This document shows, one piece after another, positions 1-64,000 of a stretch of 64,000 nucleotides of DNA. The notes beneath the pieces were generated by a model that saw only the letters and a list, made by a program, of their open reading frames with translations, was not told the origin of the DNA and searched no databases. Numbering within the stretch: position 1 is the first letter of the stretch; each line of letters begins with the position of its first letter. A program made the position numbers and the translations under genes. The DNA lies in NCBI GenBank assembly GCA_965262505.1, contig CBDHFM010000030.1, positions 3,237,722 through 3,301,721 on the forward strand. Direction: 5' to 3'. The stretch is from Vicinamibacterales bacterium. GTDB lineage: Bacteria; Acidobacteriota; Vicinamibacteria; Vicinamibacterales; UBA2999.

Positions 1-2352
<2,352 letters not shown>

Positions 2353-2463
2353 TACTCTCTTTGTCCGTGGATCTGAAGAGGTCTGCGGCTTCGCGTTGCG
2401 AGATGTGGTCGATTTGAACTACCGTTTGCAGGGTATTCAGTTGTCCGTTCTTTGACAGGATCC

Positions 2464-2655
2464 AAGGAACGCCGCCAAGGCGTTCCGGTAGAATTAAGGA
2501 ACACCGCCACGGGTGTTCCGGTAGATAGCGCGAACTATCTGTCGGAACAGGGAGGCGGGTTCCGAATCCAAGGAACGCCGCCACGGGTGTTCCGGTAGAT
2601 AGCGCGAACTATCTGTCGGAACAGGGAGGTGGGTTCCGACAGATAGTTCGGGACG
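2464..2655 (+). repeat. Hairpin-rich tandem repeat in the 23S-5S spacer: 74-nt unit x2 plus a partial unit
   Basis: Units at 2496-2569 and 2570-2643 are near-identical and are preceded by a partial unit at 2464-2495. Each starts with a GGAAC(A/G)CCGCC...GG(C/T)GTTCC hairpin. The last unit closes a perfect 18-bp stem, 2605-2622 with 2633-2650. Confidence 0.85.
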
Positions 2656-2721
2656 ATCGGCAAGGCGATGAGGCGTGGCTGAGAGCTGCGCTCCGCCCTG
2701 CCGGACCCCGGACAACCAATT

Positions 2722-2839
<118 letters not shown>

Positions 2840-2849
2840 TTGTTTTTAA

Positions 2850-2890
2850 AAAACCCCGATGTTCCAAATGGATCATCGGGGTTTTTCGTT
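2850..2890 (+). terminator. Rho-independent terminator after 5S, encoded by element DNA
   Basis: Stem aaaaccccgatg (2850-2861) pairs with catcggggtttt (2874-2885), followed by a T-rich tail. Confidence 0.8.
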
Positions 2891-2956
2891 TGTTTTAAGT
2901 AGTTTAGCGTCCTCTCTCTCTTGACGGTCCGCGTTGATTTACATCCGGTTTCGGAC

Positions 2957-2975
2957 TGGACAAAACTGGACAACA
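2957..2975 (+). promoter_or_regulatory. Tandem TGGACAA(A/C)A repeats, candidate arm-type recombinase sites (left arm)
   Basis: tggacaaaactggacaaca here matches tggacaaaacatggacaaca at 10545-10564 in the same orientation. Extra single copies occur at about 3025 and 3048. Confidence 0.5.
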
Positions 2976-2988
2976 ATACGCTTAACCG

Positions 2989-4311
2989 TTGCACATCTCT
3001 GAATGCGTGTGCGGGGGAGCGAAAATGGACAAAATGACAACTGGGTTTGGACAATCCAAACCCAATCGCGGGTCCCGTACTCCACAGCGCACGACCATTG
3101 CAAAAACTCTCCTCGGTGGGAAAGTTCGTCTGCTGCGTCACAACAGCAACCCGATGCTTTACGCGCGCGCGTATCTCCAAGGACGCTACGTCAAGATCCG
3201 CACGATGGAGACGACGGTCCGTGGAGCGTCGCAAGTTGCAGAAGAGTGGTATTTGGACTTACGCGAGCGCATCCGTCGTGGAGTGCAGCTTCACGAACCG
3301 CTTTTCGGAGATGTCATTCGTGACTTCCTCACCGATCCTACCGTCAAGGCAAGCGTCTCCACGGGACAGCACGAAAACTACGCAAAGAAGTGGAGCGTGC
3401 TGGAACCGTTCTTCACGGATGTGCGTGTCTCCCAAGTCACGCTGGATCGGTTAGAGGACATCCGCAACACGCGAGCAGCAGCGACGAACCGTTACGGGGA
3501 ACCGATCACCGCGAACACGATTGACAAAGACATCACGTTCATCCGACAGGTGCTCCGATGGGGACAGGAACGAAAAGGTCTCAAAATCGTCATTCCTCCC
3601 GCTCCGAAGCGCAAAGGACGATTTGCAGTCGTGAAGCAAGGTCGTCCGACACTCTCTCTGAAACAGTGGAGGCGGGTCACGCGAAAAGCTCTTACGGACG
3701 CGAGATCGACAGAGCAACGTCGCGACCGGCAAGAACGCGAGCGGACAAGGGGACGTAAAGTCGATCCTGAGAAAGCGTGGGAACTCTACTATTTCATTCT
3801 GATCGCGTGTGGGGGTGCACTGCGGACCGGGGAAGCATATTCGTTGCGCTGGATGGATTGCTCGGAAACCGTTCTCACCACTCCCGAAAACACCGATGAA
3901 GTCGCGATCCACGTCAAAGTGTTGGGAAAACACTCGCGGGGAGGACAACGTGAAGATGGCTGGGTGCTGATGGGTGGTGTGGTTGCGTTTGATCGGCTTC
4001 GCGCACGTCGAGAAGATGATCCTCCCGATGCGACGCTCTTCCGCTACAACCACGAAGCAGGGTTCCGCGAACTGTTGAAGTCGCTGAACCTTTACACCGA
4101 TCCCGCGTCTGGAATGACGCGCAACACGAAGTCCCTCCGTGTGACCGGGATCAATCTACGTTTGACGAAGAACCCAACCGTCTCATTGAACGATCTTCGA
4201 AAGTGGTGTCGTACGAGCATCGTCCAGATCCAGACCTTCTACGACCAGCTTCATCCGGAGACGAGTGCTGCGCGAGTTGCAGGAGGATCCACCGAGAAGA
4301 AGAAGACGTAG
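2989..4311 (+). CDS. Tyrosine recombinase / integrase (divergent); start uncertain (2989 TTG or ATG ~3024)
   Basis: The C-terminal half has box I ALRTGEAYSLRW, a beta-hairpin Lys region (HVKVLGKH), KSLRVTG in the HxxR position, then W...FYDQ (the Tyr). It sits directly next to attL. Confidence 0.85.
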   Translation: MHISECVCGGAKMDKMTTGFGQSKPNRGSRTPQRTTIAKTLLGGKVRLLRHNSNPMLYARAYLQGRYVKIRTMETTVRGASQVAEEWYLDLRERIRRGVQLHEPLFGDVIRDFLTDPTVKASVSTGQHENYAKKWSVLEPFFTDVRVSQVTLDRLEDIRNTRAAATNRYGEPITANTIDKDITFIRQVLRWGQERKGLKIVIPPAPKRKGRFAVVKQGRPTLSLKQWRRVTRKALTDARSTEQRRDRQERERTRGRKVDPEKAWELYYFILIACGGALRTGEAYSLRWMDCSETVLTTPENTDEVAIHVKVLGKHSRGGQREDGWVLMGGVVAFDRLRARREDDPPDATLFRYNHEAGFRELLKSLNLYTDPASGMTRNTKSLRVTGINLRLTKNPTVSLNDLRKWCRTSIVQIQTFYDQLHPETSAARVAGGSTEKKKT

Positions 4312-4360
4312 TTCCCTGTCCCACGGGCGGTCCGTGGGCGACAGAAGACCAAGGATAGGT

Positions 4361-4648
4361 ATGAACTGGATTGAAATAGTAGCTGTACTAGGGACTGGAC
4401 TAGGGATCGGCACAGTCCTGAGCAGGCTGCTAGATATCTGGCATGAGCGCATCAGACATGGACGTGAACACCAGAAGTGGCTACGGGATGAGCGCTTGTC
4501 AGCGTACGTTGATCTCACGAAGTATCTTTTGACGCTGGGCAGAAGCGGAGTTGATCAACGCGGGATTTCGTTCAAGGAGTTTGAGAATCCATTCGAGGGA
4601 TATGAGAGGTGGACCCTATCGGCTGGACAGCTGATCGACATCGTTAAG
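4361..4648 (+). pseudogene. Small membrane-protein ORF whose 3' end runs into an IS end
   Basis: MNWIEIVAVLGTGLGIGTVL is an N-terminal TM helix. The ORF continues into the presumed IS3-type left end (TGGAATCTTCTGTGTCAC... at 4649). Confidence 0.4.
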
Positions 4649-5088
4649 TGGAATCTTCTGTGTCACATTCCCGTCAAGATGAGAGGGGCAGAAGATGACG
4701 AAGAGGAAACGACGAAATCATTCACCAGTGTTTAAAGCCAAGGTCGCGTTGGCCGCAGTGCGAGGAGAGCGTACCTTGGCCGATCTCGCCGAGCAGTTCG
4801 AGGTGCACCCGAATCAGATCCAGGACTGGAAGAAGAAGCTGGTGGCGGATGCCGAGCATGTGTTCGGCGCCGGTGCGGTCGAGGCTGAGCATTCCGAGCA
4901 GGAGACCCAGCAGCTCCACGCCAAGATTGGTCAGCTGACGATGGAGAAGGATTTTTTGTCCAAAGCGCTCGGTCGAGACCGGTGAGCGAGCGCCGAGCGA
5001 TGATTCAAGCTGACCACCCGTTGACCGTCACCCGACGCTGCGAGCTGCTCGATGTGGCGCGGTCGACGGTGTATTACCACCCCACCGG
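4649..5088 (+). mobile_element. IS3-family remnant (left end, orfA, first ~35 codons of orfB), truncated by the next IS
   Basis: OrfA is an HTH protein (RRNHSPVFKAKVALAAVRGERTLADLAEQFEVHPNQIQDWKKKL). The orfB start (MIQADHPLTVTRRCELLDVARSTVYY) stops abruptly at 5088. Confidence 0.7.
4695..4985 (+). CDS. IS3-family transposase OrfA (HTH)
   Basis: 96-aa ORF with a typical IS3/IS911-type OrfA sequence and leucine-zipper tail. Confidence 0.85.
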   Translation: MTKRKRRNHSPVFKAKVALAAVRGERTLADLAEQFEVHPNQIQDWKKKLVADAEHVFGAGAVEAEHSEQETQQLHAKIGQLTMEKDFLSKALGRDR

Positions 5089-5285
5089 CGACGTCCCCCG
5101 GTCTTCAGTAGCACTTCGGTTTAGAGTCCGGCGGTGACTGTACTGCGTTCCGCGACCAGCCGCTTGGCGTACTGGGCCTCGGTGGACACCCAAAAGCGGC
5201 AATTAATCGACACTTCAAAACCGACAATTAGCTGACGGCGACCGAGACGTTGACGAGGGTCCGGGGCGTGTAGTCCCTGGCCCGG

Positions 5286-6860
5286 ATGAGCAACGTCTTG
5301 GACTACGAGAAGCAGCAGCAGATTCTGGCGCTGGGGCGTTTGGGCTGGCCGGTCAGCCCAAACGCCGAGGCCGCGGCCGTGCGCCGCGAAACCGCCGCCC
5401 GCTACTTGCGCGCGGCGGGGCTGTCGGTGCGCGGCCGCGGGCGCCCTGGCGAAGGGCCGGCAAAAGCGGCCATTTCCCGGGAGGTGTCCACCGACCCGCT
5501 GGCAAAACCGGCTATTTCCCCTGCGGGGGTGTCCACCGACTCTCCGCCGCCGCGGGCGCCCCAGGCGAGTGCGTGTGAGCCACATCGCGAGCGCATCGAA
5601 GCGGCCCTCACGCTCGGGCGCAATGCGATGGCGATTTGGCAGGACCTGGTGGAGGACGGCTTCACCGCCCGCTACGCCAGCGTCCGACGCTTCGTGCGCC
5701 ACCTGCGCGGCGCCGCGCCCGTGGAGGCGCGCGTCGTCATCACGACGGCGCCCGGGGAGGAAGCCCAGGTCGACTACGGCGACGGGCCGATGGTCCGCCA
5801 TCCGGCGACGGGCAAGTATCGACGTACGCGCCTCTTCGTCCTGACGCTCGGCTACTCCCGCAAAGCGGTCCGGCTGCTGGTCTGGCAATCGAGCGCGCAG
5901 GCCTGGGCCGAGCTGCACGAGCGGGCGTTTCGCCGCGTGGGCGGGACGCCGCGTCTCGTGGTCCTCGATAACCTCAAAGAGGGCGTGCTCACGCCCGACA
6001 TCTACGAGCCCGCGCTCAATCCGCTGTATCGCGATGTGCTCGCGCACTACGGCGTCGTGGGGCTCCCGTGTCGCGTGGGCGATCCCGATCGCAAGGGCAA
6101 GGTCGAATCGGGCATTGGCCACACGCAGAAGACGCCGCTCCACGGCCAGCGCTTCGAGACGCTCGAGCAGGCCCAGACCTATCTGGATCGCTGGGATGCG
6201 CACTGGGCGGATACGCGCATCCACGGCACCACGAAGCGGCAAGTGGCGGCGATGTTTGCGGAGGAGCGGCCGGCCTTACAGGTCTTGCCGGTCGAACCGT
6301 TTCGCTACTACCGCTTCGGCGTCCGCACGGTGCACCTCGATGGCTGCGTGGAAGTCGAGGCCGCATACTACTCGACGCCGCCCGGCTGGATCGGCCAGCG
6401 CGTCCAGGTGCAGTGGACGGATCTCCACGTCCGGCTGCTCCATCCAAAGACCGGCCAGCTGCTGCGCGAGCACATCCGGGCGCCGCGCGGGTGGCATCGC
6501 ATCGCCGAGACGGACCGGCCGGCGCGCACGCCCGCCTCCACGGTGGCGCTCCTCGCGCGGGCTCGCCACGCCGGCGCGCATCTCCACATGGTGTGTACCT
6601 ACATCCACGAGCACGAGGGCGCCGCCAGCGTGCGGCGTATCCTCGGCGTCCTCGCCCTGGCGAAAAAATACGGGCCGGCGGCGGTCGATGACGCCGCCAA
6701 GGCCGCGCTGGAGTTGCAGGTGCCGAGCTACCGCTTTGTGCGCCGCTATCTCGAACGGCACCCGTCGGCGCCGCTCACGCTCAAGCAAGTCGACCCACTC
6801 ATCCGCCAGCTCACCCTCTATCGCGATCTCATCGATCGCCAGACAGGAGACCCTGCATGA
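5286..6860 (+). CDS. istA: IS21-family transposase IstA
   Basis: 524 aa with an N-terminal HTH and a DDE core (EAQVDYGDG..., HGTTKRQV). Its stop overlaps the istB start. Confidence 0.92.
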   Translation: MSNVLDYEKQQQILALGRLGWPVSPNAEAAAVRRETAARYLRAAGLSVRGRGRPGEGPAKAAISREVSTDPLAKPAISPAGVSTDSPPPRAPQASACEPHRERIEAALTLGRNAMAIWQDLVEDGFTARYASVRRFVRHLRGAAPVEARVVITTAPGEEAQVDYGDGPMVRHPATGKYRRTRLFVLTLGYSRKAVRLLVWQSSAQAWAELHERAFRRVGGTPRLVVLDNLKEGVLTPDIYEPALNPLYRDVLAHYGVVGLPCRVGDPDRKGKVESGIGHTQKTPLHGQRFETLEQAQTYLDRWDAHWADTRIHGTTKRQVAAMFAEERPALQVLPVEPFRYYRFGVRTVHLDGCVEVEAAYYSTPPGWIGQRVQVQWTDLHVRLLHPKTGQLLREHIRAPRGWHRIAETDRPARTPASTVALLARARHAGAHLHMVCTYIHEHEGAASVRRILGVLALAKKYGPAAVDDAAKAALELQVPSYRFVRRYLERHPSAPLTLKQVDPLIRQLTLYRDLIDRQTGDPA

Positions 6861-7618
6861 ATCTCGTCGAACTCGATCACGCCCTCCGGAAGCTCCGTCT
6901 GTCCGGCATGGCCGATGTCCTCGAAGCGCGCTTACGGCAGGCCCAATCCGAGAAGCAGACCCCCATCGATCTCGTCTCGGCGCTCGTCAGCGATGAGCTG
7001 GTCCGGCGGCAGGACCGGCTCATCACCCGTCGCCTGCAGCAGGCCCGCTTCCGCGATGCCGACCGATCCCTCGACAGCTTTGACCTGGATTTCAACAAGA
7101 AGATGAATCGCGCGCTCATCCATGAGCTCGCGACGGGGCGCTTCATTCTCCAGCGCGAGGACGTGCTGTTTCTCGGTCCACCCGGCACCGGCAAGAGTCA
7201 TCTCGCCCAAGCGATGGGCCATGCGGCGATCCATCAGGGCCATCGCGTGCTCTATCGCGAAGCCCATACGCTGCTCGAGGAGCTGGCGGATGCCACGCTT
7301 GATGGCACCCGTAAGACCTTCTTCGCGGACCTGACCGCCGTCCCGCTGCTCATCATCGATGACCTCGGGATGCGCAAGCTCCCGCACACGGCGGCGGAGG
7401 ACCTGCTCGAGGTGATCATGCGCCGCTATGAGCGGGCGTCCACGCTCCTCACGTCGAACCGACCGGTGGATGATTGGGGCAAGCTCCTCGGCGATACGGC
7501 CGCCGTCACCGCCTTGCTCGATCGGTTGCTCCACCACGCCCACGTGCTCAAGTGCGGGCCCCGGAGCTGGCGGACGAAGATCCACACCGACTTGCGCATC
7601 GAGGACGCAACGAAGTAG
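6857..7618 (+). CDS. istB: IS21-family ATP-binding helper IstB
   Basis: Walker A GPPGTGKSHLA and Walker B LLIIDDLG, with a typical IstB N-terminus (LRLSGMADVLEARL). Confidence 0.93.
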   Translation: MNLVELDHALRKLRLSGMADVLEARLRQAQSEKQTPIDLVSALVSDELVRRQDRLITRRLQQARFRDADRSLDSFDLDFNKKMNRALIHELATGRFILQREDVLFLGPPGTGKSHLAQAMGHAAIHQGHRVLYREAHTLLEELADATLDGTRKTFFADLTAVPLLIIDDLGMRKLPHTAAEDLLEVIMRRYERASTLLTSNRPVDDWGKLLGDTAAVTALLDRLLHHAHVLKCGPRSWRTKIHTDLRIEDATK

Positions 7619-7683
7619 AACTCACCTGTCTCGGTCAGCCGGCGGAAATTGCCGGTTTTGCCCTGTCGATAAATTGCCGGTTT

Positions 7684-8499
7684 TCAGCCGTCCACCGAGG
7701 ACTGGGCGGGCGTGAGCCCGCCCAGTCCCTTCTTCGGCCGCTCCTCGTTGTACTCGCGTCGCCAGGCCTCGACGAGGACCTGGGTATGGACCAGACTCGT
7801 GAACCAGTGCTCGTTGAGGCACTCGTCGCGGAACCGGCCGTTGAACGATTCGATATAGGCGTTCTGATTCGGCTTGCCCGGCTCGATCAGGCGCAACGTG
7901 ACGCCGTGCGTATGGGCCCATGTCAGCATGGCGCGCCCGCAGAACTCCTTCCCGTTGTCGGTGCGCAAGATACGCGGCAGGCCGCGCTTGAGCGCGAGTT
8001 GATCGAGCACGCGGGTGACCGGCAGCCCACCGAACGCGCGGGCCGGCACGATGGCCACCGCTTCGGTGGTCGCGTCATCGACGACGGTCAGGCACTTCAC
8101 CACCCGTCCCTCGGCCGTGCGGTCGAAGACGAAGTCGGCAGACCAGACCTCGTTCGGCGCCTGGGGGCGTACCAGGGGCTGGCGGTCCGCCACCGGGATC
8201 TTCTTGCGTCGCCGCCGACGTACCTGCAGCCTAGCCTCGGTATACAGGCGCTCCACCCGCTTGTGGTTGACCCGTGTTCCCGCCTGCCGCAGCTTGAGGT
8301 AGATCATCCCGGCACCGTAGCGACGGTGCCGGTGCGCTAAGGTCACGATGCGGGCTCGCAACGCCGCGTTAGTATCCGGCGCCGGGGTGTATCGCAGCGA
8401 CGAGGCACTCATGTGCACCAGCGCGAGCGCGCGCCGCTCGCTCACCCCCTGCGCGGTCATATCCCGCACCAGCACCCGTCGGGCTGGGGCGGTCACCAC
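7684..8499 (-). pseudogene. IS3-A OrfB (DDE/rve) with its C-terminus displaced by the IS21 insertion
   Basis: Identical to the OrfB at 53675-54523 until ...GLGGLTPAQ, where the IS21 junction replaces the last ~17 codons. Confidence 0.85.
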
Positions 8500-8756
8500 T
8501 TTTTTCGCAACGCATCGCGCGTCACCTCGTTGTCCAGCACGGACTCGGCCAGCAGCTTCTTCAGCCGCGTATTCTCGGCAATCAGCTCCTTCAGGCGTTT
8601 CGCGTCCGAGACGGTCATCCCGCCGAACTTATTCCGCCAGAGGTAGTAACTGGCCTCCGAGAACCCGTGCCGGCGGCACAGGTCCTTCACCGGCAGGCCC
8701 GCTTCGGACTCCCGCAGGAACCCGATGATCTGCGCCTCGCTGAATCGTTGCTTCAC
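8493..8756 (-). CDS. IS3-A OrfA (HTH)
   Basis: 87 aa, identical to 54517-54780. An A AAA AAG slippery motif lies at the orfA/orfB overlap. Confidence 0.9.
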
Positions 8757-8831
8757 GTCCGATCTCCCTTCTCGTGAGCTCGGACTCTAAACCCGGGTGC
8801 TACTCAATTCGGGGGGGACGTCGCATCATCA

Positions 8832-9446
8832 TCAACCTCCGTTGGTACGGGCAGCGCGGGTCCAGTTTTGCTGCTTCCAGGTCCAGTGAGGCTGAGCGAG
8901 CAGTCTTATCCATTCTCGTTGCTCTATTCCGCTTGGACGGAGATACCCGATGTGTTTCGCAAGGCTCTCTTGCGTTTCCGGGATCACGCGCTGTCCGTCA
9001 TTGAAGATGTGGAGGTTCACGGACTGAAGCGGCGGTCGTGCGTTGATCTCGTCAACGAGCAGCGCGAGGTTCTCTGGCATCGCGATGATCCGGCGTGTTT
9101 TTTTGTCGAAGATCGCGCGTCGGCGGATCGTCGTCATTCTCGGTAGGCATCCCCAACCATGCGCGTGGAATGTGTCGTTCTTCGTGGCGGGCAAGAGCAG
9201 CATTCTGACTGCTTTCGCTACGGGGTACCGTCTCTGGTTGTTTCGCGAGAATGCGACATCGCACCTCGAGGTCACGGCTTCACAAGACTCTCGCATCCAT
9301 CGCTGGACTATCTGGTCAGTAGCGAACTCCGAGGGCTTGTGCGGGTTGAGTGAGAACCAGAACCAGTTGCAGTCCTGGTCGGCTTCGTGTCGTTCTTTCA
9401 ACCAATTCAACCATCCGTTGTAGATTTGCTTTTTGTTCGTTTCCAT
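8832..9446 (-). CDS. Hypothetical protein (element cargo)
   Basis: Open frame with GAGGTG 5 nt upstream of the ATG at 9446. Lower GC than its surroundings. No motif recognised. An AT-rich divergent promoter region lies at 9530-9670. Confidence 0.55.
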   Translation of the reverse strand: METNKKQIYNGWLNWLKERHEADQDCNWFWFSLNPHKPSEFATDQIVQRWMRESCEAVTSRCDVAFSRNNQRRYPVAKAVRMLLLPATKNDTFHAHGWGCLPRMTTIRRRAIFDKKTRRIIAMPENLALLVDEINARPPLQSVNLHIFNDGQRVIPETQESLAKHIGYLRPSGIEQREWIRLLAQPHWTWKQQNWTRAARTNGG

Positions 9447-9670
9447 CTGTACACCTCGGACATCATCAGGTGATGCTGGTTTCTTCCGGACGCGGTCGTG
9501 GTCGGACTCAGGGTCGCTCTCCACACATCTACTTAGATGTCGTGTATTACGTGGTCAATGGCGGATAATAAATGCAGTAACACATTGAAAATAAAGCATC
9601 TATAGGTTTCATTGGCATAGCAATGAAATACATTGACAGACCATAAACAGTATGTCATTATATATCTACA

Positions 9671-10390
9671 ATGACATACGAGAGCGAAGCGAGGAATGGT
9701 ACGACGGTAGAGAAGCGCATCCGGAGGGTCTACGGGTACGCGCGAGTCAGCACTGACAGACAGGTACAACAGGGCTCATCGCTCGGGGATCAGGAACAGC
9801 GTATCAGTGGGTACGCTCAGAGCATCGGCGTCTTCGTAGACGAAATGTTCGTGGAGGCAGGCGTATCAGGCGGCAAGTCGCTGGAGAAGCGTCCCAGAGG
9901 CGCAGTACTGATGAAAGCAGCACAGGCGGGCGACATCATCATCGCAACGAAGCTGGACAGAATGTTTCGCTCAGCGTCGGACGCGCTGGTCGTTGTGGAG
10001 CAGTTGGCAAAGCGGGGTATCCATCTGCACCTGATAGATGTTGGAGGAGATGTGACAGGAAACGGGGTTGCGAAGCTGGTATTTTCCATCCTCGCGGCGG
10101 TTGCGGAAATGGAGAAGAGTCGCATTAGTGAACGCGTCCGGGACGTGAAGAATCATCTCCGCGATGCTGGTCGTTTCACTGGTGGCAAGACTCCAGTCGG
10201 GTACCGCGTGACGCGAGACAAGCGGCTCGTGCGCAACGACAACTGGGACCAGGCAACCAAAGCGATGCGTGAATGGAAGGCGTCGGGGAAATCCTACGCT
10301 GAGATTGCAGTACAGGTCAGGCAGGACTACGGGATCTCGATCTCGATCAGCACTTGTTTCCGGACTCTCAGCAGTTCCAGAAACGCGTAG
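9671..10390 (+). CDS. Serine recombinase (resolvase/invertase family)
   Basis: The N-terminal catalytic motif YGYARVSTDRQ is followed by DRMFRS and a C-terminal helical region. Confidence 0.9.
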   Translation: MTYESEARNGTTVEKRIRRVYGYARVSTDRQVQQGSSLGDQEQRISGYAQSIGVFVDEMFVEAGVSGGKSLEKRPRGAVLMKAAQAGDIIIATKLDRMFRSASDALVVVEQLAKRGIHLHLIDVGGDVTGNGVAKLVFSILAAVAEMEKSRISERVRDVKNHLRDAGRFTGGKTPVGYRVTRDKRLVRNDNWDQATKAMREWKASGKSYAEIAVQVRQDYGISISISTCFRTLSSSRNA

Positions 10391-10544
10391 GCTGGCTCAG
10401 GGTAGGGAATAGCTCGTGAAGCTTCCCGTTCGTCGCTCTGGGACGCTCCTAGGGTTTCTGGTGGGTGGATCTGGACGTGTCCAAACAGGGTGAATCTTGA
10501 CAAAGCTCGTAAGCGACCGTAAATAGGTCGCTTAGCGTTATTTA

Positions 10545-10564
10545 TGGACAAAACATGGACAACA
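10545..10564 (+). promoter_or_regulatory. Tandem TGGACAA(A/C)A repeats, candidate arm-type sites (right arm)
   Basis: tggacaaaacatggacaaca matches 2957-2975. The adjacent palindrome aagcgacc-N7-ggtcgctt (10511-10533) contains taggtcgct, a 9-nt match to the att core. Confidence 0.5.
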
Positions 10565-10608
10565 CTGCCTTAAATGTCATATTTTAAACGTTATTTTTAT
10601 TTTATATA

Positions 10609-10626
10609 GAGAGTAGGTCGCTGCCG
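10609..10626. repeat. Right copy of the 18-bp direct repeat (attR core; orphan 5S 3'-end fragment)
   Basis: GAGAGTAGGTCGCTGCCG is identical to 2819-2836. No 5S body lies upstream of it; AT-rich element DNA does. Confidence 0.85.
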
Positions 10627-10643
10627 TGATTAATTTTTCAATG

Positions 10644-10676
10644 AGCCCGCGTCATCGCACGATGAGCGGGCTTTTC
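10644..10676 (+). terminator. Rho-independent terminator, presumed native rrn operon terminator
   Basis: Long stem agcccgcgtcatcg / cgatga-gcgggct with one bulge, followed by TTTT. Confidence 0.8.
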
Positions 10677-10866
10677 TACGTACGGTCACCGATGGACCTC
10701 TCAATCTCGCACGAAGTCCTACCCCGCGGGACGAGGCCGCTGCGCCTTCCGCGGTGGGCAGGCGCTGCGCGATGCTGTGGCGGACACAGAGCCCGTCGTG
10801 ACGGATCGCGACGGGCTCTTCTTGCCTCTGGCGTCGAGCCTCCGCGTAGAATGATCCGGCGCGATC

Positions 10867-11598
10867 ATGCCAGACGAGAACACTCGCACCGATGCGCGGT
10901 ATGTCGAGCGCGACACCGAGCGAACGATCCGCCATCGGAACAAGGGGTACTACCGCGTTCTGCACTGGCCGATCTGGATCTTCGTGTTCTTCATCGCGCC
11001 GGGGCCGCTGACGTTCGATCTCTTCGAGCGCGGCTTCGACCGGCGCACACTCGCCTGGTTGGTCGTGGTGCTGTGTGCCACAGCGGTGGCGGGGTTGCGG
11101 GGCCGCCTGCCGGGATGCGAGCCCAAGCCTTACATCATCCGGTTCACCGAGGATCGGCCGAACCCGCTGTACCGGCGCGTCTGTTACACGGCGGCCTGGG
11201 GCGAAGTCGTTGCGTTTGCCGCCCTCAACACGGCGGGCCTGGCCTACGCGGTGGCGACCGGCGAGTGGCAGCTGAAGCAGATGTACGACCTCGCCTATTT
11301 TCCGATTGCCGGCAGCCTGTGGATGCTCGGCGCGCTGGGACATCTTCCCCGCGTCAAGGCCTCGACGCAGGGAGAGGGTCACGAGCGGCGGTACTTCTAT
11401 GGGTCGGTCTGGGCCGTGACGATCGCCCAGCCGGTGCTCTGGACGATGTGGAAGGTCCTGCCGGCGACCCGCGCGGGCGATATAGCGAAGCTGGCGATCT
11501 TCGTCGGCATCCTCACCTACGTCGGCCGCCTGTCGCGCCTCGGACTCCTGCCGCGCACCCGGCCGATCGTGCCAGGGGAACTGGCGGTTTCTGATTGA
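10867..11598 (+). CDS. Integral membrane protein, function unknown
   Basis: 243 aa with several hydrophobic helices (WPIWIFVFFIAPG, LAWLVVVLCATAVAGL, and others) and strong GC3 bias. The long antisense ORF is rejected. Confidence 0.7.
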   Translation: MPDENTRTDARYVERDTERTIRHRNKGYYRVLHWPIWIFVFFIAPGPLTFDLFERGFDRRTLAWLVVVLCATAVAGLRGRLPGCEPKPYIIRFTEDRPNPLYRRVCYTAAWGEVVAFAALNTAGLAYAVATGEWQLKQMYDLAYFPIAGSLWMLGALGHLPRVKASTQGEGHERRYFYGSVWAVTIAQPVLWTMWKVLPATRAGDIAKLAIFVGILTYVGRLSRLGLLPRTRPIVPGELAVSD

Positions 11599-12410
11599 CT
11601 CACGCGCACCATTCCCCACTGTTGGCCAAGAAACCAGGTAGCGAAGGCTACGCCGGCTGGGACGAGTACGCCCCGTTCTACGACTGGGAGAACGCGCGGA
11701 CGCTCGGCCGCCGCGACGTGCCCTTCTGGCGCGCCGCTGCTCTGGCGGCTGGCGGCCCGGTGCTCGAGCTCGGGTGCGGCACGGGCCGCCTCGCCGTGCC
11801 CCTCGGTCGTGCCGGCGTGCGGCTGGTCGGCATCGATCGCTCGTATCCGATGCTGGCCTTGGCGCGGCGGCGGGTGGCGCGCGCACGCCTCACGAGACAG
11901 GTGGGGTTGGTCCGTGGCGACATCCGGGCCGCGCCGTTTCCAGATGCCGCTCTTGCGATGGCGATGGCTCCCTACGGCGTGCTGCAGTCGCTCCTGCGCG
12001 AACGGGACCTGGCCGCCACCCTGGACTCGGTGCGCCGCGTGCTCCGTCACGGGGCGGCCTTCGGCGTCGAACTCGTGGCGGACCTGCCCTCCTGGGGCGA
12101 GTATCAGAAGCGCGTCAGCCTCAAGGGGTGGAGGCATCGTCGCGGAGGCGCGCACATCACGCTCGTGGAAACCGTACGGCAGGATCGTGCGAGGCACCTC
12201 ACGATCTTCGACCAGGAGTTCACCGAACGACGCGGGCATCAGCGCCGCTCGCGGCGCTTTGCGCTCACGTTCAGGACGCTTTCGGTGCCCCAGATGGCCC
12301 GCCGGCTCGAGAAGGCCGGCTTCGAGATCACCGCACTCCTCGGCGACTATCGCGGCGGTCCGTGGCATTCCGGGGCCGAGGCCTGGATCATCCTCGCCCG
12401 TCGACGATAG
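11595..12410 (+). CDS. Class I SAM-dependent methyltransferase
   Basis: Motif I is VLELGCGTGRLAVPL, followed by an acidic loop VGIDRS. Confidence 0.8.
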   Translation: MTHAHHSPLLAKKPGSEGYAGWDEYAPFYDWENARTLGRRDVPFWRAAALAAGGPVLELGCGTGRLAVPLGRAGVRLVGIDRSYPMLALARRRVARARLTRQVGLVRGDIRAAPFPDAALAMAMAPYGVLQSLLRERDLAATLDSVRRVLRHGAAFGVELVADLPSWGEYQKRVSLKGWRHRRGGAHITLVETVRQDRARHLTIFDQEFTERRGHQRRSRRFALTFRTLSVPQMARRLEKAGFEITALLGDYRGGPWHSGAEAWIILARRR

Positions 12411-12483
12411 ATCGAGCGGTCCGACGACGCAGGCGATCTGGTAGAATCGTGCTTACTTTCCCCAATTTATCTGGAGTTTTCGC

Positions 12484-13233
12484 ATGTCAGGCCATTCCAA
12501 GTGGGCCACGATCAAGCATAAAAAGGGTGCCGCCGACGCCAAACGCGGAAAGGTTTTCACGCGCATCATCAAGGAATTGACGGTCGCGGCGCGCCACGGC
12601 GGCGGCGATCCCGAGATGAATCCCCGCCTGCGCACGGTTGTCGCGGACGCGAAAGCGAACAACATGCCTCGCGAGAACATCGATCGTGCGATTCGCCGCG
12701 GGACGGGCGAAGAGCCCGGCGTCACGTACGACGAAATCACCTACGAGGGCTACGGCCCCGGGGGCGTCGCGCTACTAATCGAAACGCTCACCGACAACAA
12801 GAACCGCACGGTCGGGGAGATTCGCCATCTCCTCGACAAACACGCAGGAAACCTGGCTGCCGAGAACAGCGTGGCCTGGATGTTCTCCCGCAAAGGCCAG
12901 ATCTTCGTCGAAAAAGGCAAGATCGACGAGGACAAGCTTCTGTCGGCGGTGCTCGACGCGGGGGCCGACGACATGAATGACGACGAGGGCGGCTGGGAAA
13001 TCGTGTGCGCGCCCGAGCGCTTCGAGGCCGTGCGCGACGCCGTCAAGGCGCTTGGCGTCGAGCCCGGAAGCGCGGCGGTCGCAATGGTCCCGCAGAGCTA
13101 CATCAAGCTCGTGGGCCGGGAAGCGCAGCAGATGCTGAAGCTGATGGAGGCCATCGAGGATAACGACGACGTCCAGCACGCCTGGGCCAACTTCGACGTG
13201 GAGGAGAAGGAGATCGAGGCCTCTCTCGCGTGA
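12484..13233 (+). CDS. yebC: YebC/PmpR-family transcriptional regulator
   Basis: N-terminus MSGHSKWATIKHKKGAADAKRGKVFTRIIKE is diagnostic. It sits upstream of ruvC as in many bacteria. Confidence 0.95.
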   Translation: MSGHSKWATIKHKKGAADAKRGKVFTRIIKELTVAARHGGGDPEMNPRLRTVVADAKANNMPRENIDRAIRRGTGEEPGVTYDEITYEGYGPGGVALLIETLTDNKNRTVGEIRHLLDKHAGNLAAENSVAWMFSRKGQIFVEKGKIDEDKLLSAVLDAGADDMNDDEGGWEIVCAPERFEAVRDAVKALGVEPGSAAVAMVPQSYIKLVGREAQQMLKLMEAIEDNDDVQHAWANFDVEEKEIEASLA

Positions 13234-13802
13234 GGATTTTCGGCATCGATCCTGGCTCCGAGCGCACCGGCTACGGCTGCCTGGAGGCGGACGGCGGCGT
13301 GATGCGCCTCGTGACCTGCGGTGCCGTCAGCGCCCTCGCGGGGGATGCCTTTCCCGAGCGCCTGGCGCGCATTCATCGGGAGCTCTCGGCGCTGCTGATC
13401 AGTTGCGGCCCGGATTGCGTCGCCATTGAAAGCCTGTTTCACGCGGTCAACGTCCGCAGCGCGCTCAAGCTCGCTCACGCGCGCGGCGTGGCGATGCTTG
13501 CGGCGGTCGAAGCAGGTTGTCCGGTCGTGGAGTACACGCCGGCGGAGATCAAGCGTGCCGTCGTCGGCTACGGCCGCGCTGAAAAGCACCAGGTGCAGCA
13601 GATGATCAAGCTGTTGCTGGGCCTCGATCAGCCGCCGTCGCCGCACGACGCCGCCGACGCCCTGGCCGTCGCGATCTGCCATCTGCATTCGGTGCCCGGT
13701 TATGCGGGAGCGGACCTGAAGGCCCCGGGCTATGAGGATGCCGTATCGCGCCAGCCGCGGCCGAGGACCTGGCGGCAGTACCGTCCTCCGACTACCGGAT
13801 GA
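13230..13802 (+). CDS. ruvC: Holliday junction resolvase RuvC
   Basis: MRIFGIDPGSERTGYG..., EYTPAEIKRAVVGYGRAEKHQV and HDAADALAVAICH. Confidence 0.93.
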   Translation: MRIFGIDPGSERTGYGCLEADGGVMRLVTCGAVSALAGDAFPERLARIHRELSALLISCGPDCVAIESLFHAVNVRSALKLAHARGVAMLAAVEAGCPVVEYTPAEIKRAVVGYGRAEKHQVQQMIKLLLGLDQPPSPHDAADALAVAICHLHSVPGYAGADLKAPGYEDAVSRQPRPRTWRQYRPPTTG

Positions 13803-14401
13803 TTGCGTTCCTTCGCGGACGGGTCCTCGACAAACAGCCAAATGTGCTCATCGTGGACGTCCAGGGCGTGGGCTATGAAGTGCATGTGCCACTGTCCACG
13901 TACTACGACGTTGGCGACGCAGGAGCCGACGTCGCGCTTCGCATCTACACGCACGTTCGCGAAGAGGCGTTCCACCTCTACGGATTCCTGACGACGATCG
14001 AGCAGCAACTGTTCGAACGGCTGATTACGATTAGCGGGATCGGACCCAAGCTGGCCATCGCCGTGCTGTCGGGCATCGAGCCGCGTGACCTTATCGGCGC
14101 GGTGCAGCGGGGCGATATCGCGCGACTGACGGGCATTCCTGGCGTTGGGCGCAAGACGGCCGAGCGGATGATCCTCGAGTTGAAAGATCGCCTGGCACAG
14201 TTGGACGTGACCTCGGGCGCAGGAGAACCCGTGTCCGCGGCTCCAGGCGAACGGCTTCGCGACGATGTCCTCTCGGCGCTTCAGAACCTGGGCTATCATC
14301 GGCCGCTGGCTGAGAAGGCTGTCGACTCCATGCTGTCATCCACCAGCGAGCCAAGCTTCGAGCAGGCGCTCAAGGCCACTCTGCGGGAACTGATGCGATA
14401 A
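13799..14401 (+). CDS. ruvA: Holliday junction branch migration protein RuvA
   Basis: MIAFLRGRVL..., HhH motifs ISGIGPKLA and IPGVGRKTAERM. Confidence 0.93.
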   Translation: MIAFLRGRVLDKQPNVLIVDVQGVGYEVHVPLSTYYDVGDAGADVALRIYTHVREEAFHLYGFLTTIEQQLFERLITISGIGPKLAIAVLSGIEPRDLIGAVQRGDIARLTGIPGVGRKTAERMILELKDRLAQLDVTSGAGEPVSAAPGERLRDDVLSALQNLGYHRPLAEKAVDSMLSSTSEPSFEQALKATLRELMR

Positions 14402-14437
14402 CACGGGTCAAAGTCCTTTACCCTTTGACTGTGGCCT

Positions 14438-15454
14438 ATGACTGACCGATTGGTGGCCGGCGGACGCGTCGAGGAAGACGCCCAGTACGAAGCCGGGCTG
14501 CGCCCGCGCTCGCTCAATGAGTACATCGGACAAGATCGCGTTCGCGACAATCTCGAAGTCTCGATCGCGGCGGCGCGCGGCCGAGTCGAAGCGCTCGATC
14601 ACGTGCTGCTCTACGGACCGCCGGGACTGGGAAAAACGACCCTCGCGTACGTCATCGGCAACGAGATGGGTGTGTCGGTGCGCGCCACAGCAGGGCCGGC
14701 CATCGAGAAGCAAGGCGATCTGGCGGCAATGCTGACGAACCTGCAGGAGCACGAAGTGCTGTTCATTGACGAGATTCACCGGTTACCGCCGGCGATCGAG
14801 GAGATCCTGTACCCGGCCATGGAGGACTACGAGCTCGACATTGTCATCGGGCAAGGTCCGAGCGCGCGGTCCGTCAAGGTGCCCGTGCAACGCTTCACCC
14901 TGATCGGCGCCACGACCCGCGCGGGCCTTCTGACCTCTCCGCTGCGCTCCCGCTTCGGCATCGTGCACCGCCTGGATTTTTATGAGGCCGCTGACGTCGA
15001 AGAGATCGTCCGCCGTTCCGCGAGGATCCTTGGGGTGGTGATCGACGACGAGGCGAGGAAGGAGGTAGGGCAACGGTCACGCGGGACGCCCCGGATCGCC
15101 AACCGCCTGCTACGACGCGTCCGGGACTACGCGCAGGTGCGTGCGGACGGCCACATTACGGCCGACGTCGCGCGCGCGGCGATGGAACTGCTCGAGGTGG
15201 ATGATCTGGGCTTCGACGAAGTCGATCGCAAACTGCTGCGGACGATCATCGAAAAGTTCAGCGGCGGGCCGGTCGGCGTCAACAGCTTGGCCGCGGCCGT
15301 CAGTGAGGAGAAGGATGCGATCGAGGATATCTACGAGCCGTTCCTGATTCAGGCGGGCTTTCTCGACCGGACGCCGCGCGGACGCATCGCCACCGCACGG
15401 GCGTACGAATACTTTGGGCTCACCGCTCCCCGGAAGGATTCTCAGCTGTGGTAA
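14438..15454 (+). CDS. ruvB: Holliday junction DNA helicase RuvB
   Basis: [12 protein letters not shown], Walker [22 protein letters not shown] and [16 protein letters not shown]. Confidence 0.95.
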
Positions 15455-16473
15455 CCACTCCGCCGGCACGCCGCGCTCACGCGTGCATCTCCAGCATCGC
15501 CGGCTACGTGCCGCCGCGGGTGCTCACCAATGCCGACCTCGAGAAACTGGTCGACACCAGCGACGAATGGATCATGCAGCGTGTGGGCATCCGGGAGCGG
15601 CACGTCGTCGACCCTGGAGTGGCCACCTCCGATCTCGCAACGGAAGCATCGCTGTCGGCGATCCAGAAGGCCGGCCTGACACCTGACGATATCGACTTCA
15701 TCATTGTCGCGACCACGACACCTGACACGTTGTTTCCCAGCACCGCCTGCGTCTTGCAGGCGAAAATCGGCGCTTCCCATGCCTGGGGCTACGACCTTGT
15801 CGCCGCCTGCTCGGGGTTTACGTACGCGCTGACGACGGCGTCGCAGATCGTGGCGGCCGGCGGTAGCCGGCACGCACTGGTAGTCGGTGCGGACGTGATG
15901 TCCAGCATCATCGACTACACCGACCGCACGACCTGCGTGTTGTTCGGCGATGGGGCCGGCGCCGTGGTTGTCGAGCCCAGCGATGACGACTCGATCGGCA
16001 TCATCGATTTCGAACATTACGTGGACGGCACTGGCGGTCCCGCGCTCTGCATGCCTGCGGGAGGCAGTCGGATGCCTGCGTCCCTCGAGACCGTGGAACA
16101 GCGCCTGCACTACGTGAAGCAGGATGGCCAGGCGGTGTTCAAGTTCGCGGTCCGCAACATGGAAGAGGTCTGCCGCCGGATTCTTGAGCGTAACCGCCTC
16201 TCGGCGGAACAGGTCGATCTGTTCGTTCCGCATCAGGCGAGCAGCCGCATCATCATAGCGGCGGCTGAGAAGCTCGGCCTGCCGCGTGAAAAGGTCGTGA
16301 TCAATATCGATCGGCTGGGAAACACCACGGCCGGCACGATTCCGCTGGCACTCGACGAAGCCGTCGAAGCGGGCCGTCTCAAGCGCGGTGATCTCGTCCT
16401 GCTGGCATCGGTTGGGGCCGGCTTCACGGTAGGTGGCGTGCTCCTGACGTGGGGACTCACGCACACGACGTAG
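15448..16473 (+). CDS. fabH: 3-oxoacyl-ACP synthase III (KAS III)
   Basis: Active-site region [10 protein letters not shown], then VPHQAS and GNTTAGTIP. The GTG start overlaps the ruvB stop. Confidence 0.9.
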
Positions 16474-16518
16474 GTCGAAGTCGAAGGTCACGGGTCGAAG
16501 GTCAAGAACCACCGGCTG

Positions 16519-17544
16519 GTGGTCGTCGCGGCCGGACACTGTTCTGACACAGAACCGATACGACCGGTTCCAGAATTGACGCGCACATCCAGGATTCTCA
16601 TTCCAGCCGACGTCGACAACGCGACGCTGACGGTTGCCGGTCACGAGGTGCGCCTGACGAACCTGCAGAAGCCGTTCTGGCCGGAACTCGGAATCACGAA
16701 GGGCACGCTGCTCCAGTACTATTCGGATGTGGGGCCCGTGTTGCTTCCACACATCCGCGACCGCGCGATGGTAATGAAGCGCTATCCCCAAGGCGCGACA
16801 GGTCCATTCTTCTTCATGAAGCGGGCGCCGACGCCGCGTCCAGACTGGATCCGGACGTGCGCGATCGAGCACGAGTCTGGCAACGCGATCGATTTTCCCG
16901 TCATCAACGACCTGCCGTCGCTGCTCTGGGTCATCAATCTCGGGTGCATCGATTTGAATCAGTGGTACGCGAAATGCGACGATGTCGATCGGCCGGACTT
17001 CGTGCACTTCGACCTTGACCCTGGCGAGGGCGCGACGTTCGAGCAGGTGCGTGAGTGCGCGCTGATCGTCCGGGATGCGCTCGAGACGCTCGGCATGAAG
17101 CCGCTCGTTAAGACAAGCGGATCCAGGGGCATGCATGTCTACGTCCCGATCGTTCGCGGGCCGGTGCAGAAGGCTGTCTGGATGTTCGCCAAGGCGCTCG
17201 CGGTGGAGCTGGTGTCGCGCCATCCGGCCTTGATGACCTCCGAGTACCGCCTGGCGAAGCGGCCAAGGGGACGCGTCCTCGTCGACTACAACCAGAACAG
17301 GTGGGGAAGCACGCTCGCCAGCGTCTATTCCGTGCGTCCGCGACCGCTGGCCACGGTGTCGACACCGCTGACATGGAGCGAAGTGGCCGGTCGCGCGAGA
17401 ACCGAGGCCTTCCGGATCGACAATGTCCCGGCACGCGTGCGGGCGCGGGGTGATCTGTGGAAGCCGCTGCTGCTCGCGCGTGGTCGCACCGACCTCGATA
17501 AATTCCTTCAGGGCAAACGGCGGGGGTCCAAGGTCAGATCATGA
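16519..17544 (+). CDS. LigD-type primase-polymerase domain protein (NHEJ); start uncertain
   Basis: LTNLQKPFWPE..., KRYPQG..., FFFMKRAP, VHFDLDPG and KTSGSRGMHVYVPI are typical of the LigD Pol domain. Confidence 0.8.
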   Translation: MVVAAGHCSDTEPIRPVPELTRTSRILIPADVDNATLTVAGHEVRLTNLQKPFWPELGITKGTLLQYYSDVGPVLLPHIRDRAMVMKRYPQGATGPFFFMKRAPTPRPDWIRTCAIEHESGNAIDFPVINDLPSLLWVINLGCIDLNQWYAKCDDVDRPDFVHFDLDPGEGATFEQVRECALIVRDALETLGMKPLVKTSGSRGMHVYVPIVRGPVQKAVWMFAKALAVELVSRHPALMTSEYRLAKRPRGRVLVDYNQNRWGSTLASVYSVRPRPLATVSTPLTWSEVAGRARTEAFRIDNVPARVRARGDLWKPLLLARGRTDLDKFLQGKRRGSKVRS

Positions 17545-18743
17545 TGGCCCGCGACTTCGATTTCGATCTTCCCGATGAGCTGATTGCGCAGGAGCCGCCG
17601 ACCATGAGGGGCGATTCGCGCCTGCTCGTGTTGCATCGAGACAGCGGACAGGTCGAGCACACAGTCTTTTCGCACCTTGCCGACTATCTGCGCTGCGGCG
17701 ATCTTCTGGTTCTGAACAATACGAAAGTGTTTCCGGCGCGCCTGCTGGGGCATCGCCTACCAGGTGGTGGGGCTGTCGAATGCCTGTTGATTCGCCAGCT
17801 CCCGACTCCACAACATGGGGCGCGAAACGCCCTGCCCGCCACGGGCAGCGATGGCGCCACGAGGGCGCGATCGGAGACCGGGAAACTGGGCGTTCAGGAG
17901 CCGGGCGTTGAGAAATTGGACGCTGAGGAGCCGATAGTTCAGGGGTGTGGCGCTAGGAGTTCGGTCTGGTGGGAAGCCCTCATGCATCCTGGCCAAAGGC
18001 TGAGGCCGGGAACCCGGGTCGTATTCAAGGGCGCCGGTGTGCGGCTGCACGGCGAGGTCCTCGCCAGACACTTTCAGGGCCGCCGGACGATACGGCTGTG
18101 GGCCGACGGAAGCGTCGACGTCACCCGCGCCATCGACCGCATCGGCCACGTGCCGCTGCCGCCCTACATCAAGCGCGAGGACCGCCTGTCCGATCGCGAT
18201 CGTTATCAGACGATCTATGCCCGCGAGCGCGGGTCGATCGCCGCGCCGACAGCCGGCCTGCACTTCACTGAGGGCGTGCTCGACAGCCTGGCGTCGCTGG
18301 GCGTCGAACGCTCGGAACTCACACTCCACGTCGGCTATGGCACGTTCAAGCCGATTCGCAGCGAACAGGTCGAAGATCACGTCGTTGACGCGGAGACATG
18401 CGTTGTGCCGGCGGATACCGCCGCGGCGCTCACGCGGGCGCGGAGCGAGGGGCGCCGAATCATTGCCGTCGGGACGACCACCGTGCGCGCGCTGGAGTCG
18501 TTGACGGTTCAGGAAGACGGCCGCATCAAGCCATCGACGGCGGACGCGCAGCTGTTCATCCGGCCGGGCCACGAGTTCCGTATTGGCGATGGCCTCATCA
18601 CGAATTTCCATCTGCCGCGTTCGTCGCTCCTCCTGCTCGTGGCTGCATTCGCGGGCCGCGAACGGATCCTCCAGACGTACCGCGAGGCGGTCGCTCAGGG
18701 GTACCGCTTCTACAGCTACGGTGATGCGATGGCGATCCTGTAA
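17541..18743 (+). CDS. queA: S-adenosylmethionine:tRNA ribosyltransferase-isomerase, carrying an extra ~50-aa insert
   Basis: FDFDLPDELIAQEP, LLVLNNTKVFPARL, PLPPYIKR, AAPTAGLHFT, VGTTTVRALES and NFHLPRSSLL. It is 400 aa, longer than the roughly 340-350 aa I recall as usual. Confidence 0.9.
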   Translation: MMARDFDFDLPDELIAQEPPTMRGDSRLLVLHRDSGQVEHTVFSHLADYLRCGDLLVLNNTKVFPARLLGHRLPGGGAVECLLIRQLPTPQHGARNALPATGSDGATRARSETGKLGVQEPGVEKLDAEEPIVQGCGARSSVWWEALMHPGQRLRPGTRVVFKGAGVRLHGEVLARHFQGRRTIRLWADGSVDVTRAIDRIGHVPLPPYIKREDRLSDRDRYQTIYARERGSIAAPTAGLHFTEGVLDSLASLGVERSELTLHVGYGTFKPIRSEQVEDHVVDAETCVVPADTAAALTRARSEGRRIIAVGTTTVRALESLTVQEDGRIKPSTADAQLFIRPGHEFRIGDGLITNFHLPRSSLLLLVAAFAGRERILQTYREAVAQGYRFYSYGDAMAIL

Positions 18744-18746
18744 CGT

Positions 18747-19700
18747 ATGCGCATGCCATTCCCCTACGAAGAGTTCGATCTGTCAGGCGTGCACACGTAT
18801 CCGCTGGCGTCCAGGGCCAGCAAGGCGCGGATCGAGGATTTTGCTCGGCCGGTGGAGCGCGGTGTTAGCTTCAAGGACTGGTTCAACTCGTTGCCGGCCA
18901 TCCTTGGTGCCCGGGATCTAAGGCGCGTTGCGCAGGCGGTAGTCGACGCGCGGGCCCGCGATGGCGGCATCGTCTGGGGCCTTGGTGCCCACGTCATCAA
19001 GACCGGCGTGTCGCCGGTGCTGATCGAGTTGATGCGCCGCGGTTTCGTGTCGGCGGTGGCGCTCAACGGCGCCGGCATCATCCACGACTTCGAAGTCGCG
19101 CTCTCCGGCGCCACGTCCGAGGACGTGGAGGAATCGCTTGGGCCGGGCCGCTTCGGGATGGCCGAGGAGACGGGCGTCCTGCTGAACGACGCGATTCGTC
19201 TCGGAGCCGAGCGCGGGCAGGGCCTCGGTCAAGCGGTCGCGGCGTTCCTCTCCGAGCGCAACCCTCCACATGCGGATCGAAGTCTCGCCGTGGCCGCGCA
19301 TCGCCTGGGGATTCCGATGACCGTCCACGTGGCGATCGGCACCGACGTCATCCATATGCATCACGCCGCCTCGGGCGCGGCCATTGGCGAAACGAGCCTC
19401 CGCGACTTCCGGTTCTTCACCTCGTGCGTTGCCCGCCTCCGTGGCGGCGTGTACCTGAACTGCGGATCAGCAGTGGTACTGCCAGAGGTTTTCCTGAAGG
19501 CCGTGGCGCTCGCCCGCAACCAGGGCATCGCGCTCGACGGACTGACGACCGTGAACATCGACTTTCTTCGGATGTACCGGCCGCACGCCAACGTGGTGAC
19601 GCGGCCCGTTGCCGGCACCGGGGGCACTGGGATTTCACTTGTCGGCCACCACGAGGTACTGATCCCGCTGCTGGCGGCGGCCATCATCGAGGCCGAGTAG
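18747..19700 (+). CDS. Conserved hypothetical, deoxyhypusine-synthase-like fold suspected
   Basis: 317 aa with good GC3 bias. The pattern ...IVWGLGAHVIKTGVSPVLIELMRRGFVSAVALNGAGIIHDFE... resembles DHS-like proteins. The assignment rests on memory only. Confidence 0.4.
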   Translation: MRMPFPYEEFDLSGVHTYPLASRASKARIEDFARPVERGVSFKDWFNSLPAILGARDLRRVAQAVVDARARDGGIVWGLGAHVIKTGVSPVLIELMRRGFVSAVALNGAGIIHDFEVALSGATSEDVEESLGPGRFGMAEETGVLLNDAIRLGAERGQGLGQAVAAFLSERNPPHADRSLAVAAHRLGIPMTVHVAIGTDVIHMHHAASGAAIGETSLRDFRFFTSCVARLRGGVYLNCGSAVVLPEVFLKAVALARNQGIALDGLTTVNIDFLRMYRPHANVVTRPVAGTGGTGISLVGHHEVLIPLLAAAIIEAE

Positions 19701-19774
19701 GACTCCGGCCTCGCGCGCAGGCCCCGAGCTAATCGAGGCCCGAGGCCCGGGCCCTGTTAGAATTACAGGTTCGG

Positions 19775-19851
19775 GCCGGAGTAGCTCAGCCGGTTAGAGC
19801 ACGCGTCTCATAAGCGCGGGGTCGGCGGTTCGAGTCCGCCCTCCGGCACCA
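19775..19851 (+). tRNA. tRNA with CAT anticodon (elongator Met, or Ile2 if lysidine-modified), CCA encoded
   Basis: Cloverleaf reads gccggag-ta-gctc agccggtta gagc-a-cgcgt ctCATaa gcgcg-gggtc-ggcgg ttcgagt ccgcc-ctccggc-a-cca. Confidence 0.9.
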
Positions 19852-19869
19852 ACATCGATTCCAAGAGGC

Positions 19870-19956
19870 TCCCATAGATTCCTGTAAGTAAATGTAAATT
19901 AATGATTAAATGAACATGTTGCTGCTTGACAGTTCCAGCCGATTCCCATAGATTCC
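19870..19956 (+). repeat. Two 13-bp direct repeats TCCCATAGATTCC flanking an AT-rich stretch between the tRNA and the integrase
   Basis: Copies at 19870-19882 and 19944-19956. The position fits integrase arm sites or an int promoter. Confidence 0.6.
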
Positions 19957-19989
19957 ACGACACAACGTTGGTCAATTCGTGGGGATAGA

Positions 19990-21171
19990 ATGGGAAAGCT
20001 CACGGCGATCCAGGTGCAATCACTTTCGGCACTTGGCCTGCACGGCGACGGCGGCACGCTGTATCTGCGGGTGGCGCCCGGCGGATCGAAGTCGTGGATT
20101 CAGCGGGTCACCGTCAACGGTCGGCGGCGCGACATCGGTCTTGGTGGGTGGCCCGTCGCCTCCCTCGCAAAGGCTCGCGAACGAGCGTTCGCCAACCGCG
20201 TTGCCATCGCTAACGGTCAGGATCCGCTCGCCGAGAAGCACCGCACCAGGGTGCCCACCTTTCGCGAGGCCGCGGAACGCACGTTCGAAGCGAACCGGGC
20301 GCGATGGCGGAACAACAAGACCACGGCCAACTGGATGCAGGGCATGGAGAAGCGTGTGTTTCCAGTGCTCGGCGATCAGCGCGTGGATCAAGTCGGCCGC
20401 GAGGATGTGCTCCGCGTCCTGACGCCAATCTGGACCGCCAAGCCCGAGGTAGCGAGAAAGCTCCGGCAGCGCATCCGGGCAACACTGCGATGGTGTCAGG
20501 CCCATGGCTTCATCGAGCACAACGTCGCTGGCGAGGCCATTGACGGCGCCCTACCGGCCATGCCGGCGGTGCGGGACCACTTTCGGGCGCTGCCCTATCG
20601 TGAGGTCGGGGCGGCGCTCGAAGTCACTGGAGGATCGAGGGCGTCGCTGGCGGCGAAGGCGTGTCTTCGGTTCGTAGTGCTCACCGCCTGCCGGTCGGGA
20701 GAGGCGAGGAACGCACGGTGGGCTGAGATCGATGGCGAGGCCCGCGAGTGGCGTATCCCGGCGTCGAGGATGAAGGGAGGCGCCGAGCACCGGGTTCCGC
20801 TCTCTGACGCGGTGATGACCCTGCTGGAGATGGTCCGGCCCCTACGCGATCGATCGGACTTGGTGTTCCCGTCACCGACGAAGCTAGGCAAGCCGCTGTC
20901 TGACATGACACTGACGAAGGTGCTGCGGGACACGGGGCTCGCGGGGCGTACCGTGGTGCACGGGTTCCGCACGTCATTCCGGACCTGGGCAAGCGAGCGG
21001 ACCAGCGTGCCGCATGCGGTCGCCGAAATGGCACTAGCGCACACAGTCGGATCGGCCGTCGAGCGGAGTTACGCGAGATCGGACCTGTTCGGGAAGCGCC
21101 GCGGGCTAATGGACCAGTGGGCAGCGTACGTGACCGGCGGCAGCGCGACGGTGGTGCGCCTGCATGGTTGA
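19990..21171 (+). CDS. P4-type tyrosine integrase (DUF4102-like N-terminus plus catalytic domain)
   Basis: MGKLTAIQVQSL...GTLYLRVAPGGSKSWIQRVTVNGRRRDIGLG, then LTACRSGEARNARWAEID, HRVPLS, HGFRTSFRTWA and LAHTVGSAVERSY. It lies directly downstream of the tRNA. Confidence 0.92.
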   Translation: MGKLTAIQVQSLSALGLHGDGGTLYLRVAPGGSKSWIQRVTVNGRRRDIGLGGWPVASLAKARERAFANRVAIANGQDPLAEKHRTRVPTFREAAERTFEANRARWRNNKTTANWMQGMEKRVFPVLGDQRVDQVGREDVLRVLTPIWTAKPEVARKLRQRIRATLRWCQAHGFIEHNVAGEAIDGALPAMPAVRDHFRALPYREVGAALEVTGGSRASLAAKACLRFVVLTACRSGEARNARWAEIDGEAREWRIPASRMKGGAEHRVPLSDAVMTLLEMVRPLRDRSDLVFPSPTKLGKPLSDMTLTKVLRDTGLAGRTVVHGFRTSFRTWASERTSVPHAVAEMALAHTVGSAVERSYARSDLFGKRRGLMDQWAAYVTGGSATVVRLHG

Positions 21172-21204
21172 GCCGCAGGTTGTGCCTGACGAAGGTGCTC
21201 CCGA

Positions 21205-21705
21205 AGCACCGCCATGCGCCGCGGCACCATGCGGTGTTGCCCTACCATGCGGTGCCCGCGTTCCTTCGCACGCGCCAGGCGGCGGAGGCGAGCGAGGCGA
21301 GTCGGCTCGCGTTTGAGTTCCTCATCCTCACGGCGGCCCGGACGAGTGAAGTGCTCCTGGCGACGTGGTCTGAAGTCGATCTGGACACCCGCACGTGGAC
21401 GATTCCCGGGGTGCGGATGAAGAGCGGCCGCGCGCACAGCGTGCCGCTCGCGCCCCGCGTCCTCGAGATCCTCCACCGAGCGAAGGGGCTGTCCGATGGC
21501 GGTCCGTATGTGTTCCCCGGTCGAGCGCGAACGAAACCCCTCTGGAACATGGTCTTGCTGATCCTGTTGCGCCGCCTCCAGCGCGACCACCTCACGGTGC
21601 ACGGGTTCCGCAGCACGTTTCGGGATTGGGCAGCCGAACGCACGAATGTGCCGCGCGCGATCTGCGAAGCCGTCCTGGCCCACACGCTCCGGGACAAGGC
21701 CGAAG
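21205..21705 (+). pseudogene. Second P4-type integrase, catalytic-domain fragment truncated at both ends
   Basis: LPYHAVPAFL..., LTAARTSEVLLATWSEVD, AHSVPLA, HGFRSTFRDWA and LAHTLRDKAEA, after which the sequence diverges. There is no N-terminal domain. Confidence 0.8.
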
Positions 21706-21857
21706 CAGTCCTTTCCAATCCAGAAATGAGCCTGAAGCGGATCGATGAGCCGGACATGTCAGGCAGCCGGGTCAATAGACCGGAATAGCCGTGCGCGTGC
21801 CTCGTGCAGGGCGCGCGCGGCATCATTGTCGCTCAGGGCGAAGGCGACGGCGTCGAG

Positions 21858-22205
21858 CTATTGGAAGGTGGTCCCCGGGGTGAGGTAGACGGCGGCCTCG
21901 GGGAGCGACTTGAGCTTCTCATAGGGCGTCATGATGTCGGCGTCGCGGTAGCGCTTGCGGCGGCGGCCCTTGGCCAGAAAACATCGGAGCAGACCCTTCT
22001 CAGCCTTCCCTTGGTGGACATAGTCGAACCGGCCCAGGGTCTGCTCGATGAACCCATAGGCCGCAGCTCGAGTCGCCACGACCAGGTCGACCTCCTGGTT
22101 GCCCTCAAGGAACTCCCGAACGTGCTGCAAGGTCCGTAGCCGGTCGGTGTGGAGCGTCACGATCATCCTCCGATGATCCACGACCCAGCTCCCCTTCAGG
22201 CTCAT
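21858..22205 (-). pseudogene. Internally deleted DDE-transposase remnant
   Basis: The 115-aa ORF joins N-terminal-like (LRTLQHVREFLEGNQ...) and C-terminal-like (TPYEKLKSLPEAAVYLTPGTTF) transposase segments. The assignment is tentative. Confidence 0.4.
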
Positions 22206-22251
22206 GTGTCGTTGGAAACAATCCCCCCTTCAGGCTCATGTCTCATTGGAA
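22191..22251. repeat. 34-bp-period tandem duplication of ccccttcaggctcatgt(g/c)tc(g/a)ttggaa
   Basis: Copies at 22191-22217 and 22225-22251. It duplicates the 5' end (antisense) of the remnant ORF. Confidence 0.7.
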
Positions 22252-22992
22252 GAGACTCCCGACGCTCTGGATGATCTGGTCCATCGATCCACCACGGATC
22301 CCGGCGCCCCGTTGGCGCGGGACGTGGTTGCAGCCTTGGCCGATCTGCAACGTAAGGATCCCCAGGCCTTCGAGGGGTTGCGCGCGCAACTCAAGAATGT
22401 CGGCGTGCGGATGACGGGGCTCGATAAGGCCCTCGCCGACGCGGGCGGAGAGACATCCGACCGCCAGCCGAAGCAGACGGACACGTTGATTGAGCTCGCG
22501 AGTCGGGCGGAGCTGTTTCATACAGCCGATGGCACAGGCTACGCGGACCTCGACGTCACCGGGCATCGTGAGACGTGGCCGATTCGCCGGAAGGGATTCC
22601 GCCTGTGGCTGACGCGGGCGTTCTTCGGCGCCACCCACGGCGCGCCGAACTCTGAGGCCCTGCAGTCGGCGCTCAACGTCGTGGATGCTAAAGCGCACTT
22701 CGATGCCGACGAACGGGACATCCACGTGCGCGTGGCCGGCCTGGACGACCGACTCTATCTCGACCTCGCCGACGCCGCTTGGCGCGCCGTGGAGATCGCT
22801 CGCGCCGGCTGGCAGATCGTGGACTGCCCGCCTGTGCGCTTTCGCCGCGCGGGGGGCATGCAGCCGCTGCCCACGCCTGATCCGGGAGGCTCCATCGCGC
22901 TCCTACGGCCCTACCTCAACGTTCAGACCGATGCCGATTTTGTGCTGGTCGTTTCGTGGATGCTCGCCGTGCTGCGGCCCCACGGCCCGTAT
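22250..22992 (+). pseudogene. N-terminal fragment of an island-type primase/helicase-associated protein, truncated by an IS
   Basis: ...AELFHTADGTGYADLDVTGHRETWPIRRKGFRLWL...PPVRFRRAGGMQPLPTP...LRPHGPY then runs into the IS end at 22993. The expected P-loop half is missing. Confidence 0.5.
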
Positions 22993-23037
22993 TGGGCTTG
23001 ATCCGATCTCGTGGACACGTTCCGAAAGGTGGAGACG

Positions 23038-23490
23038 ATGTCCCGAATGGCAGCAACCACACGTCGGCGGTCACGCCGGCAATTCAGTGACGAGTTCCGG
23101 GCTGGGGCGGTCCGGCTGGTGTTGGAAGAGGGGAAGACGGTCGGCGCCGTCGCCCGCGAGTTGGATCTTACCGAATCGGCCTTGCGGCAATGGGTCGAGC
23201 GGGCGCGCGCCGACCGCAGCGGGGGCCGTACCGGTCTGACGACCGCCGAGCGGGAGGAGCTGGCTCGGCTGCGCAAGGAGAATCGCATCCTCGCCGAGGA
23301 GCGCGACATCTTAAAAAAAGCGACGGCCTTCTTCGCGAAGCAGAGCCGGGAAGATTTCGGTTCATTGCCGTGGAGAAGGCCAGGCACACCGTCATCATTC
23401 TGTGCCGGTGTCTCGCGGTCACACGCAGTGGGTTCTACGCGTGGCAACGACGCCCGGAATCGGCACGATCACGAGACGACCGGCGGGTGA
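23038..23490 (+). CDS. IS3-B OrfA (HTH); OrfAB fusion expected by -1 frameshift near 23313
   Basis: RRQFSDEFRAGAVRLVLEEGKTVGAVARELDLTESALRQWV...LRKENRILAEERDILKKA. Confidence 0.85.
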   Translation: MSRMAATTRRRSRRQFSDEFRAGAVRLVLEEGKTVGAVARELDLTESALRQWVERARADRSGGRTGLTTAEREELARLRKENRILAEERDILKKATAFFAKQSREDFGSLPWRRPGTPSSFCAGVSRSHAVGSTRGNDARNRHDHETTGG

Positions 23491-24203
23491 AGGTCCTCGT
23501 CCAAGCGTCCGTTGACGCGAGCAAACAGCGCTATGGCAGCCCGCGCATTCACGAAGACCTGATCGAGCAGGACGAGCAGGTGAGTCGCAAACGGGTCGTC
23601 CGGCTGATGCAGGAAGAAGGCCTGGTCGCACGGGCCCGGAAGCGTGACAAAGTAACCACCATGAGCGATCACGACCAGCCGGTCGCGGCGAATCTGCTCG
23701 ACCGCCAGTTCGAGGCGGACGCCCCGAATCAGCGGTGGGTCGGCGACACGACCGAGTTCGTCATCGGCAGCAGCGGTAACCTGTACCTCGCGGCGGTCTT
23801 GGATCTGTGCTCGCGGTTCATCGTGGGGTGGGCCGTCAGCGCGGTGAACGACCGGCACGTGACCATCAAGGCCTTGGAGATGGCGCTCAAGCGCCGGTGC
23901 CCGGACATCGGCCTCCTCCATCATTCCGATCAGGGTTGTACGTACGCAAGCGAGGATTCTCAGGACCTCCTCGAGGCGCGTGGCATCGTCTGCAGCATGA
24001 GCCGACGTGGCAACTGCTGGGACAATGCCGTCATGGAGAGCTTCTTCTCGACCGTCAAGAGCGAGCGCGGCGAACACGTCGACAGTCACGGCGACGCGAA
24101 GATGGAGTTGTTCGATCACATCGACGTGTTCTATCACCAGCGACGTCGCCACTCGACGCTCGGCCAGATCAGTCCGGCCGCCTTCGAACGGCAGGCGGCG
24201 TAG
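23190..24203 (+). CDS. IS3-B OrfB frame (DDE/rve transposase; functional part starts after the slippery site)
   Basis: NQRWVGDTTEF, AAVLDLCSRFIVGW, HHSDQGCTYAS and NCWDNAVMESFF. Confidence 0.88.
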   Translation: MGRAGARRPQRGPYRSDDRRAGGAGSAAQGESHPRRGARHLKKSDGLLREAEPGRFRFIAVEKARHTVIILCRCLAVTRSGFYAWQRRPESARSRDDRRVKVLVQASVDASKQRYGSPRIHEDLIEQDEQVSRKRVVRLMQEEGLVARARKRDKVTTMSDHDQPVAANLLDRQFEADAPNQRWVGDTTEFVIGSSGNLYLAAVLDLCSRFIVGWAVSAVNDRHVTIKALEMALKRRCPDIGLLHHSDQGCTYASEDSQDLLEARGIVCSMSRRGNCWDNAVMESFFSTVKSERGEHVDSHGDAKMELFDHIDVFYHQRRRHSTLGQISPAAFERQAA

Positions 24204-24532
24204 GGCATGGACGCTGCCATCCCTGCGGACGCACAGAACGCGCCCACAGGGATTTGGAAATCTCGCACAGAACGCGAGATTCCCACAGCGCCCCCACCCA
24301 TCATCGTTGTTGTGAACGAACGAAAGAACAACGGAGACTCAAACAGCGTAGCTAAACCGTCCACCGAATCGGATCAGGCCCACCAACGCGACTTTTGCCT
24401 TCAGTTCAGCAGGATAACTCCGTCTCTTCCGTGGCAGGCCAGACTCCTTCTCCTGGGTCTGGATCCCACCTTAGCAAGCTGTCCGAATTTCGGGGTCCAC
24501 CTCTCTCTTGTGGGGCGTGCCGGTTGCCGATA

Positions 24533-25339
24533 ATGCTTCTGTCAGCCATGCGTACGTACGTCGATTCCAGGATTCGTTGGTGCGGTCCGGCACGGAAGGT
24601 GCTGGTCCCGGTCGTGGGCCTGGCCGTTCTGTTCGCGGCACGCGGAGTGGCCGCTCAGGGTCTGCGCGGCAGCGCCGCGTCACTCGACCGGCAGAACCGG
24701 CAGGCGCGCCTGCACGACTTCACGTATCTGCAGGGGCCAGGTCAGCTCCGGCGATTCGTTTCGGCGGGCCTGCTCGTACCCGTCGAGGGCAACGCGGACT
24801 ACCTGTTGAAAGATGTCTCGTTTCAGGTGGCGCGGCCCGAGGTGCGGTTGTTCGTCGAACGGCTCGCGGCGCAGTATCGCCGGGCGTGTGGGGAACGGCT
24901 CGTGGTGACGAGCCTCACGCGGCCGGTGTCGAACCAGCCGGGCAACGCCTCGGATCGGTCGGTCCACCCGACCGGGATGGCCTTGGACCTGCGGCGCCCG
25001 ACGACGGGGCGGTGCGGGACCTGGCTGCAGTCCACGCTGCTGTCGCTCGAGCGGGCACGTGTGCTCGAGACGACGCTCGAGCGCCTGCCTCCGCACTTTC
25101 ATGTTGCGGTCTTTCCCACCGCATACGTGCGCCACGTGGCGCGGCTGACGGGTCGCACCGCATCGGCCGTGGTGGCCGCGGCGACGGGACCCACCCGGCA
25201 CACCGTGCGGCCGGGCGAGTCGCTCTGGCGCATCGCCTCCCGGTATGACACGACACCGACCGCGATTCAGCGCTCGAACGGCCTGTCATCGAGCGTCATC
25301 CACCCGAGCCAGGTGCTCGAGGTCCCCGTCAGGCAGTAG
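24533..25339 (+). CDS. Secreted LAS/M15-type metallopeptidase-like protein with a C-terminal LysM domain
   Basis: Signal-like N-terminus. SVHPTGMALD (H-x6-D) and PPHFHVAV (HxH) fit the LAS zinc site. The C-terminus HTVRPGESLWRIASRYDTTPTAIQRSNGLSSSVIHPSQVLEVP is a LysM domain. Confidence 0.7.
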   Translation: MLLSAMRTYVDSRIRWCGPARKVLVPVVGLAVLFAARGVAAQGLRGSAASLDRQNRQARLHDFTYLQGPGQLRRFVSAGLLVPVEGNADYLLKDVSFQVARPEVRLFVERLAAQYRRACGERLVVTSLTRPVSNQPGNASDRSVHPTGMALDLRRPTTGRCGTWLQSTLLSLERARVLETTLERLPPHFHVAVFPTAYVRHVARLTGRTASAVVAAATGPTRHTVRPGESLWRIASRYDTTPTAIQRSNGLSSSVIHPSQVLEVPVRQ

Positions 25340-25854
25340 ACCACGCCGGCCGGCGTCCGGACGGCGTGGTGCTTGCGGCCTTTTTCCTGGAGCCGCAGCC
25401 ACCAGCGCTTGCCCTGCTGGTAGTAGTCCTCGACGCGCATCCCGACGACGGCCGAGACGCGCGCAAAGCTGTAGACCATCACGCCCAACAGGGCGCGATC
25501 GCGCAGGCCGGAGAGGGTAGACGTGTCGATGGTGTCCAGCAGCAGCCGCGCTTCGGCGGGCTGCAGCGCCGGCGTCTTGCCCGTCCTGACGACGTGGGTC
25601 GGTCCACGGACCGAGGCGGCCGGGTTGGCGGGCACCACTTGCCCGGTCACCAGTCAATCGAACAGCCGGCGGATGGCGGCCAGATGCTGCTTGATCGAGG
25701 GGGCGCGATATCGGCCTTGTATGTCTTCGATGTAGGTGGCCACCGCGATCGGTGAAATCTGTGTGAGCGCGAGCCCGCGCGCGGTGAAAAAGTCCACGGT
25801 CCGCTCGGCGGCCTGCGGCCCGGCGCGGGTGGGGGAGTCGGCCGTGTCATCCAC
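25340..25854 (-). pseudogene. Tyrosine recombinase, frameshifted near 25650 and 3'-truncated
   Basis: ISPIAVATYIEDIQGRYRAPSIKQHLAAIRRLFD(W) then, after the frame change, TGQVVPANPAASVRGP...RDRALLGVMVYSFARVSAVVGMRVEDY...LRLQEKGRKHH. The catalytic HxxR and Y parts are absent. Confidence 0.75.
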
Positions 25855-25899
25855 TAAATAGAAACATAACGTCCTTTAACCGATCCGACTGTGTCTGCG

Positions 25900-26640
25900 T
25901 CATCGGCTCGGTCCAACATCGGGCTCGGGCTGCGACTGCGGGCCACGGTCCTCGCTGCGCACCAGCCCCTTGACCTTCTCGGCCACGTGCCGGATGAGGT
26001 CCCGAATCTGTTCCTGGATGGTGCGAATGGCTTCATGCCCGGCGGCCCGCTCCTGCTCGCGATCGCGGTTGCCCTCGGCGATCTGATCGTTTCGCCGGGT
26101 CCGCTCGTTGGCCTCACCCGTCCGCAGCATCATCCAGGCCGCCCGGCCCAGGTGAATCTCCGGGTCACGGTCGAGGGTTTCGGCCCGCGCGGTGTCGCCG
26201 CGCTGCAGGGCCTCGTCCCGCTGCGCGACCAGGGTCCGGTGGTCGATGCGCTCGGCGTGGCCGTGCCGCTCCAGGGCGCGGTTCGCGCTGGCGGCCCAGT
26301 CCTCGCGCCAAGTCGCTAACTGCTCTTTCTTGTTCCAGTCCCGATTCTTCGGCCCGAAGCCCTCCGGGCCGAGGGTCCGGGTGGTCAGCATGATGTGGGC
26401 GTGCGGGTTCTCGCCCTGCCCGCCGTGGTAGGCGAGATCGGCCACCATACCCCTGTCCACAAAGGCGCGCTGCGCGTAGTCGCGCACGAGCGCGCGGCCG
26501 TCCTCGGGCCGCAACTCGCGGGGAATCGCCACGCGGACCTTGCGGGCGACCTGCGCATCCTTCCGGCGCTCGGCCGCTTCGACCCCGTTCCACAGCCGTG
26601 CGCGGTCCTGCGCCCACTCTGGCGCAGCTCGCGGGGCCAG
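25900..26640 (-). pseudogene. MobA/MobL-family relaxase fragment lacking its N-terminal catalytic-Tyr region
   Basis: PEWAQDRARLWNGVEAAERRKDAQVARKVRVAIPREL..., GENPHAHIMLTTR and ANRALERHGHAERIDHRTL. The first ~60 codons of the ORF do not look relaxase-like. Confidence 0.7.
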
Positions 26641-26643
26641 GAT

Positions 26644-26824
26644 CTCGGCCAAGGAACGGAAGCGCGACACGAGGCGGAAGATCCTCGCTGGGGCCTGTGT
26701 GCTCGACCGCGCCGACAAGGACCCGGACGCCGCGCGGCATCTCAGAAAAATCCTCGATGCCTTCCTGACCAAGCCCCAGGACCGGGCTCTGTTCGACCTG
26801 CCGCCCCGGCCCAAAGACGCCTGA
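26644..26824 (+). pseudogene. Possible TraD/MobC-like small mobilisation protein, C-terminal fragment
   Basis: KERKRDTRRKILAGACVLDRADKDPDAARHLRKILDAFLTKPQDRALFDLP resembles small accessory proteins encoded divergently from MobA/L relaxases. This comes from memory only. Confidence 0.3.
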
Positions 26825-26874
26825 TGAGCCACGAGCGCCTGAACTGCGTGTGTGCTCGCTGGTACAATACCGAC

Positions 26875-27840
26875 ATGGGACCTATACCATCCGAAGGGGG
26901 GGCGCGGTCGGCGTGGCGCGCGGGCCTCTCCGTGGCGCTATGCCTCTCAATCCTGGGGATGGCGGACGCCGCCAGCGGCCAGTCCCTCCGGAACGGCTTC
27001 TATGCTGGCCTCGAGATGGGGAGGGCGAACGCGTCCCCCCTCACCTCGAGCGTCACCGGGGTCAACCACCAGACGCGGTGCGACCGGCTCCTCTATCCGG
27101 CATCGACCAGCCCGCCGGCCAGCGACGAGGCGTGCCGCGCCAGCACGCCGACGGTCATCCTGCGCAACGCGTTCGACCTGGGGGGCGGGGCCGTGAGCGG
27201 CCTCCTGGCCGGCTACCGGGCCGACCGGGTGCGCGTCGAGGTGGAGTACCTCACCAGGTCCCAGGGGCCCGCCACCGCGGCGGTCGGGGCCACCACGAAC
27301 GTGGTGCTCCAGGGCAAGGACACCGAGTGGAGCGACGACCAGCCGCCGCGCGAGTGGATCCGGGACTACGCCGCCCACCAGATCTTCGCCAACCTGTACT
27401 ACGACTTTCCGAACGAGTCGCCCTGGACGCCGTACGTCGGCGGCGGCCTGGGCGTGGCCATCACCACCCTGCACTATGCCAACCAGTTCATCCGGAAGCC
27501 GGAAACCGAGTACCTGCGCATCGACTTCGAGCCGGACTGGCCAGCCGCCGCCAAGCGCGCCGCAGCGGGTACCCTCAGCTCCCTCGATACGACGGTGCGT
27601 CAAGAAGCGTTTGGGTTCCAGGTGCTCGCCGGCGCCGACTACGCGCTGACCGAGCACACCTCGGTCGGCGTGACGGGGCGCTGGGCCCAATTCGGCCATA
27701 TCACCGACGAGGCGACCTGGGATCTTATCCGCAGCCATGCGCCCGTGCAGGCGGACGGCGTCACCCCATTCGACACCACGCAGCGATTCGAGGGCATCAG
27801 CTACCTGGCGGTAACGGTCGGCCTGAAGTACTACTTCTGA
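26875..27840 (+). CDS. Outer-membrane beta-barrel protein
   Basis: Signal peptide ...LSILGMADAASGQ, alternating beta-strand pattern, PYVGGGLGV motif and terminal ...VGLKYYF. Confidence 0.8.
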   Translation: MGPIPSEGGARSAWRAGLSVALCLSILGMADAASGQSLRNGFYAGLEMGRANASPLTSSVTGVNHQTRCDRLLYPASTSPPASDEACRASTPTVILRNAFDLGGGAVSGLLAGYRADRVRVEVEYLTRSQGPATAAVGATTNVVLQGKDTEWSDDQPPREWIRDYAAHQIFANLYYDFPNESPWTPYVGGGLGVAITTLHYANQFIRKPETEYLRIDFEPDWPAAAKRAAAGTLSSLDTTVRQEAFGFQVLAGADYALTEHTSVGVTGRWAQFGHITDEATWDLIRSHAPVQADGVTPFDTTQRFEGISYLAVTVGLKYYF

Positions 27841-27959
27841 CGGATCCAGGGCCGTCGGATCGAGCGGTGGCCGTCTGCTCGCTCACGTGGGCCTGAGATA
27901 GTCGTCCTCACCGCGTTTCCTAGTCGTGTGTAGCGAGTTGGAAGGGCACCTTTCGGCTC

Positions 27960-28013
27960 TATGGGCCTTTTGAGCCGCAGCGGGCCATGGGGGGCACCCG
28001 GAGGGCCGGAGCG
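27960..28013. repeat. Copy 1 of a ~55-65-bp imperfect direct repeat
   Basis: tatgggcc..ttgagccgcagcgggccatggggggcacccggagggccggagcg, compared with 28741-28808. Confidence 0.7.
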
Positions 28014-28335
28014 TCAGCGGAGGACGGCGTAGCCGTTGACGCGCCTGGCGGGCGGAGACTATTCAGAGCTGGTTTGGGGATGGGCGTTGCGTATCGCAGT
28101 AACAGTTTGTGGCCAGAACGCTGGGGAAATCCGTCTGTGTGGCGCCAGTCGAGGATGGGCTCGCCATCGACAATATGGTTTGGCCTACAATCCACGCTGG
28201 CGGCTGTGAGCGGTCGGTAGAGCGCCGTTCGCAGACTGCCGATGAGTAGGCCCGGCCAGGGAACGCCCGTCACAGGCGACCATCGCGCCGGGGTGAGGAC
28301 ACCCACTTACTGAGCCGCGGCGCCGGAGAGGAGGC

Positions 28336-28731
28336 ATGAGGCAAAACGTCTTGCTGTCGGTGATGTTGGTCGCAGCGACGGGCCTATTGGGCGGGTGCGA
28401 CTCGATCGATTTTCTCAACCCCTTCTCGCCCGATAAGGTGGACCTGCAGCCGTTGTTCGCGGAATTGGTGCCGAACCAGACCTGGACGGTCGGCACCGCC
28501 GTGCACCTGTCGCTGCCGGCTGCGAGCGATGGAAACCCGCCGCTGACCTACGACCTCTCGCCGGCCCTTCCCGCCGGACTCACGTTCGACGCCAGCTCGC
28601 GGACCCTCACCGGCACGCCGACCGCCGTTCTGCCGATGACCGGCTACATCTATACCGTCACCGACGACGACGACGATACCGCGTCGATCCAGTTCCAGGT
28701 CAGCGTGGTCGCGGCATCCACCGGAGCCTGA
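28336..28731 (+). CDS. Lipoprotein with a cadherin-like/'putative Ig' domain
   Basis: Lipobox LLGGC. PPLTYDLSPALPAGLTFDASSRTLTGTPT is the typical He_PIG/dystroglycan-type repeat signature. Confidence 0.8.
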   Translation: MRQNVLLSVMLVAATGLLGGCDSIDFLNPFSPDKVDLQPLFAELVPNQTWTVGTAVHLSLPAASDGNPPLTYDLSPALPAGLTFDASSRTLTGTPTAVLPMTGYIYTVTDDDDDTASIQFQVSVVAASTGA

Positions 28732-28740
28732 CCTGAACCT

Positions 28741-28808
28741 TATGGGATGGCTAGTTGTGCCTCCTTGAGCCGCCGCTGGCCAGGCGGGTCACCCGGAGGG
28801 CCGGAGCG
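28741..28808. repeat. Copy 2 of the imperfect direct repeat; abuts the Tn3-family IRL
   Basis: tatggg...ccttgagccgccgctggccaggcgggtcacccggagggccggagcg. Confidence 0.7.
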
Positions 28809-28859
28809 GAGTTGGGGCTTGGGGAGCAATGGAACCGAAAGTACGGTAGAAGACTCGAT

Positions 28860-29411
28860 CTAGGTCCGCCGGAGTAGCCGCGACACCGTTGCCGGGTGGA
28901 CGCCGAACAGGCGCGCCGCGTCGGCGGCGGTCTTCTTCCCCTGCTTGACGAGCGTCACAATTTCCTGTTGCTGGTGGGGCTTGAGCTTCGGCGGCCGGCC
29001 GCCGATCCGGCCTTCCTTGCGCGCGGCGTCGAGGCCCGCCTTGGTCCGTTCCTTGAGCATCGCGCGCTCGAACTCGGCGAACGCGCCGACCATCTGCATC
29101 ATCATCCGACCCGCGGGCGTGGTGGTGTCCACCGCTTCCTTGAGGCTGCGAAAGCCTGCGTGGCGCTCCTGCACCCGCTCCATGATGGTCAGTACATCGC
29201 GCAGGGAGCGTGACAGGCGATCGAGTGTCCAGACGACCACCACATCGCCTTTCCGGAGCTGACTGAGCAGCTTGTGCAGCTCGGGCCGATCCCAGCGGCC
29301 GCCGGAGGCGTTGTCGCGGAAGATGAGCTCACAGCCGGAGGTTTTGAGCGCGGCGACCTGAGCGGCGGTAGTTTGCTCGCCAGTGGAGACGCGCGCGTAG
29401 CCGATGAGCAT
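28860..29411 (-). CDS. tnpR: Tn3-family resolvase (serine recombinase)
   Basis: MLIGYARVSTGEQ..., DRLSRS, and C-terminal HTH AADAARLFGVHPATVSRLL. Confidence 0.92.
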   Translation of the reverse strand: MLIGYARVSTGEQTTAAQVAALKTSGCELIFRDNASGGRWDRPELHKLLSQLRKGDVVVVWTLDRLSRSLRDVLTIMERVQERHAGFRSLKEAVDTTTPAGRMMMQMVGAFAEFERAMLKERTKAGLDAARKEGRIGGRPPKLKPHQQQEIVTLVKQGKKTAADAARLFGVHPATVSRLLRRT

Positions 29412-29552
29412 GATTGCGTAAAGGTATTGCATACGTGCCTGGTAATGCAATACTGTTTTGCACCCTGTAAACGTGGGGTTTCCTGCCGATCGCCCCTCCG
29501 TGCGCAAACCATCGTTTATGCAACTCCGCCACGTCGGGAGGCCGCGAGGCCC

Positions 29553-32546
29553 GTGAGCTTCCTGAGCCCGGCGCAGCGCGACAGCTACGGCCAGTACCTG
29601 GGCGCCCCGTCAACCCAAGAGCTGGCCAGGCACTTCCACCTCGATGACACCGATCACACGCAGATCGTCGAGAAGCGCGGCGATGCCAACCGTCTCGGAT
29701 TCGCTCTGCAGCTCACCACGGTGCGCTTCGTGGGGACGTTCCTCGATGATCCGACGGCCGTGCCACCGGCGGTACTCGCCACGATGAGCCGGCAACTTGG
29801 CATCGATACGACCACGGACTTGACCGGCTATCGAGACGGCAAGTGGCGCTTCGCTCATGCCGCACAAATCCGGACGGAACATGGGTATCGCGACCTCGCG
29901 GATCGCGCGGCCGGGTTTGGCCTCACGCGATGGCTCTACGCACAGTGCTGGACGGGCACCGAACGTCCGAGCGCACTGTTCGATCGGGCGACGACCTGGA
30001 TGCTCGCCCACACGGTGTTGTTGCCGGGCGCGACGACGCTGGAGCGCTTCGTGGCCAAGCTGCGGCACCGCGTCGACGTGCGCGTGTGGCGCGTGCTGGC
30101 GAGCGGCATCAGTCCGCCACAGCAGCGCCGCCTCGAAGATCTGTTGCGCGTGCCAGATGAAGGGCGCAGCTCATCACTCGTGACGCTGCGGACGGGTGCC
30201 GCGATGGTGAGTGGCCCGGCGTTGGTGCGTGCGCTCGAGCGGCTGAACGCCGTCCGTAGCCTCAGCATCACTGTGCCAGCGGCCGCCGCGATCGCGCCGA
30301 CGCGAATTGCCGCCCTGGCGCGCTTTGCGGAGAAAGCCAAAGTCCCCCGCGGTCGCACGGTTGCCAGCGTTACGCCGAGCCGCCACGTTGGTCGCGTTCG
30401 TCCACTCGCTCGAAGCCTCCGCACAGGATGACGCGCTCGAGGTCCTCGACCGACTGTTACGCGACATCTTTGGTGCCGCCGAAAAAGCGGATCGGAAAGC
30501 ACGGTTGCGCAGCCGTAAGGATCTCGATGCGCTTGCCCTCACGTTGGCGCACGCCTGCGCGGCGCTCCTCGATCCCGCTCTCCCGGACACCGTGCTGCGC
30601 GACCACGTGTTCGCGCGTGTCCCCCGCGCCACCCTGGCCGAGGCCCTCGGGACACTGAGCACACGGGTGCGGCCGCCGGATGACGTGTTCGACACCGAGC
30701 TGCAGACGAGGTACCGACGCGTGCGGCTGTTCCTGCCAACCCTCTTGCACCAGGTGCACTGTGAGGCCGCTCCGGCCGGCGCGGCTGTCGTCGCAGCGCT
30801 CGAGTATCTCAAGCGTCGTGAAGCGCCGGCGCGGGCCCAGGACGTGGCGCCGTCTGCGGTCGTGACGACAGCCTGGCGGCGATACGTGTACGGCGCGAAC
30901 GATGCGGTCGATCACCGGGCCTACACCTTCTGCGTCCTCGACCAACTGCGCGAGGCGCTGCGCCGGCGGGATGTCTTCGTGACGCCGAGCTGGCGGTATG
31001 CCGATCCGCGGCGCAATCTCCTGGCTGGCGCCGAGTGGGAGGCGGCGCGGCCGATCATCTGTCGAACGCTTGGCTACAGTCCTCGCCCAGAACCGATCCG
31101 TGCCGCGTTAAGCGACGAGCTGGATCAGACCTACCGCGCGGTGGCCGCGCGCCTCCCCAACAATCCAGCCGTGCGTTTCGAACGCATCGACGGGAAGGAC
31201 GAGCTGATCGTGAGCCCCCTCGACAAGGTCGATGAACCCGCGTCGCTGGTGGCGCTGCGGACCGCCATCGCGGGACGGTTGCCCCGTGTCGATCTGCCGG
31301 AGATCCTGCTCGAGATCGCGGCGCGTACAGATTTCGCCGTCGCGTTTACGCACGTCAGCGAACGCGCGGCGCGCGGGTCACGGATCTTGGCGTCAGCGTC
31401 TGCGCCGTGCTGCTGGCGGAAGCCTGCAACACCGGCCTCGAGCCACTCGTGCGCCACGAGACTCAGAGCTTGCGGCGCGATCGCCTGTCCTGGGTCAGCC
31501 AGCATTACCTGCGCGACGAGACCTTGCGCGCGGCGAACGCGCGCCTCGTCGCGGCGCAAACCGGGATCCCCTTGGCGCGCGCCTGGGGCGGTGGTGAGGT
31601 GGCCTCCGCCGACGGCCTGCGCTTCGTGGTGCCGGTGCGCACCGTGCACGCGGGGCCCAACCCCAAGTACTTCGGTATCGGCCGGGGCGTCACCTACTAC
31701 AACCTCGTGTCCGATCAGTTCACCGGCCTGCACGGCATTACGGTCCCGGGGACGTTGCGCGACAGCCTGGTGCTGCTCGCGGTCGCGCTCGAACAGCAGA
31801 CAGAGTTGCAGCCCACGCAGATCATGACCGACACCGGGGCCTACTCGGATGTGGTGTTCGGTCTCTTCCGCCTGCTCGGCTACCGCTTCAGTCCGCGGCT
31901 CGCCGACATCGGCGGTACCCGCTTCTGGCGGATCGATTCCCGGGCCGACTACGGCCCGCTTAACCGCGTGGCACGCCAATCCGTCAACCTCGACCGAATC
32001 ACCCCACAGTGGGACGATATGTTGCGGACGGTCGGCTCGCTGAAACTCGGGCGCGTACCGGCCACCGGTATCATGCGCACGCTGCAGGTGGGGGATCGGC
32101 CAACGCGCCTGGCGCAGGCGTTCGCGGAGTTCGGACGGATCGACAAGACAATCCACACGTTGACGTACCTCGACGATGAGGCCAAACGTCGCGCCACGCT
32201 GATCCAGCTGAACCGGGGAGAAGGTCGCCATGCCTTGGCCCGCGCCGTCTTCCACGGTAAACGTGGCGAACTGCGGCAACGTTACCGTGAAGGCCAGGAA
32301 AACCAGCTCGACGCACTCGGCGTCGTCGTCAACATGATTGTGTTGTGGAACACCATCTATATGCAGGCGGCCCTCGACCAGCATCGCGCAGATGGCCACT
32401 CGGTGCGTCCAGAAGACGAGGCGAGACTGTCACCGCTCGGCCACGAGCACATCAACCTGCTGGGACGCTACTCGTTCGCCGTACCTGAATCGGTCGCTCG
32501 GGGCGAGCTCCGGCCGCTCAGAAACCCCGCTGACGGCGGTCGCTAA
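29553..32546 (+). pseudogene. tnpA: Tn3-family transposase with two frameshifts (~30310-30430 and ~31370-31410)
   Basis: Three consecutive ORF-track frames (29274-30431, 30307-31827, 31407-32546) together read a collinear TnpA, from VSFLSPAQRDSYG through DTGAYSDVVFGLFRLLGYRFSPRLADIG to LSPLGHEHINLLGRYSF. Confidence 0.88.
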
Positions 32547-32669
32547 CCGTACTTTCCGTTCCATTGCTCCCCAAACCCCATAGATCAGGCCGAGACCGAG
32601 TGGTGAAAGCGCTCATCGGTAGAACATCTTGATAGTAGTTGTGATATTAGTCATGTTTATAGTCAATAA

Positions 32670-33903
<1,234 letters not shown>

Positions 33904-33907
<4 letters not shown>

Positions 33908-34293
33908 CGCTCCTGCTCGACACCTGCACGTTTCTCTGGCTATTGTCCGATGATCCACGGCTGCCGCTGCGCGCCCGGACGGAGTGTCGTACCCCCTCGA
34001 ACGCCGTGTACCTCAGCGCTCTCTCGGTGTGGGAGATCACGATCAAGTATCGACTTGGCCGGTTGCCGCTTCCCGAATCCCCGGAGTTGTTCGTCGCCAG
34101 TCGTCGCCAGCGGCTGCAGATCGAACCTCTGCCGTACGACGAACGGGACGCGGTACACGACGTCCTGCTGCCACCGCATCATCGGGATCCGTTCGACCGA
34201 GGCTTGGTGTCGCAAGCGATCCTGCGCGGCCTGACGATCGTGACGCCAGACCCGGTGATCGCACGCTATCCGGCCCCCGTACTCTGGCTGTGA
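33904..34293 (+). CDS. vapC: PIN-domain toxin (VapC family)
   Basis: LLLDTCTFLWLLSDDPRL..., SALSVWEITIK and HHRDPFDRGLVSQA carry the PIN acidic residues. AGGAG lies 7 nt upstream of the TTG at 33904. Confidence 0.85.
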
Positions 34294-34432
34294 TGGTAGC
34301 CGCCGCGCGGACTCACTCCGCCCGCCGTTACTTCCCGGAGTTGTGCTTGGTCGGATTAGTGGCGGGTGTTCGATGACTCAATGGAGACCGGGGGAGACGC
34401 AATCATGATCACGGGCGAACTCAAGTCCAAGG

Positions 34433-35867
34433 CCTGTCGAGCCATAACTAGGTGTTACCGAGCGGTGCATCGTCGCGCCGTAACTTGGGTTACCGGAATC
34501 TGTGTTGAGAACAAGGCGTGTGGGCGCTGTGGGAAGCCGCGTTTTGTGCGGGTTTCCAACGCCCTGGTGGGCGCGTTTTTCGCGTCCACAGGTCGGGCAG
34601 CGTCCCCGCGCGGATTTTTCGCCGGCGCCGCAGGACTGACCCGCTGGTTGGCGAGGCGGTAGACGCCGGCCAGCCCTTGGTCGATCCGCTGCGCCAGGAT
34701 GAACGGATCGAGACGCGCGCGGAGCTGTCTCAGCGCCCGGACCTGCGCCGGGGCGGCTTCGGCACACGCCTCCACGCGCTCGAGCGGCGTCCGCGGCGCG
34801 TCATAGCGGCGACGGAGGCGGGCGCCGACGCGGCGCTTCTCGACCAGCGTCACCGAGGGGAGAAACAGGTTCTGCAGCAGGCGCAGCTCCTCGTAGAGCC
34901 CATTGATCGCGGTGAGCGCCGGCGCCGAGTCATACCGCACGTAGCCCAGCAGCTTCCGCACGTGCGTCCAATTCTTCTGCTCGATGTGCGCGTTATCGTC
35001 CTTCTTGTACGGGCGCCCGCGAGTGAATTGGATGTCATGGTGCGTGCAATAGCGGCGGAGATGGTGATTGATGAACTCGGAGCCGTTGTCCGAATCGATC
35101 CCGCGCAACCGAAAGGGCATGGCTTGGCGCAAGTACTCCAAGCCTTCCTGGACGTGGTGCTGACTCTTGCCCATCACCGCCCGCGTTTCCACCCAGGTCG
35201 TGAGGATATCGGTCACATTCAGTGAATAAATGAAGTCGCCGGCAGCGCGATCGCCCGAATGCGCCACGAGATCGATCTCGGTAAAGCCCGGCTCCTGCAC
35301 GTCCCAGCGGTCCGTCTTCAGCGGAATCTGATGCTTGAGGAGCGTCCCAGGCTTCGTCCGGCCGTACTGCCGCGTCCGCAGCTCGCTCTTGAAGGCCCGC
35401 AGGCACCGATCCATCTGCCGCGGGCTCATCGACCGGAGCTTCTCGACAACCTCGCGGGGGATCCGCCACCGCCGACATGCCCACGGCAGCCACGTGGGCA
35501 GCAAGGCCTGCAGCCGCAGAGACCACGGGTATCCGGCGGCCTCCCAGATTCGCCGCAACGTGCCCACGACCACCGGTCCATAGCGGACCGGCGGGCCCCC
35601 GCGGCGTCGTCGCCGCGGTCGCTCCGGCCGACGCAGCGACCGAATCACCGCCTTGCGGTGATAGCCCGTCACCTCACACACCTCATCCAACAGCTGGCCC
35701 TTCGTCGGCCGCGCCGCGTGCGCGTAGCGTTCCCGCATCCGTCCCAGATACTCGCGAATTGCTTGTGGTCCCACTCGGATTCTCCCCATCGCCATCCTCC
35801 CTGATGGGTAACCCGAGTTGTGGCGCGACGATAGGACGCCCGGTAACACTTAGCATGGCGCGATACG
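34433..35867 (-). mobile_element. Single-ORF rve/DDE insertion sequence (IS481/ISNCY-like) in hsdM
   Basis: 5-bp target duplication CAAGG at 34428-34432 and 35868-35872. Imperfect terminal inverted repeats ...tcgagccataactaggtgttaccg / cggtaacacttagcatggcgcga.... Removing it restores the hsdM frame. Confidence 0.85.
34455..35849 (-). CDS. DDE (rve) transposase of the hsdM-borne IS
   Basis: 464 aa with FTEIDLVAHSG..., GIDSDNGSEFIN and HIEQKNW (a D, D, E arrangement). Confidence 0.85.
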   Translation of the reverse strand: MLPGVLSSRHNSGYPSGRMAMGRIRVGPQAIREYLGRMRERYAHAARPTKGQLLDEVCEVTGYHRKAVIRSLRRPERPRRRRRGGPPVRYGPVVVGTLRRIWEAAGYPWSLRLQALLPTWLPWACRRWRIPREVVEKLRSMSPRQMDRCLRAFKSELRTRQYGRTKPGTLLKHQIPLKTDRWDVQEPGFTEIDLVAHSGDRAAGDFIYSLNVTDILTTWVETRAVMGKSQHHVQEGLEYLRQAMPFRLRGIDSDNGSEFINHHLRRYCTHHDIQFTRGRPYKKDDNAHIEQKNWTHVRKLLGYVRYDSAPALTAINGLYEELRLLQNLFLPSVTLVEKRRVGARLRRRYDAPRTPLERVEACAEAAPAQVRALRQLRARLDPFILAQRIDQGLAGVYRLANQRVSPAAPAKNPRGDAARPVDAKNAPTRALETRTKRGFPQRPHALFSTQIPVTQVTARRCTAR

Positions 35868-38174
35868 CAAGGTCGACAGAATCTGGGACACCATGTGGTC
35901 TGGCGGCATCTCGAATCCGCTCTCGGTCATCGAGTAGCTCACCTACCTGCTCTTCATCAAGCGGCTCGACGAACTACACACTCTGAAGGAGCGCAAGGCC
36001 GTGCGCGCTGGCACACCCATCCAGGAGCCGGTCTTCGCCGCCGACCAGGACAGGCTGCGCTGGTCGCGTTTCAAGGACGCCGCCCCCGAGCAGCTGTTCG
36101 AGACGGTGCGAGACGGGGTGTTCCCCTTTATCAAGTCGCTCGGGCAGAAGAGCGAGGCCGACGGCGAGGGGGGCTCAACGTACAGCCACCACATGAAGGA
36201 TGCCCTCTTCATGATGCCCACGGCCCGTGTGCTGGCCAGCGTGGTTGACCAACTCGACGGCATCGACATGGCCGACAGCGACACCAAGGGCGACCTCTAC
36301 GAGTACATGCTCGGCAAGATTGCCACCGCCGGACAGAACGGTCAGTTCCGCACGCCGCGCCACATCATCCGTCTGATGGTGGACATGACCGCCCCCAAGC
36401 CCAAGGACGTGATCTGCGACCCGGCCTGCGGCACGGCGGGCTTCCTCGTTGCCGCGTCTGAGCACCTGGTGGAGCACCACAGCGACACCATCTACAAGGA
36501 CGCTGCGGCGCGCCGCCACTTCAACGAGGGCACGTTCCACGGCTACGACTTCGACAACACCATGCTGCGCATCGGCAGTATGAACATGCTGCTGCACGGC
36601 GTGGAGAACCCAGACATCCGCTACAAGGAATCGCTGGCCCAGACCGACGATGATGACGCGGAGAAGTACTCCTTGGTCCTTGCCAATCCGCCGTTTGCGG
36701 GCAGTCTCGACTATGAGTCCACCGCCAAGGACCTGCAGCAGGTCGTCAAGACCAAGAAGACCGAGCTGCTGTTCCTTGCCCTGTTCCTGCGCCTGCTCCA
36801 GACCGGCGGCCGCGCCGCCGTCATCGTGCCCGACGGCGTACTCTTCGGGTCGAGCAACGCGCACAAGACCCTGCGCAGGATTCTGGTCGAGGAGCAGAAG
36901 CTCGACGCCATCGTCTCCATGCCCTCTGGCGTCTTCAAACCCTACGCCGGGGTCTCCACCGCCATCCTGCTCTTCACCAAGACCAACTCCGGCGGCACTG
37001 ACCACATCTGGTTCTACGACATGCAGGCGGACGGTTACTCGTTGGACGACAAGCGCACGCCGCAGCCGGAGAAGAGCGACCTTGCCGACATCCTCGCCCG
37101 CTGGCAGAACCGCGAAGCGGAGCGCAAGCGGCTGCGGACGGACCAGAGTTTCCTCGTGCCCAAGGGCGAGATCGCGGGCAACGACTACGACCTCTCCATC
37201 AACCGCTACAAGGAGGTGGAATACGAGACGGTGGAGTACGACCCGCCGAAGGTGATTCTGAAGCGGCTGGGGAAGCTGGAGGCGGAGATCGCGGAGAGGC
37301 TGGTGGAGTTGGAGGGGATGTTGAGATGAGTTGGCCGGTCGCGACAGTCGGCGAGGTCTGCGAAGTCGTCTCCGGAGCTACTCCCAGGACTGGCAAGCCG
37401 GAGTTCTGGGACGGGAACGTTCCCTGGGTGACACCGAAGGATCTGAGTGAGCTTGGTCAAAAGCACCTCAGCGATACGCCCCGGAAGATCACAAAAGCAG
37501 GCTTGAAGAATTGCTCAGCCAGGATGTTGCCTGCGCAGTCTGTTCTGTTCAGTTCGCGGGCGCCCATCGGCTTGGTAGCCATCAACACGATACCCGTCTG
37601 CACCAACCAGGGCTTCAAGAGCTTAGTACCTCGCTTCGACTTGGTTTCGCCTGACTTTCTTTTCTGGTGGCTAAAAGCCCAGGAAAAGCATGTCCAGAGC
37701 AAAGGGCGAGGAGCGACGTTCAAGGAGGTATCCAAGAAGATCGTCGAAGACCTCCAAATCCCCCTCCCGCCCCTCGCCGAGCAGAAGCGGATTGCGGGGA
37801 TTCTGGATGCGGCGGACGCCTTGCGGGCCAAGCGCCGCGAGGCCCTCGCCGAGCTCGACACCCTCCTCCAAGCCACCTTCCTCGACATGTTCGGCGACCC
37901 CGTCACCAATCCAATGGGGTGGGATGCGCCTCCTCTGGCGGACTTTTGCAAGACGGGCACCGGCGGCACTCCCTCTCGCGGAAAGATGCAGCGATATTAT
38001 GAAGGAGGAACGATACCGTGGGTGAAGTCAGGAGAACTTAGGGAGGAAGTAATTACAAGTACAGATGAGCACATCACAGAAACTGCGCTGAAAGAGACAA
38101 ACGTGAAGCTGGTTCCGAAAGACGCGCTGCTGCTAGCACTCTACGGGGCCACCGTTGGCCGTTTGGGAATCCTA

Positions 38175-39198
38175 AAGCGCTTTTCAAATAGGCCTTGTAC
38201 TACCTGGGGCGGTCGTGGTACTTCTGCGCGCACCGATGCAGGAGGCCCGATGCGTGCCTATTCGATGGATCTGCGAGAGCGGGCGCTCCTCGACAGCGAT
38301 GCCGGGATGAAGGCGGCCGAGGTGGCGGCGAAGTACCGCGTGAGCGGGTCGTGGGTGCGGCTACTGAAACAGCGGCGGCGCGACACGGGCGAGGTGGCGC
38401 CTCGCGTCCAGCGACATGGACGGCGCGGCATGCTTGAGCCGCACCTACACACCTTGGCCGCGCTGATTGCGGCGCACCCGGATCGCACGCTGGCTGAGCT
38501 GAAGGACGCCCTCGCCACGCCCGCGAGTGTGCCGACGGTCTGGCGCGCCGTGCGGGCCCTCGGCCTGACCGTTAAAAAACACGGTCCGCCCGTCCGAACA
38601 CGATCGGCCTGACGTCGCGGCCGCGCGGGTCGCGTGGCACGCGGCGGCGCCGACCTGGGATGTCGCCCACCTCGTGTTTCTGGACGAAACCGGCATCACC
38701 ACCAATCTGCTTCGGCGGTACGGCCGGGCACCGCGCGGCGCGCGCGTTCACGACCACGCCCCCTGCGGGCGCTGGCAGACCAGCACGTTTCTCGCCGCGT
38801 TGCGGGTCACGGGGCTGACCGCACCGGGGGTCTTCGACGGCGCGATCGATGGCGAGAGCTTCCGCGCCTACATCGAACAGATCCTGGTGCCGACCCTGCA
38901 GCCCGGCGACATCGTCATTGCCGACAATCTCGGGGCCCACAAGGTCGCCGGCATCCAACGCGCCATCCAGGCCGCCGGGGCCACCCTCTGGTACTTGCCA
39001 CCCTACAGCCCGGACCTCAATCCCATCGAGCTCTGCTTCGCGAAGCTCAAGGCCCTCGTTCGCACCGCTCGCTGTCGCAGCACCGAGACGCTCTGGCCGT
39101 TCCTCGGCGAGTGCTTGGCGCACTTCAGCCCTGACGAATGCCGCAACTATTTTCGGCACTGCGGGTACGCGGCCGCCACACGGTCATGAAAAGCGCTT
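38175..39198 (+). mobile_element. IS630-family element, copy 1
   Basis: TA target duplication (38173-38174 and 39199-39200). Terminal inverted repeats aagcgcttttca.../...tgaaaagcgctt. Confidence 0.9.
38250..39189 (+). CDS. IS630-family transposase in two frames (38250-38612 HTH part; 38674-39189 DDE part), frameshift expected near the A-run at ~38575
   Basis: MRAYSMDLRERAL...; DETG, DNLGAHK and PPYSPDLNPIE. Confidence 0.85.
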
Positions 39199-39416
39199 TA
39201 GGCATCCAGGCGACAACGAATCAAGCTGTGTGCCACATCATTCCAAACTCATTGAGGGCGGACTTGCGATACATGTTTCACTCTCTGTCGAATCAAGTTT
39301 CCTACCTTGTAGGACGAGGAGTTGGCGGGGCGCAGCCGAATATCCCTCCCTGCCAAGACAGCTGAGACACTTTACCCCCTGGAAATTAGTGTTGAGGGCG
39401 GGGAGGTGTCAGGACG

Positions 39417-39884
39417 TTGATGACCAAGATCCGATCGATGCTGGTAGACCAATCGATTATGGGAGGGCCGGAGCGGAGGGGCGACGAGCGAAGCGAGGCG
39501 CCCCGTAGTGGAGGGTCTCCCATAATCGAGCCCGACGCGGTGCCCGTCCCGCCGGATTCCGAGGTCCCGGCGCGCCATGCGCGACGGCGCTTTACGACCG
39601 CCTACAAGCTGGCGATCCTCCGGCGGGCGGACGCCTGTACACGGTACGGCGAACTCGGGGCACTCCTGCGAAAGGAGGGGCTGTATTCCTCACACGTCGT
39701 CACGTGGCGCCAGCAGCGCGAGGCCGGGTTGACGCCGAAGAAACGCGGCCGGAAGATGACGGCCGTCGATCCGCAGCGGAAGAAGCTCGAACAGGAGAAT
39801 CGCCGCTTGACGTCGCGGCTCCAGAAGGCGGAAGCCCTGCTCGCCTTTCAAAAAAAGTTTCCGAACTCCTACAGATCCCCCTGA
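39417..39884 (+). CDS. IS3-C OrfA
   Basis: RRRFTTAYKLAILRRADAC...LEQENRRLTSRLQKAEALLAFQKK. Confidence 0.85.
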   Translation: MMTKIRSMLVDQSIMGGPERRGDERSEAPRSGGSPIIEPDAVPVPPDSEVPARHARRRFTTAYKLAILRRADACTRYGELGALLRKEGLYSSHVVTWRQQREAGLTPKKRGRKMTAVDPQRKKLEQENRRLTSRLQKAEALLAFQKKFPNSYRSP

Positions 39885-39909
39885 AACCGTTCGTGAGCGA
39901 CGAGGACGA

Positions 39910-41040
39910 TTGATGGTCGCGGTGGACGACGCGACGCCGACGTTGGGGGCGGCGTCCGCGTGTCGCGTGTTGGGCCTGCCCCGGGCCTCGCTGTATCGGG
40001 GGCGTCGACCGGTCGCGGTCGCGCGCCCTCGTCCGGCGCCGCCGCGCGCGTTGGATCCGATCGAGCGTCAGGGCATCTTGGATTTGCTCCACACGCGCTT
40101 CATCGATCAGGCGCCGGCGCAGATCCACGCCACCCTGCTCGATGAGGGGACCTACCTCTGTTCGCCGCGCACGATGTATCGCGTCCTCGACGCCGCGCAC
40201 GAAGTCAAGGAGCGGCGCGATCAGGTGCGGCGCCCGCCCTACGCCGCGCCCGAGTTACTGGCCACGCGTCCGAACGACGTCTGGAGCTGGGACATCACGA
40301 CGCTCTTGGGTCCGTCGAAGTGGACGTACTTCTATCTCTACGTCATCCTCGACATCTTCAGCCGGTACGTGGTCGGCTGGATGCTCGCCCCACACGAGAG
40401 CGCGGCCCTGGCCGAGCACCTCATCGGCGAGACCTGCGCGAAGCACGGCATTCAGCCGGGCCAACTCACGCTCCATGCGGACCGCGGGTCGTCCATGAAG
40501 AGCAAACCGGTGGCGCTGTTGCTGGCCGACCTCGGCGTGACCAAGACCCACAGCCGCCCGCACGTGTCGAACGACAATCCGTTCTCGGAAGCGCAGTTTA
40601 AGACGCTCAAGTACTGTCCGCAGTTTCCAGAGCGCTTCGGGTCGCTCGAGGACGGACGGGCGTTTGGGCAGGTCTTCTTTCCCTGGTACAACCAGGAACA
40701 CCGCCACAGCGGCCTGGGGTTCCTCACGCCCGCCGTCGTGCATTTCGGCCAGGCCCCCACGGTCCGCGCGCAGCGCCAGCAGGTGATCGCCGCCGCATAC
40801 GCGGCGCATCCCGAGCGCTTCGTCAAGGGCCGATCACAACCGGCCGATTTACCTCGCGCGGTGTGGATCAACCCACCCGCGAAGAACACGGCCGCGCAGG
40901 ATGCCCCAGGAACAACGATCGTCATCATGGACGACCTCCGGGTCGACCAGAGTCGCGACGCCGACGACCATGTCGCCGTCATGATCGTCGACCGCAACGC
41001 GACTCTAATTACTGCGCCCTTGGTGTCTCAATGTCATTGA
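39910..41040 (+). CDS. IS3-C OrfB (DDE/rve)
   Basis: VWSWDITTL..., VILDIFSRYVVGW, LHADRGSSMKS and SNDNPFSEAQFKTLKY. Confidence 0.88.
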   Translation: MMVAVDDATPTLGAASACRVLGLPRASLYRGRRPVAVARPRPAPPRALDPIERQGILDLLHTRFIDQAPAQIHATLLDEGTYLCSPRTMYRVLDAAHEVKERRDQVRRPPYAAPELLATRPNDVWSWDITTLLGPSKWTYFYLYVILDIFSRYVVGWMLAPHESAALAEHLIGETCAKHGIQPGQLTLHADRGSSMKSKPVALLLADLGVTKTHSRPHVSNDNPFSEAQFKTLKYCPQFPERFGSLEDGRAFGQVFFPWYNQEHRHSGLGFLTPAVVHFGQAPTVRAQRQQVIAAAYAAHPERFVKGRSQPADLPRAVWINPPAKNTAAQDAPGTTIVIMDDLRVDQSRDADDHVAVMIVDRNATLITAPLVSQCH

Positions 41041-42456
41041 CAGCTTCCGCATGAGTACGCCGTCCGTCAACAATCTTATCCAGCACTACTTAGAGTCGTT
41101 GCGCCTCGCCGTCCCCGACATCGGCAGCGGAGACCGCAGGCGCGCCTCGAATTTCGGCACGCTGTTGGCCGGCATTCTGCCGGAGATCCTGTCACGGCTG
41201 TGTTGCAAGTGTTCACGAGGTGCCAGGGAGATGCTCCTCGACTGGCTTCTGGAAGTCTATCGCTCAGAGCACAGGCCGAACTACCAAGGCATCCGATACG
41301 TCACGGCGAGGCTTCTCAAAGCGATCCCGGTTGCTGAGCGCATTGCCATAGTGCCGAAGCTGCTCGAGTTTCCAATACTGAGTGAGCTTGATCCGCTAGA
41401 AGAACGAGAATACCTGAATCCGTTCGATTTTCTCGATCTGTCCAAGGAATTGATACTCGACGAGGTCACGATCTCGGACACAGAGCTCGACGTGTTCTTC
41501 GACTGCGCGTCGTCCAACAGACCGGCCGTACGGAAATGGGCGGTATTTACACTCGGAACGCTGGAGCGCGCCGGGCTTTTGGATCGGACCAGGTCGCGAC
41601 GGTTCGCCGACTGCTTGTGGAGTCGGGTTGACGAGTACGGTCTGCCTTCTGATACGAACTACTTCCGATGTGTCTTTCTGTCGTTTCCGTACCCGGAGAA
41701 GGTAGATCCGGTTGAACGTTTCATGCAGTACGTTCGCGGCGCGCGATTTCCCGCGCAGGAGAGTCAGACGCGTACCGCGATAAAGTTTCCCGGTCCTGCG
41801 CTTTGTCATGACATTTGCGCCGCGACGGACGTCCAGTGGCCAGAGGGGGACGTGCGTTCCATCGTACGTCGGCTTGTGCAATGGTGGGACAACGACAAGG
41901 CACACTGGCTTCGGGTTCAGGTCAAGGAGCCGTTTCCAAGTATTGCCAAGGATCTCGGAGAGCGACTGTCAGACTTGATCATGACGCTCGCAACGATGGT
42001 CGTGACGTATCCAGATTCCGTACGTGACGAGAGCACTCGGGATGCAGTGAAACGCGTGGCGAAAGAGTGCTCCGAGTATGGCGTGCCATCGCTGCGCCTG
42101 GAGGTCGCGTGCTCGTACGCCTTTGCCGCTTCGCGCGATCCAGTGCTAGAGCGAGTCAAGGACGCGATGACGTCGTCCTGCAGGAACGCTGTCATCGATG
42201 CCCTCGAGGCCATGAACTTGGTCTCGCGTCGAACTGCGTCCGAAGCAGAAAGAGGAGACCTGCTGGAACTCCTGCGTGCGGCCGGGCAGATGATTCGGTG
42301 GCGGCGGGAGACGGCCTTGGAGACCACCATGGGCGCGGTGGGATGGGTTGTGACCAAGCACCCGTTCGCATTCGTAGATGACGTCGAAAGCGGAGTGCTC
42401 ACGGGACTTCGTCATCTGATTGCGGAAACGGACGTAGGTGGGCTTGATCCGGTTTC

Positions 42457-42801
42457 GTGGACATCGTCCGAAAGGTGGATACGATGGCCAGAATGGGATC
42501 AAAGCAGGCAGGGAGACGAGCGCGCCGACAGTTCTCTGAGGAGTTCATGGTCGGCGCGGTCCGGCTGGTGTTGGATGAGGGGAAGACGATCGGGGCCGTG
42601 GCCCGCGAGCTCGATCTGACGCCGTCGGCGCTGGGCAATTGGGTGCGGCAGGCGCGGGCGGATCGGAGCCAGGGCAAGACCGGCCTGACGATCGAAGAGC
42701 GCACGGAGCTAGCGCGGCTGCGCAAGGAGAATCGCGAGCTACGGATGGAGCGCGACATCCTAACAAAAGCCGCGGCCTTCTTCGCCAAACACCAGGCGTG
42801 A
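42457..42801 (+). CDS. IS3-B copy 2 OrfA
   Basis: RRQFSEEFMVGAVRLVLDEGKTIGAVARELDLTPSALGNWV...LRKENRELRMERDILTKA. Confidence 0.85.
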   Translation: MDIVRKVDTMARMGSKQAGRRARRQFSEEFMVGAVRLVLDEGKTIGAVARELDLTPSALGNWVRQARADRSQGKTGLTIEERTELARLRKENRELRMERDILTKAAAFFAKHQA

Positions 42802-43472
42802 CGTTTGCCTGGATTGCGGCGGAGAAGGCCGAGTTCCCGATCACGAGACTTTGTCGGACGTTGCACGTCTCGCCCAGCGGCTTCTATGCGTCGCGCGCGC
42901 GCCCGGAATCGACGCATGCGCGCGACGACCGTCGACTGAGAGTGCTGGTGCGGGCGTCCTTCGCCGAGAGCACACAGCGCTACGGGAGTCCGCGCGTCCA
43001 CGAGGATCTCCTCGAGCAACACGAGCATGTCAGCCGCAAACGGGTCGTGCGCTTGATGCAGGAAGCGGGCCTGCAGGCGCGGCTCCGCAAGCGCTACAAG
43101 GTGACGACGATGAGCGATCACGATCAGCCGGTCGCAGCCAATCTGCTCGATCGCGACTTCACGGCGGCCGCGCCGAATCAACGGTGGGTCGGCGACACGA
43201 CGGAGTTCGTCATCGGCGGCAGCGGCAAGCTCTATCTGGCGGCGATCCTGGATCTGTTCTCGCGGTTCATCGTGGGGTGGGCCGTCAGTGCGAGCAACGA
43301 CCGCCAGGTGACCATCAAGGCGCTCCAGATGGCGCTGAAGCGCCGCTGCCCCGACGCCGGCCTAGTGCACCACTCCGATCAGGGCTGCACCTATGCGAGC
43401 GAGGACTATCAAGACGTGCTCGACACGCACGGTATTACGTGCAGCATGAGCCGCCGAGGCAATTGCTATGAC

Positions 43473-43697
43473 TGTGAGCATGATGATGTTGCTGTCCGAG
43501 CAGGTCTGACCCCTGCGTATGAGTGACCTCGTGTCCTTGCGTTGATCTGTCGGCCTGGGTCGGGCAGCACTCACCCAGATGCGGTTTGATCGGGTGGGCA
43601 GTGACCCAATAGGGGCCTGGCCGAAGCGACCCATCACAGTCCTGTCCGCCCGCTCGGTCAGACCATGTCGCCAGCCTGTGGAAGAGAGGTTTGCCGC
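43473..43697 (+). ncRNA. Candidate IS110 bridge/guide RNA region (5' non-coding end)
   Basis: About 190-225 nt of non-coding sequence lie upstream of the transposase, against only 38 nt downstream. IS110-group elements are reported to encode their bridge RNA in this position. No structure was verified. Confidence 0.35.
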
Positions 43698-44780
43698 ATG
43701 TCGCACAGGAACGAGATCGTCGAGCTACCGCGCACCGTCATCGTCGGCGTCGACACGCATAAACACATTCACGTGGCGGTGGCGCTCGATGCCCTTGGCG
43801 CCAGACTCGCCACCTGCAGTGCGTCGGCAGACCGCGCCGGCTACATGGAGCTCGTGGCGTGGGCGCGCGCCCTCGGCATCGTGGAGGCGTTCGGCATCGA
43901 AGGGACCGGCTCCTACGGTGTGGGCCTCGCGAGCTTCGTGCGCCGACACGCCATCCGCGTGGTCGAGGTCAGCCATTGCGACCGGCGAAAGCGACGCCAC
44001 AACGGCAAGAGCGATACGATCGACGCCGAGACCGCCGCCCGCTCGGTGCTGTCGGGGATCGCGACAGCCATCCCGAAGACCGCCGACGGCGCCGCAGAGA
44101 TGGTGCGCCAGATCAAAACCGCCCGAGATACCGCCGTAAAAGCCCGCAGTGCCGCCATCATCACGCTCAAGTCGCTGATCGTCAACGCCTCTGACGCACT
44201 CCGCGAATCACTCGACCCGCTGACGGACAAGAAACTCATCGACCGTTGCGCGGCGCTCGTACCCGGTGACATCCTCGACCCCACGGCCTCGGCGAAGCAC
44301 TCGCTCCGGGCGCTCGCTAGGCGTTGGCTCACCCTGACAGCGGAAATCCGGACACACAACGACGTCCTCGACGCGATCACGCACACAGCCGCACCGACAC
44401 TCCGTGAAGCGTTTGGCATCGGTGCGGACTCCGCTGCCGAGATGATGATTGTCGCGGGTGACAACCCGACGCGGGTGCGTTCCGAGGCGGCCTTCGCGAA
44501 GCTCTGCGGCGCATGTCCGATTCCGGCATCGAGCGGGGTGACGCATCGGCATCGGCTCTTTCGTGGCGGCCACCGTCAAGCCAACGCGGCGATCTACCGC
44601 ATCGTGACCGTCCGCATGCGCTGGCACCAGCCGACCCTCGACTATGTCGGGCGACGGACGGCCCAGGGCCTGACCAAGAAGGACATCATCCGCTGTCTGA
44701 AGCGCTTCGTCGCCCGCGAGATCTACAACGCCCTGATCGCAGACCACCGCTCCCGTGGGGCCCTCACCTCCGCTGCCTGA
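43698..44780 (+). CDS. IS110-family DEDD transposase
   Basis: VIVGVDTHKHIHVAVALD..., FGIEGTGSYG, and C-terminal ...GACPIPASSG...RHRL.RGGHRQANAALY. Confidence 0.9.
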   Translation: MSHRNEIVELPRTVIVGVDTHKHIHVAVALDALGARLATCSASADRAGYMELVAWARALGIVEAFGIEGTGSYGVGLASFVRRHAIRVVEVSHCDRRKRRHNGKSDTIDAETAARSVLSGIATAIPKTADGAAEMVRQIKTARDTAVKARSAAIITLKSLIVNASDALRESLDPLTDKKLIDRCAALVPGDILDPTASAKHSLRALARRWLTLTAEIRTHNDVLDAITHTAAPTLREAFGIGADSAAEMMIVAGDNPTRVRSEAAFAKLCGACPIPASSGVTHRHRLFRGGHRQANAAIYRIVTVRMRWHQPTLDYVGRRTAQGLTKKDIIRCLKRFVAREIYNALIADHRSRGALTSAA

Positions 44781-45801
44781 CAAGTGGCAATGGAGCACTC
44801 TTGACACATAGGGGCTTCAACGCCGTGATGGAGAGCTTCTTCTCGACGGTCAAGAGCGAGCTCCGCGAGCACTTCGAGAGCAACGGTGAGGCGAAGATGG
44901 AGTTGTTCGATTACATCGAGGTGTTTTATAACCAGCGGCGCCGCCATTCAACACTCGGCCAGATCAGCCCGGCCGCCTTTGAGCGGTGCGCAGCGGCGTA
45001 GGGCATGGACGCTGCCGTCCCTGTGGACGCGAAGAACGCGCGCCCACCAGGGACTTGGAAAACCGCAGAGAACGCGGTTTCCCACAGCGCCCACACCCAT
45101 TATTGTTTTCGTGAAAGGATGATAGAGAACGGAGAGTCAACCAGCGTAGCTAAACCGTCCACCGAATCGGATCAGGCCCATAGGGATGAAGAACAGCGAC
45201 GGAATCCACAAAACCGCCGGCGTCCAGGACGTGTCGAGAAAACTGTTATTGAGGCGGGCTGCAGCGCGGCTCTCGTACAGGCTGTTCAAACACTACAGAG
45301 CAGTCGGCGACGTAATCCCTGAACAAATAGCGGTCTGGGAAGCTGTCTGCCAGTCGGAGGATGAGTTCCTGGAAATCAGGAACCAGTGGCTCACGCCGCA
45401 GAGTCGGACATGAGAGCGTCATGGGGCCGACGAGGCGCCACGTCTTCCGCGATTCCATCGAAGCCATCTCCGCGCGGAGGGCCTGAAGATCGGCGCGGGT
45501 TGAGTGGTCGCCGTGTTCGGCGGCTGATCCGGACCGCGACCGGTCCGCGGGCAAGCCGTGTGCTGCGTCCTGAGCAGATCCGTGTCGGAGCTACCCCCGG
45601 ACGATTGCAGAAAGGAACCTTTGCGCAACGATTCCCGGTGAACGTGTTTTCAAGGGGTTAGGCGTTGCGAAACGGTATTGCTGAATAAACGTGATTCGCA
45701 ATACCGTTCTGCCATGGTGCTCCGATTGCTCCCGATCGGGCACGCCCGCGTGTCGCTGGTGCAGCGGTGGATCGTCGGGAAGATCGCGCACGCGCGAGAT
45801 G

Positions 45802-46209
45802 TCATTCGGATAGCCAGTTCTCGACCCCTAGACCAGGTACGCGGGAAAACTCCTGTACATTCGCCGTCACGACCGTGAGATCCAGTGCGAGCGCCTGCGC
45901 GGCGATCAACAGGTCATTGGGGCCAATGGGTGTACCTTGGCGCGCCAACTGCTGGCGGACCGCTCCATAGTGACGGTCGGCAGGGGTCTCTAGCGGCAAG
46001 ATCTCCAACGCCGAGAGCAGGAGGTCAATTCGATCGGCGAGTGTCGAGGATCCGGACTTTTCGGCGCCGAAGCGAAGCTCCGCAGCGACGACGATGCTGG
46101 TGCAGATCATGCTCTCCCCGGTCGCGGAGATACGCTGCGCCACTGGCCCCTGTGGATCACGGATCAGATCCGACAGGATGTTGGTGTCCAGTAGATAGCG
46201 CCGCGGCAC
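45802..46209 (-). CDS. vapC: PIN-domain toxin VapC
   Basis: YLLDTNILSDLIRDP..., SIVVAAELRFG and NDLLIAAQALALDLTVVTANVQEF. Confidence 0.9.
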   Translation of the reverse strand: MPRRYLLDTNILSDLIRDPQGPVAQRISATGESMICTSIVVAAELRFGAEKSGSSTLADRIDLLLSALEILPLETPADRHYGAVRQQLARQGTPIGPNDLLIAAQALALDLTVVTANVQEFSRVPGLGVENWLSE

Positions 46210-46211
46210 GG

Positions 46212-46454
46212 TCAGAGCTCTATATCGTCCAGCGGTGTCAGATCGTCGTCCGCCGCCGCAAACGGCTCGTCTAGAGGGCCGAGCGTGCTGAGCAGGGCCA
46301 GGAGCCGCCCTTTGCGAACCGGCTCCACGATCAGGCGGTCCCGTTCTTTTCTCAGGATCGCCTCATCCCCTTCGATCTCAAACTCTCTGGGAATGCGGAG
46401 CGCTTGGTTTCGGCCATTACGAAATAAGCGGACATGACGTTCGAGTCTGGTCAT
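46212..46454 (-). CDS. vapB: AbrB/SpoVT-type antitoxin VapB
   Basis: VRLFRNGRNQALRIPREFEIEGDEAILRKE. It lies 2 nt upstream of vapC. Confidence 0.88.
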   Translation of the reverse strand: MTRLERHVRLFRNGRNQALRIPREFEIEGDEAILRKERDRLIVEPVRKGRLLALLSTLGPLDEPFAAADDDLTPLDDIEL

Positions 46455-46471
46455 CGTGGTACTCGTATGTT

Positions 46472-46495
46472 TGGCATAGGCTACAGCCTATGCCA
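46472..46495. promoter_or_regulatory. Perfect palindrome TGGCATAGGCT-AC-AGCCTATGCCA, likely vapBC operator
   Basis: 11-bp arms with a 2-bp spacer, 18 bp upstream of the vapB start. Confidence 0.6.
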
Positions 46496-46657
46496 TCGTG
46501 GAATGCCGGTCAATACCAGTATCTGTGGCCCCTGCCGGCCCCGCGGCGCACGGATGGAGATCGCCAGCGGGGGCGCGATTGCTCATCAGACACCGGTGGC
46601 TCCAAGGCCATGCGTCGTGGGGCTCGAGCGCCAGGTCGCGGTCGTGCAAGTGGGGGA

Positions 46658-47479
46658 TCAGAGCTCATACCGCAGAGACAGGTGCAGCCCGTGGCTCCGC
46701 AACATGGCCTGTGTCGGCGCCAGATCGAGCCCCACCGGGTCCTGGCTGCCGTCGAGCCATTCGACCCGGCCAGGGCCGGCGCCGGTCTCGATGACGCCGG
46801 CATCCGTGTACCGCCAGGCGAGATCGAGCGTCGCCCGCTCGCCCCACGACATCCCCAGGCCGGCCATCAGCCTCCAGGTCAACCCCGTCCGGCTGGTGCC
46901 AGGCACGACGGTCCGCGTCTTCGGGAACGTCATGCGCGTCTCACCGCTGGCCACGCGGGCCGCCCCGAGGCCACCGCCGACGAAGGGGCTCAACGGGCCG
47001 AGCGGGCGCACCCCCACGCCGGGGAGATCCACATACACGGCCAGGATCCCAGACAGCGAGGACAGATCCACGGACACGGATTGCTCACGGTCGGGGGCCA
47101 GGAAGTTGGCGTGACCATCGAACGTAAATCGCGGCCGGTAGGTCAGAAGGGCCTCCAGCCGCACGGCGGGCGCCACGGCGTACCCGAGCCCAAACTCAAC
47201 GCCTGCGACCGGGCCAACGTCCCCCACCGACCGGAGCGGCGCGCCATCACCGCCCACGCCGCAGCCGTACAGCGCGGCCGGGACCAGGCTCGCACAGTCC
47301 GCGTCGGTGAAGTAGGTGTCGGCCGGACGGCTCAGGTCGAGTCCGGTGCGCAGGTAGACGTCTTGCGCGACGGCCAGTCCGGGGAGCAGGGTCGCCGCCG
47401 CCGCCATCACCGCCATGGCCGCGCCTGGAACCCCGTGGTGCCACCGCTGCGCTGCGACCCGCGCCGGGGCATCAGTCAT
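46658..47479 (-). CDS. Outer-membrane beta-barrel protein (start 47479 or 47416)
   Basis: Signal peptide ...AATLLPGLAVAQ, SPFVGGGLGAA motif, alternating strands, C-terminal ...HLSLRYEL. Confidence 0.75.
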   Translation of the reverse strand: MTDAPARVAAQRWHHGVPGAAMAVMAAAATLLPGLAVAQDVYLRTGLDLSRPADTYFTDADCASLVPAALYGCGVGGDGAPLRSVGDVGPVAGVEFGLGYAVAPAVRLEALLTYRPRFTFDGHANFLAPDREQSVSVDLSSLSGILAVYVDLPGVGVRPLGPLSPFVGGGLGAARVASGETRMTFPKTRTVVPGTSRTGLTWRLMAGLGMSWGERATLDLAWRYTDAGVIETGAGPGRVEWLDGSQDPVGLDLAPTQAMLRSHGLHLSLRYEL

Positions 47480-47617
47480 TGCGCGAGCGCCTGCGCCAGA
47501 CGCGACGTCGTGGTAGACATGGCCGGCGTCGACGCCATCGGCCCGCAGCGCGTCGCGCTGCAGGTCCAGCGACTGGGAGCCATCCGCCTTCGAAACGCGG
47601 GCGTAGCCGATCAACAT
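47480..47617 (-). pseudogene. Serine recombinase N-terminal stump (46 codons), in frame with the OMP ORF
   Basis: MLIGYARVSKADGSQSLDLQRDALRADGVDAGHVYHDVASGA, then unrelated sequence. Confidence 0.75.
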
Positions 47618-47770
47618 GTGTCGTAAACGGCCGTTTGCGACACACGGCTGAGGACGCCTTTAAACAAGCGCAGCCGTGTGTCGTATCCCGTGTCTAATTC
47701 TATGTCTTGCATACGTCGAGCGAAACAGCGTGACTCGGAGAACCGTGCTGACACGCCGGCACCAGCGGTG

Positions 47771-47880
47771 AATCAATTGGACTACGCGTTCGCGTCGCGC
47801 GGGTTCCACGAGAAGGTGTCAGTGCGGGCGATGAACGAGATTGAGGAGTGGGGACTGAGCGATCACTGCCGCCTGATGAT
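47771..47880 (+). pseudogene. C-terminal fragment of an endonuclease/exonuclease/phosphatase-family protein
   Basis: QLDYAFASRGFHEKVSVRAMNEIEEWGLSDHCRLMIE carries an SDH motif. No upstream part is present. Confidence 0.4.
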
Positions 47881-47985
47881 CGAGGGCTCTGCCGCGAACT
47901 CGGGATCACCCCCGTGACGCTCTGCCGGTACGTCGGGCCGCAGGGCCAGTTGCGCGAGCAGGGCGAGAAGGTCCTCGCCACCTGA
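47875..47985 (+). pseudogene. Serine recombinase C-terminal HTH fragment
   Basis: LCRELGITPVTLCRYVGPQGQLREQGEKVLAT*. Confidence 0.45.
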
Positions 47986-47988
47986 AGG

Positions 47989-48513
47989 CTATCTATCCTC
48001 AGGGCCACGGCCAAACTCAGGGCCGCAAAGGGAGTGCCGGAATCCCGCAATCTCCTTAGCCTCGGCAGCAGTCAGAGTAATACGCTCAAGCAGTGCTGCG
48101 GCTAGGCGATCCACTTGCGCCTGAACCTCAGGATTGCTTAGGAATAGCACCGCCTCGTTCGCATAGGCTGAGCATTGTTCCTGGCTCAACTGCAAATCTA
48201 GGAGTGCTTCGTGATCGCTCCACCCAGTCTGGAATGGAATGTTTACTCCTGGGCGGATCTCATCCCAAGCCTTCTCTGACAATGGACCAGAAAAAAGCGT
48301 TACCGCATCATCCGGCTTGCTCATGCCGAGCCTTGTGGTACCAAAACTCCCGACTCCTGGTTCAATCGAAACGAATTCAATTTTTGTCTCGTAGTGGAAC
48401 GCCGCAACAGCGTGAGCAGCCTCGTGCCTCGCTGTTGTCAACCGTTCTCCAGCATCGTCTCTTGCACACATCCCGCCGCGGTGCTGCTGTTCGTCTTTGC
48501 TCATCGAACCCAA
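47989..48513 (-). CDS. Stand-alone FtsH-like (M41) zinc-peptidase domain protein, no ATPase domain
   Basis: ARHEAAHAVAAFHYETKIEFVSIEPG... (HExxH), later SGPLSEKAW and a C-terminal helical LAAALLERITLTAAEAKEI. The pattern mirrors the FtsH protease domain. Lower GC. Confidence 0.65.
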   Translation of the reverse strand: MGSMSKDEQQHRGGMCARDDAGERLTTARHEAAHAVAAFHYETKIEFVSIEPGVGSFGTTRLGMSKPDDAVTLFSGPLSEKAWDEIRPGVNIPFQTGWSDHEALLDLQLSQEQCSAYANEAVLFLSNPEVQAQVDRLAAALLERITLTAAEAKEIAGFRHSLCGPEFGRGPEDR

Positions 48514-48781
48514 CCGCCTCCGAGACAGCGACGGTCAATGACACCGTGGCGACGCCGCAGTGCAGTCGTTCCTCGGAGCAGCCAACGCTCAGCAGTTGAC
48601 CGAGAAGTGGGGCGTGCCGCGCTCGACCATGGCGATGGCTTCGCGGATGCTCGCGGTCGTCTCGGTGCGCTGGCGCTAGGTGAGGTCGCGGTACTGGCGA
48701 TACGGCGCGGAGACAGGAGCGGACCAGAGGTACTGATGATTCGCTGCATTTCACACGTTACCGGGTTTCCGAGAGGGCAAG

Positions 48782-48904
48782 TTAGTTGAGTACCGGCACG
48801 TTGACGTGCTGATCATATGCGGCTTTGTACGCGGTCGGAGGCACGTAGCCGATCAGCTTGAGCAGGCGCCTTGTGTTGAACCAATCGACCCAGGTGATCC
48901 GCTT
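48782..48904 (-). pseudogene. IS3-family transposase C-terminal remnant
   Basis: KRITWVDWFNTRRLLKLIGYVPPTAYKAAYDQ... preceded by an in-frame stop. Confidence 0.5.
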
Positions 48905-49329
48905 CGTCTACTGAATCGTCGAAGGCCCTGGCACTCGCACGGGCGGCGTCCTGGATGGCGTCGTGATACGACCCTTGGCGGCGAGCTTCTTGAGCAGAGC
49001 TTTCGCGTCGTCGGGATGGCGTGACCGGCGCAACGCAATACTCGGCGAGACGCCCGCTCGTACGAGGAGCTTCGCGAGCCGAATGTTCACTGGGGGCATC
49101 GGGGGGCAGTCTCCTCTCTCGATGCGGGGGTGTCAATGTGCGACCCGTGTTCGCACGTTGACGTGCAAGAACACGGAAACATCCGCCCCCCGAGAACTTG
49201 GTGGCCACGCTACACGGACGCCTCGCGAGCAGGGCGGCCACGGGCGTGCGGCTCGCTGCGCTTCGGCAATCTGCCGTCTTCGACGCCGCGCCAGTTACGC
49301 GCGCGGGTATCCCCACATCGGCGAAACCC

Positions 49330-49972
49330 TGAACTTCTACAGTCTGCCCCCTCGGCGTGTAGAACTCCCCGGCCGGCGTGCTGGCCTTGTCGTCGGGGAC
49401 CACTCGAGCAGATCTTCGTAGGCGGCGCTGAGCAGGTCGGGGCCGGCCATACGGTCGTTGCGAAGCGAGACCTCAGAGCAGCACCTGATCATGTCCGCGA
49501 GTACGCTCTCGCGGGCGTAACCCAACTTGGACTCGTCCGTGTAGTCGATGCTGGTCAGGATGCCTTCTAATGCCCTGTTCTGCTCCTCCAGCGCCGCGGA
49601 CGCTGCGTTCAGCGCCTCTCCGATGTGGGTAGTCTGTTTCTGAATGGCGCCCCAGCGCGCCTGGTCCGGAACGAACACCTGATGCTCGTCCGGATTCGGC
49701 CACGCCACCTGCTCGGATACGCCCTCGGCCATGAGCGCTTCCGCCTTCTCCTCGAACCGGTCCGACAGCCGCTTGAGGAAGAGCAGACCGAAGCTGTAGG
49801 CCCAGGCCCAGGGAGCGGTGTAGTCAATCCGTGCGCTCCACGGGAGGTTAGCGCCCCCCAATTGGTGCAGCGACTCGTCCAGGATGGCCGACGCCTGCCA
49901 GAGGTAATTGGTGATCGTCCAAGTCGTAGTGTTCGACGCTGGCACGGAGTTCATCCAAGGGCAATGGTACAA
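49330..49972 (-). pseudogene. hsdM: Second type I hsdM, N-terminal part only (frameshifted, truncated just after GEFYTPR)
   Basis: YLWQASAIL..., LLFLKRLSDRFEEKAEAL and DLLSAAYEDLLEW. After a frame change it reads AGEFYTPRGQTV, and the methyltransferase motifs are absent. Confidence 0.7.
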
Positions 49973-50201
49973 GAATGACGCGCTTCTTGAGGCATCGACA
50001 TTGGTCGATCATCCGTCCGCTCGAGGAACTAGTGCGAGGTACAGCATGGGACGGAGCCCGGTCGACTCGACCAATCGGCAAGGCGAAATCGACGCGCTGA
50101 ACACAAGGGAATGGAACTTTGCTAACGCGTCTCCGAGATCGTCGTATCCGCAAGATCTCGTTCGAACGGCGTGGCGACGCACCCGCCCACGTTCCCTCCG
50201 G

Positions 50202-50462
50202 TCAGCCCGCGGACGCGTCGCGCCGGGTCTCGTGGCGGCTCGGGTGCCCGCGCTGCCCTGCGTAGTACGTGCTCCCGCGACAGGAGAAGTACAGCATCGC
50301 CGTCGTGTAGGCCGTGCCGCTCTCGTGCCGTGGCTCGACGGCATGCCAGTCCCGGCAGTGGGGGCAACGGATGTCCACACCGGGCTGCAGAAGAACAACC
50401 TGGGCCGGTGGCGTCCGACCGAGCGTGCGGCCCGGAGGCACTATCGCGCCAGCGGCCGCCAC
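50202..50462 (-). CDS. Small hypothetical protein with a CPHC motif
   Basis: 86-aa ORF. Coding status is uncertain. Confidence 0.3.
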   Translation of the reverse strand: MAAAGAIVPPGRTLGRTPPAQVVLLQPGVDIRCPHCRDWHAVEPRHESGTAYTTAMLYFSCRGSTYYAGQRGHPSRHETRRDASAG

Positions 50463-50629
50463 GCCATGCGGTCACCGGCGAAGGCACTCAGCCACAGCTC
50501 CCGCGTGGTCGAGCCGATCAGGTCAACGGTTCGCTTGCCGTTCGTGAGCAGCACAGGATGTCTCAAGGCACCTCATTCGGTTGAAGCAGACATTCACAGC
50601 ACGCAGAAGAGGCCAGCGGCTCTCGAATC

Positions 50630-51310
50630 TCAGTCGTGCGACACGCCAGCCGCTTCTGCCACGCGGAGGAACGCAGTCTGTATTGCGTTGGCCACAACAT
50701 GTTGATCGTTGTCTACTTTCTCGACAAATGCGCGATAGTCGTCGAGGTCCATTTCCAGCCCATGGAAAAGCGCCAGAGCACCAAGCGACAGAGTGCTGTC
50801 AATGTTTTTTCGGCCCCGACCCTCTGCGAGATCGATTGCCTGGTCCTTAACGAGCTTGTTCAACCCTTTGTCAATGACCTCCTCGTCAACGTGGAAGGCC
50901 GCGACGTCTCGTTTCGTCCTGAAGAACTCGTCGTTCTCCCATCGGTCTTCCAGTTTCCGAAGAGTAGCCCAGTGTTCACTCTCGGGCTCAAGCCATCCGC
51001 GCTTGGCAAGGGCAGTCCGCGCGGCTCGAATCGCAAGGGCTAACTCACGAAGCGTACCGATTGTGAACCAGACCATCGACAGGAGATCGCGTCCGAAGGC
51101 CGTGGAGTCACGACCGTGATGCTGCTCACTCGCATCGGTGCAACTGATCGCGCTTGTTAGGCGATCCGAATGAACGAAGCAGCGACAGAAGGCATTCACA
51201 ACGTCTCGTCCCAGTGCCTTCTCAAGTTCAGGAAAGTTCCGGAGCTCGATCTTCCACTTGTCGGTATCGTCACCGGTCAGCTTGATGGTGGGTCTGTTGT
51301 CTTCGGCCAT
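50630..51310 (-). CDS. Hypothetical 226-aa protein, no recognisable domain
   Basis: Clean ORF with distinctly lower GC and a protein-like composition (acidic, helical). Confidence 0.6.
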   Translation of the reverse strand: MAEDNRPTIKLTGDDTDKWKIELRNFPELEKALGRDVVNAFCRCFVHSDRLTSAISCTDASEQHHGRDSTAFGRDLLSMVWFTIGTLRELALAIRAARTALAKRGWLEPESEHWATLRKLEDRWENDEFFRTKRDVAAFHVDEEVIDKGLNKLVKDQAIDLAEGRGRKNIDSTLSLGALALFHGLEMDLDDYRAFVEKVDNDQHVVANAIQTAFLRVAEAAGVSHD

Positions 51311-51766
51311 GTGACTTTCGGGAGGCTCAGTCTAAGCCGCCTGTACCTCACAGAGCTAGCAGAGGCACTGCCTCGCCGCATTGCAGGGAGTGCGCGCCTG
51401 GCACCAAAGCTCGTTAGGCGCTCGCGTGGGCGACGAGATTCCAGGGCTTGGAGCAACAGCCCCTGGTTGTCTTTGACGTCCTGAACGGCTTTGTGGACAG
51501 TACCCTCCACTGCACTACCAGCTGCTTCCCGAATGAGTGTTCCGGTCGTGACATGGAGACTCCCAGTAGTTCAGCTAGTAGTCGGCCGATGGTGGCGGCC
51601 AGCATAGATTCTCGCGCTTCCGCTGTCCCAGCGGGTCTGCCGAACAGCCCTGGATCACCGTCGAGTCGGGCTTACGTTGCACGTCGACGTGCAACTGCGA
51701 CAAGTCTCACACGGTCGTCTCGGTGCCCGCTCAAGCTGGCCAGAGGAGATGGTAACCAGGGGCATC

Positions 51767-52096
51767 CTACCAGAGCCCGAGAGCTTTCCATCGGGCGTCC
51801 AGGGCGCGGAGATCCTCCTGAGACCTGCGCACCCGGGCGCGCATCTCACGCATCTCTCGCGAGTACGCCCCGTGCTTCCAGCGGGCGCGTCGACTTCGGG
51901 CTAGGCCGGTGGCGGTGGTCGGGCCCGTGCTCTTCCCCCCGTGCAGCCGACAGCGGCGCCGGCCGCGCATGGCGGGGCACTGACACGGAGTCTTCCGGCG
52001 GGTCAGTGCGCCACAGCGGGGGGCCGCCATCCAATCGCCCGGAGGATTGCCGTGTTTCAACCAACCGCGTCGCTGTTCATGGACTTCATTGGCCAT
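51767..52096 (-). CDS. Small Cys/Arg-rich protein with an RCRLHGGKSTGP motif
   Basis: CGALTRRKTPCQCPAMRGRRRCRLHGGKSTGPTT. From memory, this HGGxSTG motif family is common on plasmids and integrated elements. ATG at 52096 has an upstream GGAG. Confidence 0.6.
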   Translation of the reverse strand: MANEVHEQRRGWLKHGNPPGDWMAAPRCGALTRRKTPCQCPAMRGRRRCRLHGGKSTGPTTATGLARSRRARWKHGAYSREMREMRARVRRSQEDLRALDARWKALGLW

Positions 52097-52436
52097 TTTT
52101 TGCTCTCCCTCCCCTCCGCGCCCCCCCCTCGATCCGACCCGCCACGACCGCCTGCCCGCCGTCGCCCACATGCACCTGCTGGTGCTGCACCACAACCCGT
52201 TGCATGCCCTTGGTCTTCAGCTTCTGCAGCGTCAGACACCCCGACTGATACGCGTCAATCAAGCGGGCCGCGGCGTTGGTCAGCCGGGCCACCTCACGGG
52301 GCGGGAGCCGCGGGGTCGCGCTCTGCTCCAGGAGGCGCATGGCGGCGAAATGGACCGCCGCCAGTTGGTGACACAGCATCTTTTCGAGCGAATTGGCGGC
52401 CTGGGCACTGGCTGCGGCGTCGACGGCGGGCTCCAA
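52086..52436 (-). CDS. Hypothetical protein, typical neighbour of the HGGxSTG protein
   Basis: LEKMLCHQLAAVHFAAMRLLEQS...ARLTNAAARLIDAYQSGCLTLQKLKTKG. Confidence 0.5.
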   Translation of the reverse strand: MEPAVDAAASAQAANSLEKMLCHQLAAVHFAAMRLLEQSATPRLPPREVARLTNAAARLIDAYQSGCLTLQKLKTKGMQRVVVQHQQVHVGDGGQAVVAGRIEGGARRGGRAKNGQ

Positions 52437-52746
52437 CGCATGTCCGCCGCCAGCGCGGCCGACATGCGTTGCCCGGAAGCCCCGACACTGATGGAGGTGG
52501 GGTGCTCGAGGGTCTCGATGAGCCAGGCGTGATCCCCGGCGTCACGCTCATCCGCCTGGTTCTCCCACGTCACGGCTTCACCCGCACGCACCGCAACCGG
52601 GTGGGCGGGTTGCAGGCTCTGGCGGGCGTGACCGCGCGCACCCAGGGCATTGGCGGCGTACACCGCGTCGTCGCCCACCTCGGTGCGCGGCATCGCGTCG
52701 GCCACGGCAGCTTCCTGGAAGGCTTGAATGCTGCTCCCCCCGGCGG

Positions 52747-53496
52747 CTAAACGGCGCTCGCCGAGACCTGCTCGTCGGCATGGCGTGAGACCGCCTCCTC
52801 TCTGGATCCCGTCGGCAGGGCCGCACCGGCCGAACCCATCGCCGCTCTCTCTTGTGACTGCTGCCGACTGTCCTCGGCATACAGGGCCACGCACAACCTG
52901 TCGGACACCCGCGTGCGATAGCGAATCAGCGTGTCCGACAATTCCACGTCGCCCAGACGGGCCGCCTCCTTCGTCGCGTAAAGCACCGCCCCCCGTGCCG
53001 TGTCCACTCGCGTTACGTGGATGAACCCATTGCGCTGTCTCCACATCGCTTCCGCCGCCGGGCCCAGGTGGTCGGGTGCTCCCACCAGCAGCACATGCGC
53101 GTGCCAGAGACCGGCCCGTCCTCGCTCGACGGCTACCAGCCAGGCGACCGGACGGCGCACGACCCAAGCGACGCGGTGGCACCAGCCCACCGCCTCTCGC
53201 ATCGCTGTCTGCCGACCCACCGGGAAGATTCGGTGAGGGTCGAACGTCAGCGTCACCATGAACTGCCAGGGGACACGCCCCAGGAACCGGCCCCATGCGT
53301 CAACGAGCCTGTCTCGGCGTAACCGACAGCTACGAGCATCTGGCTGGCCTGGTGTTGCCTCGGAGGCGCCCGTGGGGGCTCCCTCGCGTGCCGTCTTGCG
53401 TACGCCCGGCTGCCGTCTGTCTCTTCTGGGTCCGGCCCCAATACCCGCAGCCGCCAACCCCTGCTCCCTACCCATCACCGTTGTCTCTGTTCTCAT
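52747..53496 (-). CDS. HUH-superfamily rolling-circle replication initiator (Rep)
   Basis: Motif order is FMVTLTF (motif 1), LWHAHVLLVG (HUH) and AVLYATKEAARLG (catalytic Tyr) with typical spacing. Confidence 0.7.
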   Translation of the reverse strand: MRTETTVMGREQGLAAAGIGAGPRRDRRQPGVRKTAREGAPTGASEATPGQPDARSCRLRRDRLVDAWGRFLGRVPWQFMVTLTFDPHRIFPVGRQTAMREAVGWCHRVAWVVRRPVAWLVAVERGRAGLWHAHVLLVGAPDHLGPAAEAMWRQRNGFIHVTRVDTARGAVLYATKEAARLGDVELSDTLIRYRTRVSDRLCVALYAEDSRQQSQERAAMGSAGAALPTGSREEAVSRHADEQVSASAV

Positions 53497-53674
53497 GTGT
53501 CACACCTCTCCCCCATCAAGTAAGTGGTCGCCTCACGCCGCGGATCTACCGCTAAGCCCGAGGAGCGAGGATCACTGAGTCCCCACCGGCTCCTGCGCCA
53601 CGACCGTGGAGTGGGACTAGCCGGCCGCTACCGCAGCGGCCTCGACGTCCCCCCGTCTTCAGTAGCACTTCGGT

Positions 53675-54523
53675 TTAGAGTCCGGCGGTGACTGTACTGC
53701 GTTCCGCGACCAGCCGCTTGGCGTACTGGGCGGGCGTGAGCCCGCCCAGTCCCTTCTTCGGCCGCTCCTCGTTGTACTCGCGTCGCCAGGCCTCGACGAG
53801 GACCTGGGTATGGACCAGACTCGTGAACCAGTGCTCGTTGAGGCACTCGTCGCGGAACCGGCCGTTGAACGATTCGATATAGGCGTTCTGATTCGGCTTG
53901 CCCGGCTCGATCAGGCGCAACGTGACGCCGTGCGTATGGGCCCATGTCAGCATGGCGCGCCCGCAGAACTCCTTCCCGTTGTCGGTGCGCAAGATACGCG
54001 GCAGGCCGCGCTTGAGCGCGAGTTGATCGAGCACGCGGGTGACCGGCAGCCCACCGAACGCGCGGGCCGGCACGATGGCCACCGCTTCGGTGGTCGCGTC
54101 ATCGACGACGGTCAGGCACTTCACCACCCGTCCCTCGGCCGTGCGGTCGAAGACGAAGTCGGCAGACCAGACCTCGTTCGGCGCCTGGGGGCGTACCAGG
54201 GGCTGGCGGTCCGCCACCGGGATCTTCTTGCGTCGCCGCCGACGTACCTGCAGCCTAGCCTCGGTATACAGGCGCTCCACCCGCTTGTGGTTGACCCGTG
54301 TTCCCGCCTGCCGCAGCTTGAGGTAGATCATCCCGGCACCGTAGCGACGGTGCCGGTGCGCTAAGGTCACGATGCGGGCTCGCAACGCCGCGTTAGTATC
54401 CGGCGCCGGGGTGTATCGCAGCGACGAGGCACTCATGTGCACCAGCGCGAGCGCGCGCCGCTCGCTCACCCCCTGCGCGGTCATATCCCGCACCAGCACC
54501 CGTCGGGCTGGGGCGGTCACCAC
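53675..54523 (-). CDS. IS3-A OrfB (DDE/rve)
   Basis: [30 protein letters not shown] and [17 protein letters not shown]. Confidence 0.92.
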
Positions 54524-54780
54524 TTTTTTCGCAACGCATCGCGCGTCACCTCGTTGTCCAGCACGGACTCGGCCAGCAGCTTCTTCAGCCGCGTATTCTC
54601 GGCAATCAGCTCCTTCAGGCGTTTCGCGTCCGAGACGGTCATCCCGCCGAACTTATTCCGCCAGAGGTAGTAACTGGCCTCCGAGAACCCGTGCCGGCGG
54701 CACAGGTCCTTCACCGGCAGGCCCGCTTCGGACTCCCGCAGGAACCCGATGATCTGCGCCTCGCTGAATCGTTGCTTCAC
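54517..54780 (-). CDS. IS3-A OrfA (HTH)
   Basis: [44 protein letters not shown]. The slippery motif A AAA AAG lies at 54524-54530 on the minus strand. Confidence 0.92.
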
Positions 54781-54934
54781 GTCCGATCTCCCTTCTCGTG
54801 AGCTCGGACTCTAAACCCGGGTGCTACTCAATTCGGGGGGGACGTCGGCCTAGCTAGCCGTCTCCACTATTTCTCCAAGACGGAGGTTGACTCGCGGTGA
54901 TTCGAGTTGTGTTGAGTAGAACGAATGGGGCAGC

Positions 54935-55034
54935 GTAAAGGGACTGGAACCAACCACTTAGGACCAGAAGTCGCGTGCCTTCACCGACTTAGAAGAAACC
55001 GCTTGATAGGGTTCGACTCCCGACGCCTCCACCA
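54935..55034 (+). other. tRNA-Ala/tmRNA-type 3' terminus (T-loop + acceptor 3' strand + CCA) with no tRNA body upstream
   Basis: ...gataGGGTTCGACTCCCgaCGCCTCCACCA. The CTCCACCA end implies a G3:U70 alanine-type acceptor. Upstream gcgtaaagggactgg is reminiscent of tmRNA PK4. No 5' acceptor strand lies upstream. Confidence 0.4.
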
Positions 55035-55392
55035 CTAATCTAAGTGTCTTCAATTACTTAGCTTTCGGTTCCCGCCGCCGCTGCTGCCGCCAACAGTGCG
55101 CACGGGATAACGCGCTTGCCGATCTGGCTACCACCCTGGCCACCGGGGTCGTGGTCCTCGTGCGGGGGCGACGAAGGCCGACATGCTCCTGCGCTATTTG
55201 GTCACATGCGACACCAGTGTTTCGAATCCGCCTCTATAATCAAGCTCGCGGCTGTGGACGACGGGGCGGCCGCGAAGCCCCAGTACCGTTTCAGCGTGGA
55301 GCGCGCTGCCTCGGCCCGCATAACATCGTCGCCGGTACGAGCGAAGGCAAGCGTGGCGTCGTCACCAACAACAGTGAGGGAGACCTCTGTTC

Positions 55393-56361
55393 ATGCGTAA
55401 CGCTTTTGTCGCGATTGTCGCCATCTCCGTGATGTGCGCGGGATGTGCCGCGGATCCGCAACCGGCCGCAGCCGACCCTGAGGCTGATGCGGCAGCCTCG
55501 ATGGCCGAGTTGCTCCCGGGGATGATCGTCGCTGAACGGGGCGGCTTCATACCGGAAGGCGTGGAATACGACACCGAGAACCGGCGTCTCCTGACCGGGT
55601 CGCTCTCTGAAGGCTCGATCTTTCAGATTCACGCCGACGGGCAACTGACAACGGTCGTGACCGATGCGGAGTTGGTCTCGTCCGTCGGCATCGAGGCTGA
55701 CGAGCCCAGGGGACGATTACTGGTGGCCAATGCGGATGTGTCGGTGTTCCAGGGCGATGGCACCGGTCAAGCGAAATTGGGCGTGTACGACCTTGCCACC
55801 GGCGAACGCATCGCGATGGTGGACCTTGCGGCCGCCGTGACCGACGCGCCTGCTGACGCGGTGTACTTCGCCAATGATGTCGCCGTCGGGGCTGACGGCA
55901 CGGCCTATGTCACCGATACCCGTATGAGCGTGATCTATCAGGTCGACATGGACTACAACGCGTCAGTGCTGTATCGATTCGAGCCCACGGAGGATCTTGG
56001 ACTCAACGGGATCGTGTACCACCAGTCCGGCTATCTGCTCGTCGCGGGCGGCACCACGTTGTGGAAAGTGCCCGTCGCCGACGCCAGCGGGGCGACCCAA
56101 GTGACGCTTCCGGAAGCGATGGCGGGGCAGGACGGGATGGTCTGGACCGCTGAGGGGCTCCTGGCCATCGTCAGCAACTCGGAGAGCCGCGTCGTCGCGT
56201 TGACCAGCGTCGACGAATGGGCGACGGCGGAACTCGCCGGAGTCGCGACGTATGAGGGGCAGGCGACCACGGCCGCCACTGTGGACGGGGACATCTACGT
56301 GGTGCATCCACATTTTGCGGACGAAGACCCGCCGAGTGTCGAGCGAGTCACGCTCCAGTAG
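55393..56361 (+). CDS. Lipoprotein, SMP-30/gluconolactonase/LRE-like beta-propeller suspected
   Basis: Lipobox VMCAGC. Repeated ...PEGVEYD..., ...ANDVAVGADGTAYVTD... and ...LNGIVYH... blades. Confidence 0.7.
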   Translation: MRNAFVAIVAISVMCAGCAADPQPAAADPEADAAASMAELLPGMIVAERGGFIPEGVEYDTENRRLLTGSLSEGSIFQIHADGQLTTVVTDAELVSSVGIEADEPRGRLLVANADVSVFQGDGTGQAKLGVYDLATGERIAMVDLAAAVTDAPADAVYFANDVAVGADGTAYVTDTRMSVIYQVDMDYNASVLYRFEPTEDLGLNGIVYHQSGYLLVAGGTTLWKVPVADASGATQVTLPEAMAGQDGMVWTAEGLLAIVSNSESRVVALTSVDEWATAELAGVATYEGQATTAATVDGDIYVVHPHFADEDPPSVERVTLQ

Positions 56362-56703
56362 AGTGAGTACGACGACCAGGGCCATGCTGCCAGGCAGTGC
56401 GAATAGTACATGCGCGTTGCGAAACGGCATATCCACGTGTGGTGAGACGATCCGGGCACCTCGCCTCTGCTGAGGCCGGGGACGAGTTCGTGGCCGGCAA
56501 CGTGATCCGGCTCTCGCCAGCGTGCTCGAAGACGGTGGTGAGCGCGGATCCTCTCCATCTCACCACCTCGTGCCGAGGCCCTGGCGCGACGGTGGACGCG
56601 TCGCGACCTTGCGAGCCTGCTGGTCTTCCACCACGACGACATCCCGATCCGACGCGGGCGCACGACGTGGCGGAAGCTTAGCTCGGCGTCCATTGACGGG
56701 CGG

Positions 56704-56949
56704 CTATGCCTCGGACTTCGTTTTCAACTCCGCGTCATGTTCCGTTAGAAACGCTCGAATTTCATCGGTCATGGCCAGCAACGTGATCCACTGCTCCTTA
56801 TAGAGCGTGACGGGAAAGCGACCGAGGCCATACACCGACACGCCCCCCTTCTCACTAACCTTGAGACTGACGGTGCGACCCCGGTCGCGCTTCAGGCGCG
56901 CATTTTCTGCTTGGAGTCGCTTGAGTTCTGCTTGCAGATTGTCGTCCAC
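56704..56949 (-). CDS. Small hypothetical protein (coiled-coil N-terminus)
   Basis: 81 aa: LQAELKRLQAENARLKRD...VSLKVSEKGGVSVYGLGRFPVTLYKEQW. Lower GC, clean ORF. Confidence 0.6.
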   Translation of the reverse strand: MDDNLQAELKRLQAENARLKRDRGRTVSLKVSEKGGVSVYGLGRFPVTLYKEQWITLLAMTDEIRAFLTEHDAELKTKSEA

Positions 56950-57262
56950 TCTGGGGCTCCTCTATTCGAGTCATCGTACGCGGTGTCACGCCTGGACGTT
57001 TGACACGATTGTATCCGTGACGGGCCCTGAACCGGCCCGAACCGTGGATCGGACGTCTTGATACATGGGGCTCGCGAATGGCTAAAGCGCTTTTCATGAC
57101 CGTGTGGCGGCCGCGTACCAGCAGTGCCGAAAATAGTTGCGGCATTCGTCAGGGCTGAAGTGCGCCAAGCACTCGCCGAGGAACGGCCAGAGCGTCTCGG
57201 TGCTGCGACTCCCGCGCCCCACGATTTCTTTGGACAGCCTTCTGCGAGAAGGAGAATGAGTT

Positions 57263-57820
57263 ATGTCCAAGGGAAAACAGCACGAGGCTGAGGCCTCGGA
57301 GGGAGCCCGGAGGGCGACCGCAGAGGCCTCAGCCTCGTGGGCGCTCGTCGGCACGGGGCGGTGGTCCGCGCGACGAAAAGTCTCCGTGGTCATCGAGGTC
57401 CTCAAGGGGGAATCACTCGAGAGCCTCAGTCGTCGCCATGGCGTGACGGCGGCGAAGCTCTCGCAGTGGCGTGACGACTTCGTGGCCGGCGGTGAGGCCC
57501 GCCTCAAGCATCGCGAGGTCGCCGTCGAGGGCGCGGACACGCGGCGGCTCAAGCGCGTCGTGGCGGATCTCGCCACCGACAAGGCGTTGCTGGCCGAGAA
57601 GATTCGACACCTGGAGGCCGGCCGCCCTTTGGGCTGGTGGAGGTCGAAGCGATGCGTCACGAGACTTCGCTCTCCACCCACCGGCCGTACGGCATCGCCC
57701 GCGTCACGCGCGTGTGGCAGGTGCCGCGCTCGACGGTCTACGCGCAACGGACCCGGCGCGCCCGGCCGACGCCGGTGGCCAAGCGCGGACCCAAGCCGCC
57801 CCAGTCGGATGCGGCGCTGA
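57263..57820 (+). CDS. IS 'D' OrfA (HTH / coiled coil)
   Basis: RRKVSVVIEVLKGESLESLSRRHGVTAAKLSQWRDDFVAGGEARLK... Confidence 0.7.
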   Translation: MSKGKQHEAEASEGARRATAEASASWALVGTGRWSARRKVSVVIEVLKGESLESLSRRHGVTAAKLSQWRDDFVAGGEARLKHREVAVEGADTRRLKRVVADLATDKALLAEKIRHLEAGRPLGWWRSKRCVTRLRSPPTGRTASPASRACGRCRARRSTRNGPGAPGRRRWPSADPSRPSRMRR

Positions 57821-58542
57821 CGGCCGCGGTCCGGGCCGTGATCGCCGCGAGTCCGTTCCACGGCGAAGGGCACCGCAAGATCTGGGCGCGCTTGCGGGTG
57901 CAGGGGCTGCGCACGTCGAAACGTCGGACGTTGGTCGTGATGCGCGCTGCCGACTTGCTCGGCCCTGCGCGGCTGCCCACGCCGGTCGCCGCCCGTCCCC
58001 ACGACGGCACCATCGTCACCGCCAGTCCCAACGTGATGTGGGGCACCGATGCGACGGCCACCGTGACGCTGGCGGACGGCCACGTCACGATCGTCGGGGC
58101 GATCGATCACTGCACGGCCGAATGTGTGGGACTACACGCGGCGAAGTCCGGCACGCGCTTCGAGGCGTTGGAGCCGGTGCGCCAGGGCGTCCGAGATCAC
58201 TTCGGGACGATGGCCGCCGGCGTGGCGAGCGGGCTCACGATGCGCCACGACCACGGCAGTCAGTACATGAGCAACGACTTTCACGCCGAGCTCCGGTTCC
58301 TCGGCATCGTGTCATCACCGGCCTTCGTCCGCCAGCTCGAGGGGAACGGCTGCATCGAACGGTTCTTCCGCACCCTCAAGGAACAGCTGCTGTGGGTGCG
58401 CCACTTTACGGATGTCGAGGACTTGCAGCAGGCGCTGCGCACCTTCAAGGAGACCTATAACCAGCAGTGGTTGATCGAGCGACTCGGCTTCCGCGCACCC
58501 GCCGTCGTCCGTCGCGCGGTTGCGCTCACCACGGCCGCGTGA
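57637..58542 (+). CDS. IS 'D' OrfB (rve/DDE)
   Basis: VMWGTDAT..., IDHCTAECVG, RHDHGSQYMS and EGNGCIERFFRTLKEQ. Confidence 0.8.
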   Translation: MEVEAMRHETSLSTHRPYGIARVTRVWQVPRSTVYAQRTRRARPTPVAKRGPKPPQSDAALTAAVRAVIAASPFHGEGHRKIWARLRVQGLRTSKRRTLVVMRAADLLGPARLPTPVAARPHDGTIVTASPNVMWGTDATATVTLADGHVTIVGAIDHCTAECVGLHAAKSGTRFEALEPVRQGVRDHFGTMAAGVASGLTMRHDHGSQYMSNDFHAELRFLGIVSSPAFVRQLEGNGCIERFFRTLKEQLLWVRHFTDVEDLQQALRTFKETYNQQWLIERLGFRAPAVVRRAVALTTAA

Positions 58543-58596
58543 ATACACTCACCCGGCTGTCCAAGAAATCCGTGGCGGTACATCTCGGTGCTGCGA

Positions 58597-58997
58597 CAGC
58601 GAGCGGTGCGAACGAGGGCCTTGAGCTTCGCGAAGCAGAGCTCGATGGGATTGAGGTCCTGGCTGTAGGGTGGCAAGTACCAGAGGGTGGCCCCGGCGGC
58701 CTGGATGGCGCGTTGGATGCCGGCGACCTTGTGGGCCCCGAGATTGTCGGCAATGACGATGTCGCCGGGCTGCAGGGTCGGCACCAGGATCTGTTCGATG
58801 TAGGCGCGGAAGCTCTCGCCATCGATCGCGCCGTCGAAGACCCCCGGTGCGGTCAGCCCCGTGACCCGCAACGCGGCGAGAAACGTGCTGGTCTGCCAGC
58901 GCCCGCAGGGGGCGTGGTCGTGGACGCGCGCGCCGCGCGGTGCCCGGCCGTACCGCCGAAGCAGATTGGTGGTGATGCCGGTTTCGTCCAGAAACAC
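58597..58997 (-). pseudogene. IS630 copy 2 transposase DDE part, interrupted by IS 'D' (its tail is at 57094-57208)
   Basis: MFLDETG...PPYSQDLNPIE...ARCRSTE | insert | TLWPFLGECLAHFSPDECRNYF. Confidence 0.85.
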
Positions 58998-59058
58998 GAG
59001 GTGGGCGACATCCCAGGTCGGCGCCGCCGCGTGCCACGCGACCCGCGCGGCCGCGACG

Positions 59059-59421
59059 TCAGGCCGATCGTGTTCGGACGGGCGGACCGTGTTTTTTAAC
59101 GGTCAGGCCGAGGGCCCGCACGGCGCGCCAGACCGTCGGCACACTCGCGGGCGTGGCGAGGGCGTCCTTCAGCTCAGCCAGCGTGCGATCCGGGTGCGCC
59201 GCAATCAGCGCGGCCAAGGTGTGTAGGTGCGGCTCAAGCATGCCGCGCCGTCCATGTCGCTGGACGCGAGGCGCCACCTCGCCCGTGTCGCGCCGCCGCT
59301 GTTTCAGTAGCCGCACCCACGACCCGCTCACGCGGTACTTCGCCGCCACCTCGGCCGCCTTCATCCCGGCATCGCTGTCGAGGAGCGCCCGCTCTCGCAG
59401 ATCCATCGAATAGGCACGCAT
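59059..59421 (-). CDS. IS630 copy 2 transposase N-terminal (HTH) frame
   Basis: 120 aa, identical to the copy-1 frame (MRAYSMDLRERAL...). Confidence 0.85.
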   Translation of the reverse strand: MRAYSMDLRERALLDSDAGMKAAEVAAKYRVSGSWVRLLKQRRRDTGEVAPRVQRHGRRGMLEPHLHTLAALIAAHPDRTLAELKDALATPASVPTVWRAVRALGLTVKKHGPPVRTRSA

Positions 59422-59498
59422 CGGGCCTCCTGCATCGGTGCGCGCAGAAGTACCGCGACCGCCCCAGGTAGTACAAGGCCTATTTGAAAAGCGCTTTA

Positions 59499-59830
59499 GT
59501 GTTTATCGAGCAAATACCGCGTAGCGGTGGCCACCTTGGTGGGTGGAACCACGATGGTCGTACCCCGCGCACCCGCAGCCTCGTAGATCGCGATCGTGTC
59601 GTAGGCGGGGTGCGCCGTAACACTCGCGACATCGCCGCCGATTGCCTCAATCAGCGCGATGCCCGCCGTCGCGTCATCGACATGCCCGTCGGCCAGGACG
59701 TCGGCACCGATCACACCGGATCCGTCAACGCCAAAATGGAGCTGCTTCCAGCCGCGCGTACTGCGGCCTCTACGTTTTGGGGCCGTCCGTTCACTCTCAC
59801 CCACAAGAGAGGCATGTACTGTCAACGATG
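59499..59830 (-). pseudogene. IS5-family (IS903-group-like) transposase internal fragment
   Basis: ...RGWKQLHFGVDGSGVIGADVLADGHVDDATAGIALIEAIGGDVASVTAHPAYDTIAIYEAAGARGTTIVVPP. It lacks both ends and abuts the IS630 TA site. Confidence 0.5.
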
Positions 59831-59979
59831 CGATGCAGGCCGTCGCCTGGCGTGGCGACCCCGGAAATCCCGGCTGACAGGACTTCCGGTGGCCCTCAAC
59901 GGGTCCAGTGCTTGGACGGGCGCGTCGCCGTCCAGCGCGTGGCGCGCCGCGATCTGGGCGTGCCGCCGCCGGGTGCGTA

Positions 59980-60289
59980 GTATCTCCAGTGTGACGGCCA
60001 GGGGCAAGCGAGCCTGGGTGGCGTCCAGCCCTGGGCCATCCGCTCCACCTCGTCGTGCCAGCGCGCCCTGCCGGCGGCCCAGCTCCGACCGGAAGCACGG
60101 GAAGCACAGCGTGGTCCGGCGCTCGGCCAGCCACCCCGTGCGAAAGCCGTAGTGGGCCTCGCGCATCCGGCACTGCTCGCACAGGCCGGCCGTGCGGGCC
60201 TGCCGCTCCGCTGCTTCGCGGGACATCACGTCCGGGCCGATCTCGTACAACCTGAACTGGCCCGCCTGCTGCGCTGCTGATACCGCCAT
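59980..60289 (-). CDS. Hypothetical CxxC...CxxC (zinc-ribbon-like) protein; 3' extent uncertain
   Basis: MAVSAAQQAGQFRLYEIGPDVMSREAAERQARTAGLCEQCRMREAHYGFRTGWLAERRTTLCFPCFRSELGRR. Confidence 0.4.
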
Positions 60290-60659
60290 CGAGTTCTCCC
60301 TTCACTGCTTCGGTCGTCACTGTGGGCCGGTCCCGTGTTCGCGCGCGACCTCGGTCAAGACGTCGTCGCCCAGCCGCCGGAGCCACCGGTCGCTGGCTGA
60401 AACCGGGTTGGCGGGCCTGCCCGGCGCGGCTGGCCATTCAGCACGAGCGTGAAACCGTCCGCTCGCCGCGCCAACGGCCGTGGCGCCACCAGCACGCCCG
60501 TGGTGTCGCGTCCCTCGACCGTACGCTGCACGCAACGGATGTTTCGTCATATATTCGCCTTCCGAAGCATAGCGAATGTATAGCGAATATTCAAGCGCAC
60601 GTATCGCGCCCTGGTACCTGTTACCGGAGGAGGGGTCGTCGCGCCAGGAATCGGGTTAC

Positions 60660-61056
60660 CCATGAAAGGACGGCCGTCAAGATCTACAGCCTGCTGTGCG
60701 ACGACTGCGTCATTTACGACGGCCGCGTGGGCGCAGCACTCGGTTTATTGACGCGGCAGTTCTGCGAGGCGACGGGCCACACGGAAGGACCCTCCGCGCT
60801 GGAGTTCGCCTTCGGCACGCCGAAGGAGGCACGGAACACAAAACACACCAAGGTGCGCGACCCGAGTCACGGCCGCCTGCGGTTTCCGAGGCTGGGACCG
60901 GATGCTCGATTTCACACCGTTCAGGCGAGGCGGGCAAATTGGTTTATTGGCCGCGCGCTGAATCGCAATCCGAACGCCTTCAGCGCTGGCGAAGAAGGAT
61001 TCCATGAGCTTGCGGCCGGGTTATTCCTGGTCGGCTACGACCTACGGGACGCGTGA
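60660..61056 (+). pseudogene. Hypothetical protein, probably a C-terminal fragment with no convincing start
   Basis: KIYSLLCDDCVIYDGRVGAALGLLTRQFC...FHELAAGLFLVGYDL. No ATG in frame nearby. Confidence 0.3.
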
Positions 61057-61726
61057 TGGCAGCGGTGTTCCCGTGGGCGCGTACGAGTCGGTTCCGAAGC
61101 ATGATTGTCGATACAACCCAGCCGCCTCCGGCCCACCGCGCCCCGCATGCCCCCCTGTGGAGACCAAACCTGAGCGCCGCCGAACTCAGTCTCGTGGGCA
61201 CGTTGACGCTTTCCGATCTCGCGCCGCACCACCTGGAACCGGAAGGACAGTCGGCGGTGCTGGCCGGCACACTCAGTCTTGATCGGTCCACAGGCGGCGT
61301 CTGTGGTGCCATGCGGTCCCGTTCATCTTGTGGGGTACAACGTGGGGAACGTGGCTGCTAACACGCTCTAAGATGTTCTATTAAAATAACTTGTCTCGCT
61401 ATGTCGGGAGGCCATGGGCTACCGGCCGGACAACCCGGCGGGCGACGCCCTCGGGCGGCAGCAGACCGTTGTCCAGCACATGCGGGCGCTGCCCCACGGC
61501 GCGGTGGCGGACGCCCTCGCGACCGTGCGAGCCTCCCCAGCCTCGGTCACCATCAAGCGGGCGTTCGAGTTCCTGGTGCTGACGGCGGCGCGATCCGGCG
61601 AAGTGCGCCTGGCGACGTGGGACGAAATTGACCTGAACGCGGGCGTCTGGGCCATCCCCGCCGCGCGCATGAAGGCGATGTCAGTAATCATGTGAAAGTC
61701 CCCCCTCCATTCCGAGGGGGAGGACC

Positions 61727-63021
61727 ATGGACGATCCACAGAGAGACGTAGGCTCGACAGCGGCGACAGATACGCCGGTGGAGGGCTGGATGCTGCGAGA
61801 AGACATCGTGCGCGAGGTGCTGGCACGGTTGGCCCGCGGGGAGTGCGTCAAGGCGATCGCGCGCGAGCTGGGCGTGGACAAGAAGACGATCAAACGTTGG
61901 CGTGCGCGGGGCGAGTGGCGGCCGCGGACGACGGCTGGGCGGGCCAAGGCGATCGACGCCTATCGGCTGTTTCTGGCGCGCCGGGGGCCCGAGGTCGGGT
62001 GGAATGGGATGGTCCTGCACCGCGAGCTCCGGACGCAGGGCTTCACGGGCGGCTATCAGCAGGTCCAGCGGGCGCTGCAGCCGGTGCGGACGACGCGCCG
62101 GTGGGCGGCGCGCGCGACCGTGCGGTTCGAGACGGCCCCGGGTGAGCAGGCGCAGGTCGATTTCGGGCAGCTGCGGGTGTGGATTGCCGACGTGGAGACC
62201 CCGGTCCATTTTTTCGTCTTCACACTCGGCTTCTCCCGGCGGGCCGTGGCCTATGCCTACCGCAACGAGCGGCTCGACACGCTGCTCGATGGCCACGAGC
62301 GGGCGCTGCGGCACTTTGGCGGGGTGCCGCTCAGCTGTCTGTACGACAATCCGCGGACGATCACGCTGGGGCGATCGGCGGGCCAGGTACTCTGGTATCC
62401 GCGCTTCGAGGACTTCGCGCGGTACTACGGCTTCACGCCGCGCGCCTGCCAGCCCGATCGGGCCCGGACGAAAGGCAAGGTCGAGAGCGGCGTGAAATAC
62501 GTGAAGCGGAACGCCCTGGCGGGCCGCCGCTTTCCGCACTGGGCCGCCCTCGAGGCGTGGCTGGAGGAGTGGGCCGCCACCGTGGCCGACCGGCGCGTGC
62601 ACGGCACCACCCACGAGCGCCCGATCGCTTCGCGCGCGAAGCCCTGACGCCGGTGGGCCGCCAGCCCCCGTATCACTACGACACGATCCGCCGGCGGATC
62701 GTCGCCGCCGATGCCTTGGTCTCGATCGCGGCGGGGCGGTACTCGGTCCCCGTCCGCTACGTCGGCCAGACGGTCGACGTCCGGGAGACCGCCACCCACT
62801 ACGTCATCGTGGCCGGCGACTCGTGCATCGCGCAGCATGCCAAGGCGGGCCGGCACGCGGTCGTGATGGAGCCGGCGCACTACCGCGGCCTCCTGCGCGC
62901 CGGTACCGCGCCGCCCAGCGAGGCCCCGCAGTGGGACCCGGCCTATCAGGCGCTCGGCGCCGTCGAGGTCCGAGACCTCGGCATTTACGACGCCCTCGCC
63001 GCGATCGGAGGGGGCCAATGA
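61727..63021 (+). pseudogene. istA: IstA with a frameshift near 62618
   Basis: Frame 1 ends ...VHGTTHERPIASRAKP*. Frame 2 continues DRFAREALTPVGRQPPYHYD..., so one nucleotide appears lost around HERP|DRF. Confidence 0.8.
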
Positions 63022-63806
63022 GCACGCCGCTCTTCGATCGGCTGCGCAGCCACTGTCAACGCCTCCGGCTGCATCGGCTCGAAGCCGAGCTGCCGACGCT
63101 CCTCGAGCAGGCGGCCAAGCGCGAGGTGCCCTACTCGGACTTTCTCGATGAGCTCCTGTCGCTCGAGATCCGCTCCAAGGCCGAGAAACATCTGACGATG
63201 CGCATCTCGATGGCCCGGTTCACCTTTCAGAAAACCCTGGACGCCTTCGACTTCAAGTTCCAGCCATCCATCGACCCGAAGGTGATTCGCGAGCTGGCCA
63301 CCGGACGCTATCTCGAGAGCGGCGACAACGTCCTGCTGCTCGGCCCGCCCGGTGTCGGGAAGACGCATCTGGCCGTCGCGCTCGGCCTCAAAGCGTGCGC
63401 GCACGGGGTCCGGGTGCTCTTTACCACCGCGACCGGCCTGATCGCCACGTTGGGCAAGGCGCACGCCGAGGGCCGCCTCGACGAGCGGCTCAAGATCCTG
63501 GCGCAGCCCCAGCTCCTGATCATCGACGAGATCGGCTACATCCCCATCGACCGCCAGGGCGCCAATCTCTGCTTTCAGCTTGTGTCGCGCCGCTACGAGC
63601 GCGGCGCGATCATCCTCACCAGCAATCAGAGCCTCGGGGCCTGGGGCGAGGTCTTCGGGGACCCCGTCATTGCCTCCGCCATTCTCGACCGCCTGCTCCA
63701 CCACTCGATCACCGTCAACATCCGAGGCGACAGCTATCGGCTCAAGGAGAAGATGAAGGCCGGACTACTCAAGTCGAAGAGCGCGGCCGCCGCCGCGGCT
63801 GAATAA
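63018..63806 (+). CDS. istB: IstB ATP-binding helper
   Basis: Walker A GPPGVGKTHLA and Walker B LLIIDEIGY. The ATG overlaps the istA stop. Confidence 0.9.
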   Translation: MSTPLFDRLRSHCQRLRLHRLEAELPTLLEQAAKREVPYSDFLDELLSLEIRSKAEKHLTMRISMARFTFQKTLDAFDFKFQPSIDPKVIRELATGRYLESGDNVLLLGPPGVGKTHLAVALGLKACAHGVRVLFTTATGLIATLGKAHAEGRLDERLKILAQPQLLIIDEIGYIPIDRQGANLCFQLVSRRYERGAIILTSNQSLGAWGEVFGDPVIASAILDRLLHHSITVNIRGDSYRLKEKMKAGLLKSKSAAAAAAE

Positions 63807-64000
63807 CCCGGGAGGGGGGATTTTCAGCTGATAAGTGGGGGGCACGTCACGTGACTATTGACAGGCGAAGCGGGATCACCGCGTCCCGCTCTAGGGGCGG
63901 GCGCTCGCGATCCTGCACGACGTACAGAGCCGGAGCGATGGCACGGGCCTCGTGTTCCGCAGTCTGCGCGGGAAGCAGGCAAGAGTCTTCCACGGTTTTC

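Follow-up and report, generated by a model that had tools for sequence, protein, structure and literature searches.

Site-specific integrases are catalogued largely by their target. The closest described systems are the tyrosine-integrase islands and prophages, such as P4-like elements, that occupy the 3' part of tRNA or tmRNA genes (Williams 2002 classification, cited in PMC12540744). The non-coding RNA targets listed as known are tRNA/tmRNA and csRNA genes, with 5S rRNA not among them, and a 2025 report presents ffs (4.5S RNA), into which phage phiEf11 integrates, as a new ncRNA attB (PMC12540744). In eukaryotes, the fungal Starship 'Voyager' and the fish Dada-5S transposons are specialised on 5S rRNA genes; Voyager relies on a tyrosine recombinase and lands 20 bp from the 5' end of 5S, with predicted inactivation of one among many dispersed copies of the gene (PMC9156397, PMC8869645). 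The Helicobacter pylori elements ICEHptfs3/4 (TnPZ) favour a site downstream of a 5S copy in a variable plasticity zone (PMC12443045). Our literature search for prokaryotic elements that target the 5S rRNA gene found no report, only the fungal and fish examples. The earlier note's remark that 5S is undescribed as an attB class therefore stands for prokaryotes within that search, but not for eukaryotes, where Voyager and Dada-5S are known.

The locus analysed here lies in a 64-kb window, by which we mean the whole stretch of 64,000 nucleotides of Vicinamibacterales DNA. It is a genuine site-specific integrative element of a known general kind, and we consider it very likely that the element measures 7,790 bp and has the 3' end of the 5S rRNA gene (rrf) as its attachment site. 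As in tRNA and tmRNA islands, the integrase gene adjoins a stable-RNA gene that stays intact, direct repeats from the 3' end of that gene flank the element, and relatives with empty sites exist. Unlike in those islands, rrf is the target, the element itself supplies the partial gene copy found at attR, and the integrase is missed by the Pfam Phage_integrase model. Exchange also takes place at the very last nucleotides of the gene and not in the anticodon or T loop, so that the element restores nothing of the gene and instead replaces the operon terminator. Phage phiEf11 likewise uses a non-tRNA structural RNA gene as attB, but it differs in the RNA, in being a temperate phage, and in its canonical integrase and 27-nt identity block. 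Voyager and Dada-5S are also mobile elements on 5S genes, and Voyager shares the use of a tyrosine recombinase; they are, however, eukaryotic, the 5S gene stays intact in our case, and, as far as tested, their recombinases belong to families not related to ours. The TnPZ elements of H. pylori use a short sequence motif present at many sites. ICEHptfs3/4 resemble the present element in often lying beside a 5S gene, but their described site is downstream of a 5S copy and not a 5S-derived att site (PMC12443045).

An exact search of the window for the 18-mer GAGAGTAGGTCGCTGCCG gives just two copies, 2819-2836 and 10609-10626, each on the + strand (shuffle control: mean 0.01 occurrences, two matches in 0 of 100 shuffles). 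If one mismatch is allowed (G2837 / T10627, then an identical GATT), the repeat extends to 23 bp, and beyond GATT a T-rich stretch is partly alike at both copies, which matches an earlier description of imperfect similarity past the 18-mer. The target is the intact 5S rRNA gene at 2723-2839 (+; Rfam RF00001, 100.6 bits, model positions 1-120), whose attB half is kept in attL; it follows the 3' four-fifths of the 23S rRNA gene (1-2352, +; Rfam RF02541, 2335 bits) and is probably one of very few 5S copies. Since 5S ends at 2839 according to Rfam, the first 18-mer falls within the last 21 nt of the gene, while searches of the 64-kb window, including Rfam, found no 5S body upstream of the second copy at 10609. 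Exact matching and Rfam thus agree with what had been claimed for both copies.

Two conspecific contigs (L026 and L027; flanks 99.8–99.9% identical) are without the 7,790 bp between the repeats. They join window positions 1-2847 straight to 10609-21598, so that 5S is followed by the terminator and the downstream genes, whereas three assemblies (the window, L025 and L028) carry the island. The junctions recur in three independent long-read assemblies of the species, with diverged versions in other lineages, which speaks against assembly artefacts. Together, the empty sites, the association of the integrase with rrf and the reproducible junctions bear out the earlier reading of an attL-int...attR island at rrf. 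The empty site that had been predicted exists, but one of its bases had been given wrongly: the site reads ...GCTGCCGgGATTAATTTTT, with G and not T after GCTGCCG.

Because the empty site has G at this position, T10627 must be island-borne, which maps the exchange to GATT across the 3' terminus of 5S, outside the 18-mer. The attL core (2819-2841, +) accordingly consists of the 18-bp identity, G2837 and GATT, with the switch from attB to attP at 2838-2841, and the attR core (10609-10631, +) of the element-borne 5S-like 18-mer, T10627 and GATT. When attB, attL, attR and attP are reconstructed, the switch falls in GATT, which comprises two nucleotides at the end of 5S and two of the spacer. This leaves the 5S sequence as it was, and 2723-2841 is identical to the two empty-site contigs. 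We also considered a crossover inside 5S with an element-supplied replacement 3' segment and rejected it, as at most the last two 5S nucleotides could be element-derived. The G/T difference at 2837/10627 further shows that attP is the source of the 5S-like block at attR, which is not a displaced host 3' end, contrary to the layout proposed earlier; this 5S-like 22-mer is probably a core-type binding site that mimics the target. The overlap of tyrosine recombinases is usually 6–8 bp, and the shorter GATT implies either that heterology is tolerated or that the true cleavage sites differ from the mapped ones. Tn916 and Tn1549 tolerate overlap heterology, and tolerance of this type would account for an identity of only 4 bp at the switch point.

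We also examined the relatives of the integrase. All homologues examined, at 48–100% identity and from ten contig lineages, lie immediately 3' of a 5S gene (L023, 90%; L024, 87%; L001, 77%; L019–22, 74%; L033, 64%; L029, 59%; L030/31, 56%; L032, 48%), as the earlier note had suggested checking. These 5S-associated integrases form a single clade, and its sister clade sits in the anticodon loop of tRNA-Leu(GAG), a further likeness to the tRNA islands. L001 and L019/L021 each yielded an attR site, which is laid out in the same way and again carries the extra T. Many homologue contigs stop at rRNA, and the place of the integrase genes beside rRNA may explain their frequent position at contig ends.

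Both ends of the island carry further shared features. The motif TGGACAAMA occurs six times in the window (0.23 expected); five of these copies fall within the ends of the island and share one orientation. This enrichment marks tandem arm-type-like repeats, TGGACAAAA / TGGACAACA, in the P' arm (2957-2975, +) and in the P arm (10545-10564, +); a third copy of TGGACAAAA (3026-3034) overlaps the integrase ATG. Tandems equivalent to the P'-arm repeats are also present in L001, L019, L023 and L029, and the AT-rich spacer of 44 nt between the P-arm repeats and the core is kept at this length in L001, L019 and L029. The repeats co-vary within an element, as L029 has TGGAATAA at both of its own ends instead. 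They resemble the arm-type sites of the heterobivalent recombinases lambda Int and Tn916-Tn1549 Int, and Int would be their putative ligand. Directly downstream of the 5S gene, an island-borne hairpin with a U tract (2849-2886, +; dG -24.7 kcal/mol, z -6.2) takes the place of the native rrn terminator, and an equivalent hairpin follows 5S in every related element. The native terminator, also a hairpin with a U tract (10643-10673, +; -21.4 kcal/mol, z -3.6), is the strong hairpin noted earlier to the right of the second repeat; it is now 7.8 kb from 5S and adjoins it directly in both empty sites.

The integrase (3025-4311, +; 428 aa) is a divergent tyrosine recombinase that most likely starts at ATG 3025 rather than at 2989, the start first given. 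Searches with this protein yielded no match in Pfam (E<=0.01, including PF00589) or NCBIfam (E<=1) and nothing in a PDB profile search, while PHROG_1 'integrase' matched with E 1.5e-12. Its AF2 model (pLDDT 86.4, pTM 0.70) shows the two-domain tyrosine recombinase fold (core-binding and catalytic) with an N-terminal beta-sheet domain ahead, as in lambda Int and Tn916-Tn1549 Int. All 44 Foldseek matches in the PDB at E<=1e-3 are tyrosine recombinases, headed by Tn1549 Int, Tre/Cre, lambda Int and XerH (E ~2e-7, probability 1.0), at sequence identities of 12–16%. R279 (ALRxGEA), K314 (GKHS), R384 (KSLRxTG) and Y418 (FYDQ) are invariant across 39 sequences. The canonical motif has His three positions before the second catalytic Arg, where this integrase, unlike lambda Int and Tn916-Tn1549 Int, has Lys (KSLR); the last His/Trp position, W406 or R408 as assigned by motif order only, appears to read Trp/Arg-Thr-Ser. 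Plasmid genes at 26% identity carry a tyrosine-type recombinase annotation. We infer that this 428-aa Int catalyses integration.

Could the element be real but no longer mobile? It would then be an old, vertically inherited and IS-ridden remnant fixed at the rrn end in Vicinamibacteria-like genomes, and the empty alleles would stem from homologous recombination with island-free relatives and not from site-specific excision. All three lineages with an identifiable host gene past attR share the same rrn-to-yebC neighbourhood, as this reading would have it; the first host gene of the window (10867-11598, +; 243 aa), followed by a methyltransferase gene and yebC-ruvCAB, has homologues after attR in L001 and L019. 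The integrase (77%) and the flanking host gene (about 70%) also show similar divergence, so that the deeper branches may reflect long vertical co-descent. The window copy moreover contains three IS elements, no excised circle or attP junction was observed directly, and no small circular contig with the window's Int was found; the identical 30-mers at the ends of L029 could stem from a circle or equally from a de Bruijn unitig with a 30-bp repeat as its boundary. Against this stand the intact int ORF with motifs strongly conserved over the 39 sequences, as well as undamaged att cores and arm repeats, which change in step at the two ends of any one element. Alleles with and without the island occur side by side although their flanks are 99.9% identical, the empty site is perfect to the base, and cargo turns over fast behind an identical integrase (L019, 7.4 kb, and L021, 3.6 kb, have 100% identical integrases and different cargo). 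We therefore regard an immobile remnant as unlikely and favour a site-specific integrative element that would excise, and would be competent to do so at present.

The earlier description of the interior as island-like, with two recombinases, nested IS and lower GC, holds: non-IS DNA has a GC content of 53–54% compared to 66% in the host flank, three IS elements fill half of the island, and core genes (yebC-ruvCAB) lie beyond the right repeat as stated. Beside int lies a 124-aa ORF (4361-4735, +) with a hydrophobic N-terminus, which has homologues after int in L023 and L024 and no match in Pfam or PHROG. It is followed by an IS3-family orfA remnant (4695-4985, +; PF01527), whose orfB is deleted in the window copy and present in the variant L025 (a difference of 805 nt), by an IS21-family element (5286-7618, +; istA 5286-6860, istB 6857-7618; PF00665, PF22483, PF01695; GC 67%) and by a second IS3-family element (7684-8756, -; orfB 7684-8499, orfA 8493-8756; rve, rve_3, HTH_21; L025 gene table). 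A 204-aa H-x-H...Y protein (8832-9446, -) is conserved in related elements (L001, L019, L024 and L029). Its H94-x-H96 and Y168 are invariant in 17 sequences and stand in a Rep-like order; with no match in Pfam, PHROG or the PDB, it is, judged by these motifs, a possible HUH-type Rep. The island yielded no excisionase gene, no transfer gene and no proven replication gene. A prophage was rejected, as no ORF has virion or lysis domains and Int has no relatives in IMG/VR or GenBank phages, and so was an integrative conjugative or mobilisable element, as domain searches detected no type IV secretion genes, coupling protein or relaxase.

The second recombinase, a small serine recombinase of resolvase/invertase type (9671-10390, +; 239 aa; PF00239, E 1.4e-30), might itself be proposed as the inserting enzyme in place of the 428-aa protein, given its clear Resolvase catalytic domain, its weak similarity to the Ccr and XisF excision recombinases, its position near attR and its homologue in L001. 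We consider this very improbable. With 239 aa it is without the large C-terminal domain that serine integrases have, its L001 homologue (41% identical) is in the opposite orientation, and in L019, L021, L029 and L032 a tyrosine recombinase of ~210 aa takes its place, with the 428-aa Int and its 5S target both retained; the 22-bp core homology and arm repeats are, in addition, a tyrosine-integrase signature. That the second 18-mer is what a partial deletion left of a second 5S/rrn copy, or an assembly chimera at the repeat, with the genes between brought by IS activity, can be practically dismissed: rRNA regions are known to break and mis-join assemblies, many homologue contigs end there and IS make up half of the island, but further 5S sequence before 10609 is absent, three independent long-read assemblies share the junctions and two others the exact empty site, diverged lineages repeat the whole layout, and 22 bp with a fixed mismatch are unlike IS target duplications.

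For the site-specific element that we favour, we propose that the 428-aa tyrosine recombinase recombines a circular attP with attB, the latter being the last about 21 nt of rrf and the first spacer bases. The attP would comprise, in order, the AT-rich P arm with two TGGACAAMA sites, GAGAGTAGGTCGCTGCCG-T-GATT, the element's terminator, the P' arm with two to three TGGACAAMA sites, and int. Strands would be exchanged at GATT, over the last two 5S nucleotides and two of the spacer. The native terminator would thereby move to attR, and the element's hairpin would substitute for it functionally at the end of the rrn operon and also shield int from rrn read-through. A plasmid-like circular phase may exist, with the H-x-H...Y protein perhaps acting as Rep and the small second recombinase perhaps serving multimer resolution.

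In a broader reading, which we hold to be an even call, this would be the first prokaryotic integrase clade described as dedicated to 5S, and rrf a new attB class beside tRNA, tmRNA, csRNA and ffs. In an unusual integration geometry, exchange would take place at the last nucleotides of the RNA, a core resembling 5S but for a fixed mismatch would serve as bait, and the element would bring a terminator of its own. If the H-x-H...Y protein is a rolling-circle Rep, these would be small integrative plasmids of Acidobacteriota parked at the end of the ribosomal operon. To our knowledge, tools such as Islander consider tRNA and tmRNA genes only, so that rrf islands would be missed or filed as 'intergenic'. 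An integrase for the highly conserved 3' end of 5S that leaves the gene undamaged could serve as a 'safe-harbour' tool in poorly tractable phyla, e.g. Acidobacteriota. Integrases as a rule choose stable-RNA genes that evolve slowly, and a 5S-specific clade would extend this principle to the ribosomal operon; its sister relationship to a clade at the tRNA-Leu anticodon loop would represent natural target switching within one integrase family.

The 64-kb window contains exactly two copies of the 18-mer GAGAGTAGGTCGCTGCCG, at 2819-2836 and 10609-10626 and both on one strand, whereas two such matches arose in 0 of 100 shuffles. According to Rfam, the 3' part of a 23S rRNA spans 1-2352 and a full-length 5S rRNA gene lies at 2723-2839 (100.6 bits), so that the first copy forms the end of the 5S gene. 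Upstream of the second lies AT-rich DNA with no 5S body, just as the earlier note had read it. Beyond the 18-mer, the two copies differ at a single base (G2837 vs T10627), share GATT and remain partly similar through a T-rich stretch. Downstream of each lies a strong hairpin with a U tract, at 2849-2886 after the left island end, attL (-24.7 kcal/mol, z -6.2), and at 10643-10673 after the right end, attR (-21.4 kcal/mol). At 370 nt, the 23S-5S spacer (2353-2722) is unusually long; it includes two tandem repeats, one of 74 nt (1.9 copies, 2496-2639) and one of 32 nt, with slight differences in these repeats among conspecific contigs.

We retrieved contigs by exact match to the first host protein after the island (10867-11598), which gave four long-read contigs from one study. 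Two of them carry the island, L028 with 100% identity to the window over 12.4 kb and L025 in a longer form. In the other two (L026 and L027) the island is absent: window positions 1-2847 are directly joined to 10609-21598, at a flank identity of 99.8-99.9%. The empty site, attB, reads GAGAGTAGGTCGCTGCCG-G-GATT-AATTTTTCAATGAGCCCGC, and the sequence from the 5S through GATT is the same in occupied and empty alleles. The empty site predicted from the window alone thus exists, and its sequence was correct except for one base, where G was found instead of the predicted T. Because the predicted pattern AGAGTAGGTCRCTGCCGTGATT contained the element's T, true attB sites could not be found with it, and scanning metagenomes with this pattern returned only two contigs, both of them attR sites on sequence identical to L001, a related locus described below.

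These alleles also indicate where the exchange maps. The base after GCTGCCG is G in attB and attL and T in attR, and GATT is followed by host sequence (AATTTTTCAATG...) in attB and attR and by element sequence (GTTTTTAAAAAACCCC...) in attL. The T therefore comes from attP, the site on the excised circle, and the switch between parental sequences falls within GATT (2838-2841 / 10628-10631). An exchange inside the 18-mer, into a recipient 5S that ended in T, would need a rare SNP at exactly that base and is unlikely, given that T is also found at attR in two other lineages and all 5S genes seen read G. GATT is shorter than the usual overlap of 6-8 bp, so either overlap heterology is tolerated or the cleavage positions lie slightly off the mapping; integrases of the Tn916/Tn1549 type tolerate such heterology. 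With the exchange placed in GATT, no part of the 5S is rebuilt by the element, and the 22-bp 5S-like block at attR is element-borne. The host locus loses its terminator, the element's own hairpin taking its place directly after the 5S, and the attP junction expected on an excised circle would read ...TTTTATATAGAGAGTAGGTCGCTGCCGTGATTGTTTTTAAAAAACCCC.

The first gene of the island (ATG 3025 to 4311, + strand) encodes a 428-aa protein, Int, which has no match in Pfam or NCBIfam but about 80 metagenome homologues, some of them named 'integrase' by their source. It matches PHROG_1 'integrase' (E 1.5e-12), and in a 39-sequence alignment of its homologues R279, K314, R384 and Y418 are invariant, in the order of tyrosine recombinase motifs. 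In an AlphaFold model from the same alignment (pLDDT 86), a beta-sheet domain at the N-terminus precedes two helical domains, and a fold search of this model against the PDB returned Tn1549 Int, Cre/Tre, lambda Int and XerH (E about 2e-7). The relation is seen by fold comparison; a profile search against PDB sequences gave nothing meaningful. Considering the invariant residues and the predicted fold, we take Int to be a divergent tyrosine integrase. No relatives were found in IMG/VR or GenBank phages, and a megablast of the 5S-int region against plasmids matched only 5S-like fragments in Peribacillus, which are irrelevant.

Scanning GTDB species genomes with the Int alignment yielded 16 loci, nearly all of which belong to Acidobacteriota (Vicinamibacteria and relatives). 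The closest, L001, has an integrase 77% identical to Int and the same layout as the window, namely the 23S end, the 5S, a terminator and int, followed 6.9 kb on by AGAGTAGGTCACTGCCG-T-GATTTTTT with a terminator and, after that, a homologue of the window's first host gene. Its core has A in place of the window's G in both copies, as does its own 5S. The earlier note had proposed testing whether homologues of the integrase also adjoin rrf, and every one examined at 48-90% identity lies at a 5S 3' end. Integrases directly 3' of a 5S are P0014 (90%; L023), P0002 (87%; L024), P0005 (74%; L019-L022), P0019 (64%; L033), P0026 (56%; L030/L031) and P0031 (48%; L032); for P0023 (59%; L029), the contig starts inside the 5S 3' end. 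L019 and L021 share an identical integrase in islands of 7.4 and 3.6 kb, respectively, both of which finish in GTAGGTCGCTGCC-T-GGATT and a terminator before the host genes resume. L024 has a second, N-terminally truncated integrase copy (12866-13660) 1.7 kb beyond the complete gene, a sign that two elements may share this 5S site, in tandem or rearranged.

In a neighbour-joining tree, the 5S-associated integrases form one clade. Its sister clade (37-44% identity; among L002-L016) adjoins tRNA-Leu(GAG), on the opposite strand. The tRNA there is either complete or reduced to its 3' half, with the break immediately past the anticodon loop, and in both configurations tandem TTGACAACA-type repeats come next, then int. 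This arrangement points to integration at the anticodon loop, int lying towards the 5' end of the tRNA. One locus, L013 (CAVSAA010000001.1), is binned as a Bathyarchaeota archaeon and combines a bacterial-type tRNA-Leu half-site with a member of the Int family; the assignment is probably a mis-binning, with transfer as the alternative.

The motif TGGACAAMA occurs six times in the window (0.23 expected). Five of these copies, all of them + strand, are located within the island ends: two in tandem at 2957-2975, a single copy at 3026-3034 that overlaps the int start codon, and a second tandem pair at 10545-10564, separated from the attR core by 44 nt of AT-rich DNA. Arrangement and spacing are the same in L001 and L019, and L029 has the same architecture but with the motif TGGAATAA at both ends. 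Such co-variation within elements would be the pattern expected of arm-type integrase sites and, taken together with the N-terminal beta domain of the model, suggests that Int may be a heterobivalent integrase like those of lambda and Tn916. A perfect 9-bp inverted repeat, TAAGCGACC...GGTCGCTTA (10510-10534), closely follows the resolvase gene, 75 nt before attR, and its arms share the heptamer GGTCGCT with the att core. It is not conserved in L001 and may represent a terminator, an additional core-type site or a coincidence.

The non-IS DNA of the island has a GC content of 53-54%, compared to 66% in the flank. After Int follow, in order, a 124-aa ORF whose N-terminus is hydrophobic, the orfA remnant of an IS3, an IS21 element (istA, istB), a second IS3 on the opposite strand, a 204-aa ORF (8832-9446, minus strand) and a 239-aa serine recombinase of the resolvase type. 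Pfam, PHROG and other family searches found no phage, conjugation or relaxase genes among the island ORFs. A small second recombinase near attR is common to these elements. The window and L001 encode serine resolvases there (41% identical to each other, in opposite orientations), and L019, L021, L029 and L032 a tyrosine recombinase of ~210 aa. Other members carry as cargo nuclease genes of the HNH and Mrr types or genes with Sel1 repeats. As a working model, we infer a small integrative element of about 4 kb, possibly plasmid-like and enlarged here by about 3.9 kb of IS. The island varies in structure within the population: at 5088/5089, where the window has orfA alone, the IS3 of L025 is complete (orfA and orfB; a difference of 805 nt), and L025 also has 225 additional nt near 8820 and one substitution in its attR core (GTATGTC).

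The 204-aa protein belongs to a family of 204-250 aa that is common to these elements (in L001 at 5379-6113, in L019 at 9845-10570 and in L029 at 3579-4331), small and fast-evolving, and always close to the attR end. Word-based searches recovered one relative, then six, and a full HMMER search 15 representatives among 1.8 billion sequences. D23, R73, H94-x-H96, Y168 and E175 are invariant in 17 diverse members. Neither Pfam, PHROGs nor a PDB profile search gave a match, and Foldseek with a moderate AF2 model (pLDDT 65) found nothing significant, an IS200/IS605-type transposase ranking second (E 0.27). HUH rolling-circle Rep proteins have the same order of H-x-H followed by Y, and we hypothesize that the protein may be a new HUH-type Rep.

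Three observations support current or recent mobility: within one species the island is polymorphic for presence and absence, precise to the base; int and the att sites are intact; and cargo turns over rapidly. On the other hand, the resolved elements all occupy one rrn-to-yebC neighbourhood, and the integrases have diverged about as much as the host flanks, so vertical co-descent over deeper branches is possible. Among contigs that encode exactly this Int, inspected for a circular form, all copies were integrated. L029, a 6,319-nt Logan contig, carries the 30-mer GAGTAGGTCGCTGCCGGGGATTCAATCAAA at 1-30 and 6290-6319; this repeat corresponds to the 5S 3' end plus 11 nt and does not have the T mismatch. 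The contig represents either an excised circular element captured by the assembly or a unitig with a perfect 30-bp att repeat at its ends.

Another island, of the conventional kind associated with a tRNA gene, seems to begin at tRNA-Met(CAT) (19775-19851). At a distance of 140 nt comes a canonical integrase of the P4 type, listed with Arm-DNA-bind_3 / Phage_int_M / Phage_integrase domains in the L025-L027 gene tables, followed by a second Phage_integrase ORF (region 19775-21171 and beyond). TCCCATAGATTCC is repeated at about 19870 and 19944, and no repeat of the tRNA-Met 3' end was found within the window.

The layout at rrf resembles that of islands targeting tRNA and tmRNA genes, but here the target is rrf, the exchange falls at the very gene end and the 'duplicate' is element-derived. 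A 2025 study presented ffs as a novel attB and named tRNA/tmRNA and csRNA as known ncRNA targets (PMC12540744), and the TIGER/Islander resource has only tRNA/tmRNA, coding or intergenic site classes (PMC12424338). Helicobacter pylori ICEs are often found downstream of a 5S copy, the favoured site lying in a variable plasticity zone (PMC12443045); unlike the island here, they are described in terms of a favoured site and not of a 5S-derived att site. In eukaryotes, 5S rDNA is an established target (PMC9156397, PMC8869645): the fungal Starship Voyager, moved by a tyrosine recombinase, inserts 20 bp into the 5S and is predicted to inactivate that copy (PMC9156397), and the Dada-5S transposons of fish are another case (PMC8869645). 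Our full-text literature search, whose coverage was incomplete, found no prokaryotic report of 5S as attB. Judging from sequence comparisons, the island is very probably a genuine site-specific integrative element at the 5S rRNA 3' terminus with a dedicated integrase clade. It is a variation on a known integration principle and not a new principle. Together, the 5S clade and its tRNA-Leu(GAG) sister clade indicate a family that targets stable-RNA genes, within which the 5S clade looks like a target switch.
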